The notes beneath the pieces were generated by a model. The model was not told the DNA's origin. It did not search any database and was given only the letters and a program-made list of their open reading frames with translations. Position numbers and translations under genes: made by a program. A DNA stretch of 64,000 bases from an uncultured Gemmatimonadales bacterium (GTDB lineage Bacteria; Gemmatimonadota; Gemmatimonadetes; Gemmatimonadales; GWC2-71-9): assembly GCA_963723565.1 (NCBI GenBank), contig CAVRRH010000007.1, positions 236,643 to 300,642 on the forward strand, in the 5' to 3' direction. Position 1 is the stretch's first letter; every line of letters begins with the position of its first letter. Shown here piece by piece: positions 1 through 64,000 of this stretch.

Positions 1-496
1 AGTAGTTCCCCACCCGGTTGCCGGTATCGCGCTACTGCTGTTTCTGGGACGGCGCTCGGAGGTCGGAGGGGCGCTGGCCCACCTCGGGCTCGAGTTCGTG
101 TCCCATGTCCCCGGCATCGTGGCGGCGATGCTCTTCGTCTCCGCCCCCATCCTGGTGAGCGGGGCGCGCGAAGCCTTTCGGGGCGTCGATCCCCAGCTCG
201 AGCGGGTGGCCCGGACGCTGGGTGACACCGGCTGGGGCGCCTTCCGGCGGGTGACGCTTCCGCTCGCCGGGCGCGGCGTGCTGGCCGGCTCGATCCTGGC
301 CTGGTCCCGCAGCGTTAGCGAATTCGGCTCGATCGTGATCCTCACCTACAACCCGAAGGTTGCCAGCATCTACATCTTCGACCGGTTCACTGCGTTCGGG
401 CTTCAGGCCGCGGTGCCCGCCGCGGTCATACTTCTGCTGGTTGCGCTGACCGTGCTCATCGTAGTTCGGGTACTGCAGCCCGAGGAGCGGCGGTGA
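1..496 (+). CDS. ABC transporter permease, molybdate/tungstate type (ModB/WtpB-like); 5' end outside window
   Basis: The frame is open from nt 2 to TGA 494-496; the listed ORF 98..496 is only the part after an internal GTG. Hydrophobic C-terminal helices and the SVSEFGSIVILTYNP loop resemble this permease family. GTGA stop/start overlap with the downstream ATPase. Confidence 0.7.
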   Translation, partial: VVPHPVAGIALLLFLGRRSEVGGALAHLGLEFVSHVPGIVAAMLFVSAPILVSGAREAFRGVDPQLERVARTLGDTGWGAFRRVTLPLAGRGVLAGSILAWSRSVSEFGSIVILTYNPKVASIYIFDRFTAFGLQAAVPAAVILLLVALTVLIVVRVLQPEERR

Positions 497-1563
497 TCCG
501 GCTGGAGAACCTCCACGTTCGGGTAGGCACTTTCGACCTGCGGGACATCTCCCTCGAGGTACCGACGGGCGGTTACGCCCTGATCATCGGGCCCACTGGA
601 TCGGGCAAAACAACCCTGCTCGAGGCCGTAGCCGGCCACGCCAGACTCAAGACCGGGCGGGTCTTCATGCACGACGACGAGGTGACCGACCTGCCGCCCG
701 AGCGTCGGGGGCTCGGGTTCGTTTACCAGCAGTACCACCTGTTTCCTCATTTGAGCGTGCGGGACAATATCGGATATGGAATCGCAGGGGCACGAGGTAA
801 GCGGGATGGCACCGGTCCGGAGGCTCGGATAGCCGAGCTGGCGGACATGCTCGCGATCGAGCCGCTGCTGGACCGCCCGGTACGTGGACTCAGCGGTGGA
901 GAGCAGCAGCGAGTGGCGCTGGCACGGGCCCTGGCGCCCAAGCCTTCGATTCTTCTGCTCGACGAGCCGTTTGCGGCAGTCGATCCTGCCACGAGACACG
1001 TGCTTCGCCGAGAGTTGCGGGAATTGCACGAGCGGGAGGGGATCACAACGCTTCAGGTGACGCACGACTTCGACGAAGCACTGCGCCTGGGCGATCTGGT
1101 GGCGGTCCTGTCCGAAGGCCGAATAGCGCAGAGCGGTACCCCCGAGGAGGTGTTTCGCTATCCCAACTCGGCTTTCGTCGCGCGTTTCGTTGGCACCGGC
1201 AACGTGATCGCAGGAGTGGTCGACCGAACCGGGCCGGCCCATGGAGCAGGCTCGTTCCGGGGCAGGTTCCGCGGCGGCTCGTTGGTCCTGGATGTGGTGG
1301 CCGAGCGCGAGGGGCCGATCCACGCAGTCGTCCGGCCGGAAGACATCGTCTTGAGCCTTACCCATCACCCGGGTTCGGCTCGCAACCATATGGAGGGCCG
1401 GGTTGTGCGGCTGGAGCGGATCGGCCCGGTCACCCTGGTGCATCTCGACGTGGGACGGCCGCTGATCGCGTCGCTCACGACCCAGTCGGTGGAGGACATG
1501 GCCCTCAGGGCCGGGACACCGGTCATCGTAGCCTTCAAGGCAACCGCAATTCTTCTGGTGTAA
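493..1563 (+). CDS. ABC transporter ATP-binding protein with C-terminal TOBE-like domain (ModC/WtpC-like)
   Basis: Walker A GPTGSGKTT, ABC signature LSGGEQQRVALARAL, Walker B ILLLDEP, H-loop VTHD. The C-terminal ~110 aa (GRVVRLERIGPVTLVHLDVG...) resemble molybdate/tungstate importer ATPases. Confidence 0.8.
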   Translation: MIRLENLHVRVGTFDLRDISLEVPTGGYALIIGPTGSGKTTLLEAVAGHARLKTGRVFMHDDEVTDLPPERRGLGFVYQQYHLFPHLSVRDNIGYGIAGARGKRDGTGPEARIAELADMLAIEPLLDRPVRGLSGGEQQRVALARALAPKPSILLLDEPFAAVDPATRHVLRRELRELHEREGITTLQVTHDFDEALRLGDLVAVLSEGRIAQSGTPEEVFRYPNSAFVARFVGTGNVIAGVVDRTGPAHGAGSFRGRFRGGSLVLDVVAEREGPIHAVVRPEDIVLSLTHHPGSARNHMEGRVVRLERIGPVTLVHLDVGRPLIASLTTQSVEDMALRAGTPVIVAFKATAILLV

Positions 1564-1573
1564 GCTCCATCCT

Positions 1574-2770
1574 ATGCCGGCTCGCATTCTCCACGTCGAT
1601 CTCGATGCCTTCTTCGTCGAGGTGTGCCGCCAACGCCATCCGGAACTGCGTGATATCGAGCTTCTGGTCGTGGGTGGCCGCCGCGACCAGCGTGGCGTAG
1701 TCCAATCGGCATCCTATGGTGCACGGCGGTTCGGGATCCACGCCGGAATGCCGATCGCCGAAGCAGTGCGGCTCTGCCCCCAGGCCACATTCTTTCAAGG
1801 CGCTTTCTCCCACTATCGTAGCGCGTCAATGGAGGTGCGGCGGGTGCTGGACGACTTTTCGCCCACGGTGGTGATGTCCTCGCTGGACGAGGCCTATCTC
1901 GACTTTGGCGGGACCGAGCGGCTTTACCCCACTTCCCTCCTCCCGGTGGCAGAGCAGCTGCGGGACCGGGTGAAGCAGGATACCGGGCTCGATTGCAGTG
2001 TGGGTATCGGGCCCAACCGAATGATTGCCAAGCTAGCATCCGACTGTGCCAAGCCTCGCGGCCTGATGGAGGTTCGGGCCGGCTGGGAAAGGGGTTTTCT
2101 TGCCGGGCTTTCCCTGCGTGCGCTCCCGGGAGTGGGACCCAAGACAGCGGAGCGCTGGGCGGAGCTCGGGCTGGTCGAGGTGCATCAGGTGCAGCAGATG
2201 GAAGAGCGGGCGCTCGAACGGCTCATCGGCCCCGATGCGCGTCCGCTCAAGCTCAGAGCGCACGGCCTGGGTGGAACAACCCTGAGTGCCCACCGGCTGC
2301 CCAAATCCGTGAGCCGGGAGACCACGATCTCGTATGACGTCAGGGATCCGGCGGAGCTGGAACGGATACTCGCCCTGCTCACGGCGCGCGTCGCCGCACA
2401 GCTGCGTGATGAACAGATCCTGACTCGGACGGTGACGATGAAGCTGCGGCATGACGATTTCCGCACCGTCACCCGGCGGCAGACGCTGGAGACCGCCACC
2501 GACCTCGACGCGGAGCTCTATCTCGCAGCCAGGGCGCTCTTCCGCAGTGCGTTCGAGGAGGTGAGACAACGCGACCGGGGTGTGCGGCTCATCGGCATCG
2601 CCGCCACCAACCTGGGAACGGCAGAGGAACCGGATCTCTTCGAGCGTCCCGAGCGGAGCCGATTGCGCCGGCTCACCGAAGCAGTAGACAAGGTCCGAGG
2701 CAAGTTCGGCTTCGACTCGGTCACCTCGGCCACCATACTGGAGCTGCGTCAGCGGCGGCCGAAGCGCTGA
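1574..2770 (+). CDS. dinB: DNA polymerase IV (Y-family translesion polymerase)
   Basis: Intact 398-aa ORF. N-terminus ILHVDLDAFFVEVC and SLDEAYLDF catalytic motifs; HhH-like region GVGPKTAERW. Confidence 0.9.
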   Translation: MPARILHVDLDAFFVEVCRQRHPELRDIELLVVGGRRDQRGVVQSASYGARRFGIHAGMPIAEAVRLCPQATFFQGAFSHYRSASMEVRRVLDDFSPTVVMSSLDEAYLDFGGTERLYPTSLLPVAEQLRDRVKQDTGLDCSVGIGPNRMIAKLASDCAKPRGLMEVRAGWERGFLAGLSLRALPGVGPKTAERWAELGLVEVHQVQQMEERALERLIGPDARPLKLRAHGLGGTTLSAHRLPKSVSRETTISYDVRDPAELERILALLTARVAAQLRDEQILTRTVTMKLRHDDFRTVTRRQTLETATDLDAELYLAARALFRSAFEEVRQRDRGVRLIGIAATNLGTAEEPDLFERPERSRLRRLTEAVDKVRGKFGFDSVTSATILELRQRRPKR

Positions 2771-3469
2771 TCAGGGAACCCGAAGGTCCCGGCCCTCGAA
2801 CCGGAGCCCGATAGTACCGTCAGGCGCCACGACGCTGGGGCCGAGATCCCGGAAGGTCGCAACCCGGCCACCGCTCGCTTTCGCCTGCACCGTGCTGTTC
2901 TGATATAGGCGATAGTATCCCAGGAATACCCGCCGCCCGCCTGGACGCACCGCGCAGCCGCAGTCCAGCGCTCCTTCCAAGCCCGCGTTGATCGTCACCC
3001 GTAGCTGATCCTGGCTCGCATTGGTGATCAGCGGGGCGAAATAGTTTCCGTCCGGCCCCCGTGCCACTGCACTCCGGTGGACGGTCCCCCAGGTGCCCCG
3101 CTGAACCACTGACCCACGCAGCTCTTCTCCCATCGGCCGGCCATCGGCGGAGAGCGGTCGCCTGAGCTCCCAGGTCGCAACCAGGGTCCTTCTCCAAGGC
3201 GCGGGCATCCGTATCGAGGAGCCGGGCGGAACCGGGCGCGGTGCAGTGCCGTCCACTGCGAGGCGCACCGGACCCGCGAGCTGGTTGGTGAACTCGAGTT
3301 GGGGACGGCCTACGAGATACAGCCCGCCTAGCGCGGCGGCGACGAGCAAGAGGAACCACGGCAGAGTACCGCGTGAAGGCCGGCGGCGGCGAGGCTGCAG
3401 GACGCTCGCCTCCGTTTTGGGTTGGGTCACATGAGCTCCGGAACAATGCGCGTGGGTGTGAGCGGTCAC
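2771..3469 (-). CDS. hypothetical membrane-anchored protein
   Basis: 232-aa ORF with one N-terminal hydrophobic helix (LPWFLLLVAAALGGLYLV) after an Arg-rich stretch. No recognisable domain. Start codon uncertain. Confidence 0.4.
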   Translation of the reverse strand: MTAHTHAHCSGAHVTQPKTEASVLQPRRRRPSRGTLPWFLLLVAAALGGLYLVGRPQLEFTNQLAGPVRLAVDGTAPRPVPPGSSIRMPAPWRRTLVATWELRRPLSADGRPMGEELRGSVVQRGTWGTVHRSAVARGPDGNYFAPLITNASQDQLRVTINAGLEGALDCGCAVRPGGRRVFLGYYRLYQNSTVQAKASGGRVATFRDLGPSVVAPDGTIGLRFEGRDLRVP

Positions 3470-3651
3470 CGAGCAAGGTAACAGGACGGCATCAGGGAGC
3501 AGCTAACCTGAGGCGCCGGAAAGGCTTAGCGCCCAGAAATAGCCGTCGCCATAAACATGCACAATCTGCAGAATTATCAGTTTGCCAGCGACGAATGACC
3601 CGCAATCCGGCATAAGTGTCCCTGATTCTCTGCATTTCTTGCAAAATTGTC

Positions 3652-3680
3652 TTGACAGCCTTGGGGCCAGCCCGTATACT
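3652..3680 (+). promoter_or_regulatory. sigma70-type promoter TTGACA-N17-TATACT upstream of glnA
   Basis: TTGACA at 3652-3657, a 17-nt spacer, then TATACT at 3675-3680. It lies in a locally AT-richer intergenic region about 310 nt upstream of the glnA start. Confidence 0.55.
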
Positions 3681-3859
3681 GTTCCGCAGCTAAGGCAGCC
3701 ACGACCGACAGCGTTTCTCGATCAGGCAGGAGTATCCAATGCGTCAGTCCCTCGCTGTTTCCACTGCCCCAGCCGCCATTCCGGCGGCGGTCCAGCGAAA
3801 TCGGCGCATGCCACCGATCGAACCGCCAGGTCCTTGGTCTGAGTAGACCGTGCTCACCC

Positions 3860-3896
3860 GATGCCCCTGCGTTCGATGATCAAGCGCAGGGGCATC
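3860..3896 (+). promoter_or_regulatory. perfect 12-bp hairpin in the glnA leader (possible attenuator or processing signal)
   Basis: GATGCCCCTGCG (3860-3871) and CGCAGGGGCATC (3885-3896) are exact reverse complements with a 13-nt loop. The following GTCTTTAAG is only a weak U tract. Confidence 0.4.
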
Positions 3897-3992
3897 GTCT
3901 TTAAGCGAACCCCGAACCGAAACCCGAGCCCACGAGAACCCCATGGCGACGACCGCCCGGCCCACTGCCTCAACCCGCCGAGTCAACCGGCA

Positions 3993-5409
3993 GTGAAGTG
4001 CAGAAAGTGTTGCGACCTGATCAAGCAAAAGAACATTCAGGTCGTGGACGTGAAGTTCTGCGATCTGCCCGGGACCTGGCAACACTTTTCGATTCCGGCT
4101 TCCACGCTGGACGAGGCCATGGTTCGCGAAGGCCTGGGCTTCGACGGGTCCTCCATCCGCGGCTTCCAGGCAATCAACGAGAGCGACATGCTCCTGATCC
4201 CGGACGTCTCGACCGCGTTCGTGGATCCGGTCCTCTCGGTGCCGACGCTCTCGCTCATCTGCGACGTCTATGATCCGGTGACGCTCGAGCCTTATTCCCG
4301 CGACCCCCGCTTCATCGCATTCAAGGCGGAGGAATACCTGAAGACGAGCGGGATCGCGACAACCTCTTACTGGGGCCCCGAGGCCGAGTTCTTCATTTTC
4401 AACTCCGTGCGTTTCGATCAGAACGCACACGAGGGCTACTATCACATCGATTCGGACGAAGGAATCTGGAACTCCGGCGCGAACGGGGCACCAAACCTGG
4501 GTCACCGGCCGCGCCACAAAGAGGGGTACTTCCCCGTCCCACCTGTGGACCGGCTTCAGGATGTCCGCTCCAAGATCATGCTCGCCATGATCGAGGCCGG
4601 CATACCGGTCGAAGTCCAGCATCACGAGGTCGGTACCGCGGGGCAGGCGGAAATCGACTATCGCTTCGGCACACTGGTGCAGACCGCGGATCGGCTTTTG
4701 ACCTACAAGTACATCGTCAAAAACGTCTGCAACAACCTTGGCCTCACGGCGACGTTTATGCCCAAGCCGCTGTTCGGCGACAACGGCTCGGGGATGCACG
4801 TGCACCAATCGCTTTGGAAAGGTGACAGCAACCTGTTCTTCGACGAGGCAGGATACGGCCTGATTTCGGAGACGGCGCGGCGGTACATCGGCGGATTGAT
4901 CGCCCATTCACCGGCGCTGCTCGCCTTCTGTGCCCCGACCACGAACAGCTATCGGCGACTGGTGCCGGGGTTCGAGGCGCCCATCAACCTCATCTACTCC
5001 CAGCGCAACCGGTCGGCGATCTGTCGAATTCCGGTGTACTCGAGCAGCCCCAAGGCCAAGCGGATCGAATACCGCGCGCCTGACCCGACATGCCAACCCC
5101 TACCTGGCCTTCGCGGCGCTGCTCATGGCCGGGCTGGACGGGATTCGCCGGAAGATCGAGCCCCCGAAGCCGATTGACGCGGACCTCTACGAGCTGCATG
5201 GCGAGGAGAAGCAGAACATCCGGAATACGCCTGGCTCGTTGGGTGAGGTGCTGACCGCGCTGGAGCAGGATCACGACTTCCTGCTCCAGGGTGACGTCTT
5301 CACGCCGGACGTAATCGACACCTGGATCAGCATGAAGCGCTCCAAGGATTTGCCCGCGATAACGCTGCGACCGCATCCGTACGAGTTCTTCCTGTACTAC
5401 GACGCGTGA
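3993..5409 (+). CDS. glnA: glutamine synthetase type I (frameshifted as sequenced)
   Basis: N-terminal KNIQVVDVKFCDLPGTWQHF and the central and C-terminal GS-I sequence are split between ORFs 3861..5177 and 4930..5409. The frames rejoin if one C at 5093/5094 is removed (..DPTC NPYLAFAALLMAGLDGI..). GTG 3993 is the likely start; merged length is about 471 aa. Confidence 0.92.
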
Positions 5410-5410
5410 T

Positions 5411-5479
5411 GGTAGTCGTCAGTCACCAGTCGCAGTCGACTGCTCGACCATGTGACTGATGACTTGCGACTCGCGACTC
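5411..5479. repeat. inverted array of heptamer units (NNNAGTC x4 then GACTNNN x4) filling the glnA-amtB gap
   Basis: Left arm GGTAGTCGTCAGTCACCAGTCGCAGTCG (5411-5438) and right arm GTGACTGATGACTTGCGACTCGCGACTC (5452-5479). AGTC/GACT recur every 6-7 nt in mirror orientation. The array starts 2 nt after the glnA stop. Confidence 0.6.
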
Positions 5480-5508
5480 CGAGCCGTCAACCTATAAGGA
5501 GCAATGCC

Positions 5509-6850
5509 GTGACGATCTTACCCTTGCTGCTCGCCGTGCAGGACGCCGCACCTCCGCCGACCATCGTTCCGGCCGATACGGCCTGGATGCTGATCTCGAC
5601 CGCGCTGGTCCTGCTCATGACCCCCGCGCTCGCCTTCTTTTACGGTGGCCTGGTGCGCAACAAGAACTCGCTCAACACCATGATGATGAGCTTCGTGGCG
5701 CTGGGCGTCGTCGGGATAACCTGGGCCATTGCGGCGTACAGCCTCGCCTTTAGCGAGGGCGGCCCGCTGCTCGGCGGCCTGGCCAACCTCGGACTCAATG
5801 GGGTAGGCACCGAGGCCAAGGGCACCATTCCGCACGTGCTCTTCATGGCCTACCAGGCCACCTTCGCCATCATCACCGCCGCGCTCATCTCGGGCGCCGT
5901 GGTCGAGCGGATGCGGTTCGGGCCTTACGTCGTCTTTATCGCCCTTTGGACCCTGTTTGTCTACGCCCCCGTGGCCCACTGGGTCTGGGGCGGCGGCTGG
6001 CTCATGACTCGCGGCGTGCTCGACTTCGCCGGCGGCACTGTGGTGCACATCAACGCCGGTGTGTCGGCCCTGGTCGCGGCGCTGGTTTTGGGCTCCCGGA
6101 AGGACTACGGGCGCCAGGCGGTGCTGCCGCACAACGTTCCTTTCACTTTGCTGGGCGCGGGATTGCTCTGGTTTGGTTGGTTCGGCTTCAACGGGGGCAG
6201 CGCGCTCGCAGCGAACGAGCTCGCCGGCCTCGCCTTCACCAACACCTTCCTGGCCCCGATGGGAACGCTGGTGGTGTGGACGCTGCTGGACTACTTCCGG
6301 ACCGGTCGGGCCACCGCCGTCGGTGCGGCCACTGGGATCGTGGTCGGGCTGGTGGCTATCACCCCGGCGGCGGGCTTCGTAAGCCCGGCGAGCGCCCTCA
6401 TGCTTGGGCGCCGTGGCGGCATTGCCGAGCTACTTCGTCATCGCGCTCCGCTCCCGCACCCGGATCGACGACTCGCTCGACGTCTTCGCCGGCCACGGGG
6501 TAGGTGGACTCACCGGCGCGCTGCTCACCGGCGTGCTGGCGCAGAAGCTCTGGAACCCAGCAGGCAACGACGGTCTGCTGTACGGCAACCCCGGCCAGCT
6601 CGGGGTCCAGGCGCTCGGCTGCCTCAGCGCGGCTCTCTACGCCGCGATCATGACGTTCGTGATCCTGAAGGTGCTGGCTCTGGTGATGTCGCTCCGCACG
6701 GTGCCCCGCGTCGAGGGCGTCGGCATGGACCTGAGCCAGCACGGCGAGGAAGCCTACGCCAGCGGCGAAGGCTCGATCCTGGTGCATCCCGAGGCGGCGC
6801 TCGTTCCCGAGCCGCTGCCCGCGTTTACTCCACAAGTCGCGTCGAGGTAG
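5509..6850 (+). CDS. amtB: ammonium transporter (Amt family; frameshifted as sequenced)
   Basis: GTG 5509 lies 6 nt after AAGGAG. The Amt signature regions (AFFYGGLVR.., DFAGGTVVHINAG.., FGWFGFNGGSA) are in ORF 5452..6915. The C-terminal part (DDSLDVFAGHGVGGLTGALLTG) is in ORF 6404..6850. The frames rejoin by removing one G at 6406-6408. Confidence 0.9.
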
Positions 6851-6855
6851 TGGAA

Positions 6856-6956
6856 GGGCTATTGGCTATGGGCTGTGGCGCTATGGGCTGCAACGGGGAC
6901 CATGCCCATCCATAGGCGCAGCGGGTCCAAGCGGCGTAGCCCATAGCCCATAGCCC
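6856..6956. repeat. palindrome with tandem-heptamer arms (GGGCTAT-type units) between amtB and glnK
   Basis: Left arm GGGCTATTGGCTATGGGCTGTGGCGCTATGGGCTG (6856-6890); right arm GCGTAGCCCATAGCCCATAGCCC (6934-6956). The arms are near reverse complements. It starts 6 nt after the amtB stop. Confidence 0.7.
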
Positions 6957-6983
6957 TGATCATTTCTTAGGAGATCGAAGATC

Positions 6984-7346
6984 ATGAAACTGATCGTAGC
7001 CATCATCCGCCCCGACCGGCTCAACGAGGTGCTGGAGGCGCTCTACCGCACCGAGGTCCGTGGCCTCACCGTGTCGCGGGTGCTCGGGCACGGCGGCGAG
7101 ACCGAGCGGGTCGAGACCTATCGCGGCACTACAGTCAAGGTCGACCTGCAGGAGAAGGTACGCCTCGAGATCGGCGTCTCCGAGCCGTTCGTGGAGGTGA
7201 CCATCAAGGCGATCCTCGCCAGCGCCCGCACCGGTGAAGTCGGAGACGGCAAGGTCTTCGTCCTCGACGTTGCCCAGGTCTACCGGATTCGGACCGGCGA
7301 GCGGAACGAAGCCGCTGTGACGCCCGCGGTGGCGGTGGGCGCGTAA
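6984..7346 (+). CDS. glnK: nitrogen regulatory protein P-II
   Basis: Intact 120-aa ORF (MKLIVAIIRPDRLNEV..., T-loop region GHGGETERVETYRG, C-terminal GDGKVFV). It lies directly downstream of amtB, as is typical for glnK. Confidence 0.92.
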   Translation: MKLIVAIIRPDRLNEVLEALYRTEVRGLTVSRVLGHGGETERVETYRGTTVKVDLQEKVRLEIGVSEPFVEVTIKAILASARTGEVGDGKVFVLDVAQVYRIRTGERNEAAVTPAVAVGA

Positions 7347-7521
7347 GGGGACGGCGGTAAGCGCGGTACGGTTCGTAGCATTCTCGTCATCCCGAACGTA
7401 GTGAGGGATCTCAAACCTTTCGGGTCTGAGATCCTTCGCTTCGCTCAGGATGACAGCGCACACCCTGCCTCCCGTCTTTCCCGTCCTTCCCTCCTTCCGG
7501 TCCTTCCCGTCCTTCCCGTAC
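7345..7521. repeat. composite repeat: G-rich arm, GTCATCCCGAACG..CGCTCAGGATGAC core palindrome, C/T-rich tandem arm
   Basis: Core halves at 7386-7412 and 7428-7454 are inverted copies. The right arm, 7465-7521, is made of CCGTCCTTCC-like units. Translated, the core gives the SEAKDL and HPERSEGS peptides seen in spurious ORFs 6960..7523 and 7411..8481. Confidence 0.7.
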
Positions 7522-7530
7522 ATTCCACTG

Positions 7531-9212
7531 ATGGCCCAACAAACTCAGGAGCAGCGCCATCACCGAGGGCGTCCAGCGCGCCCCGAATCGCGCGATGCTC
7601 CGCGCCGTCGGCTTCGGCGACGGCGACTTCGGCAAGCCGATCGTCGGCATCGCGAATGCGCACAGCACCATCACGCCGTGCAATGCCGGACTCGACGTGC
7701 TCGCGCGTCGGGCCGAGGCCGCGGTGCGCGAGGCCGGCGGCGCATGCCGCAGATCTTCGGCACGATCACCGTGAGCGACGGCATCTCGATGGGCACCGAG
7801 GGGATGAAGTACTCGCTGGTGTCCCGCGAGGTCATCGCGGACTCCATCGAGACGGCCTGCGGGGCGCAGAGCATGGACGGCGTGCTCGCCGTCGGCGGCT
7901 GCGACAAGAACATGCCCGGTGCCATGATCGCGATCGCGCGGATGAACATCCCGGCGGTCTTCGTCTACGGCGGCACGATCAAGCCGGGCCACTACGACGG
8001 GCGCGACCTCACGGTCGTGAGCGTCTTCGAGGCGGTGGGCCAGCACAGCGCCGGCAAGATCGATGACGGCGGAGCTGCTCGAGGTCGAGCGCAGGGCCTG
8101 CCCCGGGCAGGGCTCGTGCGGCGGCATGTTCACCGCCAACACGATGTCGTCGGTGTTCGAGGCGATGGGGATGAGCCTGCCCGTATCCTCCACCATGGCC
8201 GCCGAGGACGCGGAGAAGGCCGAGAGCGCGGCGCAGTCGGCGCAGGCGCTGGTCGAGGCGATGCGCCGCGGAATCTTGCCGCGCCAGATCCTGACGCGCA
8301 AGGCGTTCGAGAACGGGATCGCGGTGGCCATGGCGCTCGGCGGCTCGACCAATGCGGTGCTGCACCTGCTCGCGATCGCGCACGCCGCGGGCGTGCCGCT
8401 CGAGCTCGACGATTTCGAGACGATTCGCGCCCGCGTGCCGGTGCTCTGCGACCTCAAGCCATCGGGGCGGTACGTCGCCACCGATCTGCACCGCGGCGGG
8501 CGGCGTCCCCCAGGTCATGAAGATGCTGCTGGACGCACGGGCTGCTGCACGGCGACGCGCTCACCGTCACCGGGGAGACCGTCGCGGAGGAGCTGCCGGA
8601 CGTGCCCGCCGAGCCCCGGCCGGATCAGGACGTGATCCGGCCCTGGGAGCGGCCGCTGTATGCCCAGGGCCACCTCGCGATCCTGCGCGGCAACCTGGCG
8701 CCCGAGGGCGCGGTCGCAAAGATCACCGGCGTGAAGAGCCCGGCGATGACCGGCCCGGCCCGCGTCTTCGACTCGGAAGAGAGCCTGCCTCGACGCCATC
8801 CTCGCCGGCCGCATCCGCGCCGGCGACGTCATCGTGATCCGCTACGAGGGGCCGAAGGGCGGGCCGGGCATGCGCGAGATGCTCGCGCCGACCTCGGCGA
8901 TCATCGGCGCCGGACTGGGCGACTCGGTCGGCCTGATCACCGACGGCCGCTTCTCGGGCGGCACCTACGGCATGGTCGTGGGGCACGTTGCGCCCGAGGC
9001 GGCGGTGGGCGGACCGATCGCGCTGGTGCGAGGAGGGCGACCGCATCACGATCGACGCGGAGCGGCGCCTGCTGCAGCTGGACGTCCCGGACGACGGAGC
9101 TGGCCCGGCGGCGCGCCGCGTGGAAAGCCCCGAAGCCCCGCGCTACACCGCGGGCGTGCTTCACAAGTACGCCAAGCTGGTCTCCAGCGCGAGTCTGGGC
9201 GCCGTCACCGAC

Positions 9213-9218
<6 letters not shown>
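7531..9218 (+). CDS. ilvD: dihydroxy-acid dehydratase (about 9 frameshifts as sequenced)
   Basis: Highly conserved IlvD sequence can be followed through all three frames:
- [28 protein letters not shown]
- [30 protein letters not shown]
- [25 protein letters not shown]
- [13 protein letters not shown]
- [15 protein letters not shown]
- [22 protein letters not shown]
- [12 protein letters not shown]
- [24 protein letters not shown]
The first shift is an extra G at 7534, right after the ATG. Confidence 0.9.
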
Positions 9219-10303
<1,085 letters not shown>

Positions 10304-10307
<4 letters not shown>

Positions 10308-10914
10308 GACTTCGCTCCGCTCGGGCAAGGCGGCTGGCGCTCGAAGGCGGCGATGCGGCGGTTCGTCCAGCAGCGTTTGTCCGATCTCATCCAGGCCGCG
10401 CAGCAGCATCTCCCGCCGGTACTCCTCGACCTGAACTGGCCCGGAAGCCTCCGCCATCGCTCACCGCTCGCTGCGTCCAGGTCGATAGTCATTTCGTAGC
10501 CCCGCGTTGCGGCGCAGCGCTCGAAACAGCTCGGCCACCTCTGACCTCGGTCAGGACCACCGGCAGCAACCCGTTCTGGCAACAGTTGGCGTAGAAGATG
10601 TCGGCGAAGGACGGCGCGATGATGGCGCGGAAACCGAAATCCGCGAGCGCCCAGGGCGCGTGCTCGCGGGATGAGCCGCAACCAAAGTTCGCGCCGGTGA
10701 GCAGAATCGTTGCGCCCTGCGACTCGGCTCGATTCAGCTCGAACTCGGGGTTCAGAGTACCGTCGCTTCGATACCGCCAATCGTGGAACAGAAACGCTCC
10801 GAAGCCGGTGCGCTCGATCCGCTTCAGGAACTGCTTCGGAATGATCTGGTCGGTGTCGACGTTGGCTCGTCGAAGCGCGGCGACTCGTCCAGTGTGCGAA
10901 ACAAAGGGCTGCAT
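10304..10914 (-). CDS. leuD: 3-isopropylmalate dehydratase small subunit (about 3 frameshifts as sequenced)
   Basis: [39 protein letters not shown].. is in ORF 10489..10926. The continuation (..[11 protein letters not shown].., ..[21 protein letters not shown].., ..IAAFERQ..) lies in two other frames. Confidence 0.88.
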
Positions 10915-11016
10915 ATGCTCCCTCATTGTTATGCATGCGCGGAGGAGAGCGACGACGAAAGCAACTTTAAGTGGTCGTCTATAACCTTATGTGTTGCTGG
11001 GTGTTACAGAGCACGA

Positions 11017-12490
11017 CTAAGGTACCATCTCAGTATGCATAGCGGTGTCAAACGCTTCAGCCTGAGCTGTTGAGCTGCTCATAAACGCTCGCACGTCTAC
11101 CAGACATCCGGCAATCGCCGCTGCAGCCGCCATCGCAGGACTCATCAAGTGCGTGCGTCCTCCCCTTCCCTGCCGACCCTCGAAGTTCCGGTTCGATGTG
11201 GAGGCGCAGCGCTCACCCGGACCGAGCACATCCTCGTTCATCCCCAGGCACATCGAGCATCCGGGATTGCGCCATTCAAACCCTGCTTCGGTGAAGACGC
11301 GGTCCAATCCTTCGCGCTCAGCTGCAGCCTTGACCTGGCGCGAGCCAGGCACGACCATCGCTCGCACCCCGCTCGCCACTCTTCGTCCTCGCGCGACCTG
11401 AGCGGCCTCGCGCAGGTCCTCGATTCGCGCATTGGTGCATGAGCCGAGAAATACCCGATCTACCTTGAGCCCCTCGAGCGGAGTCCCGGGCCGAAGGTCC
11501 ATGTACTCCAGCGCCCGTCGCCACGAGTGACGGTCGGCCTCCGACTTGGCCTCGTCGGGGTCCGGAACCCATCCTGTAATATCGGTCGTCATTCCAGGGC
11601 TGGTGCCCCAGGTGACCTGAGGCTGCACGGCGCTCGCATCGAGCGTGACGTGTTGGTCGAAGTAGGCGTCCGGGTCGCTCCGTAGCGCGCTCCAGGCACT
11701 CACCGGCACGCTGCCATTCCCTGCCCGCTGGAGCCTCGCGCCGCCCCGCCAGGTAAGCCAGCGTCTTGCCGTCCGGCGCGATCATGCCGGCCCGGGCCCC
11801 AGCCTCAATGGACATGTTGCAGACCGTCATGCGGCCTTCCATCGACATCGCGCGGATGGCCTGGCCGGTGTACTCGATCACGTGTCCCGAGGCGCCCGCG
11901 GTGCCGATCTGGCGAATCAAAGCCAGGATCAGATCCTTGGGCGACACGCCGAGTTGAGGAAGTTCAGAGAAACAAACCTCCATAGTGCGCGGAGGGGTCT
12001 GCACCACACACTGCGTGGCAAGCACGTGCTCGACCTCACTCGTTCCGATACCGAACGCAAGTGCCCCGAACGCCCCGTGGGTCGAGGTGTGGGAGTCGCC
12101 GCAGACGATGGTCATGCCCGGCTGGGTGAGCCCCAGCTCCGGGCCGATCACGTGGACGATTCCCTGCTCGGGCGAATCGAGGTTGAAGAGCCGGATCCCG
12201 AACTCACGGGCGTTCCGTACCAGCGCCGCCACCTGCCGTGCCGACAGCTCGTCCGCGATTGGCAGCCGCCGGTCGCCGGTCGAAACGTTGTGGTCCACGG
12301 TGGCGACGGTGAGCTCGGGGCGACGAACGCGCCGGCCGCTCAAACGCAGCCCCTCGAATGCCTGGGGTGAAGTGACTTCGTGCACCAGGTGCAGGTCCAC
12401 GTAGAGCAGCGCCGGTCCCCCTGGGACCTGGCTGACGACGTGCGCATCCCAGACTTTCTCGAAGAGCGTGCGAGCAGTCATCGTTGCCAT
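11017..12490 (-). CDS. leuC: 3-isopropylmalate dehydratase large subunit (one frameshift near 11710-11740)
   Basis: The N-terminal 260 aa ([19 protein letters not shown].., [26 protein letters not shown]) are in ORF 11318..12652. The C-terminal part (..[12 protein letters not shown].., [18 protein letters not shown]) is in ORF 11017..11709. Confidence 0.9.
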
Positions 12491-12685
12491 AGCCAAGGGG
12501 AGCCGCAGGTGAACGCAAGAACAGATCGGATCGTTCCACTGCCGATAACAGCTTCCCCGTGCCTGGACAGGGGCCTTGGTGTTGTTATTCAACTGCACAC
12601 CTCCGAGTCCAGGCCAGTAAACGGAGACTTTGGTGAACGAGGGGCGATCCATCCTGTTCCTGTGTTCCTTCCGCGGCTTCTTTTC

Positions 12686-13801
12686 TTATCGAGGGAGCGG
12701 GTGAGCTGGGCGGCGCGGGCGCCGCTCCGATTTCGCCTTGCTATCGGCAGTCCTCTCGCTGCCCTGCTGTCCCGCTGTCCCGCTGTCCCGCTTCTTCCCC
12801 TCCTCCGACCACGGCATCATCGCCCGCAGCTCGGCGCCCACTCGCTCGATCTCATGGTCCTTGTCCGCCTGGCGGGCCCGCTCGAAGTTGGGGCGCCCCG
12901 CCCGGTTCTCCTCCAGCCATTCCCGGGCGAACGACCCGTCCTGGATGGCCTCCAGGATCCGCTGCATCTCGGCTCGGGTCTCATCGGTGATGACCCGGGG
13001 ACCCCGCGTGTAGTCACCGTACTCCGCCGTATCGCTGATCGAGTAGCGCATGAAGCCGAGCCCGCCGCGATACATCAGGTCAACGATGAGCTTGAGCTCG
13101 TGCAGACACTCGAAGTAGGCCATCTCCGGCCGGTACCCCGCCTTGGTCAGGGTCTCGAAGCCGGCCTTGACCAGGGCGGTCACACCGCCGCACAGCACCG
13201 CTTGCTCCCCGAAGAGATCGGTCTCGGTCTCCTCCCGGAACGAGGTCTCGATGACACCCGCGCGGGTGCAGCCGATTCCCGAGGCATAAGCGAGCGCGTT
13301 GGCGAGCGCCTGCCCGCTCGCGTCCTGATGCACCGCCACCAGCCCGGGTACGCCCCGGCCGGCCTCGAACTCGCTCCGCACCAGGTGGCCGGGCGACTTC
13401 GGCGCCACCATGGTGACGTCGACTCCCGCGGGGGGCACGATCTCGCCGTAGTGAATGTTGAAGCCGTGGGCGAACATCAGCGTGTTGCCCGGACGGAGGC
13501 CCTGGGCCACGCCTGCCTCGTATATGGCACGGCCATCCTGATCCGGCACCAGCATCATGATGACGTCGGCTTGCTCCGCGGCTTCGGCCACCGGGCGTAC
13601 ATCGAGCCCCGCAGCCTGAGCCCGGTCCCATGACGCGCCCCCGCGGCGCAGACCCACGATCACCTTGGCACCGCTCTCCCGGAGGTTGAGGGCGTGAGCG
13701 TGCCCCTGGCTGCCGTAGCCGATGATGGCAATGGTCCGGCCGGCCAGGAGGCTGGGGTCGGCGTCGGCATTGTAGTACACCCGCACCGGTGCGTTCGTCA
13801 T
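12686..13801 (-). CDS. ilvC: ketol-acid reductoisomerase (class I) with about 38-aa repeat-encoded C-terminal tail
   Basis: Intact ORF with [21 protein letters not shown] Rossmann motif and the KARI core up to ..ELRAMMPW. The last ~38 codons run through the tandem octamer array at 12759-12800. Confidence 0.92.
12759..12800. repeat. single-arm tandem octamer array (CTGTCCCG x3-4) at the 3' end of the ilvC ORF
   Basis: CTGCCCTG CTGTCCCG CTGTCCCG CTGTCCCG CTTCTTCCCC, read directly from the sequence. Confidence 0.7.
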
Positions 13802-14304
13802 GTCACTGTCTCTGATTGAAGGTTGTTCGCCGTGCCGAGCGCGATCGTGCCGCTGCGGGCCACCTCGACCACGTCGAATCGCTCGAGGGCGCGGAGGCAG
13901 GAGAGAACGAAGGCTTCGGACCCGCTGAGCTCGACGATCAGGCCGTCGGTGGAGTCATCCAGCACCGTGGCGTTGTAGAGCTGGACCACATCCAGCAGCT
14001 CGGCGTAGCGATGATGCGGAGCCCGAACCTTCACCAGGGCGAGCTCGCGGGTCACCCCGTCCAGGGTAGGAAACGCGATGGCGGCGCGGACGCCGATCAT
14101 CTTCTGCAGATGCTGCACGGCTCGCTCCGCGGTGGCAATGTCCGACTGCATCATGATAGTCAACCTCGAAAGGCCGGGGGTACCTGTGGGGCCGATGGCC
14201 AGGCTGCGTACGGGCAGATTGCGCCGCCGGATGAGTCCGACCGCGCGGTTCAGAGTGATCAATCGGTCCTCCAGCAGGACCGACACCGCTTGGGCTTCGC
14301 TCAT
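13798..14304 (-). CDS. ilvN: acetolactate synthase small (regulatory) subunit
   Basis: Intact 168-aa ORF with an ACT-domain-like N-terminus ([32 protein letters not shown]). ATGA-type overlaps with ilvB and ilvC. Confidence 0.88.
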
Positions 14305-16020
14305 GCGGGGACCAGGGGCGTTGCCGCGACCCCCTCGATGGGCTCCGAAAGCGACCCACCGGGCGGAATCATGGGAAACACATTTGCCTCCTGTTCGATC
14401 ATGAATTCCACCAGGACCGGGCCAGGCTCGGCCGCGGCCTCGGCGACGGTGCGTTTCAGCTGATCGGTCGACTCGACCCGGTGTCCGGCGATCCCATAGG
14501 CCTCGGCGAGCTTGACGTAGTTCGGACTCCAGATCGGCGTGGCCGAATAGCGCTTACCGTGAAAGAACTGTTGCCACTGCCGCACCATCCCCAGGTACCC
14601 GTTGTTGAAGACCGCCATCTTCACCGGGATTCCCTCCTGCACCATGGTGGCGATCTCTTGCATGTTCATCTGGAATCCTCCGTCGCCCGAGATTGCCCAG
14701 ACCGGCTCACCCGGACGAGCCAGAGCGACGCCCATCGCCGCCGGTACCGCAAAGCCCATCGTTCCCAGTCCGCCGGAAGTGATGTGGCTGTTGGGCCGCT
14801 GATACCGAAACAGCTTGGCGACCCACATCTGATGCTGGCCGACATCGGACACGATGGTGGAGCGGCCGTCACTGGCGTCGCTGATGGCGTCCAGGATTGC
14901 CTGGGGCGAGAGGCCGGCGCGGAAGCTCTCCTCCCGAGGGCGCACAAAACTGGCAATCTCGCGCCGCCACGCGTCGCAGTTGCGGGGCGCTACCGCGGGA
15001 AGCAGGGAGCAGAGCACTTCCCGCGCGTCGCCTATGAGTCCCACGACCGCCGGCACGTTCTTCCCGATTTCCGAGGCATCGAGCTCGACGTGAATGAGCT
15101 TTGCCCCCCGGGCGAAGCCGGCGAGGTTTCCGGTTACCCGGTCGTCAAACCTGAGACCCAGGCCGATGATGAGGTCGGACTGCTGGATGGCCCGGTTGAC
15201 GTGAACCTCGCCATGCATGCCGGGCATTCCCAGGTGGAGCGGGTGCGACTCGGGAAAGGCACTGATGCCGAGCAGGGTGGTGATCACCGGAATGCCGGTG
15301 CGCTCCGCCAGCACCCGGAGCTCGTGATACGCGCCGGAGAGCACCACCCCGTGACCGGCCATGATGAGGGGCCGCTCGGCGGCGGCGATGAGCCGGGCAG
15401 CCTCGGCGAGAGCGGCGGTAAGGCGGTAGGGCGGTAGGGCGGTAGAGCGAGAACCTACCGCCTTTCCGACCTTCCGCCTTTCCGCCTTGCCACTCCGCCT
15501 TCTGATTCTGCACATCCTTGGGAATATCCAGCAGCACCGGTCCGGGTCTCCCTTCCTGGGCAACATGGAAGGCCTCGCGTACCGCGTCCTGAATCTCCTC
15601 GACGTCCTCGATCAGGCGACTGTGCTTGGTGATCGGCTGAGTGATCCCGATGATGTCGGTTTCCTGGAAGGCGTCCCGCCCCATCATCGCGCGGGCTACC
15701 TGGCCGGTGATCGCCACCACCGGCGTGCTGTCCATGTTGGCCGTGGCGAGCCCGGTGACGAGGTTGGTCGCTCCCGGACCCGAGGTGGCCACGCACACGC
15801 CGGCGCGGCCGGACGCGCGGGCGTACCCGTCCGCCGCGTGCGCCGCCGCTTGCTCGTGCCGTACGAGCACGTGCCGGAGCCCCGGGAACTCGGGCAGCGC
15901 GTGGTAGAATGGCATGATGGCGCCACCCGGGTAACCGAAGAGGACGTCGACACCCTCGTCGAGCAGGGCACGGCAGAGGATCTGTGAGCCGGTCAGGATT
16001 CCGTCATGGACGTGCCCCAT
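14301..16020 (-). CDS. ilvB: acetolactate synthase large subunit (one net frameshift inside an intragenic repeat)
   Basis: The N-terminal Pyr domain ([50 protein letters not shown]) is in ORF 15145..16068. The central and PP domains (..[29 protein letters not shown]..) are in ORF 14301..15566. The frames switch within 15414-15502. Confidence 0.9.
15414..15502. repeat. imperfect hairpin of GGCGGTAG-type octamer repeats inside the ilvB coding sequence
   Basis: GGCGGTAAGGCGGTAGGGCGGTAGGGCGGTAG (15414-15445), a 9-nt loop, then CTACCGCCTTTCCGACCTTCCGCCTTTCCGCC... (15455-15502). It is translated as ..[20 protein letters not shown].. in the linker after DIPKDVQ. Confidence 0.75.
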
Positions 16021-16077
16021 GCGCCAGGCGTAAGTCGCCAGTTCGAAGCGGAGGACGGCCCCGATCACGACCCAAGA

Positions 16078-16103
16078 CTGCTGACCGCTGACCGCTCACG
16101 ACT
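16078..16103. repeat. single-arm tandem heptamer array (GCTGACC/GCTCACG) in the leuA-ilvB spacer
   Basis: CTGCTGACCGCTGACCGCTCACGAC. The minus-strand reading GTGAGCGGTCAGCGGTCAGC is related to the GGTGAGC units at 47127. Confidence 0.55.
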
Positions 16104-16111
16104 TTCGACCA

Positions 16112-17668
16112 TCACACCCCCCACAGGTACACCGAGTTCAGCGAGCTCGCCTCCAGCTTGTCGGCGTGCCGCGCCTTGTTCAGAGCGTGCACCAGTGCCC
16201 GCGCGCTGGCCTCCACGATATCGGTCGAAGCGCTGTGTCCGGTCAGCGACTTGCCGTCGATCTTGGCCTGCAGAAAGACCTGGCCTACGCTGTCCCGCCC
16301 TGGAGTGACCGATCGCAGTGAAAGGCTCAGCACCTCGAGGTGCCGCTCCAGGATCTCGCTCACCGCCGCGAACGCCGCCGCTATCGGACCGTCTCCGGTA
16401 CCGCGCGCCGAGCGTTCGCCGGTCCACGGTCCCGTCATCCGGACCTCCGCCGTTGCCGTCACGCTGCCGCAGACGACCCGGAGGTGGGTGAGCTGATACT
16501 CCTCGGGCGCGTCGTGAAAGCTCTCGTGCAGCAGGGCCAGCAGGTCCTCGTCCAGGATCTCGCGCTTGCGCTCGGCGAGCGCGGTGAAGCCCTGGTACAG
16601 GGCGGCCAGCTCCTCCTCGCTGAGCTGATAACCCAGCTCCTGGCAGCGGCGCTCCAGCGCGTGCCGGCCGGAGTGTTTCCCCAGGACGAGCGTCGAGCGC
16701 GGAATGCCGACCATCTCGGGCCGGATGATCTCGTAGGTGAGCCCGTTCTGCAGCATCCCATGCTGGTGGATACCGGCCTCGTGAGCGAACGCGTTGCGTC
16801 CCACAATGGCCTTGTTCGGCTGGGGAAAGACCCCGGTGAGGTAGGAGAGGAGCTGGCTGGTGCGATAGATCTCGCGCGACTCTACCTTGCACTGGAACGC
16901 CACCGCGGCTCCGCGCACCCGGCTCGCCATCACAATCTCCTCGAGGGCCGCGTTCCCGGCGCGCTCGCCGATCCCGTTGACGGTGCACTCGACCTGTGCC
17001 GCTCCGGCCGCGATGGCGGCCAGTGTGTTCGCCACGGCCAGGCCAAGGTCGTCGTGGCAGTGAGCGCTGAGGATCACCCCATCGCTCCCTGGCACCCGTT
17101 GGCGCACGTCCCGGAACATCGCGGCATACTCGGCCGGCATCGCGTAGCCGACGGTATCCGGCAGGTTGATGGTCGTGGCTCCCTCTTCTATAGCGGCTTC
17201 CACCACCCGGCAGAGAAAGTCGGGGTCGGTGCGGCTGGCATCTTCGGCGGAGAACTCCACGTCGTCGGTGTACTGGCGAGCCCGGCGGACCGCATCGCGC
17301 GCCATGGCGAGAACCCCCTCGCGCGTAGTACGCAGCTTTTCCCGGATGTGAAGATCGGAGGTGGAGACGAATACATGGAGCCGGCCGCGGGCCGCTTCGC
17401 TGATCGCCTCGCCGGCCAGCTCGATGTCCCGTTCCAGACAGCGTGCGAGCGCCGCGATGACCGGGCTCCGGACCTCGGTCGCAATGTCTCGCACGCTCCG
17501 GTAGTCGCCCTCGGACGCGGCCGGGAAGCCGGCTTCGATGATGTCGACGCCGAGCGCGTCGAGCTGGCGAGCAAGGCGGAGCTTCTCTTCGGGCGAGAGA
17601 CTGTTGCCGGGCGCCTGCTCACCGTCGCGCAGCGTGGTATCGAAGATCAAGACTTCCGGGATTGCCAT
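16112..17668 (-). CDS. leuA: 2-isopropylmalate synthase
   Basis: Intact 518-aa ORF with [30 protein letters not shown] and a C-terminal LeuA dimerisation/regulatory domain. Confidence 0.93.
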
Positions 17669-17691
17669 ACGTCGCTTTCGGGCTGAAGGGT

Positions 17692-17726
17692 AAAGAAAAG
17701 CGCCGCGAACTCTTGGTCCGCGGCGC
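17692..17726 (-). terminator. intrinsic terminator (attenuator) 24 nt upstream of the leuA start
   Basis: On the minus-strand RNA: GCGCCGCGGA, loop CCAAGAG, UUCGCGGCGC, then UUUUCUUU. This is a 10-bp stem including one G-U pair. The left arm has an alternative perfect 10-bp partner, GUCCGCGGCG, at 17775-17784. Confidence 0.7.
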
Positions 17727-17754
17727 CGGTTGCAATCAGTGGAGACTTACCGTC

Positions 17755-17850
17755 TCATGTTGCTCGTCTAGGCACGCCGCGGACCCCTCGCTCACCGATG
17801 AGGACGGTAAGCAGGACGCTAAGGAGGACGACGACGAGGACGAGCTGCAT
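17755..17850 (-). CDS. putative branched-chain amino acid operon leader peptide (31 aa, MQLVLVVVLLSVLLTVLIGERGVRGVPRRAT)
   Basis: ATG at 17850, TGA at 17757-17755. Fourteen of residues 3-18 are Leu, Val or Ile. The ORF ends 29 nt before the terminator stem, and its codons 22-25 form the antiterminator strand. Confidence 0.6.
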   Translation of the reverse strand: MQLVLVVVLLSVLLTVLIGERGVRGVPRRAT

Positions 17851-17914
17851 GTGCTTGAGCCGTGTATCGAGTGTTGGTGACCAGGCCGGAACTTTATGCT
17901 TCGGCCGGATCATC

Positions 17915-17943
17915 AGGCTACGCCATTACGAAGGCACTGTCAA
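17915..17943 (-). promoter_or_regulatory. sigma70-type promoter TTGACA-N17-TAGCCT for the leader-leuA operon
   Basis: On the minus strand, TTGACA (17943-17938), a 17-nt spacer, then TAGCCT (17920-17915). It lies about 60 nt upstream of the leader ATG. Confidence 0.45.
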
Positions 17944-18005
17944 GAGCAAGCCAAGTACCCGAGGCAACAATTTTGTAACCAGCGACATTGGCGTAGGATT
18001 CCGTC

Positions 18006-18034
18006 TTGACGGATTCACCCCAATGCATAATAAT
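18006..18034 (+). promoter_or_regulatory. sigma70-type promoter TTGACG-N17-AATAAT upstream of the gltB leader
   Basis: TTGACG at 18006-18011, a 17-nt spacer, then AATAAT at 18029-18034. It is in the only AT-rich patch of the leuA-gltB divergent region. Confidence 0.45.
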
Positions 18035-18138
18035 GCGGTATGAATCTGCATCGCGCCCGGGTAACCCTTATCGTGAATCTCAATCTCGTCCGCTCCAGGG
18101 GAGCGCCCGGGTGAGCTTAGCGTCTTCACGTTAACCCC

Positions 18139-18170
18139 GGCCTGCTCCCAAGTGGAGCGGGCCTTTTTTA
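18139..18170 (+). terminator. intrinsic terminator within the gltB leader, 55 nt upstream of the gltB ATG
   Basis: GGCCTGCTCC (18139-18148), loop CAAGT, GGAGCGGGCC (18154-18163), then TTTTTTA. This is a 10-bp stem with one G-U pair. Confidence 0.65.
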
Positions 18171-18224
18171 TGGCCTCGAGTACGGCCTCTCCGGCCGCTG
18201 GGGCACGACAACTCAGGAGACACC

Positions 18225-21200
18225 ATGGCCGCCAATGGGCAGCGGATCCACCCGGCCGGTTCCCGTCAGCACCACCGACGACACGCCGCCACTCGTGCAA
18301 CAACCTCCCTCGATTCCACCCGTGAGCATGATGCGTGCGGCGTAGGCTTCGTAGCCGCGGCATCCGGCGTTCGCAGCCATGAGGTAATCGCCATGGCCGT
18401 CGAGGCGGCGGCCCGTGTGGCGCACCGGGGCGCGGCCTCGACTGACCTGTCAGGCGATGGCGCGGGCCTTCTGACCCAGATCCCTCACCGATTGTTCTAC
18501 CGGGACTCCTACCGGCTGGGACTTCACCTGCAGCCCGGGCTCCCCTTTGGCGTGGGAGCCTTTTTCCTGCCGCCGTCCGGAGAGGCACTGGCTGCCTCGG
18601 TCAAGATGGTCGAGACGGTGCTGGCCGGGGACGGCATTCCGATCCTGGGCTGGCGCGACGTGCCGACGAATCCCGCTGCACTGGGCCCCACCGCGCAGGC
18701 GTCGTGTCCAGTCATCCGGCAGGTCCTGGTGGGCCGGCCGGCGCTCACGACCGACGAGGACGCCTGGGAGCGAGCCCTCTATCTGGCCCGGCGCGAGATG
18801 GAGCGGCGAGCGGAAGAGGCCAGGTTCCCCGGCTTCTACGCCTGCTCGATGTCCTGCCGCACCATCGTGTACAAGGCGTTGCTCACCGGAACCCAGCTCC
18901 CGGCGTTCTTCACCGATTTCCGGTATCCGGAATACGAGAGCGCGATCGCCGTCTTCCACCAGCGCTACTCGACCAACACCCTGCCCAGCTGGCCCCTGGC
19001 ACAGCCGTTCCGCCTCCTGGCCCATAACGGAGAGATCAACACGTTGTGGGGCAACCGGAACGCCATGACGATGCGGCAGCCGATGCTCGCCTCGCCGATA
19101 TGGGGAGAGAAGATCGAGCGGCTCAGGGAAGTCATCTGGCGGGAGGGCAGCGACTCGGCGAGCCTCGACAACGCGATGGAGCTGCTGGTTCGTTCCGGCC
19201 GTGATGTGATACACGCGTCGATGATGACGATCCCACAGGCGTGGGAGAAATACTCCGACCTCGATCCCGGGGTGAAAGCGTTCTACGAGTATCACCAGTG
19301 CATACTGGAACCGTGGGACGGTCCGGCCGCTCTCGCCTTCACCGACGGCGTGCTGGCGGGCGCCGCGGTGGATCGCAACGGGCTCAGGCCCTGCCGGTAC
19401 AAGGTGCGGGCGGACGGCCTGGTGGTGGCCGGCTCCGAGGTTGGCCTGGTGGACCTGGATCCGCGCGAGGTGGTGGAGTGCGGGAAGGTCGGCCCCGGTG
19501 AGGTCCTGGTGGTGGATACCCGTCGAGGAGAAGTGATTCGCAACCTCGACGCAAAGCGGGAGGTGGCGGCTCGCCGCCCGTACGCGCGCTGGGTCGCCCG
19601 CTACATGGCGACCCTGGTTCCCGACCCCGCGAGAGTTCCCCCCACCCACAGCGGCGAATCATTGCTGCGACTGCAGCGGGCGTTCGGCTACGGTGCCGAG
19701 GACTTGCGGATCGTGCTCGAGCCAATGGGCAGCACCGGCGGCGACCCGGTCTGGAGCATGGGTGACGATACTCCGATCCCGCCGCTCTCCGCCGTGCCCC
19801 AGAGTCTCTACGCCTATTTCCGGCAGCGGTTCGCTCAGGTCACGAATCCGCCGATCGATTCACTGCGCGAGTCCATGGTGATGTCGCTCAGGATGCACCT
19901 GGGCCGGCGCGGCTCGCCCTTGCTCGAGCGAGCCTCGTACGCCCGGATGCTGCGGCTGGAGCACCCGATCCTGCTGGCAGAGGAGATGGCGGCCCTTCGG
20001 AATGTCGCCGGGTTCTCGACCGTTACCCTGGATGCCGTATGGAATCCGGCGAAGGGAACCGGCGGACTCAAGTCCGCCCTCACCGCGCTCCGCCGTGCCG
20101 CGGAGCGCGCCGCGCGTCGGGGAGCACACATCCTCATCATCAGCGATCGCGCCGCCACTGACCGCCACGCACCCATCCCCATGCTCCTGGCCATCGGGGC
20201 GGTGCGCCAGCATCTGGTCCACGTCGGCCTGAGGGCCCGGGTGGGCATCGTGGCCGAGGCGGGCGACGCATTCGATATCCACCACTTCGCCACCCTCATC
20301 GGTTACGGTGCGGAGGCGGTGCATCCCTGGCTGGCCCTGGAGAGCGTTGACGAGATTTTCAGCGAGGTAGGGGCGACGCGATGCGTCGCCCGCGGAACCA
20401 GCGTCCCTCCCCGTTGAGGCAAGACATCAGTACCGCACGGCGGCCGAGAAGGGACTGCTCAAGATCCTCTCGAAGATGGGGATCTCCACCCTCTCCTCCT
20501 ACTGCGGTGCCCAGATCTTCGAGGCGCTCGGGCTCGGCAACGAGGTGATCACATCCTGCTTTGCCGGTACCGCCTCGCCACTCGGCGGGATCGGCTTCGA
20601 GGAGCTGGCCGAAGACGTCATGGCAGCGGCATGGGTCGGCGTACCAGGCCGTGGAGGCTGCTTCGCTACCGGATCACGGGCGAGTGCGCTTTCGCAAGGA
20701 GGGCGAGGATCACGGCTGGGCACCCCAGATCGTGATGGCACTGCAGCAGGCAACGGGAAGTGGGAGGAAGGCGGGCGGACGGGCGGAAGGGCGGAGGGCG
20801 GACAGACGGAAGGGACGGTGAGCGGCTATCAAAACTTTCTCGCGAAGAACGGAGCTCGACGTCCGGCGGGGCCGCGTGATCTGCTGGCCGTGAAGCGTGG
20901 TGACCCGATTCCGCTGGAGCAAGTCGAGCCAGCCGAAGACATCCGCCGCCGATTCGTGTCCTCCGCCATGTCCCTCGGCGCTCTCTCGCCGGAGGCGCAT
21001 GCCACGCTGTCCATCGCCATGAACCGGATGGGCGCGCGGTCGAACTCGGGAGAGGGCGGTGAGGATCCCGCGAACTACCACGGGCTCGGCAATGGCGACC
21101 GGGCCGACAATCGGGTGAAGCAGGTGGCATCCGCCCGATTCGGCGTGACCACCGAGTACCTCACTCGGGCGGAGGAGCTGGAGATCAAGATCGTCCAGGG

Positions 21201-22897
21201 CGCCAAGCCAGGTGAGGGCGGACAGCTTCCGGCCCACAAGGTCACCGACCTCATTGCCCGGCTGCGGCATGCCGTGCCCGGGATTCAGCTCATCTCGCCG
21301 CCGCCGCACCACGACATCTATTCGATCGAGGACCTGGCCCAGCTGATCCACGATCTCAAGACCGTCAATCCCCGCGCCCGAGTCGGGGTGAAGCTGGTTT
21401 CCGAAACCGGTGTGGGGACGGTGGCAGCCGGAGTGGCCAAGGCCTACGCCGACTACGTGCTGATCGCGGGGCACAACGGCGGCACCGGCGCATCGCCGCT
21501 CTCATCCATCAAGCACGCGGGCTCGCCCTGGGAGCTGGGACTGGCCGAGGCGCAGGCTACCCTGGTGCGAAACGGGTTGCGCCATCGAATCGAGGTCCGC
21601 ACCGATGGAGGACTGAAGACCGGACGGGACGTTGTCATCGCCGCTCTGCTTGGAGCGGAGAGCTACGGCTTCGGCACCGCGCCGCTGGTGGCCATGGGAT
21701 GCGACATGGCCCGGCAGTGCCACATCAACACCTGCCCGACCGGCATCGCCACCCAGCGCGAGGATCTCCGGGCCAAGTTTCGCGGGACGCCGGAGCAGGT
21801 GATCTCCTATTTCACCTTGATCGCCGAGGAGGTGCGGGGCATTCTGGCGGGTCTCGGTGTCCGCACCCTGGATGAGATTATTGGGCGCAACGATCTCCTC
21901 GAGCGAGTCGAGTGCCCCGACGTGCCGCGGGCGCAGATGCTGGATCTGTCGGTGCTGCTGGCGGGACAGCGGGACGGGCGGACAGAAGGGCAAAACGTAG
22001 CGCTGCGCCGCACAGTGGAGCGCAACGATCGGCCCGGCCTGGTGTCTCTCGACAACGAGATCCTGGCCGATCTGAAGCCGTATCTGGACTGCGCGCTTCC
22101 CTTCTCCGGCAACTACCAGATCCGCAACCACCATCTCACGGTGGGCGCGCGAGTGGCAGGCGCCATCGCGGAGCAACACGGGGATGAAGGCCTACCGCCT
22201 GGATCGGTTCGTCTTCGCTTTACCGGTACCGCGGGCCAGAGCTTCGGGGCGTTCCTCTGCCGCGGCGTGCATCTCGAGCTCGAAGGCGAGGCCAACGATT
22301 ACGTCGGCAAGGGACTGAGCGGAGGCGAGATCACCATCCGGCCGTTCCGCCGTGCCGGCTACGCCGACGTGTCGCACCAGCATCTGATAATCGGCAACAC
22401 CGTTCTCTACGGTGCCACTGCCGGGAAGCTGTTTGCCGCCGGCCAGGCGGGCGATCGCTTCGCGGTCAGAAACTCCGGCGCGGTAGCGGTGATCGAGGGA
22501 GCGGGCAACCACTGTTGCGAGTACATGACCGGCGGGATCGTCGTCGGTGCTCGGCCGTGCCGGCCGAAACTTTGCTGCCGGCATGTCGAATGGGGTGGCA
22601 TACGTCATGGACGAAGCCGGCACGTTCGCCAGCCGGCTGAACGGCGATCATGGTGGAGCTGGAGTGACCTGGATGACGAAGATGTCGAGCTGCTGCGGAA
22701 GCCTGATCCGGGAGCACGAGGAGAAGACGGTGAGCGCCAGGGCACGGAATATCCTGGTGCGGTGGGAGGAATACCTGCCACTGTTCCGAAAGGTCATGCC
22801 GAAGAGTGCGGCGCTCCAAGTCGCCGTCATTAGGGCGGCCTATCTGAGCTCGCCCCCCGCCGAGGCCGAGCTTTGGTTGGCACGCAGAACTGCCTGA
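18225..22897 (+). CDS. gltB: glutamate synthase large subunit (at least 7 frameshifts as sequenced)
   Basis: Conserved GltB blocks can be followed across frames:
- The amidotransferase Cys (HDACGVGFVA) and N-terminal domain, in ORF 18225..20417.
- [24 protein letters not shown] and the FMN domain (MSLGALSPEAH, SNSGEGGEDP, KIVQGAKPGEGGQLP, GHNGGTGASP), in ORF 20476..22833.
- The C-terminal GXGXG domain, ending in ORF 22547..22897.
Resolved shifts are at about 20390, about 20620, within 20755-20818, about 22540, and at 22649, 22665 and 22699. Confidence 0.92.
20755..20818. repeat. single-arm tandem 7-8-mer array (GGGCGGAN units) inside the gltB coding sequence
   Basis: GGGAAGTGGGAGGAAGGCGGGCGGACGGGCGGAAGGGCGGAGGGCGGACAGACGGAAGGGACGG. 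It sits between the conserved ALQQA.GSG and SGYQNFLAKNG..RDLL blocks. The reading frame changes across it. Confidence 0.7.
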
Positions 22898-23057
22898 GCC
22901 CTCAACCGCGCTGGCGGCGTGCCCTAAGCGTTCCGGGTAGGGCACGCGGGCGCATTCTGCAGTCGCAGGCCAAAATACAGGAGTTTCTGGCCCTTCACCT
23001 GTGTGGTCCGGCTCCCCAACTGTAAAGCTTTCAGCCACTTCCCACATACCGAAAATT

Positions 23058-23072
23058 TGGCATATGCATTGC
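23058..23072 (+). promoter_or_regulatory. sigma54 (-24/-12) promoter TGGCAT-N5-TTGC
   Basis: TGGCATATGCATTGC has GG and GC at the canonical spacing. It lies about 60 nt upstream of ATG 23131. Confidence 0.6.
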
Positions 23073-23130
23073 CCTGTGGCCGCTGCACTGCGGCCGGTCG
23101 GTAGATGGCCTCTACTCGTTGAGGACCTGC

Positions 23131-23316
23131 ATGAACTTCGATAGGGTCGAATACGATCATCCGGAGGGCAGACGAATCCTGTCCCAGGAAGAGTGGAGCG
23201 CCCTTGGTCCGGTTGAGCGGGTAACTGCGATCGGCCAGAGTCGAGTCCGGTTCTATCGCAACGGTGTGAGGATCACCGCGAGGGAAGCGGTGAGGCCTCA
23301 GGGAAAGGCCTCGTGA
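23131..23316 (+). CDS. small hypothetical protein (61 aa)
   Basis: ATG 23131 lies 5 nt after GAGGA; TTG 23119 is an alternative start. Sequence MNFDRVEYDHPEGRRILSQEEWSALGPVERVTAIGQSRVRFYRNGVRITAREAV... matches no family I recognise. Confidence 0.45.
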   Translation: MNFDRVEYDHPEGRRILSQEEWSALGPVERVTAIGQSRVRFYRNGVRITAREAVRPQGKAS

Positions 23317-23362
23317 TCAACCGCTCGAGGGTGGCGCAGAACCGACCGAGAACGTTTCCATC

Positions 23363-24025
23363 ATGGAGGCGATCATGGAAGTAGAGAAGGAGTTGGGGCA
23401 GTCGGAGCGTGGGCAACGCCTCTTCGAAGAGCATCTACACGACCATCGCAGCAAGCTCGACCGGCTGTTCTCCGTGCTCCTGCTGGTTCAATGGGTGGCG
23501 GCGGTCGTGGTGGCGCTCGTCTGGTCTCCCATCGGATGGGCGGATAAGCAGCAGGTAGCGAGCGGACATCTCGCCCTGGCAATCCTCGCCGGCGGGATCC
23601 TTGCGCTGGCGCCGCTGATCATGACCCGGCTGATGCCTGGCAGCAGGCTGACGCGTCACGCCATGGCCGCAGCACAAATGATGTTCTCCGCACTCTTCAT
23701 TCATCTGAGTGGGGGCCGGATCGAAACACACTTCCACGTCTTCGGCTCGCTGGCCTGGCTCGCATTTTACCTCGACTGGCAGATCCTCCTCACCGCGACC
23801 ATCACGGTTGCGCTCGACCACGCTGTGCGCGGCATTGTCTTCTCCGAGTCGGTGTACGGCATGGTGCACGCGGGGCATTGGCGCTTCGTGGAGCATGCGC
23901 TCTGGGTGGTGTTCGAGGACATCGTCCTCTTCATAGGCTGCCACACCGGCGTGCGCAGCATGCTGGAAGGGGCCGAGAAACAGGCACAGCTCGAAGCGGT
24001 CACCGAGAGCGAGCAGAACAAATAG
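23363..24025 (+). CDS. hypothetical polytopic membrane protein with His-rich TM motifs
   Basis: 220-aa ORF with about 5 hydrophobic helices. Motifs GGRIETHFHVFGSLAWLAFYLDW, LDHAVRG and HAGHWRFVEHALWVVFED, followed by a short C-terminal coiled tail. Confidence 0.55.
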   Translation: MEAIMEVEKELGQSERGQRLFEEHLHDHRSKLDRLFSVLLLVQWVAAVVVALVWSPIGWADKQQVASGHLALAILAGGILALAPLIMTRLMPGSRLTRHAMAAAQMMFSALFIHLSGGRIETHFHVFGSLAWLAFYLDWQILLTATITVALDHAVRGIVFSESVYGMVHAGHWRFVEHALWVVFEDIVLFIGCHTGVRSMLEGAEKQAQLEAVTESEQNK

Positions 24026-24112
24026 GCGGTACCTGAGCGTAACCCAAGGCGTCGAGGAGGCCAGGCTGCTGGTCCGGCGCAGCGCGTAGGGGTTCCCGAT
24101 GATGCCGCTAGC

Positions 24113-24269
24113 AATCATCGCGAGCGGCCGGAGAGCCTGCCCTGAGCGGCATCGAAGGGCCGCAGGGCGATCCAGTAGTCATTGCGAGCGGTCCGGAGGA
24201 CCGCGCGGCAATCCGGGCCCCTCCGCACGTGGGCCACTGGATTGCTTCGGGCTTCGCCCTCGCAATGAC
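24113..24269. repeat. nested core palindromes (CATTGCGAG..CAATCC / GGATTGC..CTCGCAATGAC unit plus a GCCTGCCCTGAGCG unit)
   Basis: GTCATTGCGAGCGGTCCGGAGGACCGCGCGGCAATCC (24178-24214) is mirrored by GGATTGCTTCGGGCTTCGCCCTCGCAATGAC (24239-24269). It is preceded by ATCATCGCGAGCGG..CCTGCCCTGAGCGGCATCGAAGGGC, which is related to 27561-27593. Confidence 0.7.
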
Positions 24270-24315
24270 TCCGTTCGGCTTCCACACCACTTGACGGATC
24301 CTGCCGAATAGCTAA

Positions 24316-24335
24316 CTTGCTGAACAACAAGCAAG
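24316..24335 (+). promoter_or_regulatory. candidate TetR operator (CTTGCT-N8-AGCAAG)
   Basis: A 6-bp inverted repeat 15 nt upstream of the TetR start. It is short, so the support is weak. Confidence 0.3.
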
Positions 24336-24349
24336 CTGCAAGCCCTTGC

Positions 24350-25029
24350 ATGAGTAAGCATTGGACTCACAAACCCGACCGCACCCGAGACGCCGAACGG
24401 AGCCGAGCCGCAATCTCTCGACGCTGCGGAACGGCTGTTCGCCGAACAAGGGTATGATGCCACCAGCCTGACCCAGGTCGGGGCCGCTGCCGGCGTCTCC
24501 CGCGGCACTCCCGGCTACTTCTTTCGGACCAAAGCCGAGCTGTATCGAGGCTGTGCTGGACCGCTCCCTCGCCGAGGTCCGCGAGGCGGTCCGGATCGGC
24601 CGCGAGCGGGCGCTCGCCAGCAGCGAGAGCCCGGAGACGATCCTCGCCGGCGCGGTCTCCGATTATTTCGACTTCCTCTCGGCCCGTCCCTACTTCATCC
24701 GTCTGATCGAGCGGGAAGCGCTGAGAATGCTCCGCCGCCGAGTCGGCGTGGACCACCTCTCTGCCGGACAGGAAGCGCTGGCCGCGATCAGCGCCGAGCT
24801 CGGCCTCGAGGACGCGCCGTCGGGCGAAGCCGCGCAGCTCCTCCTCAGCATCATCTCGCTCTGCTGGTTCCCTCTGATCCACGCCCGCACCGTCGCTCCG
24901 GCGGTCGGAGTGGGCCTGAGGACCCCGAAGAGCTGGAACGGCGCAAGCGTCACGTCATCTCGCTGGTACTGCACGGTCTCCGCGGCCCAGCCGTCGCCAC
25001 TACCTTCAACCGAGTCCCCCGAGCCATGA
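24350..25029 (+). CDS. TetR/AcrR family transcriptional regulator (at least 3 frameshifts as sequenced)
   Basis: The HTH region RSRAAILDAAERLFAEQGYDATSLTQVGAAAGVSRGTPGYFFRTKAELY is readable after removing single bases near 24416 and 24549. The C-terminal ligand domain is in ORF 24553..25029. ATGA overlap with the downstream dehydrogenase. Confidence 0.8.
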
Positions 25030-26888
25030 CTGATCTTCTCACGCCCCCAGTACAGGGTACGCAGACCCCGCTCGCCACCGAGCAGGAAGCCCGAGAGGTC
25101 GCCGAGGCCGCACGGGAGAAGGAATGGCAGGCGCCCAGCTTCGTGCGGGAGCTGTTCGAGGGCTCGTTCCGGCTCGATCTGGTGCATCCGTATCCCCCAG
25201 CCCGATCCGGCCGACCTGGCCCGCGCCAAGCCGTTCATGGAGAAGCTCGAGCGCTTCATGCGGGAGCGGGTGGACAGCGACAAGATCGACCGCGACGGAA
25301 AGATCCCGCCCGAGGTCGTGAAGGGACTGGGGGAGATCGGCGCCTTCGGCATCAAGATCCCGAGCGAGTACGGCGGTCTCGGTCTGAGCCAGTACAGCTA
25401 CACCCATGCGATCGGACTGGTGACCAGCCAGGACGGCAACCTCACCGCCCTGCTCTCCGCCGCGCAGTCGATCGGCGTTCCGACCCCGCTCAAGCTGTTC
25501 GGCACGCCGGCGCAGAAGAAGAAGTATCTGCCCCGCCTAGCCCAGGGTGCGGTGTCGGCCTTCGCGCTGACCGAGAACCACGTCGGCTCCGACCCGGCGG
25601 CGCTCGAGCACCACCGCCACGCTCTCCGAGGACGGCAAGCACTACATCCTCAACGGCGAGAAGCTCTGGTGCACCAACGGCACCATCGCCGAGCTGATGG
25701 TGGTGATGGCCCGGACCGGGCCCAAGAAGATCACGGCGTTCATCGTGGAGACCAACTGGCCCGGGGTCGAGGTGGTGCAGCGGCTCCACTTCATGGGACT
25801 CAAGGCGCTGGAGAACGGCATCATCCGGTTCACCAACGTGAAGGTGCCGGTGGAGAACGTGCTCTGGGGTGAGGGCAAGGGGCTCAAGCTGGCGCTGATC
25901 ACCCTCAACACGGGGCGCCTCACCCTGCCGGCATCGGCCGTGGCCGGGGCCAAGCGGTCGCTGGAGATCGTGCGGCGCTGGGCGGCCGAGCGGGTCCAGT
26001 GGGGCCAGCCGATCGGCAAGCACGATGCGATCGCCCAGAAGATCGGGCGCATGGCGGCGGACATCTTTGCCATGGAGGCGGTGAGCGACCTCGCCTCGCT
26101 GATGGCCGACCGGGGCAACGCCGACATCCGGCTCGAGGCCGCGATGGCCAAGATGTGGAACACCGAGATCGGCTGGCGGATCGTGGACGACACCCTGCAG
26201 ATCAAGGGCGGCCGCGGCTACGAGACCGCCGACAGCCTCAGGAGCCGAGGAGAACGGCCCGATCCGGTGGAGCGGATGATGCGCGACTATCGCATCAACC
26301 TGATCTTCGAGGGGTCCAGCGAGATCATGCGGCTCTTCATCGCCCGGGAGGCGGTGGACACCCATCTCAAGCTGGCCGGCGACTTGATCGATCCCAAGGC
26401 GCCGATGGGCAAGAAGATCCAGGCGCTGCTCCGCTCGGGCGCGTACTATGCCTTCTGGTATCCCAAGCTCTGGCTCGGCTGGGGCTGGTCTCCGCGGTAT
26501 GGCGAGTTCGGCGCGCTGGCGCAAGCACATGCGGTTCGTGAACCGCTCCTGCCGGCGGCTGGCCCGCACCCTGTTCCACTGCATGATCCGGTTCGGTCCC
26601 AAGCTGGAGAAGCGTCAGGCGGTGCTCGGCCGGCTGGTGGAGATCGGGGCGGAGCTACTGGCCATCACCGCGGCCTGCTCCCGGGCCTATGCCATGGCAA
26701 ACAGGACCCCACGAATCCGCGGGCCGGTGGAGCTGGCGGAGCTGTTCAGCCGGCAGGCCCGTCGCCGGGTGGAGGAGAAGTTTGCGGCGGTGTTCGACAA
26801 CGACGACGTCGCGACCTACCAGGTGGCCCAGCAGGTGCTCAAGGGCGAGCACAGCTGGATGGAAACAGGGATGGTGCGGGCGGAATAG
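25026..26888 (+). CDS. long-form acyl-CoA dehydrogenase (FadE-like, about 620 aa; 3 frameshifts as sequenced)
   Basis: ACAD blocks [50 protein letters not shown] and [15 protein letters not shown], plus a C-terminal helical extension. They are spread over ORFs 25026.., 25237.., 25697.. and 26448..26888. Resolved shifts are in the C run at 25194-25198, near 25610, and near 26520. Confidence 0.85.
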
Positions 26889-26911
26889 AGGGCGTTCGAA
26901 GGGCCGTCCTG

Positions 26912-27064
26912 GGTAATCCCGAGCGGAGCGAGGGACCGGTCCGGCGTACGTTTGCAAGCGAATTCCCGTTTGCCGACGTTAACCCAGCCGATTTCTCGCT
27001 CCGCTCGAAATGACCGCGCGATTGGCTTCCCTACGCTATCCCTACCGCCGTACCGCCGTACCGC
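26912..27064. repeat. core palindrome (GGTAATCCCGAGCGGAGCGAGGGACC ... ATTTCTCGCTCCGCTCGAAATGACC) plus a CCGTACCG tandem arm
   Basis: Inverted halves lie at 26912-26937 and 26991-27015. The tandem array CCCTACGCTATCCCTACCGCCGTACCGCCGTACCGC lies at 27029-27064. Confidence 0.65.
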
Positions 27065-27104
27065 TTATCTTTTAGGTTTCATCTGACCACCACCTGGACC
27101 CAGC

Positions 27105-27494
27105 ATGGCCATCGCAGAAGGCAGGACCATTCCGTTCGTAGGCCCGGAGGCCATCGACGTCGCGGTACTGGAGACCTTCGAGTACGCCGGGCCCGACCAG
27201 GAGATCGTCACCGAGACTCGGGAGTTCAGCGCGGTCTGCCCCTACAGCGGCCTGCCCGACTTCGCGACGCTGACGATCAGGTACGTCCCCTCGGACCGCT
27301 GCGTGGAGCTCAAGAGCCTCAAGTACTACGTCACCAGCTACCGCAACGTAGGGATCTTCCAGGAGCATGCCACCGCTAGGATCGCCGAGGACCTCTTCAA
27401 GCTGCTGGAGCCGCAGATGCTCGAGGTGACCACACTCTACAACGTGCGCGGCGGGTTTGAGACGAAGTGCACGGTGAGACTGCCTAAGGTGTAG
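27105..27494 (+). CDS. queF: NADPH-dependent 7-cyano-7-deazaguanine (preQ0) reductase, unimodular type
   Basis: Intact 129-aa ORF with catalytic Cys context FSAVCPYSGLPDF and QueF motif ELKSLKYYV. Confidence 0.9.
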   Translation: MAIAEGRTIPFVGPEAIDVAVLETFEYAGPDQEIVTETREFSAVCPYSGLPDFATLTIRYVPSDRCVELKSLKYYVTSYRNVGIFQEHATARIAEDLFKLLEPQMLEVTTLYNVRGGFETKCTVRLPKV

Positions 27495-27606
27495 TCAGAG
27501 GGGACGAAGTCCCCGAGGCAATCCAGCGGGCTACCACTGAACCCGCTGGATTGCTTCGGGAGCGGAGCCTGCCCTGAGCGTAGCCGAAGGGCTCCCCCGC
27601 AATGAC
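27494..27606. repeat. nested core palindrome immediately after the queF stop
   Basis: GTCAGAGGGGACGAAGTCCCCGAGGCAATCC, then the hairpin AGCGGG..CCCGCT, then GGATTGCTTCGGGAGCGGAGCCTGCCCTGAGCGTAGCCGAAGGGCTCCCCCGCAATGAC. It shares both sub-units with 24113-24269. Confidence 0.7.
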
Positions 27607-27924
27607 TCGTGCCCTCCTGAACGTCACTCTTCGCCCCGCGCGGCCGCAGTTGTGGGACGGCCCTTCGCGCGTTGCTCGGCGTTGAGTCGAAGCCCCGGAT
27701 CCTCCTCGCACATTGCCCGAATCGGCCCCGTTTGTTCCCCATCGCGCGAGCTCGTGGGGCAGATGCAATTTCTGTCTCGATTCTCCATGTGATTGGGAAT
27801 TAATGGATTGGTCGCGAGACTCGCGGCGGCAATGCCGCCCGAACTCCAATTTCACGATCCTTGCTCGGTTTTCTCTCCCCGCCAGCGAGCTGAAGCCCAG
27901 AATTTTTGCGGAGGTCTGAGGAAT

Positions 27925-28638
27925 ATGAGCAATCCATTTTCCGGGATTCCGGATCCAGAGCTGCCCCGTCCGATCAGAAGGCCCTCCCAGCCGGGGCCGG
28001 TGCAGGAAGCACTGCGGGCAATGCGGGAAACCCTTCGGCCCGCGCTGCCGGCAGCACGGGAAGCGCTCCGGCGAGCGCGGCGGGTAGCCAAGGATGCGCT
28101 TTGGCAAGCGCGCCGGGTAGCGAAGGAAGGGCTTTGGCGAGCGCAGCGGTACGGCGAGGAGCTGTGGCGCCGGGGAAAGCGCAATCCTCGCACCGTCGGC
28201 GTCATCGGTGGGGCCGTCGCTATGACGCTGGTCGGCGCGATCGCCCTTAGCGCCTCCGGTGCTGGGCGATCGCTGTGTCCCCCTACGAGCGAGGGGAAGA
28301 CGCCGCGGTTTGCCCTGCTCATGGACCCGGTGCCCCAGGTTGGAGCAGGATCGGAAGTGGAGATCCACTACGATGTGTGTGGGCTGCCTTCGGGGACGGC
28401 CTACCGCGGTCGAGTTCAGCTCACCCAGCAGCGGCCGGCCGGGAAGAAAAAATCAGCCAAGCCCAAGCCCCTGGTGATCAGCTTCAAGGATCAGGTGGAT
28501 GGAGTGGCTACCCGCCGGCACCAGCAGTTGGATCTCGCGTCGACCAAGCCGGGCGCATACACCCTCGAGCTTACCGTCGCCGATAAGCAAGGGCGGGAGC
28601 GCAAGAGAGTGCAGAAGGTTGTGATTAAGGCTAAGTAA
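27925..28638 (+). CDS. hypothetical single-pass membrane protein
   Basis: Start taken at MSNPFSG (ATG 27925, in frame with ORF 27793..28638). Internal Arg-rich direct repeats (REALRRARRVAKDALWQARRVAKEGLWRAQR), one TM helix (VGVIGGAVAMTLVGAIALSA), and a beta-rich C-terminal domain. Confidence 0.45.
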   Translation: MSNPFSGIPDPELPRPIRRPSQPGPVQEALRAMRETLRPALPAAREALRRARRVAKDALWQARRVAKEGLWRAQRYGEELWRRGKRNPRTVGVIGGAVAMTLVGAIALSASGAGRSLCPPTSEGKTPRFALLMDPVPQVGAGSEVEIHYDVCGLPSGTAYRGRVQLTQQRPAGKKKSAKPKPLVISFKDQVDGVATRRHQQLDLASTKPGAYTLELTVADKQGRERKRVQKVVIKAK

Positions 28639-29410
28639 CCGGTCCGTTAGCCGTCGAATCTGCCTCGCGCAGCATTCGCGCGAACTCATCCAGCTCCGCC
28701 AGTCCCAAGTCCGAGGCGACCCAGTAGGCAAACTCCGGCGTGCTCCAGTGCAGCAGGTGATACCCCTGCCGGGTTGTCGCATCGGGACGACCAGCCGACC
28801 CTCGGCTCGCGGGCCAGAGGAACACGTTGATGAAATGCTGACGCCGCCCGTACACCAGCGCAGCAACTGGCCTGTCACCGATATAATCGAGCCTGCCACC
28901 GATCAGCGGGTAGCCCTTTCCCGCGAAATCGTAAACCGGCGGCGAGAAGTCCAGCTTGCCGTTGAACCACGGCTTGACAGTGTGCTGGTCCGACGAGACC
29001 ACATCGGTGAGATGACCCGGCATGAGCGAGCGGACGTGACTGGCGAGCACCTGTTCGCCGAGCGCCGCTCCCGCCGAGCGAGCGGAGGCGAGCTGCCAGG
29101 TCCCGAGCGCAACGAGCGTCAGTGACGCGGCCAGCGCGAGCGGCAGCCACCCGCGCGGCATCGGGCGACCAGAGGTGGGTACCTGCGCGGATGACTTGAG
29201 TGCCGTGCGTACCCGGTTCCGGAGCTCGTCCGGTGCCCGAAACGCCGGGACCTCGGCCCGGATCGCGGTGCCCAGGGCCAGGCGAGAGTCGCGAAGGTGA
29301 CTACAATCGCGGCACTCTTTGAGATGCGCTTCCAGCTCGCGCGCGTCCTGCGCGGCCAGCTCTCCGTCCAGATAAGCATCCACCTGAAGCTCCAGCTCGC
29401 TATGTGTCAT
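28631..29410 (-). CDS. anti-sigma factor (zf-HC2 type, single TM)
   Basis: N-terminal H-x3-C-x2-C motif (HLKECRDC), a TM helix (WLPLALAASLTLVALGTW), and a 4-nt overlap with the upstream ECF sigma gene. Confidence 0.8.
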   Translation of the reverse strand: MTHSELELQVDAYLDGELAAQDARELEAHLKECRDCSHLRDSRLALGTAIRAEVPAFRAPDELRNRVRTALKSSAQVPTSGRPMPRGWLPLALAASLTLVALGTWQLASARSAGAALGEQVLASHVRSLMPGHLTDVVSSDQHTVKPWFNGKLDFSPPVYDFAGKGYPLIGGRLDYIGDRPVAALVYGRRQHFINVFLWPASRGSAGRPDATTRQGYHLLHWSTPEFAYWVASDLGLAELDEFARMLREADSTANGPVT

Positions 29411-29937
29411 CGTCCCTCCTGATCGGTGACCAGCGCCCGCTGAAGCCGAGAGCGGGCGCGGGAGAGCCGTGACATCACGGTTCCCACGGGCACGCCGGTT
29501 ACCTCCCCGATCTCCTTGTAGGACAATCCCTGGAGCTCGCGTAACACGATCACCTCGCGGAATTCGGCAGGCAGCCGGTCGATCGCCTGGTGCAACGATT
29601 CCCGCGCCGATGCATCGGAAAGCGTCGTGTCCGGATGAACATCCTCCACCGACTCGCTGTGGAGCTGCTCGTCGAACTCGGCGGCGTTCGCCTCCTGGCG
29701 ATACCGGCGCCGCCAGCTGAAGGCGGTATTACGCACGATTGTGAGAAGCCAGGCCCTGCCATCAGTGGCCTCGGCTCCGCGGAAGCCATCGAAGTACTTG
29801 AGCGCCCGCAGATAGGCGTCCTGCACCACGTCCTGCGCATCGTGCTCGTGGCGCGTCAGATAGCGCGCCAACGTATACGCGGCGTCCAGGTGCGGCAGCA
29901 CGATCGCTTCGAATCGGCCGAGGTCGCGTGGCTTCAT
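29407..29937 (-). CDS. ECF (sigma-70 family group IV) RNA polymerase sigma factor
   Basis: Region 2 (DAQDVVQDAYLRALKYFDGF) and region 4 HTH (LSYKEIGEVTGVPVGTVMSRLSRAR). Confidence 0.88.
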   Translation of the reverse strand: MKPRDLGRFEAIVLPHLDAAYTLARYLTRHEHDAQDVVQDAYLRALKYFDGFRGAEATDGRAWLLTIVRNTAFSWRRRYRQEANAAEFDEQLHSESVEDVHPDTTLSDASARESLHQAIDRLPAEFREVIVLRELQGLSYKEIGEVTGVPVGTVMSRLSRARSRLQRALVTDQEGR

Positions 29938-30047
29938 TGCTCTCTAGACTCTGGCAGCGGCGAATTTATTCCAGGGAATATGCGTGGCACCGGGCGGGTA
30001 TCCGACAGTGACAGCAGTGTCTCGTACCCGCACCGGAGAATACCACA

Positions 30048-31145
30048 ATGTTCCGTAACTACCGTATGATCCGCGGCATCGCCGCCGGCCTCGTCGTTCT
30101 GGCTTCGCCCCTCGACGCCCGTCCCAATCCCTCTGGCGAACCGGTCGCAGTCACGGCCAAGCTCTCGGAATGGAAGGTCCAGCTATCGGCGGCGACGGTC
30201 AGTCCGGGCCTGGTCGCATTCAGCGTCACGAACTCAGGGAGCATTCCGCACGCGCTGGAGGTGGAGGGGCAGGGGCTCGAGCAGCAGACGGTTCTGCTCC
30301 AGCCGGGCTCAGGCACCACTCTCACCTTGACGCTCGCGCCCGGAACCTACGAGGTGTACTGCCCGGTAGGAGAGGATTCGCATAAGAAGCTCGGCATGGA
30401 GACCCACTTGAAGGTGGTGAGCGCGAGCGGCTCACGATCTCCCGGTTACGCAGACATCAAGCGGACTCCCGCACCAACTCCGCCGGCGAAAGTACCGGCC
30501 ATTCAGGTGGCGGGTGGCGGTCCGGTGATCCAGATCCTGCCCGGACGGTTTCCCTTCGCCGACAGTGCGGCGCCGATCCTCAAGCAGTTCGGCGGCGAGC
30601 GGGAAGGCCTCGAGTCTCAGGCAGAGAACGGCCCGTACTCAAACAATGTCGCGCCCATCGCCGGCAGCTTCACGCTCACAGCCTGGGACAAGGGCGCCAC
30701 TCGCGATTCGGTCGACGGGCTCGCCAAGTTCACCACCCAGGACCAGGCCCGGTGGAAGCTGGTGCTGGACCGGGTGCAGACCAAGGACGTGCCCCATCAC
30801 CCTCGCTTCGGCGGCGTGATCCTGGGACTCTACTACCACGGAATGACCGGCGTGCACACCCCTCTTGTCCCCACGATTAACAGCGCGGTGGCGCTCTGGG
30901 CCATCGGTCACCTGTACCGGAATGGCACGCTGGTGACGGACAACGCGATGGTGCATGTGATGCAGCTCTCGCGCACTCGCCGACCCGGTGACTTCGCGCT
31001 GGCCTGCTGGGATTGCTCTAAGAACAAGGTCGATGAGCTGCAGCTGCAGGTGCTGCCGGCTCCCGGCGAGCCGAAGTTCGATGCGCCGGGCGGGTTTCTG
31101 TTCGTGAACTGGGAGAAGTCTCGTTCCCGCAAATCGGCAAGCTGA
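30048..31145 (+). CDS. secreted protein with N-terminal cupredoxin-like domain and a C-terminal domain of unknown function
   Basis: Signal-like N-terminus. Type-1-copper-like ligand pattern: His in SIPHALEV, then YCPVGEDSHKKLGM (Cys, His, Met). The remaining ~230 aa are not recognisable. Confidence 0.55.
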   Translation: MFRNYRMIRGIAAGLVVLASPLDARPNPSGEPVAVTAKLSEWKVQLSAATVSPGLVAFSVTNSGSIPHALEVEGQGLEQQTVLLQPGSGTTLTLTLAPGTYEVYCPVGEDSHKKLGMETHLKVVSASGSRSPGYADIKRTPAPTPPAKVPAIQVAGGGPVIQILPGRFPFADSAAPILKQFGGEREGLESQAENGPYSNNVAPIAGSFTLTAWDKGATRDSVDGLAKFTTQDQARWKLVLDRVQTKDVPHHPRFGGVILGLYYHGMTGVHTPLVPTINSAVALWAIGHLYRNGTLVTDNAMVHVMQLSRTRRPGDFALACWDCSKNKVDELQLQVLPAPGEPKFDAPGGFLFVNWEKSRSRKSAS

Positions 31146-31170
31146 ACCTGGGCCCTCGGAAACGCGAGAA

Positions 31171-31327
31171 GGGGGGAAGGCGGTACGGCGGGAAGGCGGT
31201 ACGGCGGCCAAGCACTAACAGACCTCATCCCGAGTGCAACGAGATGAGGAATGCTTCTAAACCGCTCTTTTCCACCTATCCTGCCGCCGCTCCCTCTACC
31301 CCCCTACCGCCTTACCGCCCTGTCGCC
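31171..31327. repeat. palindrome with GGAAGGCGGTACGGCG-type arms and a central CCTCATCCCGAG..GATGAGG hairpin
   Basis: Left arm 31171-31207, central hairpin 31223-31249, right arm 31284-31327 (..CCCCTACCGCCTTACCGCCC..). The stop codon of the minus-strand DinB-family gene lies inside the right arm. Confidence 0.7.
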
Positions 31328-31772
31328 TGCCCCTAAGCGCCAATCTGATTTGCCCCAGATGATGCTCATTATGAGAGGCGACCTTGTCGAATTCATCCTT
31401 CAGCGTCCGTACCCCCGTCACACTGTGCACGAACTCGAGATGACCTTTCTGTTCGTAGTACCTGCCGGCGTAGTAGATGATGGCGCTGCGAACCGATTCG
31501 TAGACCCGCCGGGAGATGTCGAGCGGCACCTGGGAATAGTCGAGGCCCTTGGCCCAGGCATCCTGGTCATATACCCACAGCACCTGACGAGGTTCGCTGA
31601 GAACTCGGCGGATGCGATCGAAGAGAACCGTCTCGCTATCGGAGAGGTGGTGGAGGACAAATCTGACGGACCACTTGCCCGGGCCGTATGTGCGCATGAG
31701 ATCGCGCTGGTCGAGCGAGAAGTACCGCAGCGTCTCGTCTCTGGTCGTTTCGAGCTCTCGGATCAGTTGCAT
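31296..31772 (-). CDS. DinB-family (DinB_2-like four-helix bundle) protein
   Basis: Start taken at MQLIRELETTRDETL (aa 79 of ORF 31296..32006). His-containing motifs VLHHLSDSE and SHNEHHLGQI. The last ~10 codons are repeat-arm sequence. Confidence 0.6.
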   Translation of the reverse strand: MQLIRELETTRDETLRYFSLDQRDLMRTYGPGKWSVRFVLHHLSDSETVLFDRIRRVLSEPRQVLWVYDQDAWAKGLDYSQVPLDISRRVYESVRSAIIYYAGRYYEQKGHLEFVHSVTGVRTLKDEFDKVASHNEHHLGQIRLALRGRRQGGKAVGG

Positions 31773-31882
31773 GCTGGGTCCTCGCGGCGAGGAGGAGCGG
31801 TCACCAGGTTGTGTGACAACCCGAATCGAAAGTATGTCTGGGTAGCCACTTGTGAAGACAGGAGCTTTCTCTGGGGTGTTCC

Positions 31883-32590
31883 TCATGGCCGAGGCGGCGA
31901 GCCGAGTCTGAGACTCATGGTTGGTCGCAGGGTCCAGATCTCGACCGTGGTCTTCGCGATCAAGCGGCTCACGCCGTCGGGGAGCTCCTGTCCACTCCTT
32001 TCCCAAAGGACCGCCGACAGGCTCCCATGCGGCCGCAGCCGGACGTAACGTGGCGAAGGTCCACCGCCAATCAACCGATACCAGAGGGTCTCCGCCTGCA
32101 GTTTCGATTGGACCGCGCCGAGGGCCGACTCGAAGGCCCTGGCCGCTCCGGGCACCAGGTCTACCATCGTGAACTCGAGGCGAGCGGCCGGCTCCGGCTC
32201 ACCCGTCCCCCCGCCCCGCGAGAGATCGGGCAGGTACTCGTACAGCCCGTTGGTCACCCACTCGATGTAGGGTGCCACGTTGAGCACGTTGTCCCGCTCG
32301 TCCTCCGCTGGGGTCACGGCGCTATCCAAGCTCGCGGCCGAATGCCCAAACGTCGCGTAGACGAACCACCGGTATCGATCGCCGGCCCAGATGCTCCAGC
32401 CATACCATACCCAGGGATCCCTGGCCTGCTGGTGCCACGCGAGGTGCCGGATATACCCAGCCTCGAAGTCGACAATCTTCCCGTCATGCGGACGCAAGAC
32501 CGCGATGCGGGCGTACGGACCCCGGCCGGTTTGAGCGCCGAGGAGCGTGGGAAGCAGGAAGCCCATGAGCCCCAGCCAAGGATGCTTCAT
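31883..32590 (-). CDS. hypothetical secreted protein
   Basis: 235-aa ORF with an N-terminal signal-like segment (MKHPWLGLMGFLLPTLLGAQT). No recognisable domain. Confidence 0.45.
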   Translation of the reverse strand: MKHPWLGLMGFLLPTLLGAQTGRGPYARIAVLRPHDGKIVDFEAGYIRHLAWHQQARDPWVWYGWSIWAGDRYRWFVYATFGHSAASLDSAVTPAEDERDNVLNVAPYIEWVTNGLYEYLPDLSRGGGTGEPEPAARLEFTMVDLVPGAARAFESALGAVQSKLQAETLWYRLIGGGPSPRYVRLRPHGSLSAVLWERSGQELPDGVSRLIAKTTVEIWTLRPTMSLRLGSPPRP

Positions 32591-32719
32591 GACCGGATCC
32601 TCGCGAGTGGAAATTGACCCCGCCAGTATATCGCGGCGCCACCGGAGGAAACGGACGAATTACCACCCTTTTCGGCCAACCGGTTGAGTCAGCCCCGGTC
32701 TAGCGCGCATGTTTCTTCC

Positions 32720-33760
32720 ATGCGCAAACCTCGCCCCGTCGTGGTGCTGGTGGTTCCGCCGATCGAGGAGCTGGACCTCGTCGGTCCGGTGCAGGTGCTG
32801 AGTACCGCGAGCCGCCTGATGGGCCGGGGCGGAACGCCATACGAGATCCGCATCGTCTCGACGACTCGCGACCGGGTGATCGCCGGCGAAAGTGGGTTGT
32901 CCATCGTCGCCCAAGGACACTACCAGGACCTCGAGGGCGAGATCGATTCATTGCTCGTCGTGAGCGGTGTGAAGACGCGGAACCGGCGCGACGACGAGCT
33001 TGCCGCGTGGTTGCGAGGCACCGTGCCGGCGTGCCGGCGGGTGGGGGCGGTCTGCATCTCGGCGTTCATTCTTGCGCGGGCCGGCGTGTTGACGAATCAG
33101 CGCGCGACGGTCCACTGGAAGTACGCCCACGAGCTGGCGTACCGGTATCCGCGGCTCTCGGTGGATCCGAACCCGATCTGGGTTCAGGCAGGAAAGATCT
33201 ACACGTCGAGCGGCTTTTCGGCCGGCATCGACCTCGCGCTGGCCTGGGTGGCCGAGGACTGTGGGAGTGCGACCGCCGTCGAGGCCGCCCGAGAGCTGGT
33301 GCTGTTCCTGCGCCGGCCGGCCGGCCAGACCCAGCTCAGCGTCACGCTCGCCGCGCAGGCGAGCGAGATGCAACCGATTCAGGAGCTCCAGGTGTGGATC
33401 GCGGACAATCTCAGCCGGCGCGATCTGTCCACAGCCGCACTCGCCGACCGGGTGTCGATGAGCGTGCGCAATTTTGGACGGGTGTTCACCGCCGACGTCG
33501 GCACCACGCCGGCGAAGTACGTGCTCCACCTGCGGGTAGAGGCCGCCCGCCGGCTGCTCCAGTCGTCGTCGCACGATCTCCGGCGCATCGCGACGGCCGT
33601 CGGGTTCGGCAGCGTGGACGGCATGCGCCGGGCGTTCGTTCGCGTCCTCGGCAAATCACCGCGCGAAATGCGGGCTCCTAAGGCAAAGAGGTCCTCACGC
33701 GCTTTGGGAGAGCGTCATCTGCCGACGAGGGAGCTTCTACACGGGTGCGCCGATGACTAA
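32720..33760 (+). CDS. GlxA-family transcriptional regulator (DJ-1/PfpI-like domain plus AraC HTH)
   Basis: The N-terminal domain (VVVLVVPPIEELDLVGP..VCISAFILARAG) is followed by an AraC-type HTH (LADRVSMSVRNFGRVF..IATAVGFGSVDGMRRAF). Confidence 0.8.
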   Translation: MRKPRPVVVLVVPPIEELDLVGPVQVLSTASRLMGRGGTPYEIRIVSTTRDRVIAGESGLSIVAQGHYQDLEGEIDSLLVVSGVKTRNRRDDELAAWLRGTVPACRRVGAVCISAFILARAGVLTNQRATVHWKYAHELAYRYPRLSVDPNPIWVQAGKIYTSSGFSAGIDLALAWVAEDCGSATAVEAARELVLFLRRPAGQTQLSVTLAAQASEMQPIQELQVWIADNLSRRDLSTAALADRVSMSVRNFGRVFTADVGTTPAKYVLHLRVEAARRLLQSSSHDLRRIATAVGFGSVDGMRRAFVRVLGKSPREMRAPKAKRSSRALGERHLPTRELLHGCADD

Positions 33761-33799
33761 GGCCCTGAGCGGTGGAACGTCACCTGGATCCTCGCCCTT

Positions 33800-34828
33800 G
33801 TGGGGACCTGCACCTCTGGCAGTTTGGGGCGCAACCCAGAGTACCGTCAGGGTTGGGCGCCAGGACCTGCGCTCCCCGAGCGGATTCAGGAAATCCACGC
33901 GGCTGTTCTCCATGGCCGTCCTTATGTCGCAGGTGGCTTCCATGCCGGCAGTGCCGTCAGCGCCGCCGTCTACCGATTGGACGCGGCCTCCGGTCGATGG
34001 GAGCAGGCCGCCAGATTGCCTGAGTCACGCCACCACATGCCCCTCGCCGCCGTGGGCGACTCGCTCTACGCGATCGGTGGGCTGGGACCGGCCGGGATGA
34101 CCGCCGCGGCGACGCTATGGCTCTACGACGAGCGGAACGATCGCTGGCTGAACCGTACTCCGCTGCCTGAGCCACGGGGCGCGAGCGCGGCCGGAGTGAT
34201 CGACGGACGCATCTTCGTGGTCGGTGGATTCGGATCGGGCGGCCGCCTGCTCGATTCGATTGCGATCTACGACCCGTCAACGAATCGCTGGCGGCACGGG
34301 GCGCCGATCCTGACCCCGAGAGATCACCTTGCTGCAGCTGTCATCGATGGAAAGGTGTACGCCGTCGGTGGCCGACCGTTGGATCCAGATAGAAACTTCA
34401 ATGTTCTCGAGGCATACGATCCCTCGACCGACACCTGGACCGAGCGCACCCCAATGCCGACAGCCCGGGGCGGACTTGCGGCCGTGGCCCTTCAGAATCG
34501 GATCTACACCTACGGCGGAGAAACCACGCGGAAGGTCTTCGCGGAGCATGAGGTCTACGACGTCACCACAGATGCCTGGAGCTCTGCACCGCCGCTTCCT
34601 ACGCCGCGACATGGTCTCGCCGCGGCGATTCTCGGCAACCGGATCTATGTCATCGGGGGCGGGCCACGCGCGGGACTAGCGCAGACCAAAGTGGTCGAGG
34701 TCTACGCACCTCCTCACGCTACCGCCGTACCGCTAATCCGGGCGATGGCCTCGACGGCACCGGCACCACCGGGCTCTTCGGCCCTCGCGGCAGCAGCTCT
34801 GGTAGATTCGCCAGCTCGTAGGCGGTGA
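33800..34828 (+). CDS. Kelch-repeat beta-propeller protein (termini uncertain)
   Basis: Five to six Kelch-like repeats (..YVAGG.., ..LYAIGG.., ..IFVVGG.., ..VYAVGG.., ..IYTYGG.., ..IYVIGG..). No signal peptide is in frame. The 3' end overlaps the convergent M28 gene and runs through a CTACCGCCGTACCGC repeat. Confidence 0.6.
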   Translation: MGTCTSGSLGRNPEYRQGWAPGPALPERIQEIHAAVLHGRPYVAGGFHAGSAVSAAVYRLDAASGRWEQAARLPESRHHMPLAAVGDSLYAIGGLGPAGMTAAATLWLYDERNDRWLNRTPLPEPRGASAAGVIDGRIFVVGGFGSGGRLLDSIAIYDPSTNRWRHGAPILTPRDHLAAAVIDGKVYAVGGRPLDPDRNFNVLEAYDPSTDTWTERTPMPTARGGLAAVALQNRIYTYGGETTRKVFAEHEVYDVTTDAWSSAPPLPTPRHGLAAAILGNRIYVIGGGPRAGLAQTKVVEVYAPPHATAVPLIRAMASTAPAPPGSSALAAAALVDSPARRR

Positions 34829-36245
34829 CCGCCATGACCGCCGTCGCCTGCTTCAGGTCGCCTGCCACCGCCTTGTCGTAGGTGTCGCTCTGTGAGTGGT
34901 GGGTGTGGTTGTACCCCCGGCTCAGCTGATCGAAGTTGAATCCGGGCACACCATAGGGCAGGAACGACAGATGGTCGGTGCCCGTCTTGCTCGCGTCCCG
35001 CACACTGTCGGCATCGAGCGGGGCAACCGGTACCAGCAGCTCTCTCCAGAGTCCCTCGAGGTCCTTTCGTCCTTGCAGTGCCTGGCCGGTGATGGCGCCG
35101 GTGCCGTTGTCCAGCACCAGCACCGCCTGGATACTGTCGGCCGTGGCGGCATGCGCCTCCGCGTACGCCCGCGAGCCCAGCAATCCCTGCTCTTCACCGC
35201 TGAACAAGACGAACCGGATCGTTCGCTTCGGCTTGAGGCCGGACTGCGCGATGGCGCGAGCAGCCTCAAGCACGACCATCGATCCGGTTCCATTGTCGGT
35301 GACTCCGGTGCCAAGATCCCAGCTGTCGAGGTGGGCGCCCAGGATGACCGTCTGTCCCGGTAGCTCGGTACCACGGATCTCCGCCACCGTATTCCACTGC
35401 TGTATCGGCTTCTTGCCCAGGCGATTTTCCACTCGACCCTCCAGCCGAGGCGTCGTGCCGGCAGCCATCAGGCGAGCCAGCAGGGCGTAGTCCTCGTTGG
35501 AGATCACCAGATTGGGCAGCGGCGACACCCGGTTGGGTGAGCCGCTCATGGTCATGAGCCCATGCTCCTTCGAGCCATCCAGCAGGGTGCCGAGCGCGCC
35601 CGCCGCTGTCAGGATGTAAGGCAGATCCACGGTGAATTGCCGCCGCGCGGCAACCGCCGCCGCGGAGGTGTCCGCCGTAGCCAGCGAGCGCAGCCGGAGC
35701 TTCTCTTTGAGACGCACAGAATCCACGTCCGTCATCGCTGGCCCATCCGGATTCCAGACCGGATAGGGCGCCCGCGGCAGCACCCAGGCCCCTTTCACCT
35801 TGTCCCGATAGACGGCCAGGCTTTCAGGAGTGGTGAGATCGGCAAGAACCACCGGACCGGCCAATGTCTTCCCGCCGGTCCCCTGGGTCCACGCCCAACT
35901 GTGGGCGTCGATAGCCCGCGAGAACGGCGCCGTCAGACGCAGTAAGGCCGACCCCCGCTCCCAAGGCACTCCGAAAGCATAGGGCTCCAGTGTGGCGCTC
36001 AAACCGTAGGCCCTGAACCGCTCGGCGGTCCAGTCGTTGGCACGCCGCATGGCGGGGGACCCCGACAGCCGGGGACCGATGACATCGCTGAGATGTTGGA
36101 GGTTCTGCATCACCTCCGAGCGGTTCAGCGCCTGCTCGATCAGCACGCCGGCTCCCGAGGTATCGACCCGGGACTGGGCGGCGAGTGGAGCTGTGCCGGT
36201 CAAAGCGAGCAGGCAGAGGAACGTCTTCTGGGGTTTCGTGGTCAC
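34719..36245 (-). CDS. M28-family aminopeptidase with PA domain, secreted
   Basis: GTG 36245 lies 5 nt after GAGGGG. Signal peptide FLCLLALTGTAPLAAQS. Zinc-site blocks ILGAHLDSWDLGTGVTDNGTG and FSGEEQGLLGS. Confidence 0.8.
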   Translation of the reverse strand: MTTKPQKTFLCLLALTGTAPLAAQSRVDTSGAGVLIEQALNRSEVMQNLQHLSDVIGPRLSGSPAMRRANDWTAERFRAYGLSATLEPYAFGVPWERGSALLRLTAPFSRAIDAHSWAWTQGTGGKTLAGPVVLADLTTPESLAVYRDKVKGAWVLPRAPYPVWNPDGPAMTDVDSVRLKEKLRLRSLATADTSAAAVAARRQFTVDLPYILTAAGALGTLLDGSKEHGLMTMSGSPNRVSPLPNLVISNEDYALLARLMAAGTTPRLEGRVENRLGKKPIQQWNTVAEIRGTELPGQTVILGAHLDSWDLGTGVTDNGTGSMVVLEAARAIAQSGLKPKRTIRFVLFSGEEQGLLGSRAYAEAHAATADSIQAVLVLDNGTGAITGQALQGRKDLEGLWRELLVPVAPLDADSVRDASKTGTDHLSFLPYGVPGFNFDQLSRGYNHTHHSQSDTYDKAVAGDLKQATAVMAVTAYELANLPELLPRGPKSPVVPVPSRPSPGLAVRR

Positions 36246-36313
36246 TGTTTCCCCTCTATGTTGCGGGCTGGAGCCGAGACTCAGGACTTCCATTCTCGTC
36301 GAGGACTCAGCGT

Positions 36314-37639
36314 TTGCCCAAGGACAGCATTACCGTCACCGACAATCGGACCGGCAAGACCTACGAGCTGCCCATCACCGACGGCACCATCCGAGCCATC
36401 GATCTGCGCCAGATCAAGGTTGCCGATGACGATTTCGGCGTGATGACCTACGACCCGGCGTTCATGAATACCGCCGCGTGCCGGAGCGCCATCACCTTCA
36501 TCGACGGCGATCAGGGTATCCTGCGCTATCGCGGCTATCCGATCGAGCAGCTGGCCGAGAAGGCCTCATTTCTCGAGGTGGCCTACCTCCTCTGTGAGGG
36601 CGAGCTGCCGAAACGGCTGCAGCTGACCAAGTGGGAAGAAGAGATCAAGTTCCACACCTACGTTCATACCAATATTACCAAGTTTCTGGAGGGGTTCCGG
36701 TACGACGCCCACCCGATGGGAATGCTGCTGGGGGCCGTGGGGGCGCTTTCCACCTTCTACCCTGATGCGAAGAACATCCACGACCCGGCCAACCGCTATC
36801 TCCAACGGGTTCGCTTGCTGGCCAAGCTGCCGACCATCGCGGCGTTCGCGTTCCGCCACTCCCGTGGACTGCCGTACGAGTTCCCCCGGAACGATCTGGA
36901 CTACATCGGCAACTTCGTCAACATGACGTTCAGCATCGGCGGGCTTCATCAGCCCAACAAGGTGCTGCAGCGCGCACTCGAGATCCTCCTCATCCTGCAC
37001 GCCGACCATGAGCAAAACTGCTCCACCAATGCCGTGCGGGCGGTCGGCTCCTCCCACGTGGACCCCTTCTCCGCAATCAGCGCCGGCATTGCCGCCCTAT
37101 ACGGCCCGTTGCACGGAGGAGCCAACGAGGCCGTGCTTCAGATGCTGGACGAGATCGGCGACAAGAAGAACATCTCGTCGTTCATCGAGAAGGTTAAGGG
37201 CGGATCAGACCGGCTGATGGGCTTCGGCCATCGGGTCTACAAGTCGTACGACCCCCGCGCCAAGCTGATCAAGAAGGTGGCCTATGACGTCTTCGAGCAG
37301 ACCGGGCTCAACCCCAAGCTGGAGATGGCGCTCGAGCTGGAGCGGATCGCGCTCGAGGACGAGTACTTCATCAAGCGGAAGCTCTACCCCAACGTCGACT
37401 TCTATTCGGGCCTGATCTATCAGGCAATGGGATACCCGACGGACTATTTCACGGTCCTGTTTGCCATCGGGCGTACGCCGGGGTGGCTGGCCCAGTGGGA
37501 GGAGATGCTGCTCGACAAGGATCAGAAGATCGCCCGGCCGCGGCAGGTGTATATCGGGTCGGAACAGCGCGACTTCGTCCCCCTGGAGAAACGGGGCGAT
37601 CGCAGGAAAGTCGAGCGGGAGAGAGTTAGTAAGAGGTGA
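36314..37639 (+). CDS. gltA: citrate synthase (type II)
   Basis: TTG 36314 lies 8 nt after GAGGA; the longest ORF starts at 36185. Conserved GILRYRGYPIEQL, LILHADHEQNCST and GFGHRVYK motifs. The stop codon lies inside the repeat arm. Confidence 0.9.
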   Translation: MPKDSITVTDNRTGKTYELPITDGTIRAIDLRQIKVADDDFGVMTYDPAFMNTAACRSAITFIDGDQGILRYRGYPIEQLAEKASFLEVAYLLCEGELPKRLQLTKWEEEIKFHTYVHTNITKFLEGFRYDAHPMGMLLGAVGALSTFYPDAKNIHDPANRYLQRVRLLAKLPTIAAFAFRHSRGLPYEFPRNDLDYIGNFVNMTFSIGGLHQPNKVLQRALEILLILHADHEQNCSTNAVRAVGSSHVDPFSAISAGIAALYGPLHGGANEAVLQMLDEIGDKKNISSFIEKVKGGSDRLMGFGHRVYKSYDPRAKLIKKVAYDVFEQTGLNPKLEMALELERIALEDEYFIKRKLYPNVDFYSGLIYQAMGYPTDYFTVLFAIGRTPGWLAQWEEMLLDKDQKIARPRQVYIGSEQRDFVPLEKRGDRRKVERERVSKR

Positions 37640-37808
37640 GAGATGAGAAGTGAGAAGTGAGAAGTGAGAAGTTTAATGTGAAGCCTTGATTGTCACCCCG
37701 AGCGGACGCGAGGGGGCCTGAGCTGTGTAGAGCTTCGGCCCCTTCGCTGCGCTCAGGGTGACACGCCCTCTCACTTCTCACTTCTCACTTCTCACTTCTC
37801 ACTTCTTA
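37621..37808. repeat. exemplar composite palindrome: (GTGAGAA)n arm, GTCACCCCGAGCG..CGCTCAGGGTGAC core, (TTCTCAC)n arm
   Basis: The left arm, 37621-37671, has 7 heptads; the inner 3-4 are exact AGTGAGA. Core halves are at 37692-37718 and 37737-37762. The right arm, 37768-37808, has TCACTTC x5. It occupies the whole gap between the convergent gltA and speA genes, and both stop codons fall in the arms. Confidence 0.85.
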
Positions 37809-39674
37809 CGTTGTCGTCTCCGCCGGAACATCCCCCTCTAGGTACGTATACCCCTCCAGGCCTGCCACGAAATCGGCGATGAAGCTGTTCGCGTCCTGAC
37901 GGGTAAGCTCCTTCGCGTTGCTGACCTTTCGGCGGAACGCCGTCAGGAGGTCGGCGGCGTGGAACTGGACGTAATTGAGCACCTCCGTCACGGTATCGCC
38001 GTGGACGAGATCGGTGATCTCGTAGCCCTGTTCGGTCAGCCGCACGTGCACGGCGTTGGTGTCGCCGAACAGGTTGTGCAGGTCGCCCAGGATCTCCTGG
38101 TAGGCACCGGTGAGGAAGATGCCGAGGATGTACGGCTCGTCTTCCACCAGGGGATGAAGCTCGAGTGACGGCTTGCCCTTCCGGCCCCCGGTGAAACGGT
38201 CGATCACCCCATCCGAATCGCAGGTGACGTCCTGAAGCGTGCCCCGCCGGGTAGGTGCCTCGTTGAGGCGATGGATCGGCATGATGGGGAAGAGCTGATC
38301 GATGGCCCAATGGTCCGGGAGCGACTGAAAGACCGAAAAGTTGCAGAAGTAGCGGTCCACCAGCTGCGCCTCGATATGATTTACGATCTCGGGGAAACCC
38401 GCTTTGTCTTCCTTGATAGCCTGGGAGAGCGCACCCAGCGTCACCAGGTAGAGCTGATCGGCGTCGGCCTTGTCCCGGAGGGAGAAGACGCCGCTGGCGA
38501 AATACTCTTGGGCCCGTTCCTTGGCAAAGATCGCGTCGTGGAAGACCTCTTCGATCCGGTCCTGGGTGAGCCCCTCCAGGTTCTCCGACATCTCGACCAG
38601 CAGCGGGTGAGGCTCTTCCCGTAGTTTCGGGGGCACCGGCTCGACCTGGGACTCCACGTCGATCACGTTGATGAGCAGCAGCGCGTGATGCGCCGTGATC
38701 GCCCGCCCCGATTCCGAGATGATATGCGGCATCGGCAGTTCCTCGGTCCGGCACACGGAGCCCAGGGTGTAGACGATGTCGCTGGCGTATTCGCGCATCG
38801 AGTAGTTGACGCTGGCAGGGCGGGTCGAGCGGGACCCTTCGTAGTCCACCCCCAGCCCTCCTCCCACGTCCACATGGGTGATGTCGAAGCCCATGTTCCG
38901 GAGCTCGACATAGTAGCGTCCGATCTCCTCCAGCGCAGCCTTCACGTGACGGATATCGGTGATCTGGCTGCCCAGATGGAAGTGGACCAGCTTGAGGATG
39001 TCCTTCCGATCGAGGCGATCCAGCCGATCCAGCAGTTTCATCAGCTCGACGGCGCCGAGACCGAACTTCGATCGTTCACCTCCGCTCTTGGCCCAGCGTC
39101 CCGAGCCCTCGGTGGCGAGCTTAATCCGCACCCCGGCGGTCGGACGGACACCCATTTCATCCGCCACCTTGAGCAACACCTCCAGCTCGGTGAGCTGCTC
39201 GAGGACGATCATCACCTGGTGCCCAAGCTTCTGGCCCATCAGAGCCAGACGCATGAACTCTTCGTCCTTGTAGCCGTTACAGACGATCAGATGATTGCTG
39301 GCCTCGCTCAGGCCGAGCACCGCCTGGAGCTCGGGTTTGCTCCCGACCTCGAGCCCCACGCCGTGGGGCGCTCCGAACTCGACAATCTCCTGGATCACGT
39401 GCCGCTGCTGGTTCACCTTGACCGGATACACGGTGGTGTAGCTGCCCTGGTAACCGAACTCCTTGATGGCGTTGCCGAACTCGGTTGCGAGCGCCTGAAT
39501 CCTGGACTGCAGGATGTCCGAGAAACGAAGCAGAAGCGGCAGCCCGACCCCCTGGGCGTTCAGGTCCATGGCCAGACGGTAGAGATCGAGCCCGCGCTTG
39601 CGGTTGGCATCGGGGTGCACAGTTACGTGCCCCTCGGCGTTGACGCGAAAATAACCCAGGCCCCAGCCGCTCAT
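37806..39674 (-). CDS. speA: biosynthetic arginine decarboxylase
   Basis: 622-aa ORF with WGLGYFRVNAEGHVTV, YPVKVNQQRHV and a PLP-fold barrel. The frame stays open about 70 nt upstream of ATG 39674 (..WTTKDAEKLYN), preceded by AAGGAG, so the true start may be a non-ATG codon further 5'. Confidence 0.9.
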   Translation of the reverse strand: MSGWGLGYFRVNAEGHVTVHPDANRKRGLDLYRLAMDLNAQGVGLPLLLRFSDILQSRIQALATEFGNAIKEFGYQGSYTTVYPVKVNQQRHVIQEIVEFGAPHGVGLEVGSKPELQAVLGLSEASNHLIVCNGYKDEEFMRLALMGQKLGHQVMIVLEQLTELEVLLKVADEMGVRPTAGVRIKLATEGSGRWAKSGGERSKFGLGAVELMKLLDRLDRLDRKDILKLVHFHLGSQITDIRHVKAALEEIGRYYVELRNMGFDITHVDVGGGLGVDYEGSRSTRPASVNYSMREYASDIVYTLGSVCRTEELPMPHIISESGRAITAHHALLLINVIDVESQVEPVPPKLREEPHPLLVEMSENLEGLTQDRIEEVFHDAIFAKERAQEYFASGVFSLRDKADADQLYLVTLGALSQAIKEDKAGFPEIVNHIEAQLVDRYFCNFSVFQSLPDHWAIDQLFPIMPIHRLNEAPTRRGTLQDVTCDSDGVIDRFTGGRKGKPSLELHPLVEDEPYILGIFLTGAYQEILGDLHNLFGDTNAVHVRLTEQGYEITDLVHGDTVTEVLNYVQFHAADLLTAFRRKVSNAKELTRQDANSFIADFVAGLEGYTYLEGDVPAETTT

Positions 39675-39918
39675 GTTGTACAGCTTCTCGGCGTCTTTGG
39701 TGGTCCAGGCCGGAGGGGCGACGATGGTGGTGATGGCGCGGCTCCTTAAGGGTTCGTGAGGAAGGGCATTGTAATGTGGTAGGGGGGCCCACCGGGAGTG
39801 GCACCTGCGCTACAGCGCTGAAGACCTCCGACCTCCCCTGCCCCGGACGCCGCCGCCTAACCCGTTGTGCGCTGGCTGTTTCACATTTTCTGCACTCCCG
39901 CTCCCGGTTGCCTGCCAT

Positions 39919-39934
39919 CGGCACAAAGTTCGCA
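39919..39934 (+). promoter_or_regulatory. candidate sigma54 promoter CGGCAC-N5-TCGCA
   Basis: GG and GC are at canonical spacing, with two mismatches in flanking positions. It lies about 75 nt upstream of ATG 40007. Confidence 0.35.
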
Positions 39935-40006
39935 CTTCCGCTGCCCGCAGCCCTGTCCATTACAGCCTGCCGGCAGCACCGCTCGTCCGTAATCAGGAGA
40001 GGTACA

Positions 40007-40690
40007 ATGACTGCACCCAGTCTGATGACTAGCCGTCGGTTTCCCGCAGCCACCAGGCTGCGTTTGCAGCTCGTCTTTGCCCGGGCGTCAGAAGCACTCG
40101 CCGAGACCTATCAACTCCAGGCAGCGGAGTTCGTGAGGCGGCTCAAGCCCCGGCTCTCGGTCGATGAGGCGCTGCAGCGGTACTTCCATGAGGTCGGTGT
40201 GCCGGCTGCGCTCGAGGTAACGGTACGCGCCCGCGCGTTGATCTCTCTTTCCGGTTTGATCGAAAGTGCCCCCAGACAGGAAACGCGTGCCGTGGGATGG
40301 ACCGCCCTGCGACCGGATCTACTTTTGGTCTCACTCCGGCGGCGGGTGCAGCACATCGAGGAGACCAATCTCGAGTGTCGCCTCGCCGCCTCGATTTCCG
40401 ACGAGGCGGTGGCAACCACCCACGTTCGCATGGCGCTGGAGACGGCGCAGGCGCTGGCTGACGAGGTCACGCCGGACGAGGCCATCATGCACTACGTCCG
40501 CACCTTCAATCTCACGTCCATCGATGCCCAGGTGATCTTCCGGAGCGCCATGGCGCACTGGGCCGAGCTTCATCCACTGCCTGGCGAGGCCCACGCGGCG
40601 GCACGGCCAGCCAATCCGGCGCCGAGCCTCAGCAGGCCGTCGCGGGAGCTGCAGCCTCGCACCGAGTTCGGATTGCGAGTGCTCGTGTAG
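40007..40690 (+). CDS. hypothetical protein (227 aa, helical, no TM)
   Basis: ATG 40007 follows AGGAGAGG. No recognisable domain. Confidence 0.45.
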   Translation: MTAPSLMTSRRFPAATRLRLQLVFARASEALAETYQLQAAEFVRRLKPRLSVDEALQRYFHEVGVPAALEVTVRARALISLSGLIESAPRQETRAVGWTALRPDLLLVSLRRRVQHIEETNLECRLAASISDEAVATTHVRMALETAQALADEVTPDEAIMHYVRTFNLTSIDAQVIFRSAMAHWAELHPLPGEAHAAARPANPAPSLSRPSRELQPRTEFGLRVLV

Positions 40691-40768
40691 CCAGGCCGCC
40701 TCCCGCCTTCCCTCCACCGGTATATGTTACGGCGGGGAAGGTTTGGACCAGTGAGAGGCGGTGGCGTG

Positions 40769-41875
40769 ATGAAATGGGTTTACACGATCGGACGGATAGC
40801 GGGCACCGAGATCAAGGTGCACCTGACGTTCGTGCTGTTCCTCGGCTGGTGGGCGTTGTTGGGGTACCGGGAGGGTGGGCCCAGCGGGGCGTTCGCGGCC
40901 GCCCTGCTACTGCTCGCCCTCTTTGCATGCATTCTCCTTCATGAATTCGGGCACATCCTCATGGCGCGCCGCTTCGGCGTGCGCACGCCCGACGTCATCC
41001 TGCTCCCCATCGGCGGCGTCGCCCGCCTCGAGCGCATCCCGGATGAGCCGAGGCAGGAGCTCCTGATCGCGCTGGCCGGGCCCGCGGTCACGGCCGGGCT
41101 TGCACTGATCTTCTATCTCATCCTCCGGCTTACCGGCGGGGACGCAGAAGTGAGTCAGCTGAATCCGCTGGCCCCCTTCCTGACGCAGCTACTGGTGACC
41201 AACGTCTGGCTGCTGCTGTTCAACATGATTCCCGCGTTTCCGATGGACGGGGGCCGGGTACTGCGCGCCCTGCTCGCGAGTCGGTTGGGGCTGGTGCGGG
41301 GAACCCGGGTTGCCGCCTCCCTTGGACAAGGGCTTGCCCTGGCGGGTGGCTTCTACGGCATCACGGTCGGGAATCCGTTCCTGATCCTGATCGCCTTCTT
41401 CGTGTTTCTCGGCGCCACTGCGGAAGCCGAGGCGGTCGAGACCCGGGTCGCGGGTGACGGTCTGCAGGTATCCCAGATGATGGTCACCGACTTCCGCACG
41501 ATTCCGGTCTATGCGACGCTGGCTGATGCAGTCGACCTGCTCCTCAGCGGCGAACAGCGCGAATTTCCGGTGGTGGACAACAGCGGCCGGATCGAAGGGA
41601 TTCTGACGCGCGATAACCTGATCCGGGGGCTCTCCAAGCTCGGTCCAGGAGCGCCGGTGTCCGAAGCGATGACCCCCGGCGTGCCGGTCGTCCTACCGAC
41701 TCTCGGTTTCCGGGACGCACTCGAGCGCCTACGGTCCAGCCGGCTCCCGGCGCTGCCGGTCGTAGATCCGACCGGTGCCCTCGTAGGCCTTCTCAGCGCG
41801 GACAACATTACCGACCTGCTCATGGTCCAGCGCGCGCGGCCTGACGGCCGCGATGCCCTCCGCACCAGGAGCTAA
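40769..41875 (+). CDS. M50-family (site-2 protease-like) metalloprotease with C-terminal CBS pair
   Basis: HEFGH zinc motif in a TM helix, a second TM motif NMIPAFPMDGGRV, then two CBS-like modules. Confidence 0.85.
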   Translation: MKWVYTIGRIAGTEIKVHLTFVLFLGWWALLGYREGGPSGAFAAALLLLALFACILLHEFGHILMARRFGVRTPDVILLPIGGVARLERIPDEPRQELLIALAGPAVTAGLALIFYLILRLTGGDAEVSQLNPLAPFLTQLLVTNVWLLLFNMIPAFPMDGGRVLRALLASRLGLVRGTRVAASLGQGLALAGGFYGITVGNPFLILIAFFVFLGATAEAEAVETRVAGDGLQVSQMMVTDFRTIPVYATLADAVDLLLSGEQREFPVVDNSGRIEGILTRDNLIRGLSKLGPGAPVSEAMTPGVPVVLPTLGFRDALERLRSSRLPALPVVDPTGALVGLLSADNITDLLMVQRARPDGRDALRTRS

Positions 41876-43791
41876 CGCGAGCGGGTGTTATTGGTGCGGT
41901 CGATGTCGGGCAGCACGCTCCGGGGATCCACTACCACGCGTCGAACCGGCTTGCCTCCACGCACCCGGTAGCCAAACCGGGCACCCTGATTCCACATCTC
42001 GACCGGCAGGCGAATCCGCTCGGTTGAGCCATCCGCGTAGCCGACGTCCATCTCCAGGGGCAACGTCATCGTGCCGCGATTGGCCAGGAAGATCTTCTCC
42101 CCGCCATCGGCTGTGCCGACCGAGTCCACGGCCTGATCCAGCCGTGCGGTGGTGAAGACCCAGTCGCGCCAGAACCAATCGAGGTCCATACCCGACGCGT
42201 CCCGCATCAAGCGGAAGAAGTCGGCCGGCGTCGGATGCTTGTAGGCCCAGGCCTTCATATACTCGCGGAAGGCGTGATCGAACCGATCCTTCCCCAGTAC
42301 TTCGTAGCGCAGCGTTTGCATCATCAGTGCCGGCTTCTGATATCCGGTCCAGAAGAGATCCTTGACCTCGACCGGCCGGGCGATGAGCGGCTGCTCCTGG
42401 CCGGGTATTGCGTGATCCCGATAGAGGTGAAGCGGGTGCACCTCGATCGAGTCGCCGTAGGCGGTCCCCGTGAAATAGCGGGCCGCACCGGCCAGGTCGA
42501 TGAAGGTGTTGAACCCTTCGTCCATCCAGGGATAGAGCCGCTCGTTCGATCCGACGATCATCGGCGTCCACTGGTGGCCGAGCTCGTGCGCCAGCACCCA
42601 TTGGCGCTCCTCACGGCTGGGGGCGCGGGGGTCGAAGGTGAGCATCGGGTACTCCATGCCTTCGATCGGGCCCTCGACGCTGGTGATGTGAGGGTAGGGA
42701 TAGGGGTACCACTGCTCGCTGAAGTACTGGAGCGCCTCTCGCACCATCCGGTTGGCTTCCTCCCACTCCGGGGCAGATGGGCGGTACAGCGTGTGGACCA
42801 GGATTCCCCGGTACCCGCTCGCGTCCCAGCGAAGCTCGGGACCGGCCGCAAACGCGAAATCCCGCACGCTGTCGGCAGTGAATCGCCAGGTGAGCTGCCC
42901 GCTGGATGCGGGGCGGGTACGGTCGGCCTGCCCCGCCTCCGATGCGGTGATCACGGCTACCGGGTCCGCCGATCCCGCGGCCCGCGCCAACCGGCCGCGC
43001 TGAGTCGGCGTGAGCACCAGCTCCGGGTTCCGCAGCCTTCCGGTCGCGGCCACGATGTAGCCCGCCGGCAGCGTAAGACTCACGTCGAAGCTGCCGTACT
43101 CGAGATAGAACTCGCCCGCCCCGATATAGGGCTCGTGATTCCAGCCCCGGACATCGTCGTACACCGCCACCCGGGGATACCACTGTGCGATCTGGTAGAG
43201 TGACCCATCGCGTCCCATGCGGCCGGCGCCGTAGTCCGGCACGGTAAAGTGCCAGGCCAGCTCGATATCCAAGGCCCCCCCGGAAGGCAATGCTCGGGGC
43301 AGATCGATCCGCATCGTGGTCCCGTAGACCGTGGGGCGCAGCGTCCGGCCGGTGATGGTCACCCGGTCCAACGTCAGGCCGCCATCAAACCCCTTGCAGG
43401 AGAAGTCGAAGGTGGATCCGAGAAATACCAGGGGTGGCTGATCCAGCTGTTCGGTTATGCCGGCACGACTGCAGATGTTCTGCTCCACAAACATCCACAG
43501 GTAGCGAAGAGCGTCGGGTGAGTTGTTGGTATAGTGGATCGTCTCCCGTCCGCGGATCTGGCGGGTGGCAGTGTCGAGGGTGGCCGCAATCCGATAATCC
43601 GCCCGCTGTTGCCAGTAGCCGCGGCCGGGCCGCCCCGATGCCGAGCGGTAGGGGTTGGGAGACGGAAGCGGCAGCGGGGTGAACGGCGAAGTACTTCCGC
43701 TGGACGGGGTCTGGCTGGGAACTGCTTGCGCGGGCAAGGGACCGGTGGAGACGGCATGAAGAACCAGCAAGCCGGTGATCAGTCGGGCCAT
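41872..43791 (-). CDS. M1-family (aminopeptidase N-like) metallopeptidase, secreted
   Basis: Signal peptide MARLITGLLVLHAV. HELGHQW zinc motif with a downstream WMDEGFNTF glutamate block. Confidence 0.8.
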   Translation of the reverse strand: MARLITGLLVLHAVSTGPLPAQAVPSQTPSSGSTSPFTPLPLPSPNPYRSASGRPGRGYWQQRADYRIAATLDTATRQIRGRETIHYTNNSPDALRYLWMFVEQNICSRAGITEQLDQPPLVFLGSTFDFSCKGFDGGLTLDRVTITGRTLRPTVYGTTMRIDLPRALPSGGALDIELAWHFTVPDYGAGRMGRDGSLYQIAQWYPRVAVYDDVRGWNHEPYIGAGEFYLEYGSFDVSLTLPAGYIVAATGRLRNPELVLTPTQRGRLARAAGSADPVAVITASEAGQADRTRPASSGQLTWRFTADSVRDFAFAAGPELRWDASGYRGILVHTLYRPSAPEWEEANRMVREALQYFSEQWYPYPYPHITSVEGPIEGMEYPMLTFDPRAPSREERQWVLAHELGHQWTPMIVGSNERLYPWMDEGFNTFIDLAGAARYFTGTAYGDSIEVHPLHLYRDHAIPGQEQPLIARPVEVKDLFWTGYQKPALMMQTLRYEVLGKDRFDHAFREYMKAWAYKHPTPADFFRLMRDASGMDLDWFWRDWVFTTARLDQAVDSVGTADGGEKIFLANRGTMTLPLEMDVGYADGSTERIRLPVEMWNQGARFGYRVRGGKPVRRVVVDPRSVLPDIDRTNNTRSR

Positions 43792-43929
43792 TCGACGCTC
43801 CAAGTGGATGGCAGTTCGGGGAGAACATACCGCGGGCAATCAAGGTGGCAACCTCGCGGGGGGACTAGCGGATTTCGTGCCGAGGCCGCATTCTTGGCGC
43901 GCTTCCGTCCACCTCTCACAGGAGTTCGC

Positions 43930-44806
43930 ATGTTTTCGCTACGACCCTTGTCAAGCATCGTGCTAGTTACCGCCTGTACCCTCGCCGGCTGCAAGGCCGA
44001 CCGCCCTTCAACCGATACCCAGGCCTCCTCTGCAACAACAGCCGATGCTCCGAGCGACGCTTCGGCGATCGTCACGGTTACGGCGAACGATTTTTCCTTT
44101 GACGCCCCTGCCCAGGTCCCAGCCGGAGCCGTCACGATCCAGTTGGAGAATCACGGCAAGGAGCTTCACCAGGGACAACTGATCAAGCTGGAAGACGGAA
44201 AAACGGTCCAGGACCTCGCCGCGGCGATGAAGACCCATGGCCCGCCACCCTCCTGGATGAAGTTCGTGGGGGGTCCAAACGGCATCGCGCCGGGGCAGCA
44301 GTCGAACTCCACCTCGGTGCTGGCACCAGGCCAGTATGCCTACATCTGCTTCATTCCCAGCCCGGACGGCGTCGCCCATGCGGCCAAGGGAATGGTCCGG
44401 CCTTTCGAGGTTACCGCTGCCCCTTCAGGTGCCGCGAATACCCTGCCGGAGACTGACGTCACCATCAAGCTGGTGGACTTCGACTTCCAATCCTCCAAGC
44501 CGCTTACGGCGGGTAAGCAGAGGATCATGGTCGAGAACGCGGGACCGCAGGCCCACGAGATCGTCCTGGTCAAGCTCGCTCCGGGCAAGACGATCGAGGA
44601 CTTTGCAACCTGGGCCAAGAGCATGAAGGGCCCACCCCCCGCCGAGCCCATGGGCGGTGTGGGGGTGCTCGACAAGGGAATGCGCGGCACCTTTACCGCG
44701 GATCTCACCGCGGGAGACTACGGCCTCATTTGTTTCGTCCCGGATGCGAAGGACGGCAAGATGCACCTGGAGCACGGGATGATGAAGGAGCATCAAGGTG
44801 AGCTGA
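43930..44806 (+). CDS. lipoprotein with two cupredoxin-like repeats (3' frameshift as sequenced)
   Basis: AGGAG lies 5 nt before ATG 43930. Lipobox LAGC. There are two similar halves, each with a Cys..His..Met pattern (YICFIPSPDGVAHAAKGM and LICFVPDAKDGKMHLEHGM). Removing C 44791 gives ..MMKEIKVS-stop at 44806. Confidence 0.6.
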
Positions 44807-45317
44807 GGCAGGCTTCCTTTTCGAAAGTCCTCCGGCGAGCACTCGAAACCATTCTCGTGCCCAGAGGCCCGCGCCCCGAGTGCGGGCCTCGTTTTGCGCC
44901 CGCCTGAATCGCTCCGCATACTTGATGTTAGGCGGCACAGTGTAAAGCACGGCCCAGCCGCCGCGAACCATGGCCTCATTCACCAGGGTGGGCCCTGCCC
45001 AGACGTAGGCCAGCAGCCGGCCATAGCGGTCGGTGAGCGCGACGATCATACTCCAGCGTTACTCCGGAGCCGCGCGGAAGGAGGCGGAGAAGCGCGTGTT
45101 GAGCCTCGCTCCCGAATGGGCGCTGGTCCCGTTCAGGACTGTCGATGCCGATTAGGCGCACTCTTCGTCCGTCTGAGCAGCGAAACGAGTCGCCATCGGC
45201 GACCTGGCGCACCAGGCAGCGCGCCTCCTGTTGTACCGGCTGCTGTGCACCAGCGCACGCGAGGGGAGTAGCCGCGAGAGCAAGACGCAGCACAATGGAA
45301 GTGGCGCCGTTCGGCAT
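44793..45317 (-). CDS. thermonuclease (SNase-like) family secreted nuclease (about 3 frameshifts as sequenced)
   Basis: VADGDSFRCSDGRRVRLIGIDSPE is in ORF 44976..45401. DRYGRLLAYVWAG..VNEAMVRGGWA..AQNEARTRGAGLW is in ORF 44726..45049. The 3' end is approximate. Confidence 0.7.
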
Positions 45318-45373
45318 GGGTCTCCTGGACCGGCTTGGGGTTGCGAACATGCATTGCAGCCCGCTACTGAGTA

Positions 45374-45474
45374 ACACGAAAACACGAAAGGGCGAAAGCA
45401 CGAAAACAGCAAAACGCTAAAGGAGGGAACCACAAAAACGAATAGCTTTCGAAATGCTGTTGCTTTTTTCTGTG
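45374..45474. repeat. A-rich octamer array (ACACGAAA units) with a partial inverted partner
   Basis: ACACGAAAACACGAAAGGGCGAAAGCACGAAAACAGCAAAACGC (45374-45417) and GCTGTTGCTTTTTTCTGTG (45456-45474). The unit resembles the CACGGAAAAG units of the 56684 element. Confidence 0.55.
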
Positions 45475-45492
45475 ACCTGAGGCCTCACGTCA

Positions 45493-46443
45493 ATGGCAGC
45501 TTTCTCCCCGAGTAACCCTGGATTGCATGTGGCGGTGAGCGGCGCCAGCGGCTTGATCGGCGGCGCCCTGGTCCGGCATTTGACCACGAAGGGACACCGG
45601 GCGCGCCCGCTCGTGCGGCGGGCGCCAGGGCCGGGCGAGATCGGCTGGGATCCAGCCGCCGGCCGCCTCGACCCGAGCGATCTGGAGGGCCTAGACGCCG
45701 TCGTGCACCTCGCCGGCGAGAACGTGGGCGTGCGCTGGACTAGAGCCCGCAAGGCGCGCATCCGCGACAGCCGGATTCAAGGGACCCGCGTCCTGAGCGA
45801 GGCTCTCGCCCGCACCCGCCGGCGCCCCGCAGTGCTGGTCTCTGCTTCCGCCATTGGCATCTACGGCGATCGAGGCGACGAGATCCTCACCGAGAGCAGT
45901 GCACTCGGGCCGCGGGAGGATTTCCTGGCCGCCGTCGGACAGGAATGGGAGAACGCCGCGGCCCCGGCTCGGACTGCCGGAATTCGAGTCGTGCACCCGA
46001 GGTTCGGCGTGGTGCTCAGTCCAGCCGGGGGCGCCTTGGGGAAGATGCTGCTGCCGTTCCGGTTAGGGCTCGGCGGGCTGCTGGGGGACGGATCGCAGTG
46101 GATGAGCTGGATCTCGATCGACGATGTGGTGGGCGCTCTCCTGCACCTGGTGCTGAACGAGACACTGTCCGGTCCGGTGAACGTTACCGCCCCCGAGCCG
46201 CTTCGGAATCGAGATTTCACCCGAACCCTCGGCCGGGTGCTCTCCCGTCCGACCTTGCTTCCAGTTCCCTCCGCAGCTCTCCGCCTGGTCTTGGGAGAGA
46301 TGGCCGACTCCACACTGCTCGCCAGCACACGGGTGCTGCCTGGCCGTCTGCTGGAGTCCGGGTATCGCTTCACTCATCCCGACCTCGAGACCGCCTTGCG
46401 CCATGTGCTCCGGCAGGATCGTGGAGCTATTTTTCCCCTATGA
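45493..46443 (+). CDS. TIGR01777/YfcH-like epimerase-family protein (SDR fold plus DUF1731)
   Basis: Intact 316-aa ORF with [12 protein letters not shown] Rossmann motif and the C-terminal ..[23 protein letters not shown] block. Confidence 0.8.
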
Positions 46444-47147
46444 GCGGACCAAAGGCTGTGGTTCTTCTGAGCGGCGGGATAGACTCGACAACGGTCGCGG
46501 CGATTGCACTCAGCCGGGACTTCGACGTACACGCGCTCACCTTCCGCTACGGGCAGCGACACAAGGCCGAGGTCGAGGCGGCCCGGCGGGTGGCCGAGCG
46601 GCTCGGAATTCGCCGGCACGTGGTCCTGGATATCGACCTGCGGGCCTTCGGTGGCTCTGCCCTCACCGGCGACGTAGATGTGCCCAAGGACACGCCCATC
46701 GATGAGATCGGGGACCGAATTCCGTCAACGTATGTCCCGGCACGCAATACGATCTTTCTGGCATTCGCAGTAGCCTGGTCCGAGGTGCTCGGTGCATCCG
46801 ACATCTTCCTCGGTGCCAATGCCCTGGATTACAGCGGGTACCCCGATTGCCGTCCGGAGTACATCCAGTCATTTCAGACGATGGCCAACCTGGCCACCCG
46901 CGCGGGGGTGGAGGGCGGCCAGAGACTCACGATTCATACCCCACTCATCGCTCTCTCCAAGCGCGAGATCATCGAGCAGGGCTTGCGGCTCGGCGTGGAC
47001 TTTGGAATCACCCGGACGTGCTACGACCCGTCCCCGGAAGGAGCGGCGTGCGGGAGGTGCGAGGCCTGCCTGCTTCGCCTAAAGGGGTTCAGGGAAGCAG
47101 GGATGGAAGATCCAGCGCCGTATCAAACGGTGAGCGGTAAGCGGTGA
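46440..47147 (+). CDS. queC: 7-cyano-7-deazaguanine synthase
   Basis: ATGA overlap with the upstream gene. [14 protein letters not shown]-loop and a C-terminal Cys cluster [17 protein letters not shown]. The last 6 codons and the stop are repeat-arm sequence. Confidence 0.92.
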
Positions 47148-47266
47148 GCGGTAAGCGGGAGAACAAGGTGCATATGCTCCTCTTCATCCACTTTGCGGTC
47201 GTGGGCTCGGGCTGCGGAAGCAGAATGGTGAGCCCCCGCTCACCGCTCACCGCTTACCGCTCACGC
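47127..47266. repeat. palindrome with (GGTGAGC/GGTAAGC)x4 arms between queC and queE
   Basis: Left arm ACGGTGAGCGGTAAGCGGTGAGCGGTAAGCGGG (47127-47159); right arm CCCGCTCACCGCTCACCGCTTACCGCTCACGC (47235-47266). There is one mismatch over the inner 3 units and a 75-nt spacer. Confidence 0.85.
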
Positions 47267-47271
47267 TTTAT

Positions 47272-47907
47272 ATGACTTACGCGGTCAAGGAAATCTTCTA
47301 CACCCTCCAGGGGGAAGGCGCCAACACCGGGCGCGCCGCGGTCTTCTGCCGCTTCGCTGGCTGTAACCTGTGGACCGGCCGCGAGCGTGACCGAGCCGAG
47401 GCCATCTGCCAGTTCTGCGACACCGATTTCGTGGGAACCGACGGTCCTGGTGGCGGTAGCTTCCCCACCCCGGAGGCGCTGGCGGCGGCGGTTTCGGCCG
47501 CGTGGCCCGAAAGCGAGTCCGGGAAGCGATTCGTTGTCTGCACCGGGGGAGAACCGCTGCTCCAGCTCGATGCCCCGCTACTGGCAGCGCTACACGACGC
47601 CGGGTTCGAAGTCGCCATCGAGACCAACGGTACTCTCCCGCTGGTCGAGGGCATCGACTGGGTGTGCGTGAGCCCCAAAGCCGACTCGAAGCTGGTGGTC
47701 GGGACCGGTGACGAGATCAAGCTGGTGTTTCCTCAGGCAGAGGCCGAGCCTGAGCGGTTCGAGCGACTTGACTTCCAGCATTTCTTCCTTCAGCCGATGG
47801 ATGGGCCGAACCGACAGGCTAACACTGAGGCCGCCCTGCGCTATTGCCTCGCGCATCCACGCTGGCGGCTGAGCCTGCAGACGCATAAGCTTCTCGGAAT
47901 TCCGTGA
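47272..47907 (+). CDS. queE: 7-carboxy-7-deazaguanine synthase (radical SAM)
   Basis: Intact 211-aa ORF with TLQGEG and the CRFAGCNLWTG..C..C radical-SAM cluster region. Confidence 0.92.
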   Translation: MTYAVKEIFYTLQGEGANTGRAAVFCRFAGCNLWTGRERDRAEAICQFCDTDFVGTDGPGGGSFPTPEALAAAVSAAWPESESGKRFVVCTGGEPLLQLDAPLLAALHDAGFEVAIETNGTLPLVEGIDWVCVSPKADSKLVVGTGDEIKLVFPQAEAEPERFERLDFQHFFLQPMDGPNRQANTEAALRYCLAHPRWRLSLQTHKLLGIP

Positions 47908-48049
47908 GCGGGAAAGCGGGGAAGCAGGGAAGCGGGGAAGGATGCGTTGGTGCGTCACGCGCCGCCGCCGTACCAGCTCTCTTATCATCCCCTACCTTTT
48001 AAGGGCAGACTTCCCTGCCCTGCTTCCCCGCTTCCCCGCTTCCCCGCTG
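47906..48049. repeat. palindrome with (GGGGAAGC)x4 arms between queE and the HD-domain gene
   Basis: Left arm GAGCGGGAAAGCGGGGAAGCAGGGAAGCGGGGAAGG (47906-47941); right arm CTTCCCTGCCCTGCTTCCCCGCTTCCCCGCTTCCCCGCTG (48010-48049). It begins within the queE stop codon and ends 5 nt before the next ATG. Confidence 0.85.
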
Positions 48050-48054
48050 AGATC

Positions 48055-48672
48055 ATGCACGCCTACTCCGATCGCATCAGTCACGCGTTCGCCTTTGCCG
48101 CGAAGTACTATGGCGCGGTGGCCCCGGCCGGCTCGGGCATGGACTACCTGGCCCACCCAGCCAACGTCGCGGTCATTCTGGCCAGGTACGGCTGTGATCA
48201 GATCACCATCGTGAGCGGAATCCTGCACCATGTGCTGGAGGAAGCCGTGCCGGACAAGCGGCCGGTGCTCGAGCGCAAAATCGCCGACAAGTTCGGATCG
48301 GTAGCGCTCGCCGTGGCCAAGGACGCCCTGGAGCCCAAGTTCGACCGCCGGGGCGGTGAGCGCGCCTGGCAGGCACGCAAGCAGGAGTATCTGGGCCAAC
48401 TGGCCATTGCCGAACCCCGGGCGCTCGACATCTGCGTGGCGGACGAGATTCACGCCTGCGGCTCCACGGTGACCGCCCTGCGCCGGCTCGGGGTGGAATA
48501 TCTGCGAACGGTGTCTCGAGCCGGCTCGCATCAGACTATCTGGTGGTACCGCTCCATGCTCGAGATCCTGGCGACCCGTTCCGACTGGCCTCAGCGAGAG
48601 ATGATGACCGAACTGCGACTGATGAGCGCGGACCTCGTCCGCAGCCTGCGCGAGAGAGAAGAGGATCTGTGA
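48055..48672 (+). CDS. HD-superfamily protein (SpoT/Mesh1-like fold, degenerate HD motif)
   Basis: Start at MHAYSDRISHAF. Has HPANVAVILA and ILHHVLEE where RelA/SpoT hydrolases have HP..VA and LHDv.ED. Confidence 0.55.
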   Translation: MHAYSDRISHAFAFAAKYYGAVAPAGSGMDYLAHPANVAVILARYGCDQITIVSGILHHVLEEAVPDKRPVLERKIADKFGSVALAVAKDALEPKFDRRGGERAWQARKQEYLGQLAIAEPRALDICVADEIHACGSTVTALRRLGVEYLRTVSRAGSHQTIWWYRSMLEILATRSDWPQREMMTELRLMSADLVRSLREREEDL

Positions 48673-50183
48673 TCCGAATTGCCGCGGTAGCGCTACTGCT
48701 ATGCCTTGCCGCTTGTCTGGGCAGCGCGCCGCCGCCCATTCCACTTAACCCGGTCCGATTTCTGCTCATCAACGATGTCTATTTGGCGGACACCCTCGGG
48801 GACGGCCGGGGTGGCCTGGCTCGGGTAGCAACGGTTCGCAACCGTTTGGCCGATCATGGACCGGTCGTCTTCGTGCTTGCGGGCGATTTCCTCAGCCCGA
48901 GCATGCTGACCAAGTATTACGGTGGCCGGCAGATGGTCGAGTCGCTGAACGCGGCCAAGCTCGACTACGCCACGTTCGGCAACCATGAATTCGACCTCGA
49001 GCTCGACACGCTGGTGGCGAGAATCGAGGGGTCGAAGTTCAAATGGATCTCCAGTAACTGCACCCTGGCGAACGGGACGCCGCTGCCGAAGGTGCTGCCC
49101 TGGGATACCCTGCGCATTTCCGGTCACAAGGTGGGCCTGTTCGGCCTCACACTGCAGGGCAACTATCCCCGCACGGTTCGTTGCGCCAATCCCGATACAG
49201 CCGCGCAGCGCGCGGTAGAGATGCTGAGTGCGCAAGGCGCCGAGCTCATCGTCGGCATCACCCACCAGAGCATCCAGGCCGATCGGGAGCTGCTCGCTCG
49301 GGAGCCCCGGATCGATCTGCTCCTGGGTGGGCACGAGCATGAGGCCCAAGACTCGACCGTGTCGGGCCGACACGTGGTCAAAGCCGACGCCAACGCCGTG
49401 TCCGCCCAGTTCGTGACGTTGTGGGGAGGAAAAGGGAGCTGGCGGCAAGCGGCGGGGTTGGTGCCGATCAACGCAGCGCTGCCGCCGGATACAGCCGTGG
49501 CCCGGAGAGTGGCGGAGTGGAATGACAGCCTGCAGAAGCAGCTCGGGCCCAAGCACATCGTTGGAACAACAACGATGCCTCTCGATCCATCCACCAGCCT
49601 CTCCCGAAGGCGTGAGTCGACGGTGGGGGACCTGGTGAGTGATGCGATGCGGTCCGGCACCGGGGCGGATATTGCCCTGCTCAACTCCGGCACATTGCGG
49701 CTGGACCACGTGATCCAGCCTGGGCCAATCTCCAACCACCAGCTGGAGGCAATCTTTCCCTTCGCCGATCAGACCAGGGTAGTCACCTTCCCGCTGACGG
49801 GAGCCGGACTGCGCCGAATACTCGAGCACGGCGTGTCGAGCGGGGTCCTTGGTACCGGAGGGTTCCTCCAGGTTTCGGGTCTGTCATTCACATTCGACCC
49901 GTCAAAGCCCTCGGGTCGCCGGCTGGTTGGGGATATTCGGCGTGCTTCCGGAAGCGCGCTTGCGCCCGGAGACTCGGTCCGAGTGGCTTTTGGAGTGTAT
50001 TCGGCGTGTGAAGGGGGTGACGGCTATTCGGTTCCGGAGGCCCAATCGGCCTGCGCCAGCCGACAGTCGGCCCCCAGAGCGGTCGATCTATTGATCCAAT
50101 ACATCGCGGATTCGCTGAAAGGCCGGATTGAGGCGCCGAAGAACTCGCGGGTGATGCAGGCCGGAAACGCAAATCCCGGCTGA
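48669..50183 (+). CDS. 5'-nucleotidase / metallophosphoesterase lipoprotein (UshA-like)
   Basis: GTG 48669 overlaps the upstream stop (GTGA). Lipobox LLCLAAC. Calcineurin-like blocks (LLINDVY, AGDFLSPS, GNHEFD, GGHEHE) and a C-terminal 5'-nucleotidase domain. Confidence 0.8.
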   Translation: MIRIAAVALLLCLAACLGSAPPPIPLNPVRFLLINDVYLADTLGDGRGGLARVATVRNRLADHGPVVFVLAGDFLSPSMLTKYYGGRQMVESLNAAKLDYATFGNHEFDLELDTLVARIEGSKFKWISSNCTLANGTPLPKVLPWDTLRISGHKVGLFGLTLQGNYPRTVRCANPDTAAQRAVEMLSAQGAELIVGITHQSIQADRELLAREPRIDLLLGGHEHEAQDSTVSGRHVVKADANAVSAQFVTLWGGKGSWRQAAGLVPINAALPPDTAVARRVAEWNDSLQKQLGPKHIVGTTTMPLDPSTSLSRRRESTVGDLVSDAMRSGTGADIALLNSGTLRLDHVIQPGPISNHQLEAIFPFADQTRVVTFPLTGAGLRRILEHGVSSGVLGTGGFLQVSGLSFTFDPSKPSGRRLVGDIRRASGSALAPGDSVRVAFGVYSACEGGDGYSVPEAQSACASRQSAPRAVDLLIQYIADSLKGRIEAPKNSRVMQAGNANPG

Positions 50184-50364
50184 GCTGGTTGCTCGCCGGG
50201 ACCGAGTAGCCTTAGCAGTTTTAGTCACCCAGGCTGCAAAGCCGAAATCCCTGGGGCCCCGAAGGGCTATGTCCATGTGCAACTGGCGTGAATATACCTA
50301 ATCAGGTGGATCAGCACAACCTCTCGCCGCTCCCCTCGGCCACCCCGTTCTTGTATTATAGGAC

Positions 50365-51699
50365 ATGGGTTTAACCCCTGCCCCATCCTTAGCCACACTA
50401 CCTAGTGCCTTTGCAGCCGCTTGCCGGCTCTCCCGTACCGACGGAGAGTTGTTCGAGCGCTGCCGGGTTGCTCTGGTCCGCCGCTTTCAGAGTGAGCGGA
50501 TCTGGTTCAGCCTGGTTTCTTCGGCGGAGTCGATCCCCCGGGTAGGCCCGGCAGAGGGATTCGAGACCGCGGTCGAGGTGGCCCGGCTGGCAAGCGGGGA
50601 GACCGAGGTGGTCATCCACGTCGATCCCCTGGTGGCAACGGAGATGCGCGCCGTTGCGATGTCTCTGGCCCTGGGCCTCAGTGTCGTCGTCGAGCTCCGC
50701 AGCATCCTCCTCGAGCGCCAGGCTGCTCTGGACGATGCGGTGTTCCAACTCAGAGCCCTGCGCCAGGTCGCCCGACTCCTCTCTTCGGTTCACTCCACCG
50801 AGGAGACCGAGCAGCTGATTCTCGATTTCATGGCGGAGGTCTTCTTCGCCTGGTGGGCCTGCCTGTACCGCCCCGAAGGTGACGTCTATGCTCCTAGCGT
50901 CTTCCGTTCGCTGAACGACCGGCTGCGACCGGCGCCGATCGAGCGCTCAGCACTGGATCAGGCGCTTCCGCCGGGAAGCGCCGCCACTGGGGCGGACGAT
51001 GTGGGTTTGGCGGAGCTGGTGGGCCCCGGGGCCGAGCTGGTGGTGCCGCTGGACGCCGGCGCTGAACGGATGGCGGTACTGGTGCTCGGCTCGCGGATCA
51101 GCGACAAGCTCTACGGGCGAGCGGAGTCCGAGCTGGCCGGCACGCTCTCCTTTGCCGCGGCCATCGCCCTCAAGAACTCCGAGCTGGTGGAGCAGCTTCA
51201 CAGCGCGGCGACGACGGATGAGCTCACCGGGCTCTGCAACCGTCGCGCGCTGGAGGAGCGTCTCGCCGCCGAGATCTCCCGTAGCCTGCGCCATCAGCTG
51301 CACACCAGCGTTCTCCTGCTCGACCTCGACCGCTTCAAGGTGGTCAACGACACCATGGGCCACGCCGCTGGAGATCGGCTGCTGGTTCAAGTCGGCCAGG
51401 TCCTGCGGAAGCAGTGCCGCGCCCTGGATGTGGTGGGTCGTCTCGGAGGGGACGAGTTTCTGGTAATCCTTCCGATGACCAAGCCGGCCGAAGCCAGGGT
51501 TTTCGTGGCTCGGGTCCAGGCTAGCCTTCGGGAGATAGAGAAGACGCACCCGGAATTCGGGGCCTGCACCTTGAGTATGGGAATCGCCGAGTCGCCGCAC
51601 CACGGGACGACGGTCAGCAGCGTTTTGGCCGCGGCGGACAACGCGCTGTACCGTGCCAAGCGTGGCGGCAGGAACACGGTCGAGGTTGCGGAGAGCTAG
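50365..51699 (+). CDS. diguanylate cyclase (GAF-like N-terminal region plus GGDEF domain)
   Basis: DELTGLCNRRAL, DLDRFKVVND and an active-site GGDEF with an RALD I-site motif five residues upstream. Confidence 0.88.
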   Translation: MGLTPAPSLATLPSAFAAACRLSRTDGELFERCRVALVRRFQSERIWFSLVSSAESIPRVGPAEGFETAVEVARLASGETEVVIHVDPLVATEMRAVAMSLALGLSVVVELRSILLERQAALDDAVFQLRALRQVARLLSSVHSTEETEQLILDFMAEVFFAWWACLYRPEGDVYAPSVFRSLNDRLRPAPIERSALDQALPPGSAATGADDVGLAELVGPGAELVVPLDAGAERMAVLVLGSRISDKLYGRAESELAGTLSFAAAIALKNSELVEQLHSAATTDELTGLCNRRALEERLAAEISRSLRHQLHTSVLLLDLDRFKVVNDTMGHAAGDRLLVQVGQVLRKQCRALDVVGRLGGDEFLVILPMTKPAEARVFVARVQASLREIEKTHPEFGACTLSMGIAESPHHGTTVSSVLAAADNALYRAKRGGRNTVEVAES

Positions 51700-51705
51700 C
51701 CATTC

Positions 51706-52254
51706 ATGTCTGAGTCTGAATTCACTCTGCTGGGCGACGCGGTCTGGCTGGACTTCGTCAATACAGCCCGGGGTCGGGTCCCCTCACCGCCGGATCTTCT
51801 CCCGAACGCCGTGGCCGTTGGCCGCTGGGCCCAAGCCCAGAGTCTGGACTGGGTAGACGGCAACGGCATTTCGCTGGATGAGATTCTGAGGTTCCGGGGG
51901 TGCCTGACCGCTCTTGCCGAGGCGCTGCATTCGGATTTACAGCCTCCCGCGGGCTCAATAACCGCGATAAACGAGCAGCTCTACCGCAACGGCGGATCTC
52001 ACCAGCTGACCCGCGTGAGCGGTGAGTGGCAGCTTCGATTCGCCCCTGCCCGGCCGCCCACCCTGCTGGAGGCCATTGCCCAGTCCGCAGCAGCCGGGCT
52101 AGCGGATCCGCTGCTGTTCGTCAGGCGTTGCGCCGGCGAGAGCTGCTCCCTCTTTTTCACCGACAACTCCCCCAATCAGGACCGGCACTGGTGCAACGCG
52201 GCCGTGTGCGGCCGGCCGGTGAAGGTGGAGCGGCGGCGCGGGTTGCTGCGCTGA
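51706..52254 (+). CDS. CGNR zinc-finger (ABATE-domain) protein
   Basis: C-terminal C..C..(FTDNSPNQDRHWC)..CG motif typical of zf-CGNR; here it is CGRP rather than CGNR. Confidence 0.7.
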   Translation: MSESEFTLLGDAVWLDFVNTARGRVPSPPDLLPNAVAVGRWAQAQSLDWVDGNGISLDEILRFRGCLTALAEALHSDLQPPAGSITAINEQLYRNGGSHQLTRVSGEWQLRFAPARPPTLLEAIAQSAAAGLADPLLFVRRCAGESCSLFFTDNSPNQDRHWCNAAVCGRPVKVERRRGLLR

Positions 52255-54005
52255 CGACCCTCGAGCCCGACCGCTATTTCGAGCGCACGAGCGAGTCGCT
52301 CGGCGCCCGCTATCGGCTCGAGCGGACGGTGGCGGTATCTCCGGAGCGGGTGCTCTTCGAGGCGCAGGATGTGATTCTGAAGCGCCGAGTCAACTTGCGA
52401 GTGAACTTCTACTCCGACCAGCCGACCAGGACCTGGTTCGTACGCGAAGCTGAGGCGCTTGGTCGACTCGACCACCCGTCGATCAGGCATGTCTACGATG
52501 CCGGGGTCATCGGTGAGCTGGCCTACCGGGTTGGCAATTGGATCGACGGCGAGGGGTTGCAGGGCGCCCTCCAACGCGGCCCTCGCCCGATTCCGATGGT
52601 CCACACCTTGGCACGGGACCTCCTCAGCGCTCTGGAGCATGCCCACACCCAGGGCATCATCCTTCGCCGCGTCGTACCAGCCTCGGTCCTGCTCAGCTCG
52701 TCCGGCAGGGCCATGGTGACGGACGTGCGCTTCTGCAGCTACATGCTGCCTGCTGTCCCTCCGGGCACCATCCCGCTCGGGCTGGCCTTCATGGCGCCGG
52801 AGGTACGGGATGGCGCACCGGGAGACGCCACCAGCGACGTCTACACCGCAGGGGCCTTGCTCTACGTGGCCATTACGGGGCAGGACCCGCCACTGGATCC
52901 CCGAAAGGTCCGTCGTCCCACCGAGCTCAGGCCGGCCTGCCCTCGGACGATCGAGCGGATTGTGCTCCGCGCTATGCAGCCGGCGCAGGACGACCGATAT
53001 CTCACCGCAGTCGAGATGCTGGAGGACTTCGCCAGCGACGCGGGCACCTTCGAGACTGCGGCAGTGGCGGTCGGTCAGGGACCAGTGGCAGACGCGGAGG
53101 ACAAGGCTCGATGGGAAAAGCGGCTCCGCCGGGCCCTGGGCGACGACTACGAGCTGCTCTCGCTACTAGGCACCGGAGGGTTCGGGCGGGTGTATAGGGT
53201 GCGGGACCTGCAGCTCGAGCGTCAGGTGGCCCTCAAGGTGCTCCAGCCTCTCCTGACCCGGGATCCTGAGGTGGTTGAGCGGTTTCGCCGGGAGGCACAG
53301 CTGGCAGCCGGGCTACGGCACCCGAACATCGTCAACATCTACGACATCGGAGGACGGTCGGGACTGATCTGGTACACGATGGAGCTGATCGATGGGCCCA
53401 GCCTGGCCCAGCTGGTAGAGCGCGACGGCCCGCTTCCGCTGGATAAGACCCTCCGGCTCCTTCGCGAGGCGCTCTCTGCCCTGGCCCACGCCCACGGGTC
53501 GGGGCTGGTGCACCGCGACATCAAGCCCGAGAACATGCTGATAGATCGGGCGGGCAGCGTGCAGATCACCGACTTCGGCCTGGCGCTGGCACTCCGGGGG
53601 AAGTTCGGCGGAGCCACCAGCCAGAGCGGGACCCCCCAATTTGCCAGTCCCGAACAGCTCCTCGGCGAACGGGTGGACCAGCGCTCGGACCTCTACAGCC
53701 TGGCCGCGGTAGCCTACTTTGCCCTCCTCGGGACGCCACCATTTCCCGGCCTCACGGTGGAGCAGGTGCTCGCCAAACAGACCACCAACCAGTTCCCCAC
53801 TTCGAGGGGACGCAGGGACGACGTGAGCGAGGCCCTGGAACAGGTGCTCGACCGGGCGCTGAGCGCAGACGTATCGGAACGGTACCCCTCTGCGGCCGAG
53901 TTCCTCCAGGCGCTGAACCACGCGGTCGGTGCTCCGGCCAAGGAACCAGTGGCCGATTGGGCCCGCGCCGCGGCGCGCTGGTTCCGCGGCTCCCCCCTTG
54001 ACTAA
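52206..54005 (+). CDS. tandem pseudokinase / Ser-Thr protein kinase
   Basis: The second domain is canonical ([39 protein letters not shown]). The first domain has the kinase fold but lacks the G-loop, HRD (LRRVVPASV) and DFG (TDVRF). The start is uncertain: GTG 52206 or CTG 52251 overlapping the upstream stop. Confidence 0.8.
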
Positions 54006-54208
54006 ACGCGGGCGCCATACAGATTTGTCCCCGCGATAGGGCCCCCAAGTTGAAGTCTGATCGACCGCATCAGTGGCAATCAGAGACCCGGGTGGATCGC
54101 CCAGCGGGTCTTTTCATTTTTTATGACGCGGGACAGGCCTGCGCTCATAAAAACTCGGCCTCCGGACCTTCCGGAGCCGACGGAGTCAAACAAACAGGAG
54201 TAGGCGCA

Positions 54209-54421
54209 ATGGCTCGCACCATCGGCACGGTGAAATGGTTCAACGACGCGAAGGGTTTCGGTTTCATCACCCCGGAAAACGGGGACAAGGACTGTTTTGT
54301 CCACCACACCGCCATCAAGGCAGAGGGCTTTCGCAGCCTCGCCGAGGGCGACCGGGTTGAGTTCGACATCGTGCAGGGTGCAAAAGGCCCCGCCGCCGAG
54401 AACGTCACCAAGGTCAAGTAG
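54209..54421 (+). CDS. cspA: cold-shock protein (CspA family)
   Basis: [36 protein letters not shown] with RNP1/RNP2 motifs. CAGGAG lies 8 nt upstream. Confidence 0.93.
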
Positions 54422-54460
54422 GCTCGCAACACGTTGCGGGCCTACGGTCTAGAAACAAGA

Positions 54461-54490
54461 GGGCCGCTCAGCAGAGCGGCCCTTTTGTTA
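54461..54490 (+). terminator. intrinsic terminator after cspA
   Basis: GGGCCGCTC (54461-54469), loop AGCA, GAGCGGCCC (54474-54482), then TTTTGTTA. Confidence 0.75.
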
Positions 54491-54557
54491 TGGAGAGAAC
54501 CTTCGTTATTGAGAGATCCCTCGCTGCGCTCGGGATGGCCTCACGCTTCGCGTGAGG

Positions 54558-54776
54558 TCACTTGTGCCTATAGATAACCCGCCCCCTGGTAAGATCATAC
54601 GGGGACAGCACCACGCTCACGCGGTCGCCTTCCAGGACCCGGATCTTGAACTTGCTCATCTTTCCAGCCGCGTAGGCCAGAATCTCGTGACCGTTCTCCA
54701 GCATCACCCTGTAGTTGCGATCGGGTAGCACTTCGGTCACCACCCCTTCCATCTCAATGCCCTCTTCTTTGGCCAT
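54558..54776 (-). CDS. infA: translation initiation factor IF-1
   Basis: [53 protein letters not shown].. (S1-like fold). Start taken at ATG 54776. Confidence 0.93.
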
Positions 54777-54868
54777 CCAGTCTCTCCACAAGGGGGGGCC
54801 AGAGGTTCGGCGGAGCCTCCGGGATGCAACAGGCGGTGGAATCTTGCGGCTCCCGCGCCTGGAAGCAA

Positions 54869-56662
54869 CTACGAACGGTTAGGGACGCGACCCCTTTCGG
54901 GAGATTGGAGGCCGTCCCCTGAGGGGAGCTTGGCCCGGACCCGGCCGATCTCACTTTCGACCAGCTGAACCAGCTCTCCGATCACATCGGCATCGAAGGT
55001 CAACCGCGCTCCGGCGGCGCGGTAAATCTCGGGCAGGGTGCGCACGGCGCCGAGCGCGAGAGCGTCGCGGTAGCGGGCAACGGCTCGCTTGGGGTCATCC
55101 AGGCTGTTGCGCCAGATCTGGAGCGCACCGATCTGCGCGATGCCATACTCGATGTAATAGAAGGGGTACAGGAAGATGTGCAGCTGACGATACCACCGGG
55201 CTACCCTCTCCTGTTCCAAGCCGCTCCAATCTACTCCGCGCTCGAACCGGCTCCGCAGCCGAAGCCATTCGGCGTCACGCGCGTCGGCATCGCTACCCTG
55301 CCCACTGGTGTAGATCCAGGTCTGGAACGCGTCCACCGACGCGATGTGCACTAGACTGAGCAACACGTCTTCCAGATGCTCCAGCCAGGCACTATCAGCG
55401 TCCTCGGAGGCGAAATAACCTACCGGCTGGGTGAGATGAGGCGCGGCGAGCAGCTCCATGGACATCGACGCCAGCTCGGCCGCCTCCGAGCCGGGATGGC
55501 GCTGCCAGATCAAGGGTTGCTCATGGGAGGCGAAGGCGTGGAACGCATGTCCGCCCTCGTGCAGCAGGGTCATGACGTCGTCCACCAGGCCGACGGCGTT
55601 CATGAAGATGAAAGGCCGACCCTGGAAGTGCAGCGTCTCGCAGTATCCGCCCGGCGCCTTGCCCTTCCTGCTTTCGAGATCGAGCAGGCCCTCGTCGATC
55701 ATGGTCTGGAATTCCCGGCCGAGCGAGGGGTCCACCCTTTCAAAGACCCGCTGGGCCGTTCCGACGAATTCGGTGGCATTTGCGAACGGCCGCAACGTCT
55801 TGGGTCGGTAGGGATCGACCGCGAGGTCCCACGGGCGCAGCACCTCCAGTCCCAGCCGTCGGCGGCGGGACTCGAGCACCCGCTCGACGGCGGGAGCTAC
55901 CGTCCGCTCGACCGCCTCGTGGAAGCGCTCGCAATCCGCGGGGGTGTAATCGAAGCGGAACTTTGCCGGAAAGATGTAGTCCCGGAAATTGGCAAAGCCG
56001 GCGTTCCGCGCCGCCCGCATCCTGAGCTGGTACATCTTGTCGAAGAGAGCGCTCAACTCATGGCGACGATCCAAATAGGGGCGGGTCGAGGCGCGGAACG
56101 CCCGCTCCCGGACCGCCCGGTCCGAGCTTTTGAGGAAGGGCTGGAGCTGAGGAAGCGGCCGCTCCACGCCGTCCCACTCCACGGTGATCGAACCGATGAT
56201 CCGCTGGTAGCGCGCGCTGTGCTCCTCCAGCTCCGCGAAAATCGGAACGTTCTCGTCCCGGAAGATCTCGATCTGGGTGCGGAACCGGGCCAGGGTGGTG
56301 CTGAGGTTCGGGGTAGAGTAGCCCGACTCCACCAGGCGGCGGGCGAGCTCCACGCTCCGCTCCTCCATCTTAGGCAGCACCTCGGTGGAGAACCGCAGAT
56401 GATCGGCTTCCTTGTCAGGGTCTGCGGTGTCGATGGTGTAGGCGATCATGGCCCGAGCGGCAGCCTCGGTGACCAGCTCTTCCAGCGTTGACCATGCCAG
56501 GAGCCACGCTTCGATACTCGATGGCTCGAGCGCGCGAGCGGCCAGCTCATCGAAGTAGGGGGCAACGTCGTCCCAGGTCGCCTTGGCAAATGCGGAGGGA
56601 GATGCGGGCAAAACGGATACTGTCACGATCACTCCTGTTGGTGAATCACCTATCGGACCCAA
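54869..56662 (-). CDS. pepF: M3B-family oligoendopeptidase (PepF-like)
   Basis: 597-aa ORF with HEGGHAFH zinc motif and a PepF-like helical architecture. Confidence 0.82.
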
Positions 56663-56683
56663 ACAAGATACTCAAAGCCCTGA

Positions 56684-56913
56684 CCACGGATGAACACGGA
56701 AAAGCACGGATCACTCCGCTGTGTCGAGACCTTCCTTATCCTCACCAATCCAAGGCAATCTGTTTGACACCACACCCACGGGGTTCATGTGAGGACAAGG
56801 AGAATGTCGAATTCGCCAGGTGTGCCGTTGCACAAGTATGAACTGCACCCGGTGACGCGAACGGAGCGCCTCGATTCCCGGAACAATCCGTGCTTTTCCG
56901 TGTTCATCCGTGG
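56684..56913. repeat. 230-bp MITE-like element with perfect 28-bp terminal inverted repeats
   Basis: CCACGGATGAACACGGAAAAGCACGGAT (56684-56711) is the exact reverse complement of ATCCGTGCTTTTCCGTGTTCATCCGTGG (56886-56913). Each TIR is itself three CACGGA units at 10-nt spacing. No obvious target-site duplication. Confidence 0.7.
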
Positions 56914-56965
56914 CAAGTTTTTCCAGGTTCCGAGGCTCGCGATCCCGAGCGGCGGGAGAGCCCGT

Positions 56966-58885
56966 TCACGAGCTAGTCTCGCTCCGTCCCTGCCGGTGAT
57001 ACAGATACGCCAACAGCAGGAAGACCAGCCCCAGAATGAAAACAGAGCCCACCCGGTAGAGCGCATCGAGGGAAGAAAGGTCGAACATGAGGACCTTGAC
57101 CACAGCGAGCCCCGCGACGGCCAGGCCGGCGATCCGCGCCGGCTTCAGGGATCGGCGGAAGCCGACCCCAACCAGGGCAGCCGCGAATATCAGCCACCAG
57201 GCGCTGACGGCCAATCCCGCGGCGAGGCTCGCCTCCTGCGAGGACAGCGTCTTCAGTTCGAAGTAGCGCCCAATCTCCCCGGTGACGCCGAACAGCACCA
57301 TGGCGCCTCCCAGGGCCCAGAGGGCGCCTCGAACCAGGGGGGCGGTGCCCGTGCCGGCTACCGACCTCCAGAGCCCTGCGGCGAGCACCACCATTACAGC
57401 CGCCGTTCCCCACAAGGCCAGTGGCCACGACCCCACGAACGCCACATCGGCGGCTGAACGCTGTAGTAACGCGGCGGTAAGCAGCTGGTCCAACGACGCC
57501 CAGAGCGTCGCCAAGGCGTACCAGCGGCCGTCGTCACGCTTCAGCACATGGTCGAGCGCCGCCCAGAGCAGTGTGAGGGCGAGCAATGCCCATACCCTTT
57601 CCACCCCATCCCAGTGCTGCCACGCCGCCATGCCGAGCGCAGCTGCGCCTACCAATGCGAACACCGACCTCGGCCGGTAATAGCCGGCAAACAGGTAAGG
57701 AATCGCGATGATGAGGGCCGGCAGTCCGGGCCTCTGGTCGAACCAGACCGGTGCGAGATGGTGAACAGCCCATCCCAGGAGGACCGGGGTGAGGAAAAAG
57801 TAGAACGCTTCGCCTATCGACCAGCCGGGAACCCCGGCTGCAGGTGACAGGTGCAGCGGCAGGATCTGGGTTGCACGCATCGCATACCACCAGACCGGAG
57901 CGGCCAGCAGGAGCCCCCCGACAAGGATGGCCCACGGATGAGTGAGGTGGTCGCTCGCCGCGGCAAGGAACGCCCAGCCTCCTCCGAAGGACAGGAACCT
58001 GGTCTCCCACCAACGTTCCCGCAGGCCGACATGGATCCCAATCGTCCCACCGACGACCCCGTAGAGCAGAAGGCCCCACGGGGGGCCGCGCTCGGCGGCA
58101 CCAGTATACGCGACACCGAAGTAGCTCAGCGCTACGACGAACATGGTGAGCCGCCAGCGTCTTCGTGCGGCCACCAGGCCCATCCCGGCAGCCATCGAAG
58201 CGAGATAGAGCAGGAGCAATCCGGCGTTGGCCTGATCGCGACCCAGGAGGAGCGGCGCGAAGAACGCGCCCAGGGCGGCGGTGGTTCCCAGGGCTTCGAC
58301 GTTGATGGCGTACGCGATCATCGCCAGCGCAACGGAGACCAGTGCGAGCCCGACAAGGCCGGTTGTCGGAGGCAGCACCCCGTACAACCGTGCGGCGGCC
58401 CAGACACTGAGGTAGATGATCGCGGCCCCACAGCCGACCAGAGCGGCGCCGTACGTCCGGTAGCGTGGCTGGAGCCGCCAGCCCACGGCTCCCACCGCGA
58501 TCCCGCTCAAGGCACCTCCGATGCACCGCATGATGGGTGAGATCCAGTCGCGATCGAACGAGAGACGGAGCAGATAGCCCGCCGCCAGAATCAGCGCGAC
58601 CACCCCCACGGCCAGAAGCACTCGCTGGCCGATCCACTGCTCGGAAGACAGTGCGGAAGCGGGGAGGCGGGGAAGCGGGGAGGCTCGTGTGGGAGAAGGG
58701 GTAGAGTTGGCCTTGGTAGTCTGGGTTTCTGTCACCGCAGGCCGCTTCCCCGCTTCCCCACCTATCCGCGTACCCGCCTCCTTCCCCGCTTCCCCGCCTC
58801 CCTGCTTCCCCGCGAGCGCCCCCAGCAGCGCCTCAAGCCGGGCCACCCGCGCCTCCAGGCGCTCGATTCGGTCTCCCTCGTTCAT
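56966..58885 (-). CDS. DUF2339-like polytopic membrane protein
   Basis: N-terminal coiled segment (DRIERLEARVARLEALL), a low-complexity linker, then about 18 hydrophobic helices. Confidence 0.6.
   Translation of the reverse strand: MNEGDRIERLEARVARLEALLGALAGKQGGGEAGKEAGTRIGGEAGKRPAVTETQTTKANSTPSPTRASPLPRLPASALSSEQWIGQRVLLAVGVVALILAAGYLLRLSFDRDWISPIMRCIGGALSGIAVGAVGWRLQPRYRTYGAALVGCGAAIIYLSVWAAARLYGVLPPTTGLVGLALVSVALAMIAYAINVEALGTTAALGAFFAPLLLGRDQANAGLLLLYLASMAAGMGLVAARRRWRLTMFVVALSYFGVAYTGAAERGPPWGLLLYGVVGGTIGIHVGLRERWWETRFLSFGGGWAFLAAASDHLTHPWAILVGGLLLAAPVWWYAMRATQILPLHLSPAAGVPGWSIGEAFYFFLTPVLLGWAVHHLAPVWFDQRPGLPALIIAIPYLFAGYYRPRSVFALVGAAALGMAAWQHWDGVERVWALLALTLLWAALDHVLKRDDGRWYALATLWASLDQLLTAALLQRSAADVAFVGSWPLALWGTAAVMVVLAAGLWRSVAGTGTAPLVRGALWALGGAMVLFGVTGEIGRYFELKTLSSQEASLAAGLAVSAWWLIFAAALVGVGFRRSLKPARIAGLAVAGLAVVKVLMFDLSSLDALYRVGSVFILGLVFLLLAYLYHRQGRSETSS
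58653..58813. repeat. GGGGAAGC/GGGGAGGC-armed palindrome translated in frame inside the DUF2339-like gene
   Basis: Left arm GCGGAAGCGGGGAGGCGGGGAAGCGGGGAGG (58653-58683). Right-arm pieces CCGCTTCCCCGCTTCCCC (58742-58759) and CCTCCTTCCCCGCTTCCCCGCCTCCCTGCTTCCCCGC (58777-58813). It encodes ..AGKQGGGEAGKEAGTRIGGEAGKRPAVTETQ..SPLPRLPAS.. Confidence 0.75.
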
Positions 58886-60114
58886 CAGGCTCCCGCTCCT
58901 TCCGCCGCGCGCTTGGCGGTTCTGGGGTGCACCTCGACCTGGAACGCCATGATGCCGACCAGCGCTACGAACCCGCCTGCCACATAAAACGGCCAGCCGT
59001 GGCCAAGCCGCTGAAACAGCGTGGTTGCCAGCAAGGGTGCGCCCACCCGGGCCAGTCCCGCAAACGTCTGCGCGACGCCCATCGTGGTCCCCAGCTCCCC
59101 CGGCTCCGTTTGCCGGGACATGAGCGAGGTTGTCGCCGGAAACAGAAGAGCCGTCCCGATCGGCACCAACGGTATGACGAGTGCGAGTGTCCAGAGATCG
59201 CGAGGAAGCGGGTACAGCGCAAGACCGAGCACCAGGAGACCGGTCCCGAGCCGCATCGCCCAGATCTCGCCGATACGGTCGACGATCGGCCCGAGCAGCA
59301 CGCTCCGCATCACGAAGGAGAGCATCCCGACGTACAGGAAGACGTAGCCGATATTGGTCTCATCGAGACCAAACTCGGCTCCCAGGTACAGCGCCAGGAT
59401 CGAGGTCATGGAGGAGAACGCGATCATGCCGACTCCGTAAATCCAGAGCAGCCGGCCGATCGGCGAAGTCGGATGCCGCAGCGCCATCCATGCTGGATGC
59501 CATATCGGCCTCCTGACGCCAGCGACCGCCGGCCTGGATCCCTTTCGCGATTCCGGCAGCCATTTCCAGGTAAAGATGACGTTGATGAGGCAGAGCGCGG
59601 CGGCAATGATCCCCGGAGCCGCCTGTCCGAAGTGCGCCGCGGATGAACCGATCGCGGGACCGACCATCACGCCCGCCGAGGTTGCCGCGGAGAGCCAGCC
59701 GAGGGCGCGCGCCCGATCCCCGGGAGCGACGGTGTCGGCCACATACGCCTGCGCCACTCCGGTCGTGCCCCCGCCCGCGCCCTGCACCACGCGGGAGAGG
59801 AAGAGCAGCCACACGCTGTCGGCCAGCCCGAACACCAGATAAGCCAGGGCCGACGCGCTCAAGCCGATCAGGAGCGCCGGCCGGCGGCCATAACGGTCGG
59901 AGACTCGTCCCCAGAGCGGCGCCGCCACCAGCTGGGCGACGGAGTACGAGGCGATAAGTTGCCCGACGATCTCGGGCGTCGCATTCAGCTTGAGGGCGTA
60001 GAAGGGGAGCAGCGGGAGCACGATCATGAAGCCGATCATGTCCACAAAGTTGACCCCGATGAGCACCGCGAGGCGGCGGAACTGGCTGGGAGAGCCAAGC
60101 GCCGAGTCGGTCAT
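58885..60114 (-). CDS. MFS transporter (DHA1-like)
   Basis: 409 aa from ATG 60114 (MTDSALGS..), 12 predicted helices, and the GRVSDRYGRRP motif between TM2 and TM3. ATGA overlap with the upstream permease. Confidence 0.8.
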   Translation of the reverse strand: MTDSALGSPSQFRRLAVLIGVNFVDMIGFMIVLPLLPFYALKLNATPEIVGQLIASYSVAQLVAAPLWGRVSDRYGRRPALLIGLSASALAYLVFGLADSVWLLFLSRVVQGAGGGTTGVAQAYVADTVAPGDRARALGWLSAATSAGVMVGPAIGSSAAHFGQAAPGIIAAALCLINVIFTWKWLPESRKGSRPAVAGVRRPIWHPAWMALRHPTSPIGRLLWIYGVGMIAFSSMTSILALYLGAEFGLDETNIGYVFLYVGMLSFVMRSVLLGPIVDRIGEIWAMRLGTGLLVLGLALYPLPRDLWTLALVIPLVPIGTALLFPATTSLMSRQTEPGELGTTMGVAQTFAGLARVGAPLLATTLFQRLGHGWPFYVAGGFVALVGIMAFQVEVHPRTAKRAAEGAGA

Positions 60115-61772
60115 CCGCCGCTGCTTCCCTGATCGGCGCCCAGGGCGAACACCGCGGCGCTCACGGCCATCAGCACCACCCCGTATGCCGCGGCGACGCC
60201 CACGTCGGACTGCCGCAGGCTGGACAGGATCTCGAGCGAGATGGGACGGGTGTCGTAGGTGTACAGCATGATGGAAGTAACGAAGTCGCCGAACGCGGTT
60301 ACGAAGGCCAGGCTCGCGCCGGCCACGATCGCCGGCCGCAGCAGCGGCAGGGTAACCCGCCGAAGCGTGCGCCAGCGTCCCGCTCCGAGGGTGGCGGCCG
60401 CCTCGTCGAGGGAGGGATCCAGCGAGCGGAAGCCGGCGATGATTGCCCGGCTGGTGATCGGTAAGTTCCTGACGAGGTATGCCAACGGAAGGATCCAGAG
60501 GGTCCCAATCAGAACGAAGCGTCCCGCCAGCGGAGCCCGGAGGCTGAAGGTGGTGGCCAGGGCAATGGCGAAGACGGTTCCCGGCACTGCCCACGGCAGG
60601 GCCAGCAGCGCTTCGATCGCGCCCCGCCCGCGTACCCGCCGGCGCACTGTCAGGACCCCGGCCGCAATGGCGATCCCCACTGCCGCCGCGGTCGATGCGA
60701 TCGCGAGCCACAAGCTGTTGAGCAGCGGCCGAGCCCGGACGGGGTCCTCCACCAGGGTCAGATAGTTCCGCCAGGTATACGCCGGAGGCAGCGGCTCGGT
60801 GGTCCAGGTACCGAGCGGAACGAACGACACCAGGAGAAGTGTCAGGTGGGGCAACAGAAGTAGCACGGCGAACCCCCAGCCGAGCAGGCCGAGAGCCAAC
60901 CTGACATCCCGGCCCTGAACCCGCACTCGCATGGGAGCCATTCCCTTGCGCCCGCCGGCGGCGTTGTCGAACACCCGGGAGCCACGGAGCAGCCACAGGG
61001 CGACCAGCGCCACCAGCGTGAGCGAGACGGTTTCGATCATGGCGAGCTCGTTGTCGCCATTGAGCCGGGTCGCCACGATCTGGGTGGTCATGACCCGGAA
61101 CCCGCCACCGAAGATGTAAGGCGCGCTGAACGAGGCGAGCGACGTCATGAACGTCAGGAGCGCCGCGCCGCCGAGCGCGGGGTAGAGGAGCGGCAGAACC
61201 ACACGGCGCAACGTGCGCCACCGTCCCGCGCCCAGGCTGGCCGCGGCCTCGAGCACCGAGGCATCGAGCGATGCGAGTCCCGCACGGGTGAACAGATAGA
61301 AGTACACGTACATCGAGTAGGCGTGGACCAGGAGAATTGCGCCGGCGCCCTCGAGCGCCCAGGGCGACTGGTCCAGACCGAGCAGTCGTTGAATCAGGAG
61401 GGAGACGAACCCGCTTTCGCCGTAGAGAAAAAGGAACGCGATGACCCCGACGAGCGGTGGGAGAACGGCCGGCAGCGCCACCAGCCAGCCCAGGATTCGC
61501 CGCCCGGGGAAGTCGTAGCGTCCGAACAGGAATGCCAGCGGGATTCCGATCAGCGCCGCGAGGACCACGCTCGCGAGCGAGATCCACAGGCTCCCCCAGA
61601 GGGCCCGCCCCTCGTTTCGATGCTGGAGGAATAGCCGGACAAAATCGAGGGTCCAGCCTTGCGGTCCCCGGAACCCCTCGATGAGGACGAGGACGAGTGG
61701 ATAGACGATGAGCCACGTGAGCAAGAGGAGGAGTGCCGCTCCCAGCAGATCGACCCGCCTGCCGCGCGTCAC
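60111..61772 (-). CDS. ABC transporter permease, duplicated (FbpB/ThiP-like, iron(III)/thiamine type)
   Basis: 553-aa ORF with two tandem permease halves, each carrying an EAA-like loop (LEAAASLGAGRWRTLRRVVLP and DEAAATLGAGRWRTLRRVTLP). Confidence 0.82.
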   Translation of the reverse strand: MTRGRRVDLLGAALLLLLTWLIVYPLVLVLIEGFRGPQGWTLDFVRLFLQHRNEGRALWGSLWISLASVVLAALIGIPLAFLFGRYDFPGRRILGWLVALPAVLPPLVGVIAFLFLYGESGFVSLLIQRLLGLDQSPWALEGAGAILLVHAYSMYVYFYLFTRAGLASLDASVLEAAASLGAGRWRTLRRVVLPLLYPALGGAALLTFMTSLASFSAPYIFGGGFRVMTTQIVATRLNGDNELAMIETVSLTLVALVALWLLRGSRVFDNAAGGRKGMAPMRVRVQGRDVRLALGLLGWGFAVLLLLPHLTLLLVSFVPLGTWTTEPLPPAYTWRNYLTLVEDPVRARPLLNSLWLAIASTAAAVGIAIAAGVLTVRRRVRGRGAIEALLALPWAVPGTVFAIALATTFSLRAPLAGRFVLIGTLWILPLAYLVRNLPITSRAIIAGFRSLDPSLDEAAATLGAGRWRTLRRVTLPLLRPAIVAGASLAFVTAFGDFVTSIMLYTYDTRPISLEILSSLRQSDVGVAAAYGVVLMAVSAAVFALGADQGSSGG

Positions 61773-62833
61773 TCGACCGCTCGGGGAAAGAGGTGGATTC
61801 CGCCGCCCGCGCGCCGGCTGGGCATGATGCCCACCCGCTCGCCCGCCCTGACGGACCGGGGCGGCCCGATCACCTCGAGCGACGCTCCACCCTCAGTGAC
61901 GACCGTAAAGAGACTGGCGGGGCCGGTGAAGCGACGCTCGGTGACAGTCCCGATGAGGGCACCGGGCGTAAGCGGCATGAGCCGGAGGGCCTCAGGACGC
62001 ACCACCATGAGCGCGGGCCCACGAGGCGCTTCGCTCAGGTCGGTGAGGTCCCACTCGACGCCTTCAACCACCACCAGCAACCCTCGCTCGCCGGGCCCGA
62101 GCACGACGATTCCGATGCTGCTCGACCGGCCGACGAACTCAGCGACGAATTCGTTCGCCGGCGACGCGTACAAATCCTCGGGCGTGCCAACCTGCTCCAG
62201 GCGCCCTCCGCGAAGCACGGCTACCCGGTCGCCCAGATCGAAGGCCTCGTCCTGCTCATGGGTCACCAGCACCGTGGTGATTCCAACCCGCCGTATCAAC
62301 TCCCGGATCTCACGCCGGGTACGTTCACGTAACGAGGGGTCGAGATTCGACAGCGGTTCGTCGAGAAGGAGCACCCGGGGCTCCGGGGCCAGCGCCCGCG
62401 CCAGCGCCACTCGTTGCTGCTGCCCTCCAGAGAGCTGGCTGATGCGGCGGCGCTCGTACCCCACCAGGTCCACCAGCGTGAGCGCGCGGGCTACCCGCCG
62501 CTGGAGCTCTTCCCCACTCACCCCGAGCGACTCCAGCCCGAAAGCAATGTTTTCACCCACGTCCAGGTGGGGAAAGAGAGCGTAGTGCTGGAAGACCATG
62601 CCGAACCGCCGGGCCACCGGGTCTACTCCGGTCACGTCTTCGCCTTCGACCAGAACGCGCCCCTGATCCGGCTCCTCGAAGCCGGCCAGCAGCCGAAGCG
62701 TCGTGGTTTTCCCGCTTCCGCTCGGCCCCAGCAGGGCGAGCATCTCCCCCCGCTCGATGGAGAGCGAGAGCCCGTCAACAGCCACGGTGCCGTCGAAGCG
62801 TTTGGTGAGGGAGTCGAGGTGGAGGAAGGTCAC
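61769..62833 (-). CDS. ABC transporter ATP-binding protein (FbpC/PotA-like)
   Basis: GTG start. GPSGSGKTT, LSGGQQQRVALARAL, LLLDEP, and a C-terminal TOBE-like domain. Confidence 0.88.
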   Translation of the reverse strand: MTFLHLDSLTKRFDGTVAVDGLSLSIERGEMLALLGPSGSGKTTTLRLLAGFEEPDQGRVLVEGEDVTGVDPVARRFGMVFQHYALFPHLDVGENIAFGLESLGVSGEELQRRVARALTLVDLVGYERRRISQLSGGQQQRVALARALAPEPRVLLLDEPLSNLDPSLRERTRREIRELIRRVGITTVLVTHEQDEAFDLGDRVAVLRGGRLEQVGTPEDLYASPANEFVAEFVGRSSSIGIVVLGPGERGLLVVVEGVEWDLTDLSEAPRGPALMVVRPEALRLMPLTPGALIGTVTERRFTGPASLFTVVTEGGASLEVIGPPRSVRAGERVGIMPSRRAGGGIHLFPRAVE

Positions 62834-62845
62834 GGAGTGATAAGA

Positions 62846-62974
62846 CTATGGCTATTGGCTATTGGCTTACGCTGTGTTGGTTCTGCATTCTCCTCATCCT
62901 GAGCGCAGCGAAGGACCTCCTCTGGTGGCCTCCGAATCTGGTGGCGATTTCCGATCTCAAGTGAGCCAATGGCC
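62846..62974. repeat. composite repeat: CTATTGG tandem arm, single CCTCATCCTGAGCGCAGCGAAGGACCTCC core, short GAGCCAATGGCC arm
   Basis: CTATGGCTATTGGCTATTGGCT (62846-62867), core at 62892-62920, GTGAGCCAATGGCC (62961-62974). It fills the gap between the binding-protein and ATPase genes. Confidence 0.65.
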
Positions 62975-62975
62975 T

Positions 62976-64000
62976 TCATTCTTTTCCCGTCCCCCGTACA
63001 TGCTGGTCCCAGTAGCGCATCCACTCCGGTCCCCTAGTGGAGAGTAGACCCCAATCCATGTCGCTGACGACCATCTCCCGCTCCACCTCGGCCACCCAAT
63101 AGGGAACCGAATCGGCGGGGAGGTCACCGCGTGCCGGCAAGCGGAAGACCTCGCGCGCGGCCAGCAGCTGGGCTTCCTTGCTGCCCACGAAGTCGATAAA
63201 GGCTCGCGCCGCTTCGGGGTGTCGGCTGCCCCGCACCAGTCCAATGGCATCGTCGATGACCACGGTGCCGCTTCGGGGAAAAACGTAGCCCAGCGGCATC
63301 CCCTTTGCCGCGCTGATGAGGATATCCTGAAGGTCCCAGAGGCTCACCAATCCTTCCTGCCGGGCCAGCTTCTCGTACAGCAGGGCTGGGTTGATCGTGT
63401 AAGTCTTGGTCTGCCCGTCGAGGCGGCGAAGCCAGGCCATTCCGGAAGCGGTATCGCCGGTCTGGCGCAGACTGCGGACGAGGATCAGACCCCAGATGGC
63501 GCGCATCGTTCCGCTGGCCATGGGGTCGCGGATGATCACCTTGTTCTTCCAGCGGGGCTCCAGGATCTCGTCCCAGTCTCGAGGGGCCTCGGCCCGTGAC
63601 ACCGCCCGGCTGTTGAAGGCTATGACCGCCGGAGTCCGGTACACCGGGAAGTAGAGGTCGTTGGGCCCGATGCCTCGTTCGCTCACATGCTCGGCCCACG
63701 CGGGACGGTAGGGTGCCAGCAGCGAGTCCCGGATTCCGCGGTCGAAGATCGGGGCTGGTCCACCGAACCACACATCGGCCTGCGGGTTGACCCGCTCGAA
63801 GCGTACCCGATCGAGGATTTCCTGCGAACCCATGTCCAGCCAGCGCACGTCGATGTCGGGTCGCCGCTGTTCGAAAGCCCGCTCCAGCAGGGTCAGCTGA
63901 TCGCGACCATGTGGAGAGTAGAGTACAATGGGCGTTCGATCGTCGGGTGAACAGGCGGGAAGGACGGAAAGAGCGGGAAGGACGGGAAGGAAAGCAAGAC
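62976..64000 (-). CDS. ABC transporter periplasmic substrate-binding lipoprotein (iron(III)/thiamine type); 5' end outside window
   Basis: ORF 62976..63848 extends in frame to the window edge (..LAFLPVLPALSVLPAC SPDDRTPIVLYSPHGRDQLTLLERAFEQRRPDIDVRWLDMG..). The lipobox Cys codon is at 63953-63951. The signal-peptide codons coincide with a GGGAAGGAC tandem array. Confidence 0.8.
   Translation of the reverse strand, partial: LAFLPVLPALSVLPACSPDDRTPIVLYSPHGRDQLTLLERAFEQRRPDIDVRWLDMGSQEILDRVRFERVNPQADVWFGGPAPIFDRGIRDSLLAPYRPAWAEHVSERGIGPNDLYFPVYRTPAVIAFNSRAVSRAEAPRDWDEILEPRWKNKVIIRDPMASGTMRAIWGLILVRSLRQTGDTASGMAWLRRLDGQTKTYTINPALLYEKLARQEGLVSLWDLQDILISAAKGMPLGYVFPRSGTVVIDDAIGLVRGSRHPEAARAFIDFVGSKEAQLLAAREVFRLPARGDLPADSVPYWVAEVEREMVVSDMDWGLLSTRGPEWMRYWDQHVRGTGKE

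Follow-up and report, generated by a model that had tools for sequence, protein, structure and literature searches.

The gap between the converging genes gltA (citrate synthase) and speA (biosynthetic arginine decarboxylase) of an uncultured Gemmatimonadales bacterium holds a nested palindrome made of two independent layers, mirrored arms of tandem heptamers and a REP-like core, each of which occurs alone elsewhere. The palindrome spans positions 37621-37810 of the window, by which we mean the whole stretch of 64,000 nucleotides that was analysed. Arms of this class occur throughout Gemmatimonadales and are resident, slippage-prone local DNA, not mobile; the core alone has the look of a mobile element, of a non-autonomous kind related to units that carry a GIY-YIG nuclease gene. 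On mixed evidence, the element probably serves gltA and speA as a hairpin that marks transcript ends in both directions.

A nested palindrome between two stop codons

The gltA start listed in Table 1 is the call of a purpose-made codon-score gene finder. The NF004126 match stops at residue 470 of the 484-residue open reading frame that begins at 36185, and ~14 C-terminal gltA residues lie outside the family profile; on the opposite strand, the NF003763 match stops at residue 613 of the 622 residues of speA, whose product returned no record in an exact look-up. The last codons of gltA, AGT AAG AGG TGA, double as heptads one and two of the left arm. This arm consists of a degenerate GAGAGTTA followed by GTAAGAG (37629-35), GTGAGAG (37636-42), ATGAGAA (37643-49) and three copies of GTGAGAA (37650-70), decaying outward into the coding end of gltA (37621-37635). 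The right arm, detected by TRF at 37769-37806 with period 7, 5.4 copies and 100% matches, pairs with it over 41 nt (37629-37669 against 37769-37809) at 93% complementarity, six heptads per arm being in register with three mismatches.

Table 1 Parts of the gltA-speA gap and its flanking genes, in window coordinates
Feature	Positions	Strand	Basis or remark
gltA (citrate synthase)	36314-37639	+	NCBIfam NF004126, 596 bits
Left arm, purine-rich heptad array	37628-37672		TRF period 7, 6.4 copies, 86% matches
gltA stop TGA	37637-37639	+	Within heptad 2, in stem
Spacer TTAATGTGAAGCCTTGAT, left arm to core	37673-37690		Weakly paired or unpaired
Core left half-site	37692-37718	+	Family alignment, N4/N4' stem covariation
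Core spacer TGAGCTGTGTAGAGCTTC	37719-37736		5-bp mini-hairpin at apex
Core right half-site	37737-37762	-	Inverted relative to left half-site
Right arm, pyrimidine-rich, mirrors left arm	37769-37809		TC + TCACTTC x5 (37771-37805) + TTAC
speA stop TAA	37806-37808	-	Outermost heptad of right arm
speA (biosynthetic arginine decarboxylase)	37806-39674	-	NCBIfam NF003763, 829 bits

Inside the arms, GTCACCCCGAGCGGACGCGAGGGGGCC (37692-37718) stands opposite GGCCCCTTCGCTGCGCTCAGGGTGAC (37737-37762). The left half-site reads GTCA-CCCC-GAGCGGACGCGA-GGGG-GCC, a small REP-like hairpin of a variant whose loop has 12 nt, and the right half-site, read on the minus strand, is GTCA-CCCT-GAGCGCAGCGA-AGGG-GCC, one of 39 distinct half-sites of the strict pattern. 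As DNA, the inner pair is 76% complementary over 25 nt (37691-37715 against 37739-37763); as RNA it is almost unbroken when G-U pairs are counted.

These results bear out most of the architecture proposed in the sequence-only reading. The nested order of tandem repeat, core palindrome and mirrored tandem repeat is real in the sequence itself, in TRF and in an inverted-repeat search, as are the five exact TCACTTC heptads of the right arm, the placement of both stop codons in the arms (that of speA as the complement of 37806-08), and the inner inverted pair with its long stems. Two points needed correction. Seven GTGAGAA-type heptads had been described on the left; the type and its outward decay stand, but only three heptads are exact GTGAGAA and six per arm are in register. 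Likewise, the 188 nt described are indeed a structured stretch but not the length of the gap, since they include coding ends; the stop-to-stop distance is 166 nt (37640-37805).

The element is the strongest intergenic structure of the window in a comparison of gap folding. Its predicted RNA fold has -138.4 kcal/mol on the plus strand (z -15.1) and -132.5 kcal/mol on the minus strand (z -14.2), and the DNA fold has -64.4 kcal/mol (z -12.2); no shuffled sequence was as stable as the element, whether as RNA of either strand or as DNA.

Arms and core as separate families

To place the arms in context, we analysed a sample of 1.44 Mb of Gemmatimonadales DNA, which contains 494 tandem-repeat arrays. 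Fifty mirrored short-tandem-repeat pairs were found, seven of them inside the window, against zero direct pairs sharing a unit within 500 nt. Their periods are 7 (37 pairs), 8 (12) and 10 (1), their stems measure 40-86 nt, and in 49 of the 50 the purine-rich array is the 5' partner. The repeat unit differs from locus to locus. As the sequence-only reading had held for this locus, the GTGAGAA-type unit is confined to it within the window: (GTGAGAA)x3 with up to three mismatches has seven matches there, all in the two arms, where zero are expected.

Mirrored pairs sit -35 to +30 nt from gene ends, and the 45 that could be classified comprise 22 in convergent, 17 in tandem and 6 in divergent settings. 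Arrays of period 7 or 8 abut stops in 140 placements and starts in 32, one array possibly counting in several classes. Such hairpins also lie between co-directional, operon-like genes, as in the series QueC gene, radical-SAM gene, HD-domain gene, where they end 6-7 nt ahead of the next start codon; the loops of the queC-queE region contain no promoter-like site and a single terminator-like match at chance level. In the tandem context, stem mismatches on the sense strand comprise 17 G-U and 22 A-C, with no bias. A bacterial order common in soil fills many intergenic gaps with locus-specific tandem-repeat hairpins, and no mechanism is known that would give rise to its mirror rule and purine-first rule. 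Breaks of short-read assemblies at gene ends in Gemmatimonadales are probably due to these hairpins as well.

We considered several other sources of these patterns. Purine-first order as a general property of intergenic DNA or hairpins was rejected for tandem and divergent gaps, being absent where there are no such arrays. A need for hydrophilic, repeat-encoded C-terminal tails was rejected as the general cause of the polarity because divergent gaps are purine-first as well (6/6). The convergent speA-gltA gaps are purine-first in 64 of 65 cases, a count that is not usable as evidence because purine-rich coding ends confound it. An assembly artefact was rejected, as the architecture recurs, with variation and next to intact flanking genes, in MAGs built independently from short and from long reads and also in JGI metagenomes.

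Orthologous gaps in relatives were collected with the help of a protein-guided metagenome scan; a separate scan with a gltA 3'-end pattern gave no match. Nine other genomes carry mirrored arms at this position built from different units (GAAGTGA, GTGAGAG, CGAGAAG, GTGAGCG, CGGAAGGT, ACGAGAG and AACGGTC), and at six further orthologous sites the units likewise differ and the arms are likewise mirrored. Altogether, 65 distinct speA-gltA gaps, from relatives with 70-95% identical speA, nearly all fold strongly with unrelated sequences, their stems ranging from plain GC-rich to repeat-extended. A hairpin is kept at the convergent site across the order despite sequence turnover. The arms also change over short distances: the gaps of the near-identical strains L082 and L083 differ by one heptad in each arm (-1 on the left, +1 on the right) and by a single SNP, and are otherwise identical. 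In several close relatives (L085 and L086) both arrays are present yet non-complementary. Three relatives (L049, L052 and L066) have practically no spacer, with 33 nt separating conserved codons; for the sequence-only reading, relatives of this kind would have counted against the element had it also been a unique accident, but it belongs to a family.

The core, too, is a repeated family, as had been proposed. Its half-sites, of ~26 nt, follow the consensus (C/T)GTCA-N4-GAGCGNAGCGA-N4', in which the GTCA tag and the GAGCGNAGCGA loop are invariant and the 4-5-bp stem covaries: 27 cells are changed on both sides, a value reached by 0 of 500 shuffles, and slid controls gave far lower values. The 1.44 Mb contain 66 strict half-sites and 19 strict dimers or units. 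In the window there are at least seven whole or partial copies, including those at 7386-7454, 24178-24269 and 26913-27014, together with ~31224 (a short hairpin variant) and ~54539 and ~62893 (half copies).

Arms and core are readily found apart. No core half-site lies in the loop of 45 of the 50 mirrored pairs, and 10 of the 19 core dimers have no flanking arrays. Cores are nonetheless enriched beside arrays, with nine of the 19 dimers or units there against a background of 3.9% of the DNA. Among relatives with 94-95% identical speA, the core is missing from the gap at L001, L004 and L146, and another core subfamily occupies it at L003, L082, L084, L085 and L086; the L082 core matches the L003 core at 74 of 90 positions as reverse complement and at 66 of 90 in forward orientation. 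The same orthologous gap shows arms without cores and cores without arms. Since each occurs without the other, they do not form the single element class that had been suggested; of the suggested non-autonomous mobile element, the core retains the appearance and the arms, as resident local DNA, do not.

The core is linked to small GIY-YIG genes: all seven of those examined have half-sites in forward orientation upstream and inverted over the 3' end of the open reading frame. The product of the half-site-flanked gene, of ~105 residues, has a GIY-YIG domain (PF01541, E 2e-11). In the manner of a MITE, the core halves match the ends of these units (for example, L161 GTCACCCCGAGCGGATGCAAGGGGTC against window GTCACCCCGAGCGGACGCGAGGGGGCC), and the core shows insertion polymorphism at the orthologous gap, being present or absent among relatives. 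No target-site duplication was found at the core flanks in the window, L003 or L082 (GAT|TGTCA...TGACA|CGC; GGC|...|GCC), where the palindrome continues instead. The 64-kb window contains no GIY-YIG gene, and among the open reading frames tested beside its core copies there is no RAYT or other transposase, those at 24553-25029 and 24690-25355 giving a sub-threshold TetR-C match or nothing.

Possible roles: transcript ends, by-products and nucleases

We propose that the first layer is a resident intergenic hairpin in which a 7-nt unit, taken from local sequence, may have been multiplied by slipped-strand expansion that lengthened the stem on both sides, with the terminal gltA codons and stop as outermost heptads. 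Arm copy numbers would change independently, and the mirror might be kept because pairing is selected for or because one arm serves as the template of its partner. The second layer, the inverted half-site dimer at the apex, would be a gene-less miniature of the GIY-YIG unit, probably inserted into the hairpin loop and mobilised in trans. At the RNA level, the result would be a factor-independent hairpin on both strands that ends and/or protects the 3' ends of gltA and speA. Because both stop codons lie in the stem, terminating ribosomes would have to open it.

A role as terminator or mRNA stabiliser at this convergent gap is plausible, since a strong hairpin of unrelated sequence recurs there across the order. 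The element also has the stable G+C-rich stem-loop at the stop codons that is a feature of intrinsic terminators. A T-tract terminator scan found no U-tract or terminator-like site in 37300-38100, the tails beside the stem being pyrimidine-rich only, which weakens the transcript-end reading; a sigma-70 promoter scan found nothing at the element. The same reading is further weakened by like hairpins within operon-like pairs and, in 6 of 45 cases, in divergent gaps, and by sense-strand mismatches that do not favour G-U over A-C, so that pairing looks strand-neutral, at the DNA level or too recent for selection. Stems of 40-86 nt far exceed the needs of termination and, like the spacer-less relatives, count against this role. 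Counting against insertion of the core are the lack of a target-site duplication, the lack of a GIY-YIG gene in the window and the enzymes themselves, as we know of no GIY-YIG enzyme that acts as a transposase. Overall, we give the two-layer composite acting as a whole as a transcript-end hairpin an even chance of being the right account. A hairpin kept through full turnover in ~65 lineages amounts to a clean natural experiment, which bears on how converging transcripts end in high-GC bacteria without canonical U-tract terminators.

Possible, though in our estimate somewhat unlikely, is that the mirrored hairpins have no function and are a mutational by-product, a 'genomic weed' whose structure is tolerated and whose core is a selfish insert. 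Slippage and intrastrand or sister-templated palindrome repair would then inflate non-coding gaps up to the coding sequence, which agrees with arrays that fill gaps up to stop and start codons in all three settings, with the complete unit turnover between relatives and the copy-number shifts between near-identical strains, with stem mismatches that show no RNA-strand bias, with the relatives that lack any spacer and with the non-complementary arrays of L085 and L086. Pure neutrality is hard to square with a strong hairpin in nearly all 65 lineages despite total turnover, and plain slippage does not suffice for the 50 inverted against zero direct pairs or for the purine-first order of 49 in 50, which call for selection or for a process with a direction.

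An undescribed active, polar, hairpin-centred DNA process as the source of the mirrored hairpins is an unlikely alternative, in which small GIY-YIG nucleases possibly cut hairpins or cruciforms and intrastrand-templated slipped repair follows. Mirror-only duplication, purine-rich arrays that lie 5' on both strands and half-site dimers at the apex would all be explained by such a process; if it exists, the GIY-YIG gene with its half-sites would be a bacterial mobile element of a new type, a counterpart of RAYT/REP, with the arms as its footprint or its favoured landing pad.

We consider it improbable that the element acts at the DNA level, as a cruciform, a protein-binding or topological site, or the substrate of a structure-specific nuclease, in chromosome structure or recombination. 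BIMEs bind gyrase and IHF, and a hairpin recognised by a protein is expected to keep its tag and loop invariant while its stem covaries, as the half-site does; complementarity that is equal on both strands, a strand-neutral mismatch spectrum, the stability of the DNA fold and an associated gene that encodes a GIY-YIG nuclease point the same way. Structure-specific enzymes, Slx1 and UvrC among them, belong to the GIY-YIG superfamily. The locus-specific arm units, however, would be unreadable by a sequence-specific protein, the ~100 nt of loop and core between the arms disfavour cruciform extrusion, and no binding motif of a known nucleoid protein was identified in the element.

That the whole 188-nt composite moves as a single non-autonomous element, in the manner of a foldback transposon or of a MITE whose TIRs are internally repetitive, is highly improbable and already contradicted by the present data: although its shape resembles the eukaryotic Foldback and Galileo elements with their internally repetitive long TIRs (PMC3573991, PMC4079207), and arrays bracket several further cores in related genomes, no second site in the window has its heptad unit and each locus has its own, the outermost heptads are conserved C-terminal gltA codons, arms and cores occur without each other at one orthologous gap, and GTGAGAA-type arms enclose cores that differ in subfamily or orientation between the window, L003 and L082.

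Comparison with known repeat systems

Our searches in the open literature and in Rfam brought up no account of such an element, in keeping with the sequence-only reading, whose author knew of no such class. Literature searches gave nothing pertinent on the core strings, Gemmatimonadetes repeats, inverted heptamer arrays or GIY-YIG genes with palindromic repeats. Rfam at gathering thresholds had no match in the whole window or at five GIY-YIG loci; in E-value mode the element gave far-sub-threshold resemblances to miRNA precursors only, that is, to generic long hairpins.

Mycobacterial MIRU/VNTR loci are intercistronic tandem repeats in operons, overlapping stops or starts and variable in copy number between strains; MIRU units are 40-100 bp long, genome-wide, direct and often translationally coupled. 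The arms resemble them as intergenic tandem repeats that overlap stop or start codons, with head-to-tail copies that differ in number from one close strain to another, and differ in being 7-nt, locus-specific and mirrored.

Mazel et al. are said to have described STRR heptamers from cyanobacteria in 1990. Other prokaryotic examples are the long simple-sequence repeats with units of 5-11 nt (Mrazek et al. 2007, as cited in PMC4679880), the TAACTGA repeats of Beggiatoaceae, with 169 direct sets and one inverted (PMC4679880), and the G-rich heptamers of Xanthomonas and Nostoc (PMC4692102). Common to these and the arms are intergenic, slippage-prone head-to-tail arrays of 7/8-nt units in few to ~ten copies, often overlapping the end of the upstream open reading frame or abutting the next start codon. 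The known heptamer repeats use one or a few units genome-wide and are nearly always direct, whereas here each locus has its own unit, a partner array is always the reverse complement and the purine-rich array lies 5' (49/50); the arms do not show the one unit at many loci in direct orientation that marks STRR- and TAACTGA-type repeats.

With bidirectional terminators and the U-tract-poor terminators of high-GC bacteria the element shares a stable hairpin that lies at or overlaps converging stops, folds on both strands and is kept at its site across the order despite sequence turnover; long-stem hairpin terminators without U-rich tails are known from Actinobacteria (PMC13613805). It differs from intrinsic bidirectional terminators in having no U-tract and a tandem-repeat stem of ~41 + 25 bp, far longer than usual, and mirrored hairpins occur also inside operon-like pairs and in divergent gaps. 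Foldback-type transposons (FB, Galileo and Tetris; PMC3573991, PMC4079207) likewise have long inverted arms of short tandem repeats around a centre, but every copy has the same sub-repeats, which travel with the transposon. In the present case the centre alone is shared: the arm unit is unique to its locus in the window and the outer heptads are gltA codons.

The core resembles the REP, REPIN and BIME sequences of E. coli and Pseudomonas, as a short, imperfect, intergenic, multi-copy palindrome with a conserved terminal tag (Bertels & Rainey 2011, PMC3116915; Di Nocera et al. 2013, PMC3733652). Like REPs and REPINs it forms head-to-head inverted dimers that fold separately or as one long stem-loop, its inverted doublets giving the larger hairpin, and REP dimers inside other palindromes have already been recorded (PMC3733652). 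REPs stabilise mRNA or terminate transcription, and near stop codons they can stall ribosomes (RepRanger paper, PMC12306157). By definition REPs bear the tetranucleotide GTAG (or CGTC) as a tag on one side (PMC3733652), whereas the core tag is (C/T)GTCA, which gives CGTC-A in some copies only and here reads TGTCA; the core stem is just 4-5 bp with a conserved 11-nt loop, and mirrored tandem repeats do not enclose REPs. As in REPtrons, the core repeats flank a small nuclease gene, although its product is of the GIY-YIG type (PF01541) and not an IS200/IS605-type tyrosine (Y1) transposase like RAYT. A REP-like family apparently tied to a GIY-YIG gene in place of a RAYT transposase would be a second, independent case of a small nuclease gene with miniature palindromic offspring, and hints that an enzyme of this kind can drive intragenomic spread.

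The gltA/speA gap as a composite of two layers

The sequence-only reading had described a composite palindrome filling the gap between the convergent genes gltA and speA, and this architecture proved real, with layout, tandem-repeat finder output, arm complementarity and folds all in agreement. The flanking genes encode citrate synthase (gltA; NCBIfam, 596 bits), whose profile match stops 14 residues short of the stop codon, and arginine decarboxylase (speA; NCBIfam, 829 bits), whose stop codon (TAA, opposite strand) is the final TTA of the right array. The repeat finder reported 6.4 copies with 86% matches in the left array and 5.4 copies with 100% matches in the right. Each arm measures 41 nt, or six in-register heptads, and the two are complementary at 93%; a window search for a triple-heptad pattern gave 7 matches against 0 expected, all within these two arms. 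On each strand, the 211-nt stretch is predicted to fold as RNA into a single long hairpin (-138.4 kcal/mol, z -15.1, and -132.5 kcal/mol, z -14.2); the DNA fold reaches -64.4 kcal/mol (z -12.2), and the gap is the most structured of the window.

The interpretation given with that reading held up in part, but the proposal of a single element class did not stand. Our comparison set, window included, comprises 161 sources (1.44 Mb); relatives of the speA product at 94–95% identity occur in Gemmatimonadales MAGs and soil metagenomes. A half-site, the ~26-nt unit of the core, lies in the loop of only 5 of the 50 mirrored pairs (an array and a nearby reverse-complement array of the same unit), and the other 45 lack one, so the feature is a composite of two separable layers. 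We explain it as a lineage-typical mirrored-repeat hairpin combined with a miniature GIY-YIG-associated palindrome; for this explanation as a whole, including function as a shared transcript-end hairpin, we see about even prospects.

Coordinates of repeat features in the window and of half-site-bracketed GIY-YIG units in relatives' loci (L handles)
Feature	Position	Unit or detail
gltA 3' end	read directly in 37441-37980	...AGT AAG AGG TGA
Left array	37629-37670	GTAAGAG GTGAGAG ATGAGAA GTGAGAA x3
Spacer, left array to inner palindrome		18 nt
Inner palindrome	37691-37763	TGTCACCCCGAGCGGACGCGAGGGGGCC - 18 nt - GGCCCCTTCGCTGCGCTCAGGGTGACA
Spacer, inner palindrome to right array		5 nt
Right array	37769-37809	TC(TCACTTC)x5 TTAC
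Mirrored pair	6856/6937; full span 6856-6956	GGGCTAT
Mirrored pair	31179/31296; full span 31179-31321	GGCGGTAC
Mirrored pair (gltA/speA)	37628/37769	GTGAGAA
Mirrored pair	47128/47236; full span 47128-47264	CGGTGAG
Mirrored pair	47907/48018; full span 47907-48048	AGCGGGGA
Mirrored pair	56681/56886; full span 56681-56912	10-mer
Mirrored pair	58655/58742; full span 58655-58813	GGAAGCGG
Core-family copies	7386-7454; 24178-24269; 26913-27014	
Core family, short hairpin variant	~31224	
Core family, half copies	~54539; ~62893	
Bracketed GIY-YIG units	L003 10198-10689; L092 6382-6851; L161 338-853; L163 1324-1840; L164 1452-1817; L165 1439-1825; L166 1396-1960	

Mirrored hairpins: distribution, polarity and turnover

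Seven clear mirrored pairs occur in the window, with a different unit at each; the six besides gltA/speA have locus-own units of 7, 8 or 10 nt and the purine-rich array 5' in all. One of the window hairpins lies between an ammonium-transporter gene and a small gene (6984-7346), presumably PII-like from its N-terminus. Across the 1.44 Mb, we counted 494 arrays and 50 mirrored pairs, with periods of 7 (37 pairs), 8 (12) and 10 (1), a median arm of 31 nt (maximum 86) and a median loop of 57 nt (range 4–174); same-unit arrays in direct orientation within 500 nt were found nowhere in this DNA. Of the mirrored pairs, 22 lie in convergent gaps, 17 in co-directional and 6 in divergent ones, and they usually leave no more than a few bases between themselves and the flanking genes. 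Period-7/8 arrays adjoin a stop codon in 140 placements (111 purine-rich on the coding strand) and a start in 32 (22 pyrimidine-rich), where a single array may fall in several classes. All gene positions were assigned by a simple codon-usage caller, for which the long ORFs of the window were the training set; it serves well enough for gene ends but carries no authority for starts.

The purine-rich array is the 5' one in 49 of the 50 mirrored pairs (window and relatives' loci L001-L160), including every convergent (22/22), tandem (17/17) and divergent (6/6) pair. Since this property reads the same on both strands, the direction of replication or transcription as such cannot cause the rule. Array-free structured gaps lack the bias in tandem (36/84 and 6/21) and divergent (35/73) contexts and have it in the convergent context only (45/58), where purine-rich coding ends confound the count; purine-first polarity is not general to intergenic DNA in the comparison set. 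Three possible reasons for the rule may be offered. By known hybrid thermodynamics, a pyrimidine-rich 3' arm would form a weak RNA:DNA hybrid, which may favour hairpin invasion. Alternatively, a C-rich arm, if it were transcribed first, would offer Rho a free loading site and make pyrimidine-first hairpins polar in operons and leaders, or the array-generating process may be polar in itself. We consider it rather unlikely that the whole feature stems from a polar, hairpin-centred process of repeat generation not yet described.

Using flank-based grouping to assign orthology of gaps, we found mirrored arms at the orthologous speA-gltA gap of nine other genomes, with differing units (GAAGTGA, GTGAGAG, CGAGAAG, GTGAGCG, CGGAAGGT, ACGAGAG, AACGGTC), and six more orthologous sites where the unit was exchanged and the mirror relation retained. 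Between loci L082 and L083, the 230-nt gap is identical bar -1 heptad in the left arm, +1 in the right and one SNP, implying that the arms slip independently, in a VNTR-like manner. In L085 and L086, the two arrays are not complementary, the left still being purine-rich and the right pyrimidine-rich. The final gltA codons, which are conserved (VSKR-stop in the window, L002, L003 and L082), make up the left heptads that lie furthest out; this suggests that local sequence seeded the repeat unit. Arrays give both SpeA and GltA variable, purine-codon-rich C-terminal tails (L001, L003, L005, L082 and others), and the stop codon moves with the array, L001 speA extending 51 nt beyond its conserved end.

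Nearly all of 65 distinct speA-gltA gaps (speA 70–95% identical) have a strong stem-loop, with unrelated sequences; in a few relatives the spacer is nearly missing (L049, L052 and L066, with 33 nt separating conserved codons). Deeper branches have plain GC-rich stems of 10–27 bp, the others repeat-flanked or repeat-only stems. The case for use of the structure rests chiefly on this retention of a hairpin despite unrelated sequence.

Several further repeats were observed. Weaker mirrored hairpins lie at 5414-5479 and 15414-15488, and at 45373-45440, upstream of the gene at 45493, an A-rich 8-nt array (AACACGAA type) precedes a T-rich stretch partly complementary to it, which is either an AT-rich version of the same theme or an ordinary terminator. 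Several close relatives, L002 (6156-6287), L085 (4826-4949), L146 (2932-3049) and L157 (3025-3147), have a mirrored GGGTCYA-type heptad hairpin in the divergent gap upstream of gltA, which measures only ~20 nt in the window. Many short-read contigs end 0–300 nt past speA, in or at the repeat hairpin (e.g. L021, L024, L029, L034, L035, L081); mirrored-repeat elements probably break Gemmatimonadales genome assemblies. The glutamate synthase large subunit is in two ORFs (18225-20417 and 20476-22833), its central domain broken between 20417 and 20476, and a G-rich octamer array (CGGGCGGA x5.5; 20772-20814) lies in frame in the linker ahead of the FMN domain; a frameshift, a pseudogene or an assembly error, together with an insertion encoded by the repeat, could account for this. 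ORF 28000-28638, which has no Pfam match, contains a 33-nt tandem repeat at 28059-28149 (2.8 copies, 81% matches).

The core half-site family and its GIY-YIG genes

Many core-family copies occur in the comparison loci in addition to those of the window. The half-site follows the formula (C/T)GTCA-N4-GAGCGNAGCGA-N4'. When 32 of the 39 distinct strict half-sites are aligned, the tag and the loop show no or almost no variation and the N4/N4' stem shows covariation (UA to CG etc.), with 27 cells altered on both sides and pairing in 86.9% of cells; none of 500 shuffles scored as high, and slid controls were 31–60% paired. The halves of the gltA/speA element (CCCC/GGGG and CCCT/AGGG) are each perfect internally and leave a C-A mismatch in the long hairpin, pointing to the small half-site hairpin as the unit that is maintained. 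The copy at 7386-7454 lies just past the stop of gene 6984-7346, and a 9-nt pyrimidine-rich array (7463-7519) comes next, matched on the left by a weak purine-rich partner only; a TACCGCCG array (27043-27064) comes after the copy at 26913-27014.

Although separable, the two layers are associated. Ten of 19 strict dimers or units have no nearby array and nine have one no more than 70 nt away, compared with 3.9% for the DNA at large, although several of the nine represent one orthologous gap, leaving fewer independent sites. At gltA/speA gaps with speA 94–95% identical, L001, L004 and L146 have arms without a core; L003, L082 and L083 combine the same GTGAGAA-type arms with another core subfamily, the L082 core fitting the reverse complement of the L003 core better (74 vs 66 of 90). 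In L084, L085 and L086 both arms and cores are different again, and L007 and L013 (speA 89–90% identity) have a core without arms. On the simplest reading, cores would have arrived repeatedly and independently at the apex of a resident hairpin; no target-site duplication was seen at the cores.

In L003, a 111-aa ORF (10353-10688) with a Pfam GIY-YIG match (E 2e-11) lies between two forward (10198, 10221) and two inverted (10669, 10689) half-sites, and L092, with the sole other homologue in the 1.44 Mb, is flanked alike. A database search returned 411 homologues, mostly on short contigs, the few with an organism label being Gemmatimonadales. All five contexts fetched (L161, L163-L166) have forward half-sites 50–180 nt upstream and inverted ones over the ORF 3' end, giving bracketing in 7 of 7 genes examined (~105–120 aa, PF01541). 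The full unit of L161 is itself enclosed by GGTAAGG-type and CCTTACC-type arrays, a layout like that of gltA/speA. No such GIY-YIG gene is present in the window, and no Rfam family was found over the GIY-YIG loci. Gene and half-sites together seem to form a RAYT/REP-style system in which another nuclease takes part.

Possible roles and known systems

Judged from sequence, a shared transcript-end hairpin for the converging gltA and speA would be the simplest use and the most likely one. Several observations temper this view, the first being that no U-tract or terminator-like match was found at the element. In the queC run, the CGGTGAG hairpin separates the QueC gene (46440-47147) from a radical-SAM gene whose product we take to be QueE-like from its N-terminus (MTYAVKEIFYTLQGEG) and whose ATG is 7 nt past the right arm, and a second mirrored hairpin stands between the radical-SAM gene and an HD-domain gene; the loops of both contain no promoter-like site. 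By analogy with E. coli REPs, a partial terminator or stabiliser role would fit such operon positions. Stem mismatches in tandem contexts, read on the sense strand, comprise 17 G-U and 22 A-C, giving no sign of selection on one strand's RNA, and the mirrored hairpins may also have a neutral origin.

We found no description of mirrored locus-specific repeat hairpins, the half-site or its GIY-YIG link in the open-access literature. The core matches REP and REPIN sequences in form and in head-to-head dimer organisation (PMC3116915, PMC3733652), but the tag is GTAG in REPs and GTCA here, and the gene is a RAYT there and GIY-YIG here; we therefore do not file the core as a REP family member. Heptamer repeat families (STRR, TAACTGA, G-rich heptamers) match the arms in unit size and intergenic position, but have shared units in direct orientation, unlike the arms here; TAACTGA repeats form 169 direct sets and 1 inverted. 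Intrinsic terminators match the gltA/speA hairpin in position and stability but not in the U-tract. Foldback/Galileo transposons resemble it in the outline of tandem-repeat arms, which there are part of the mobile unit.
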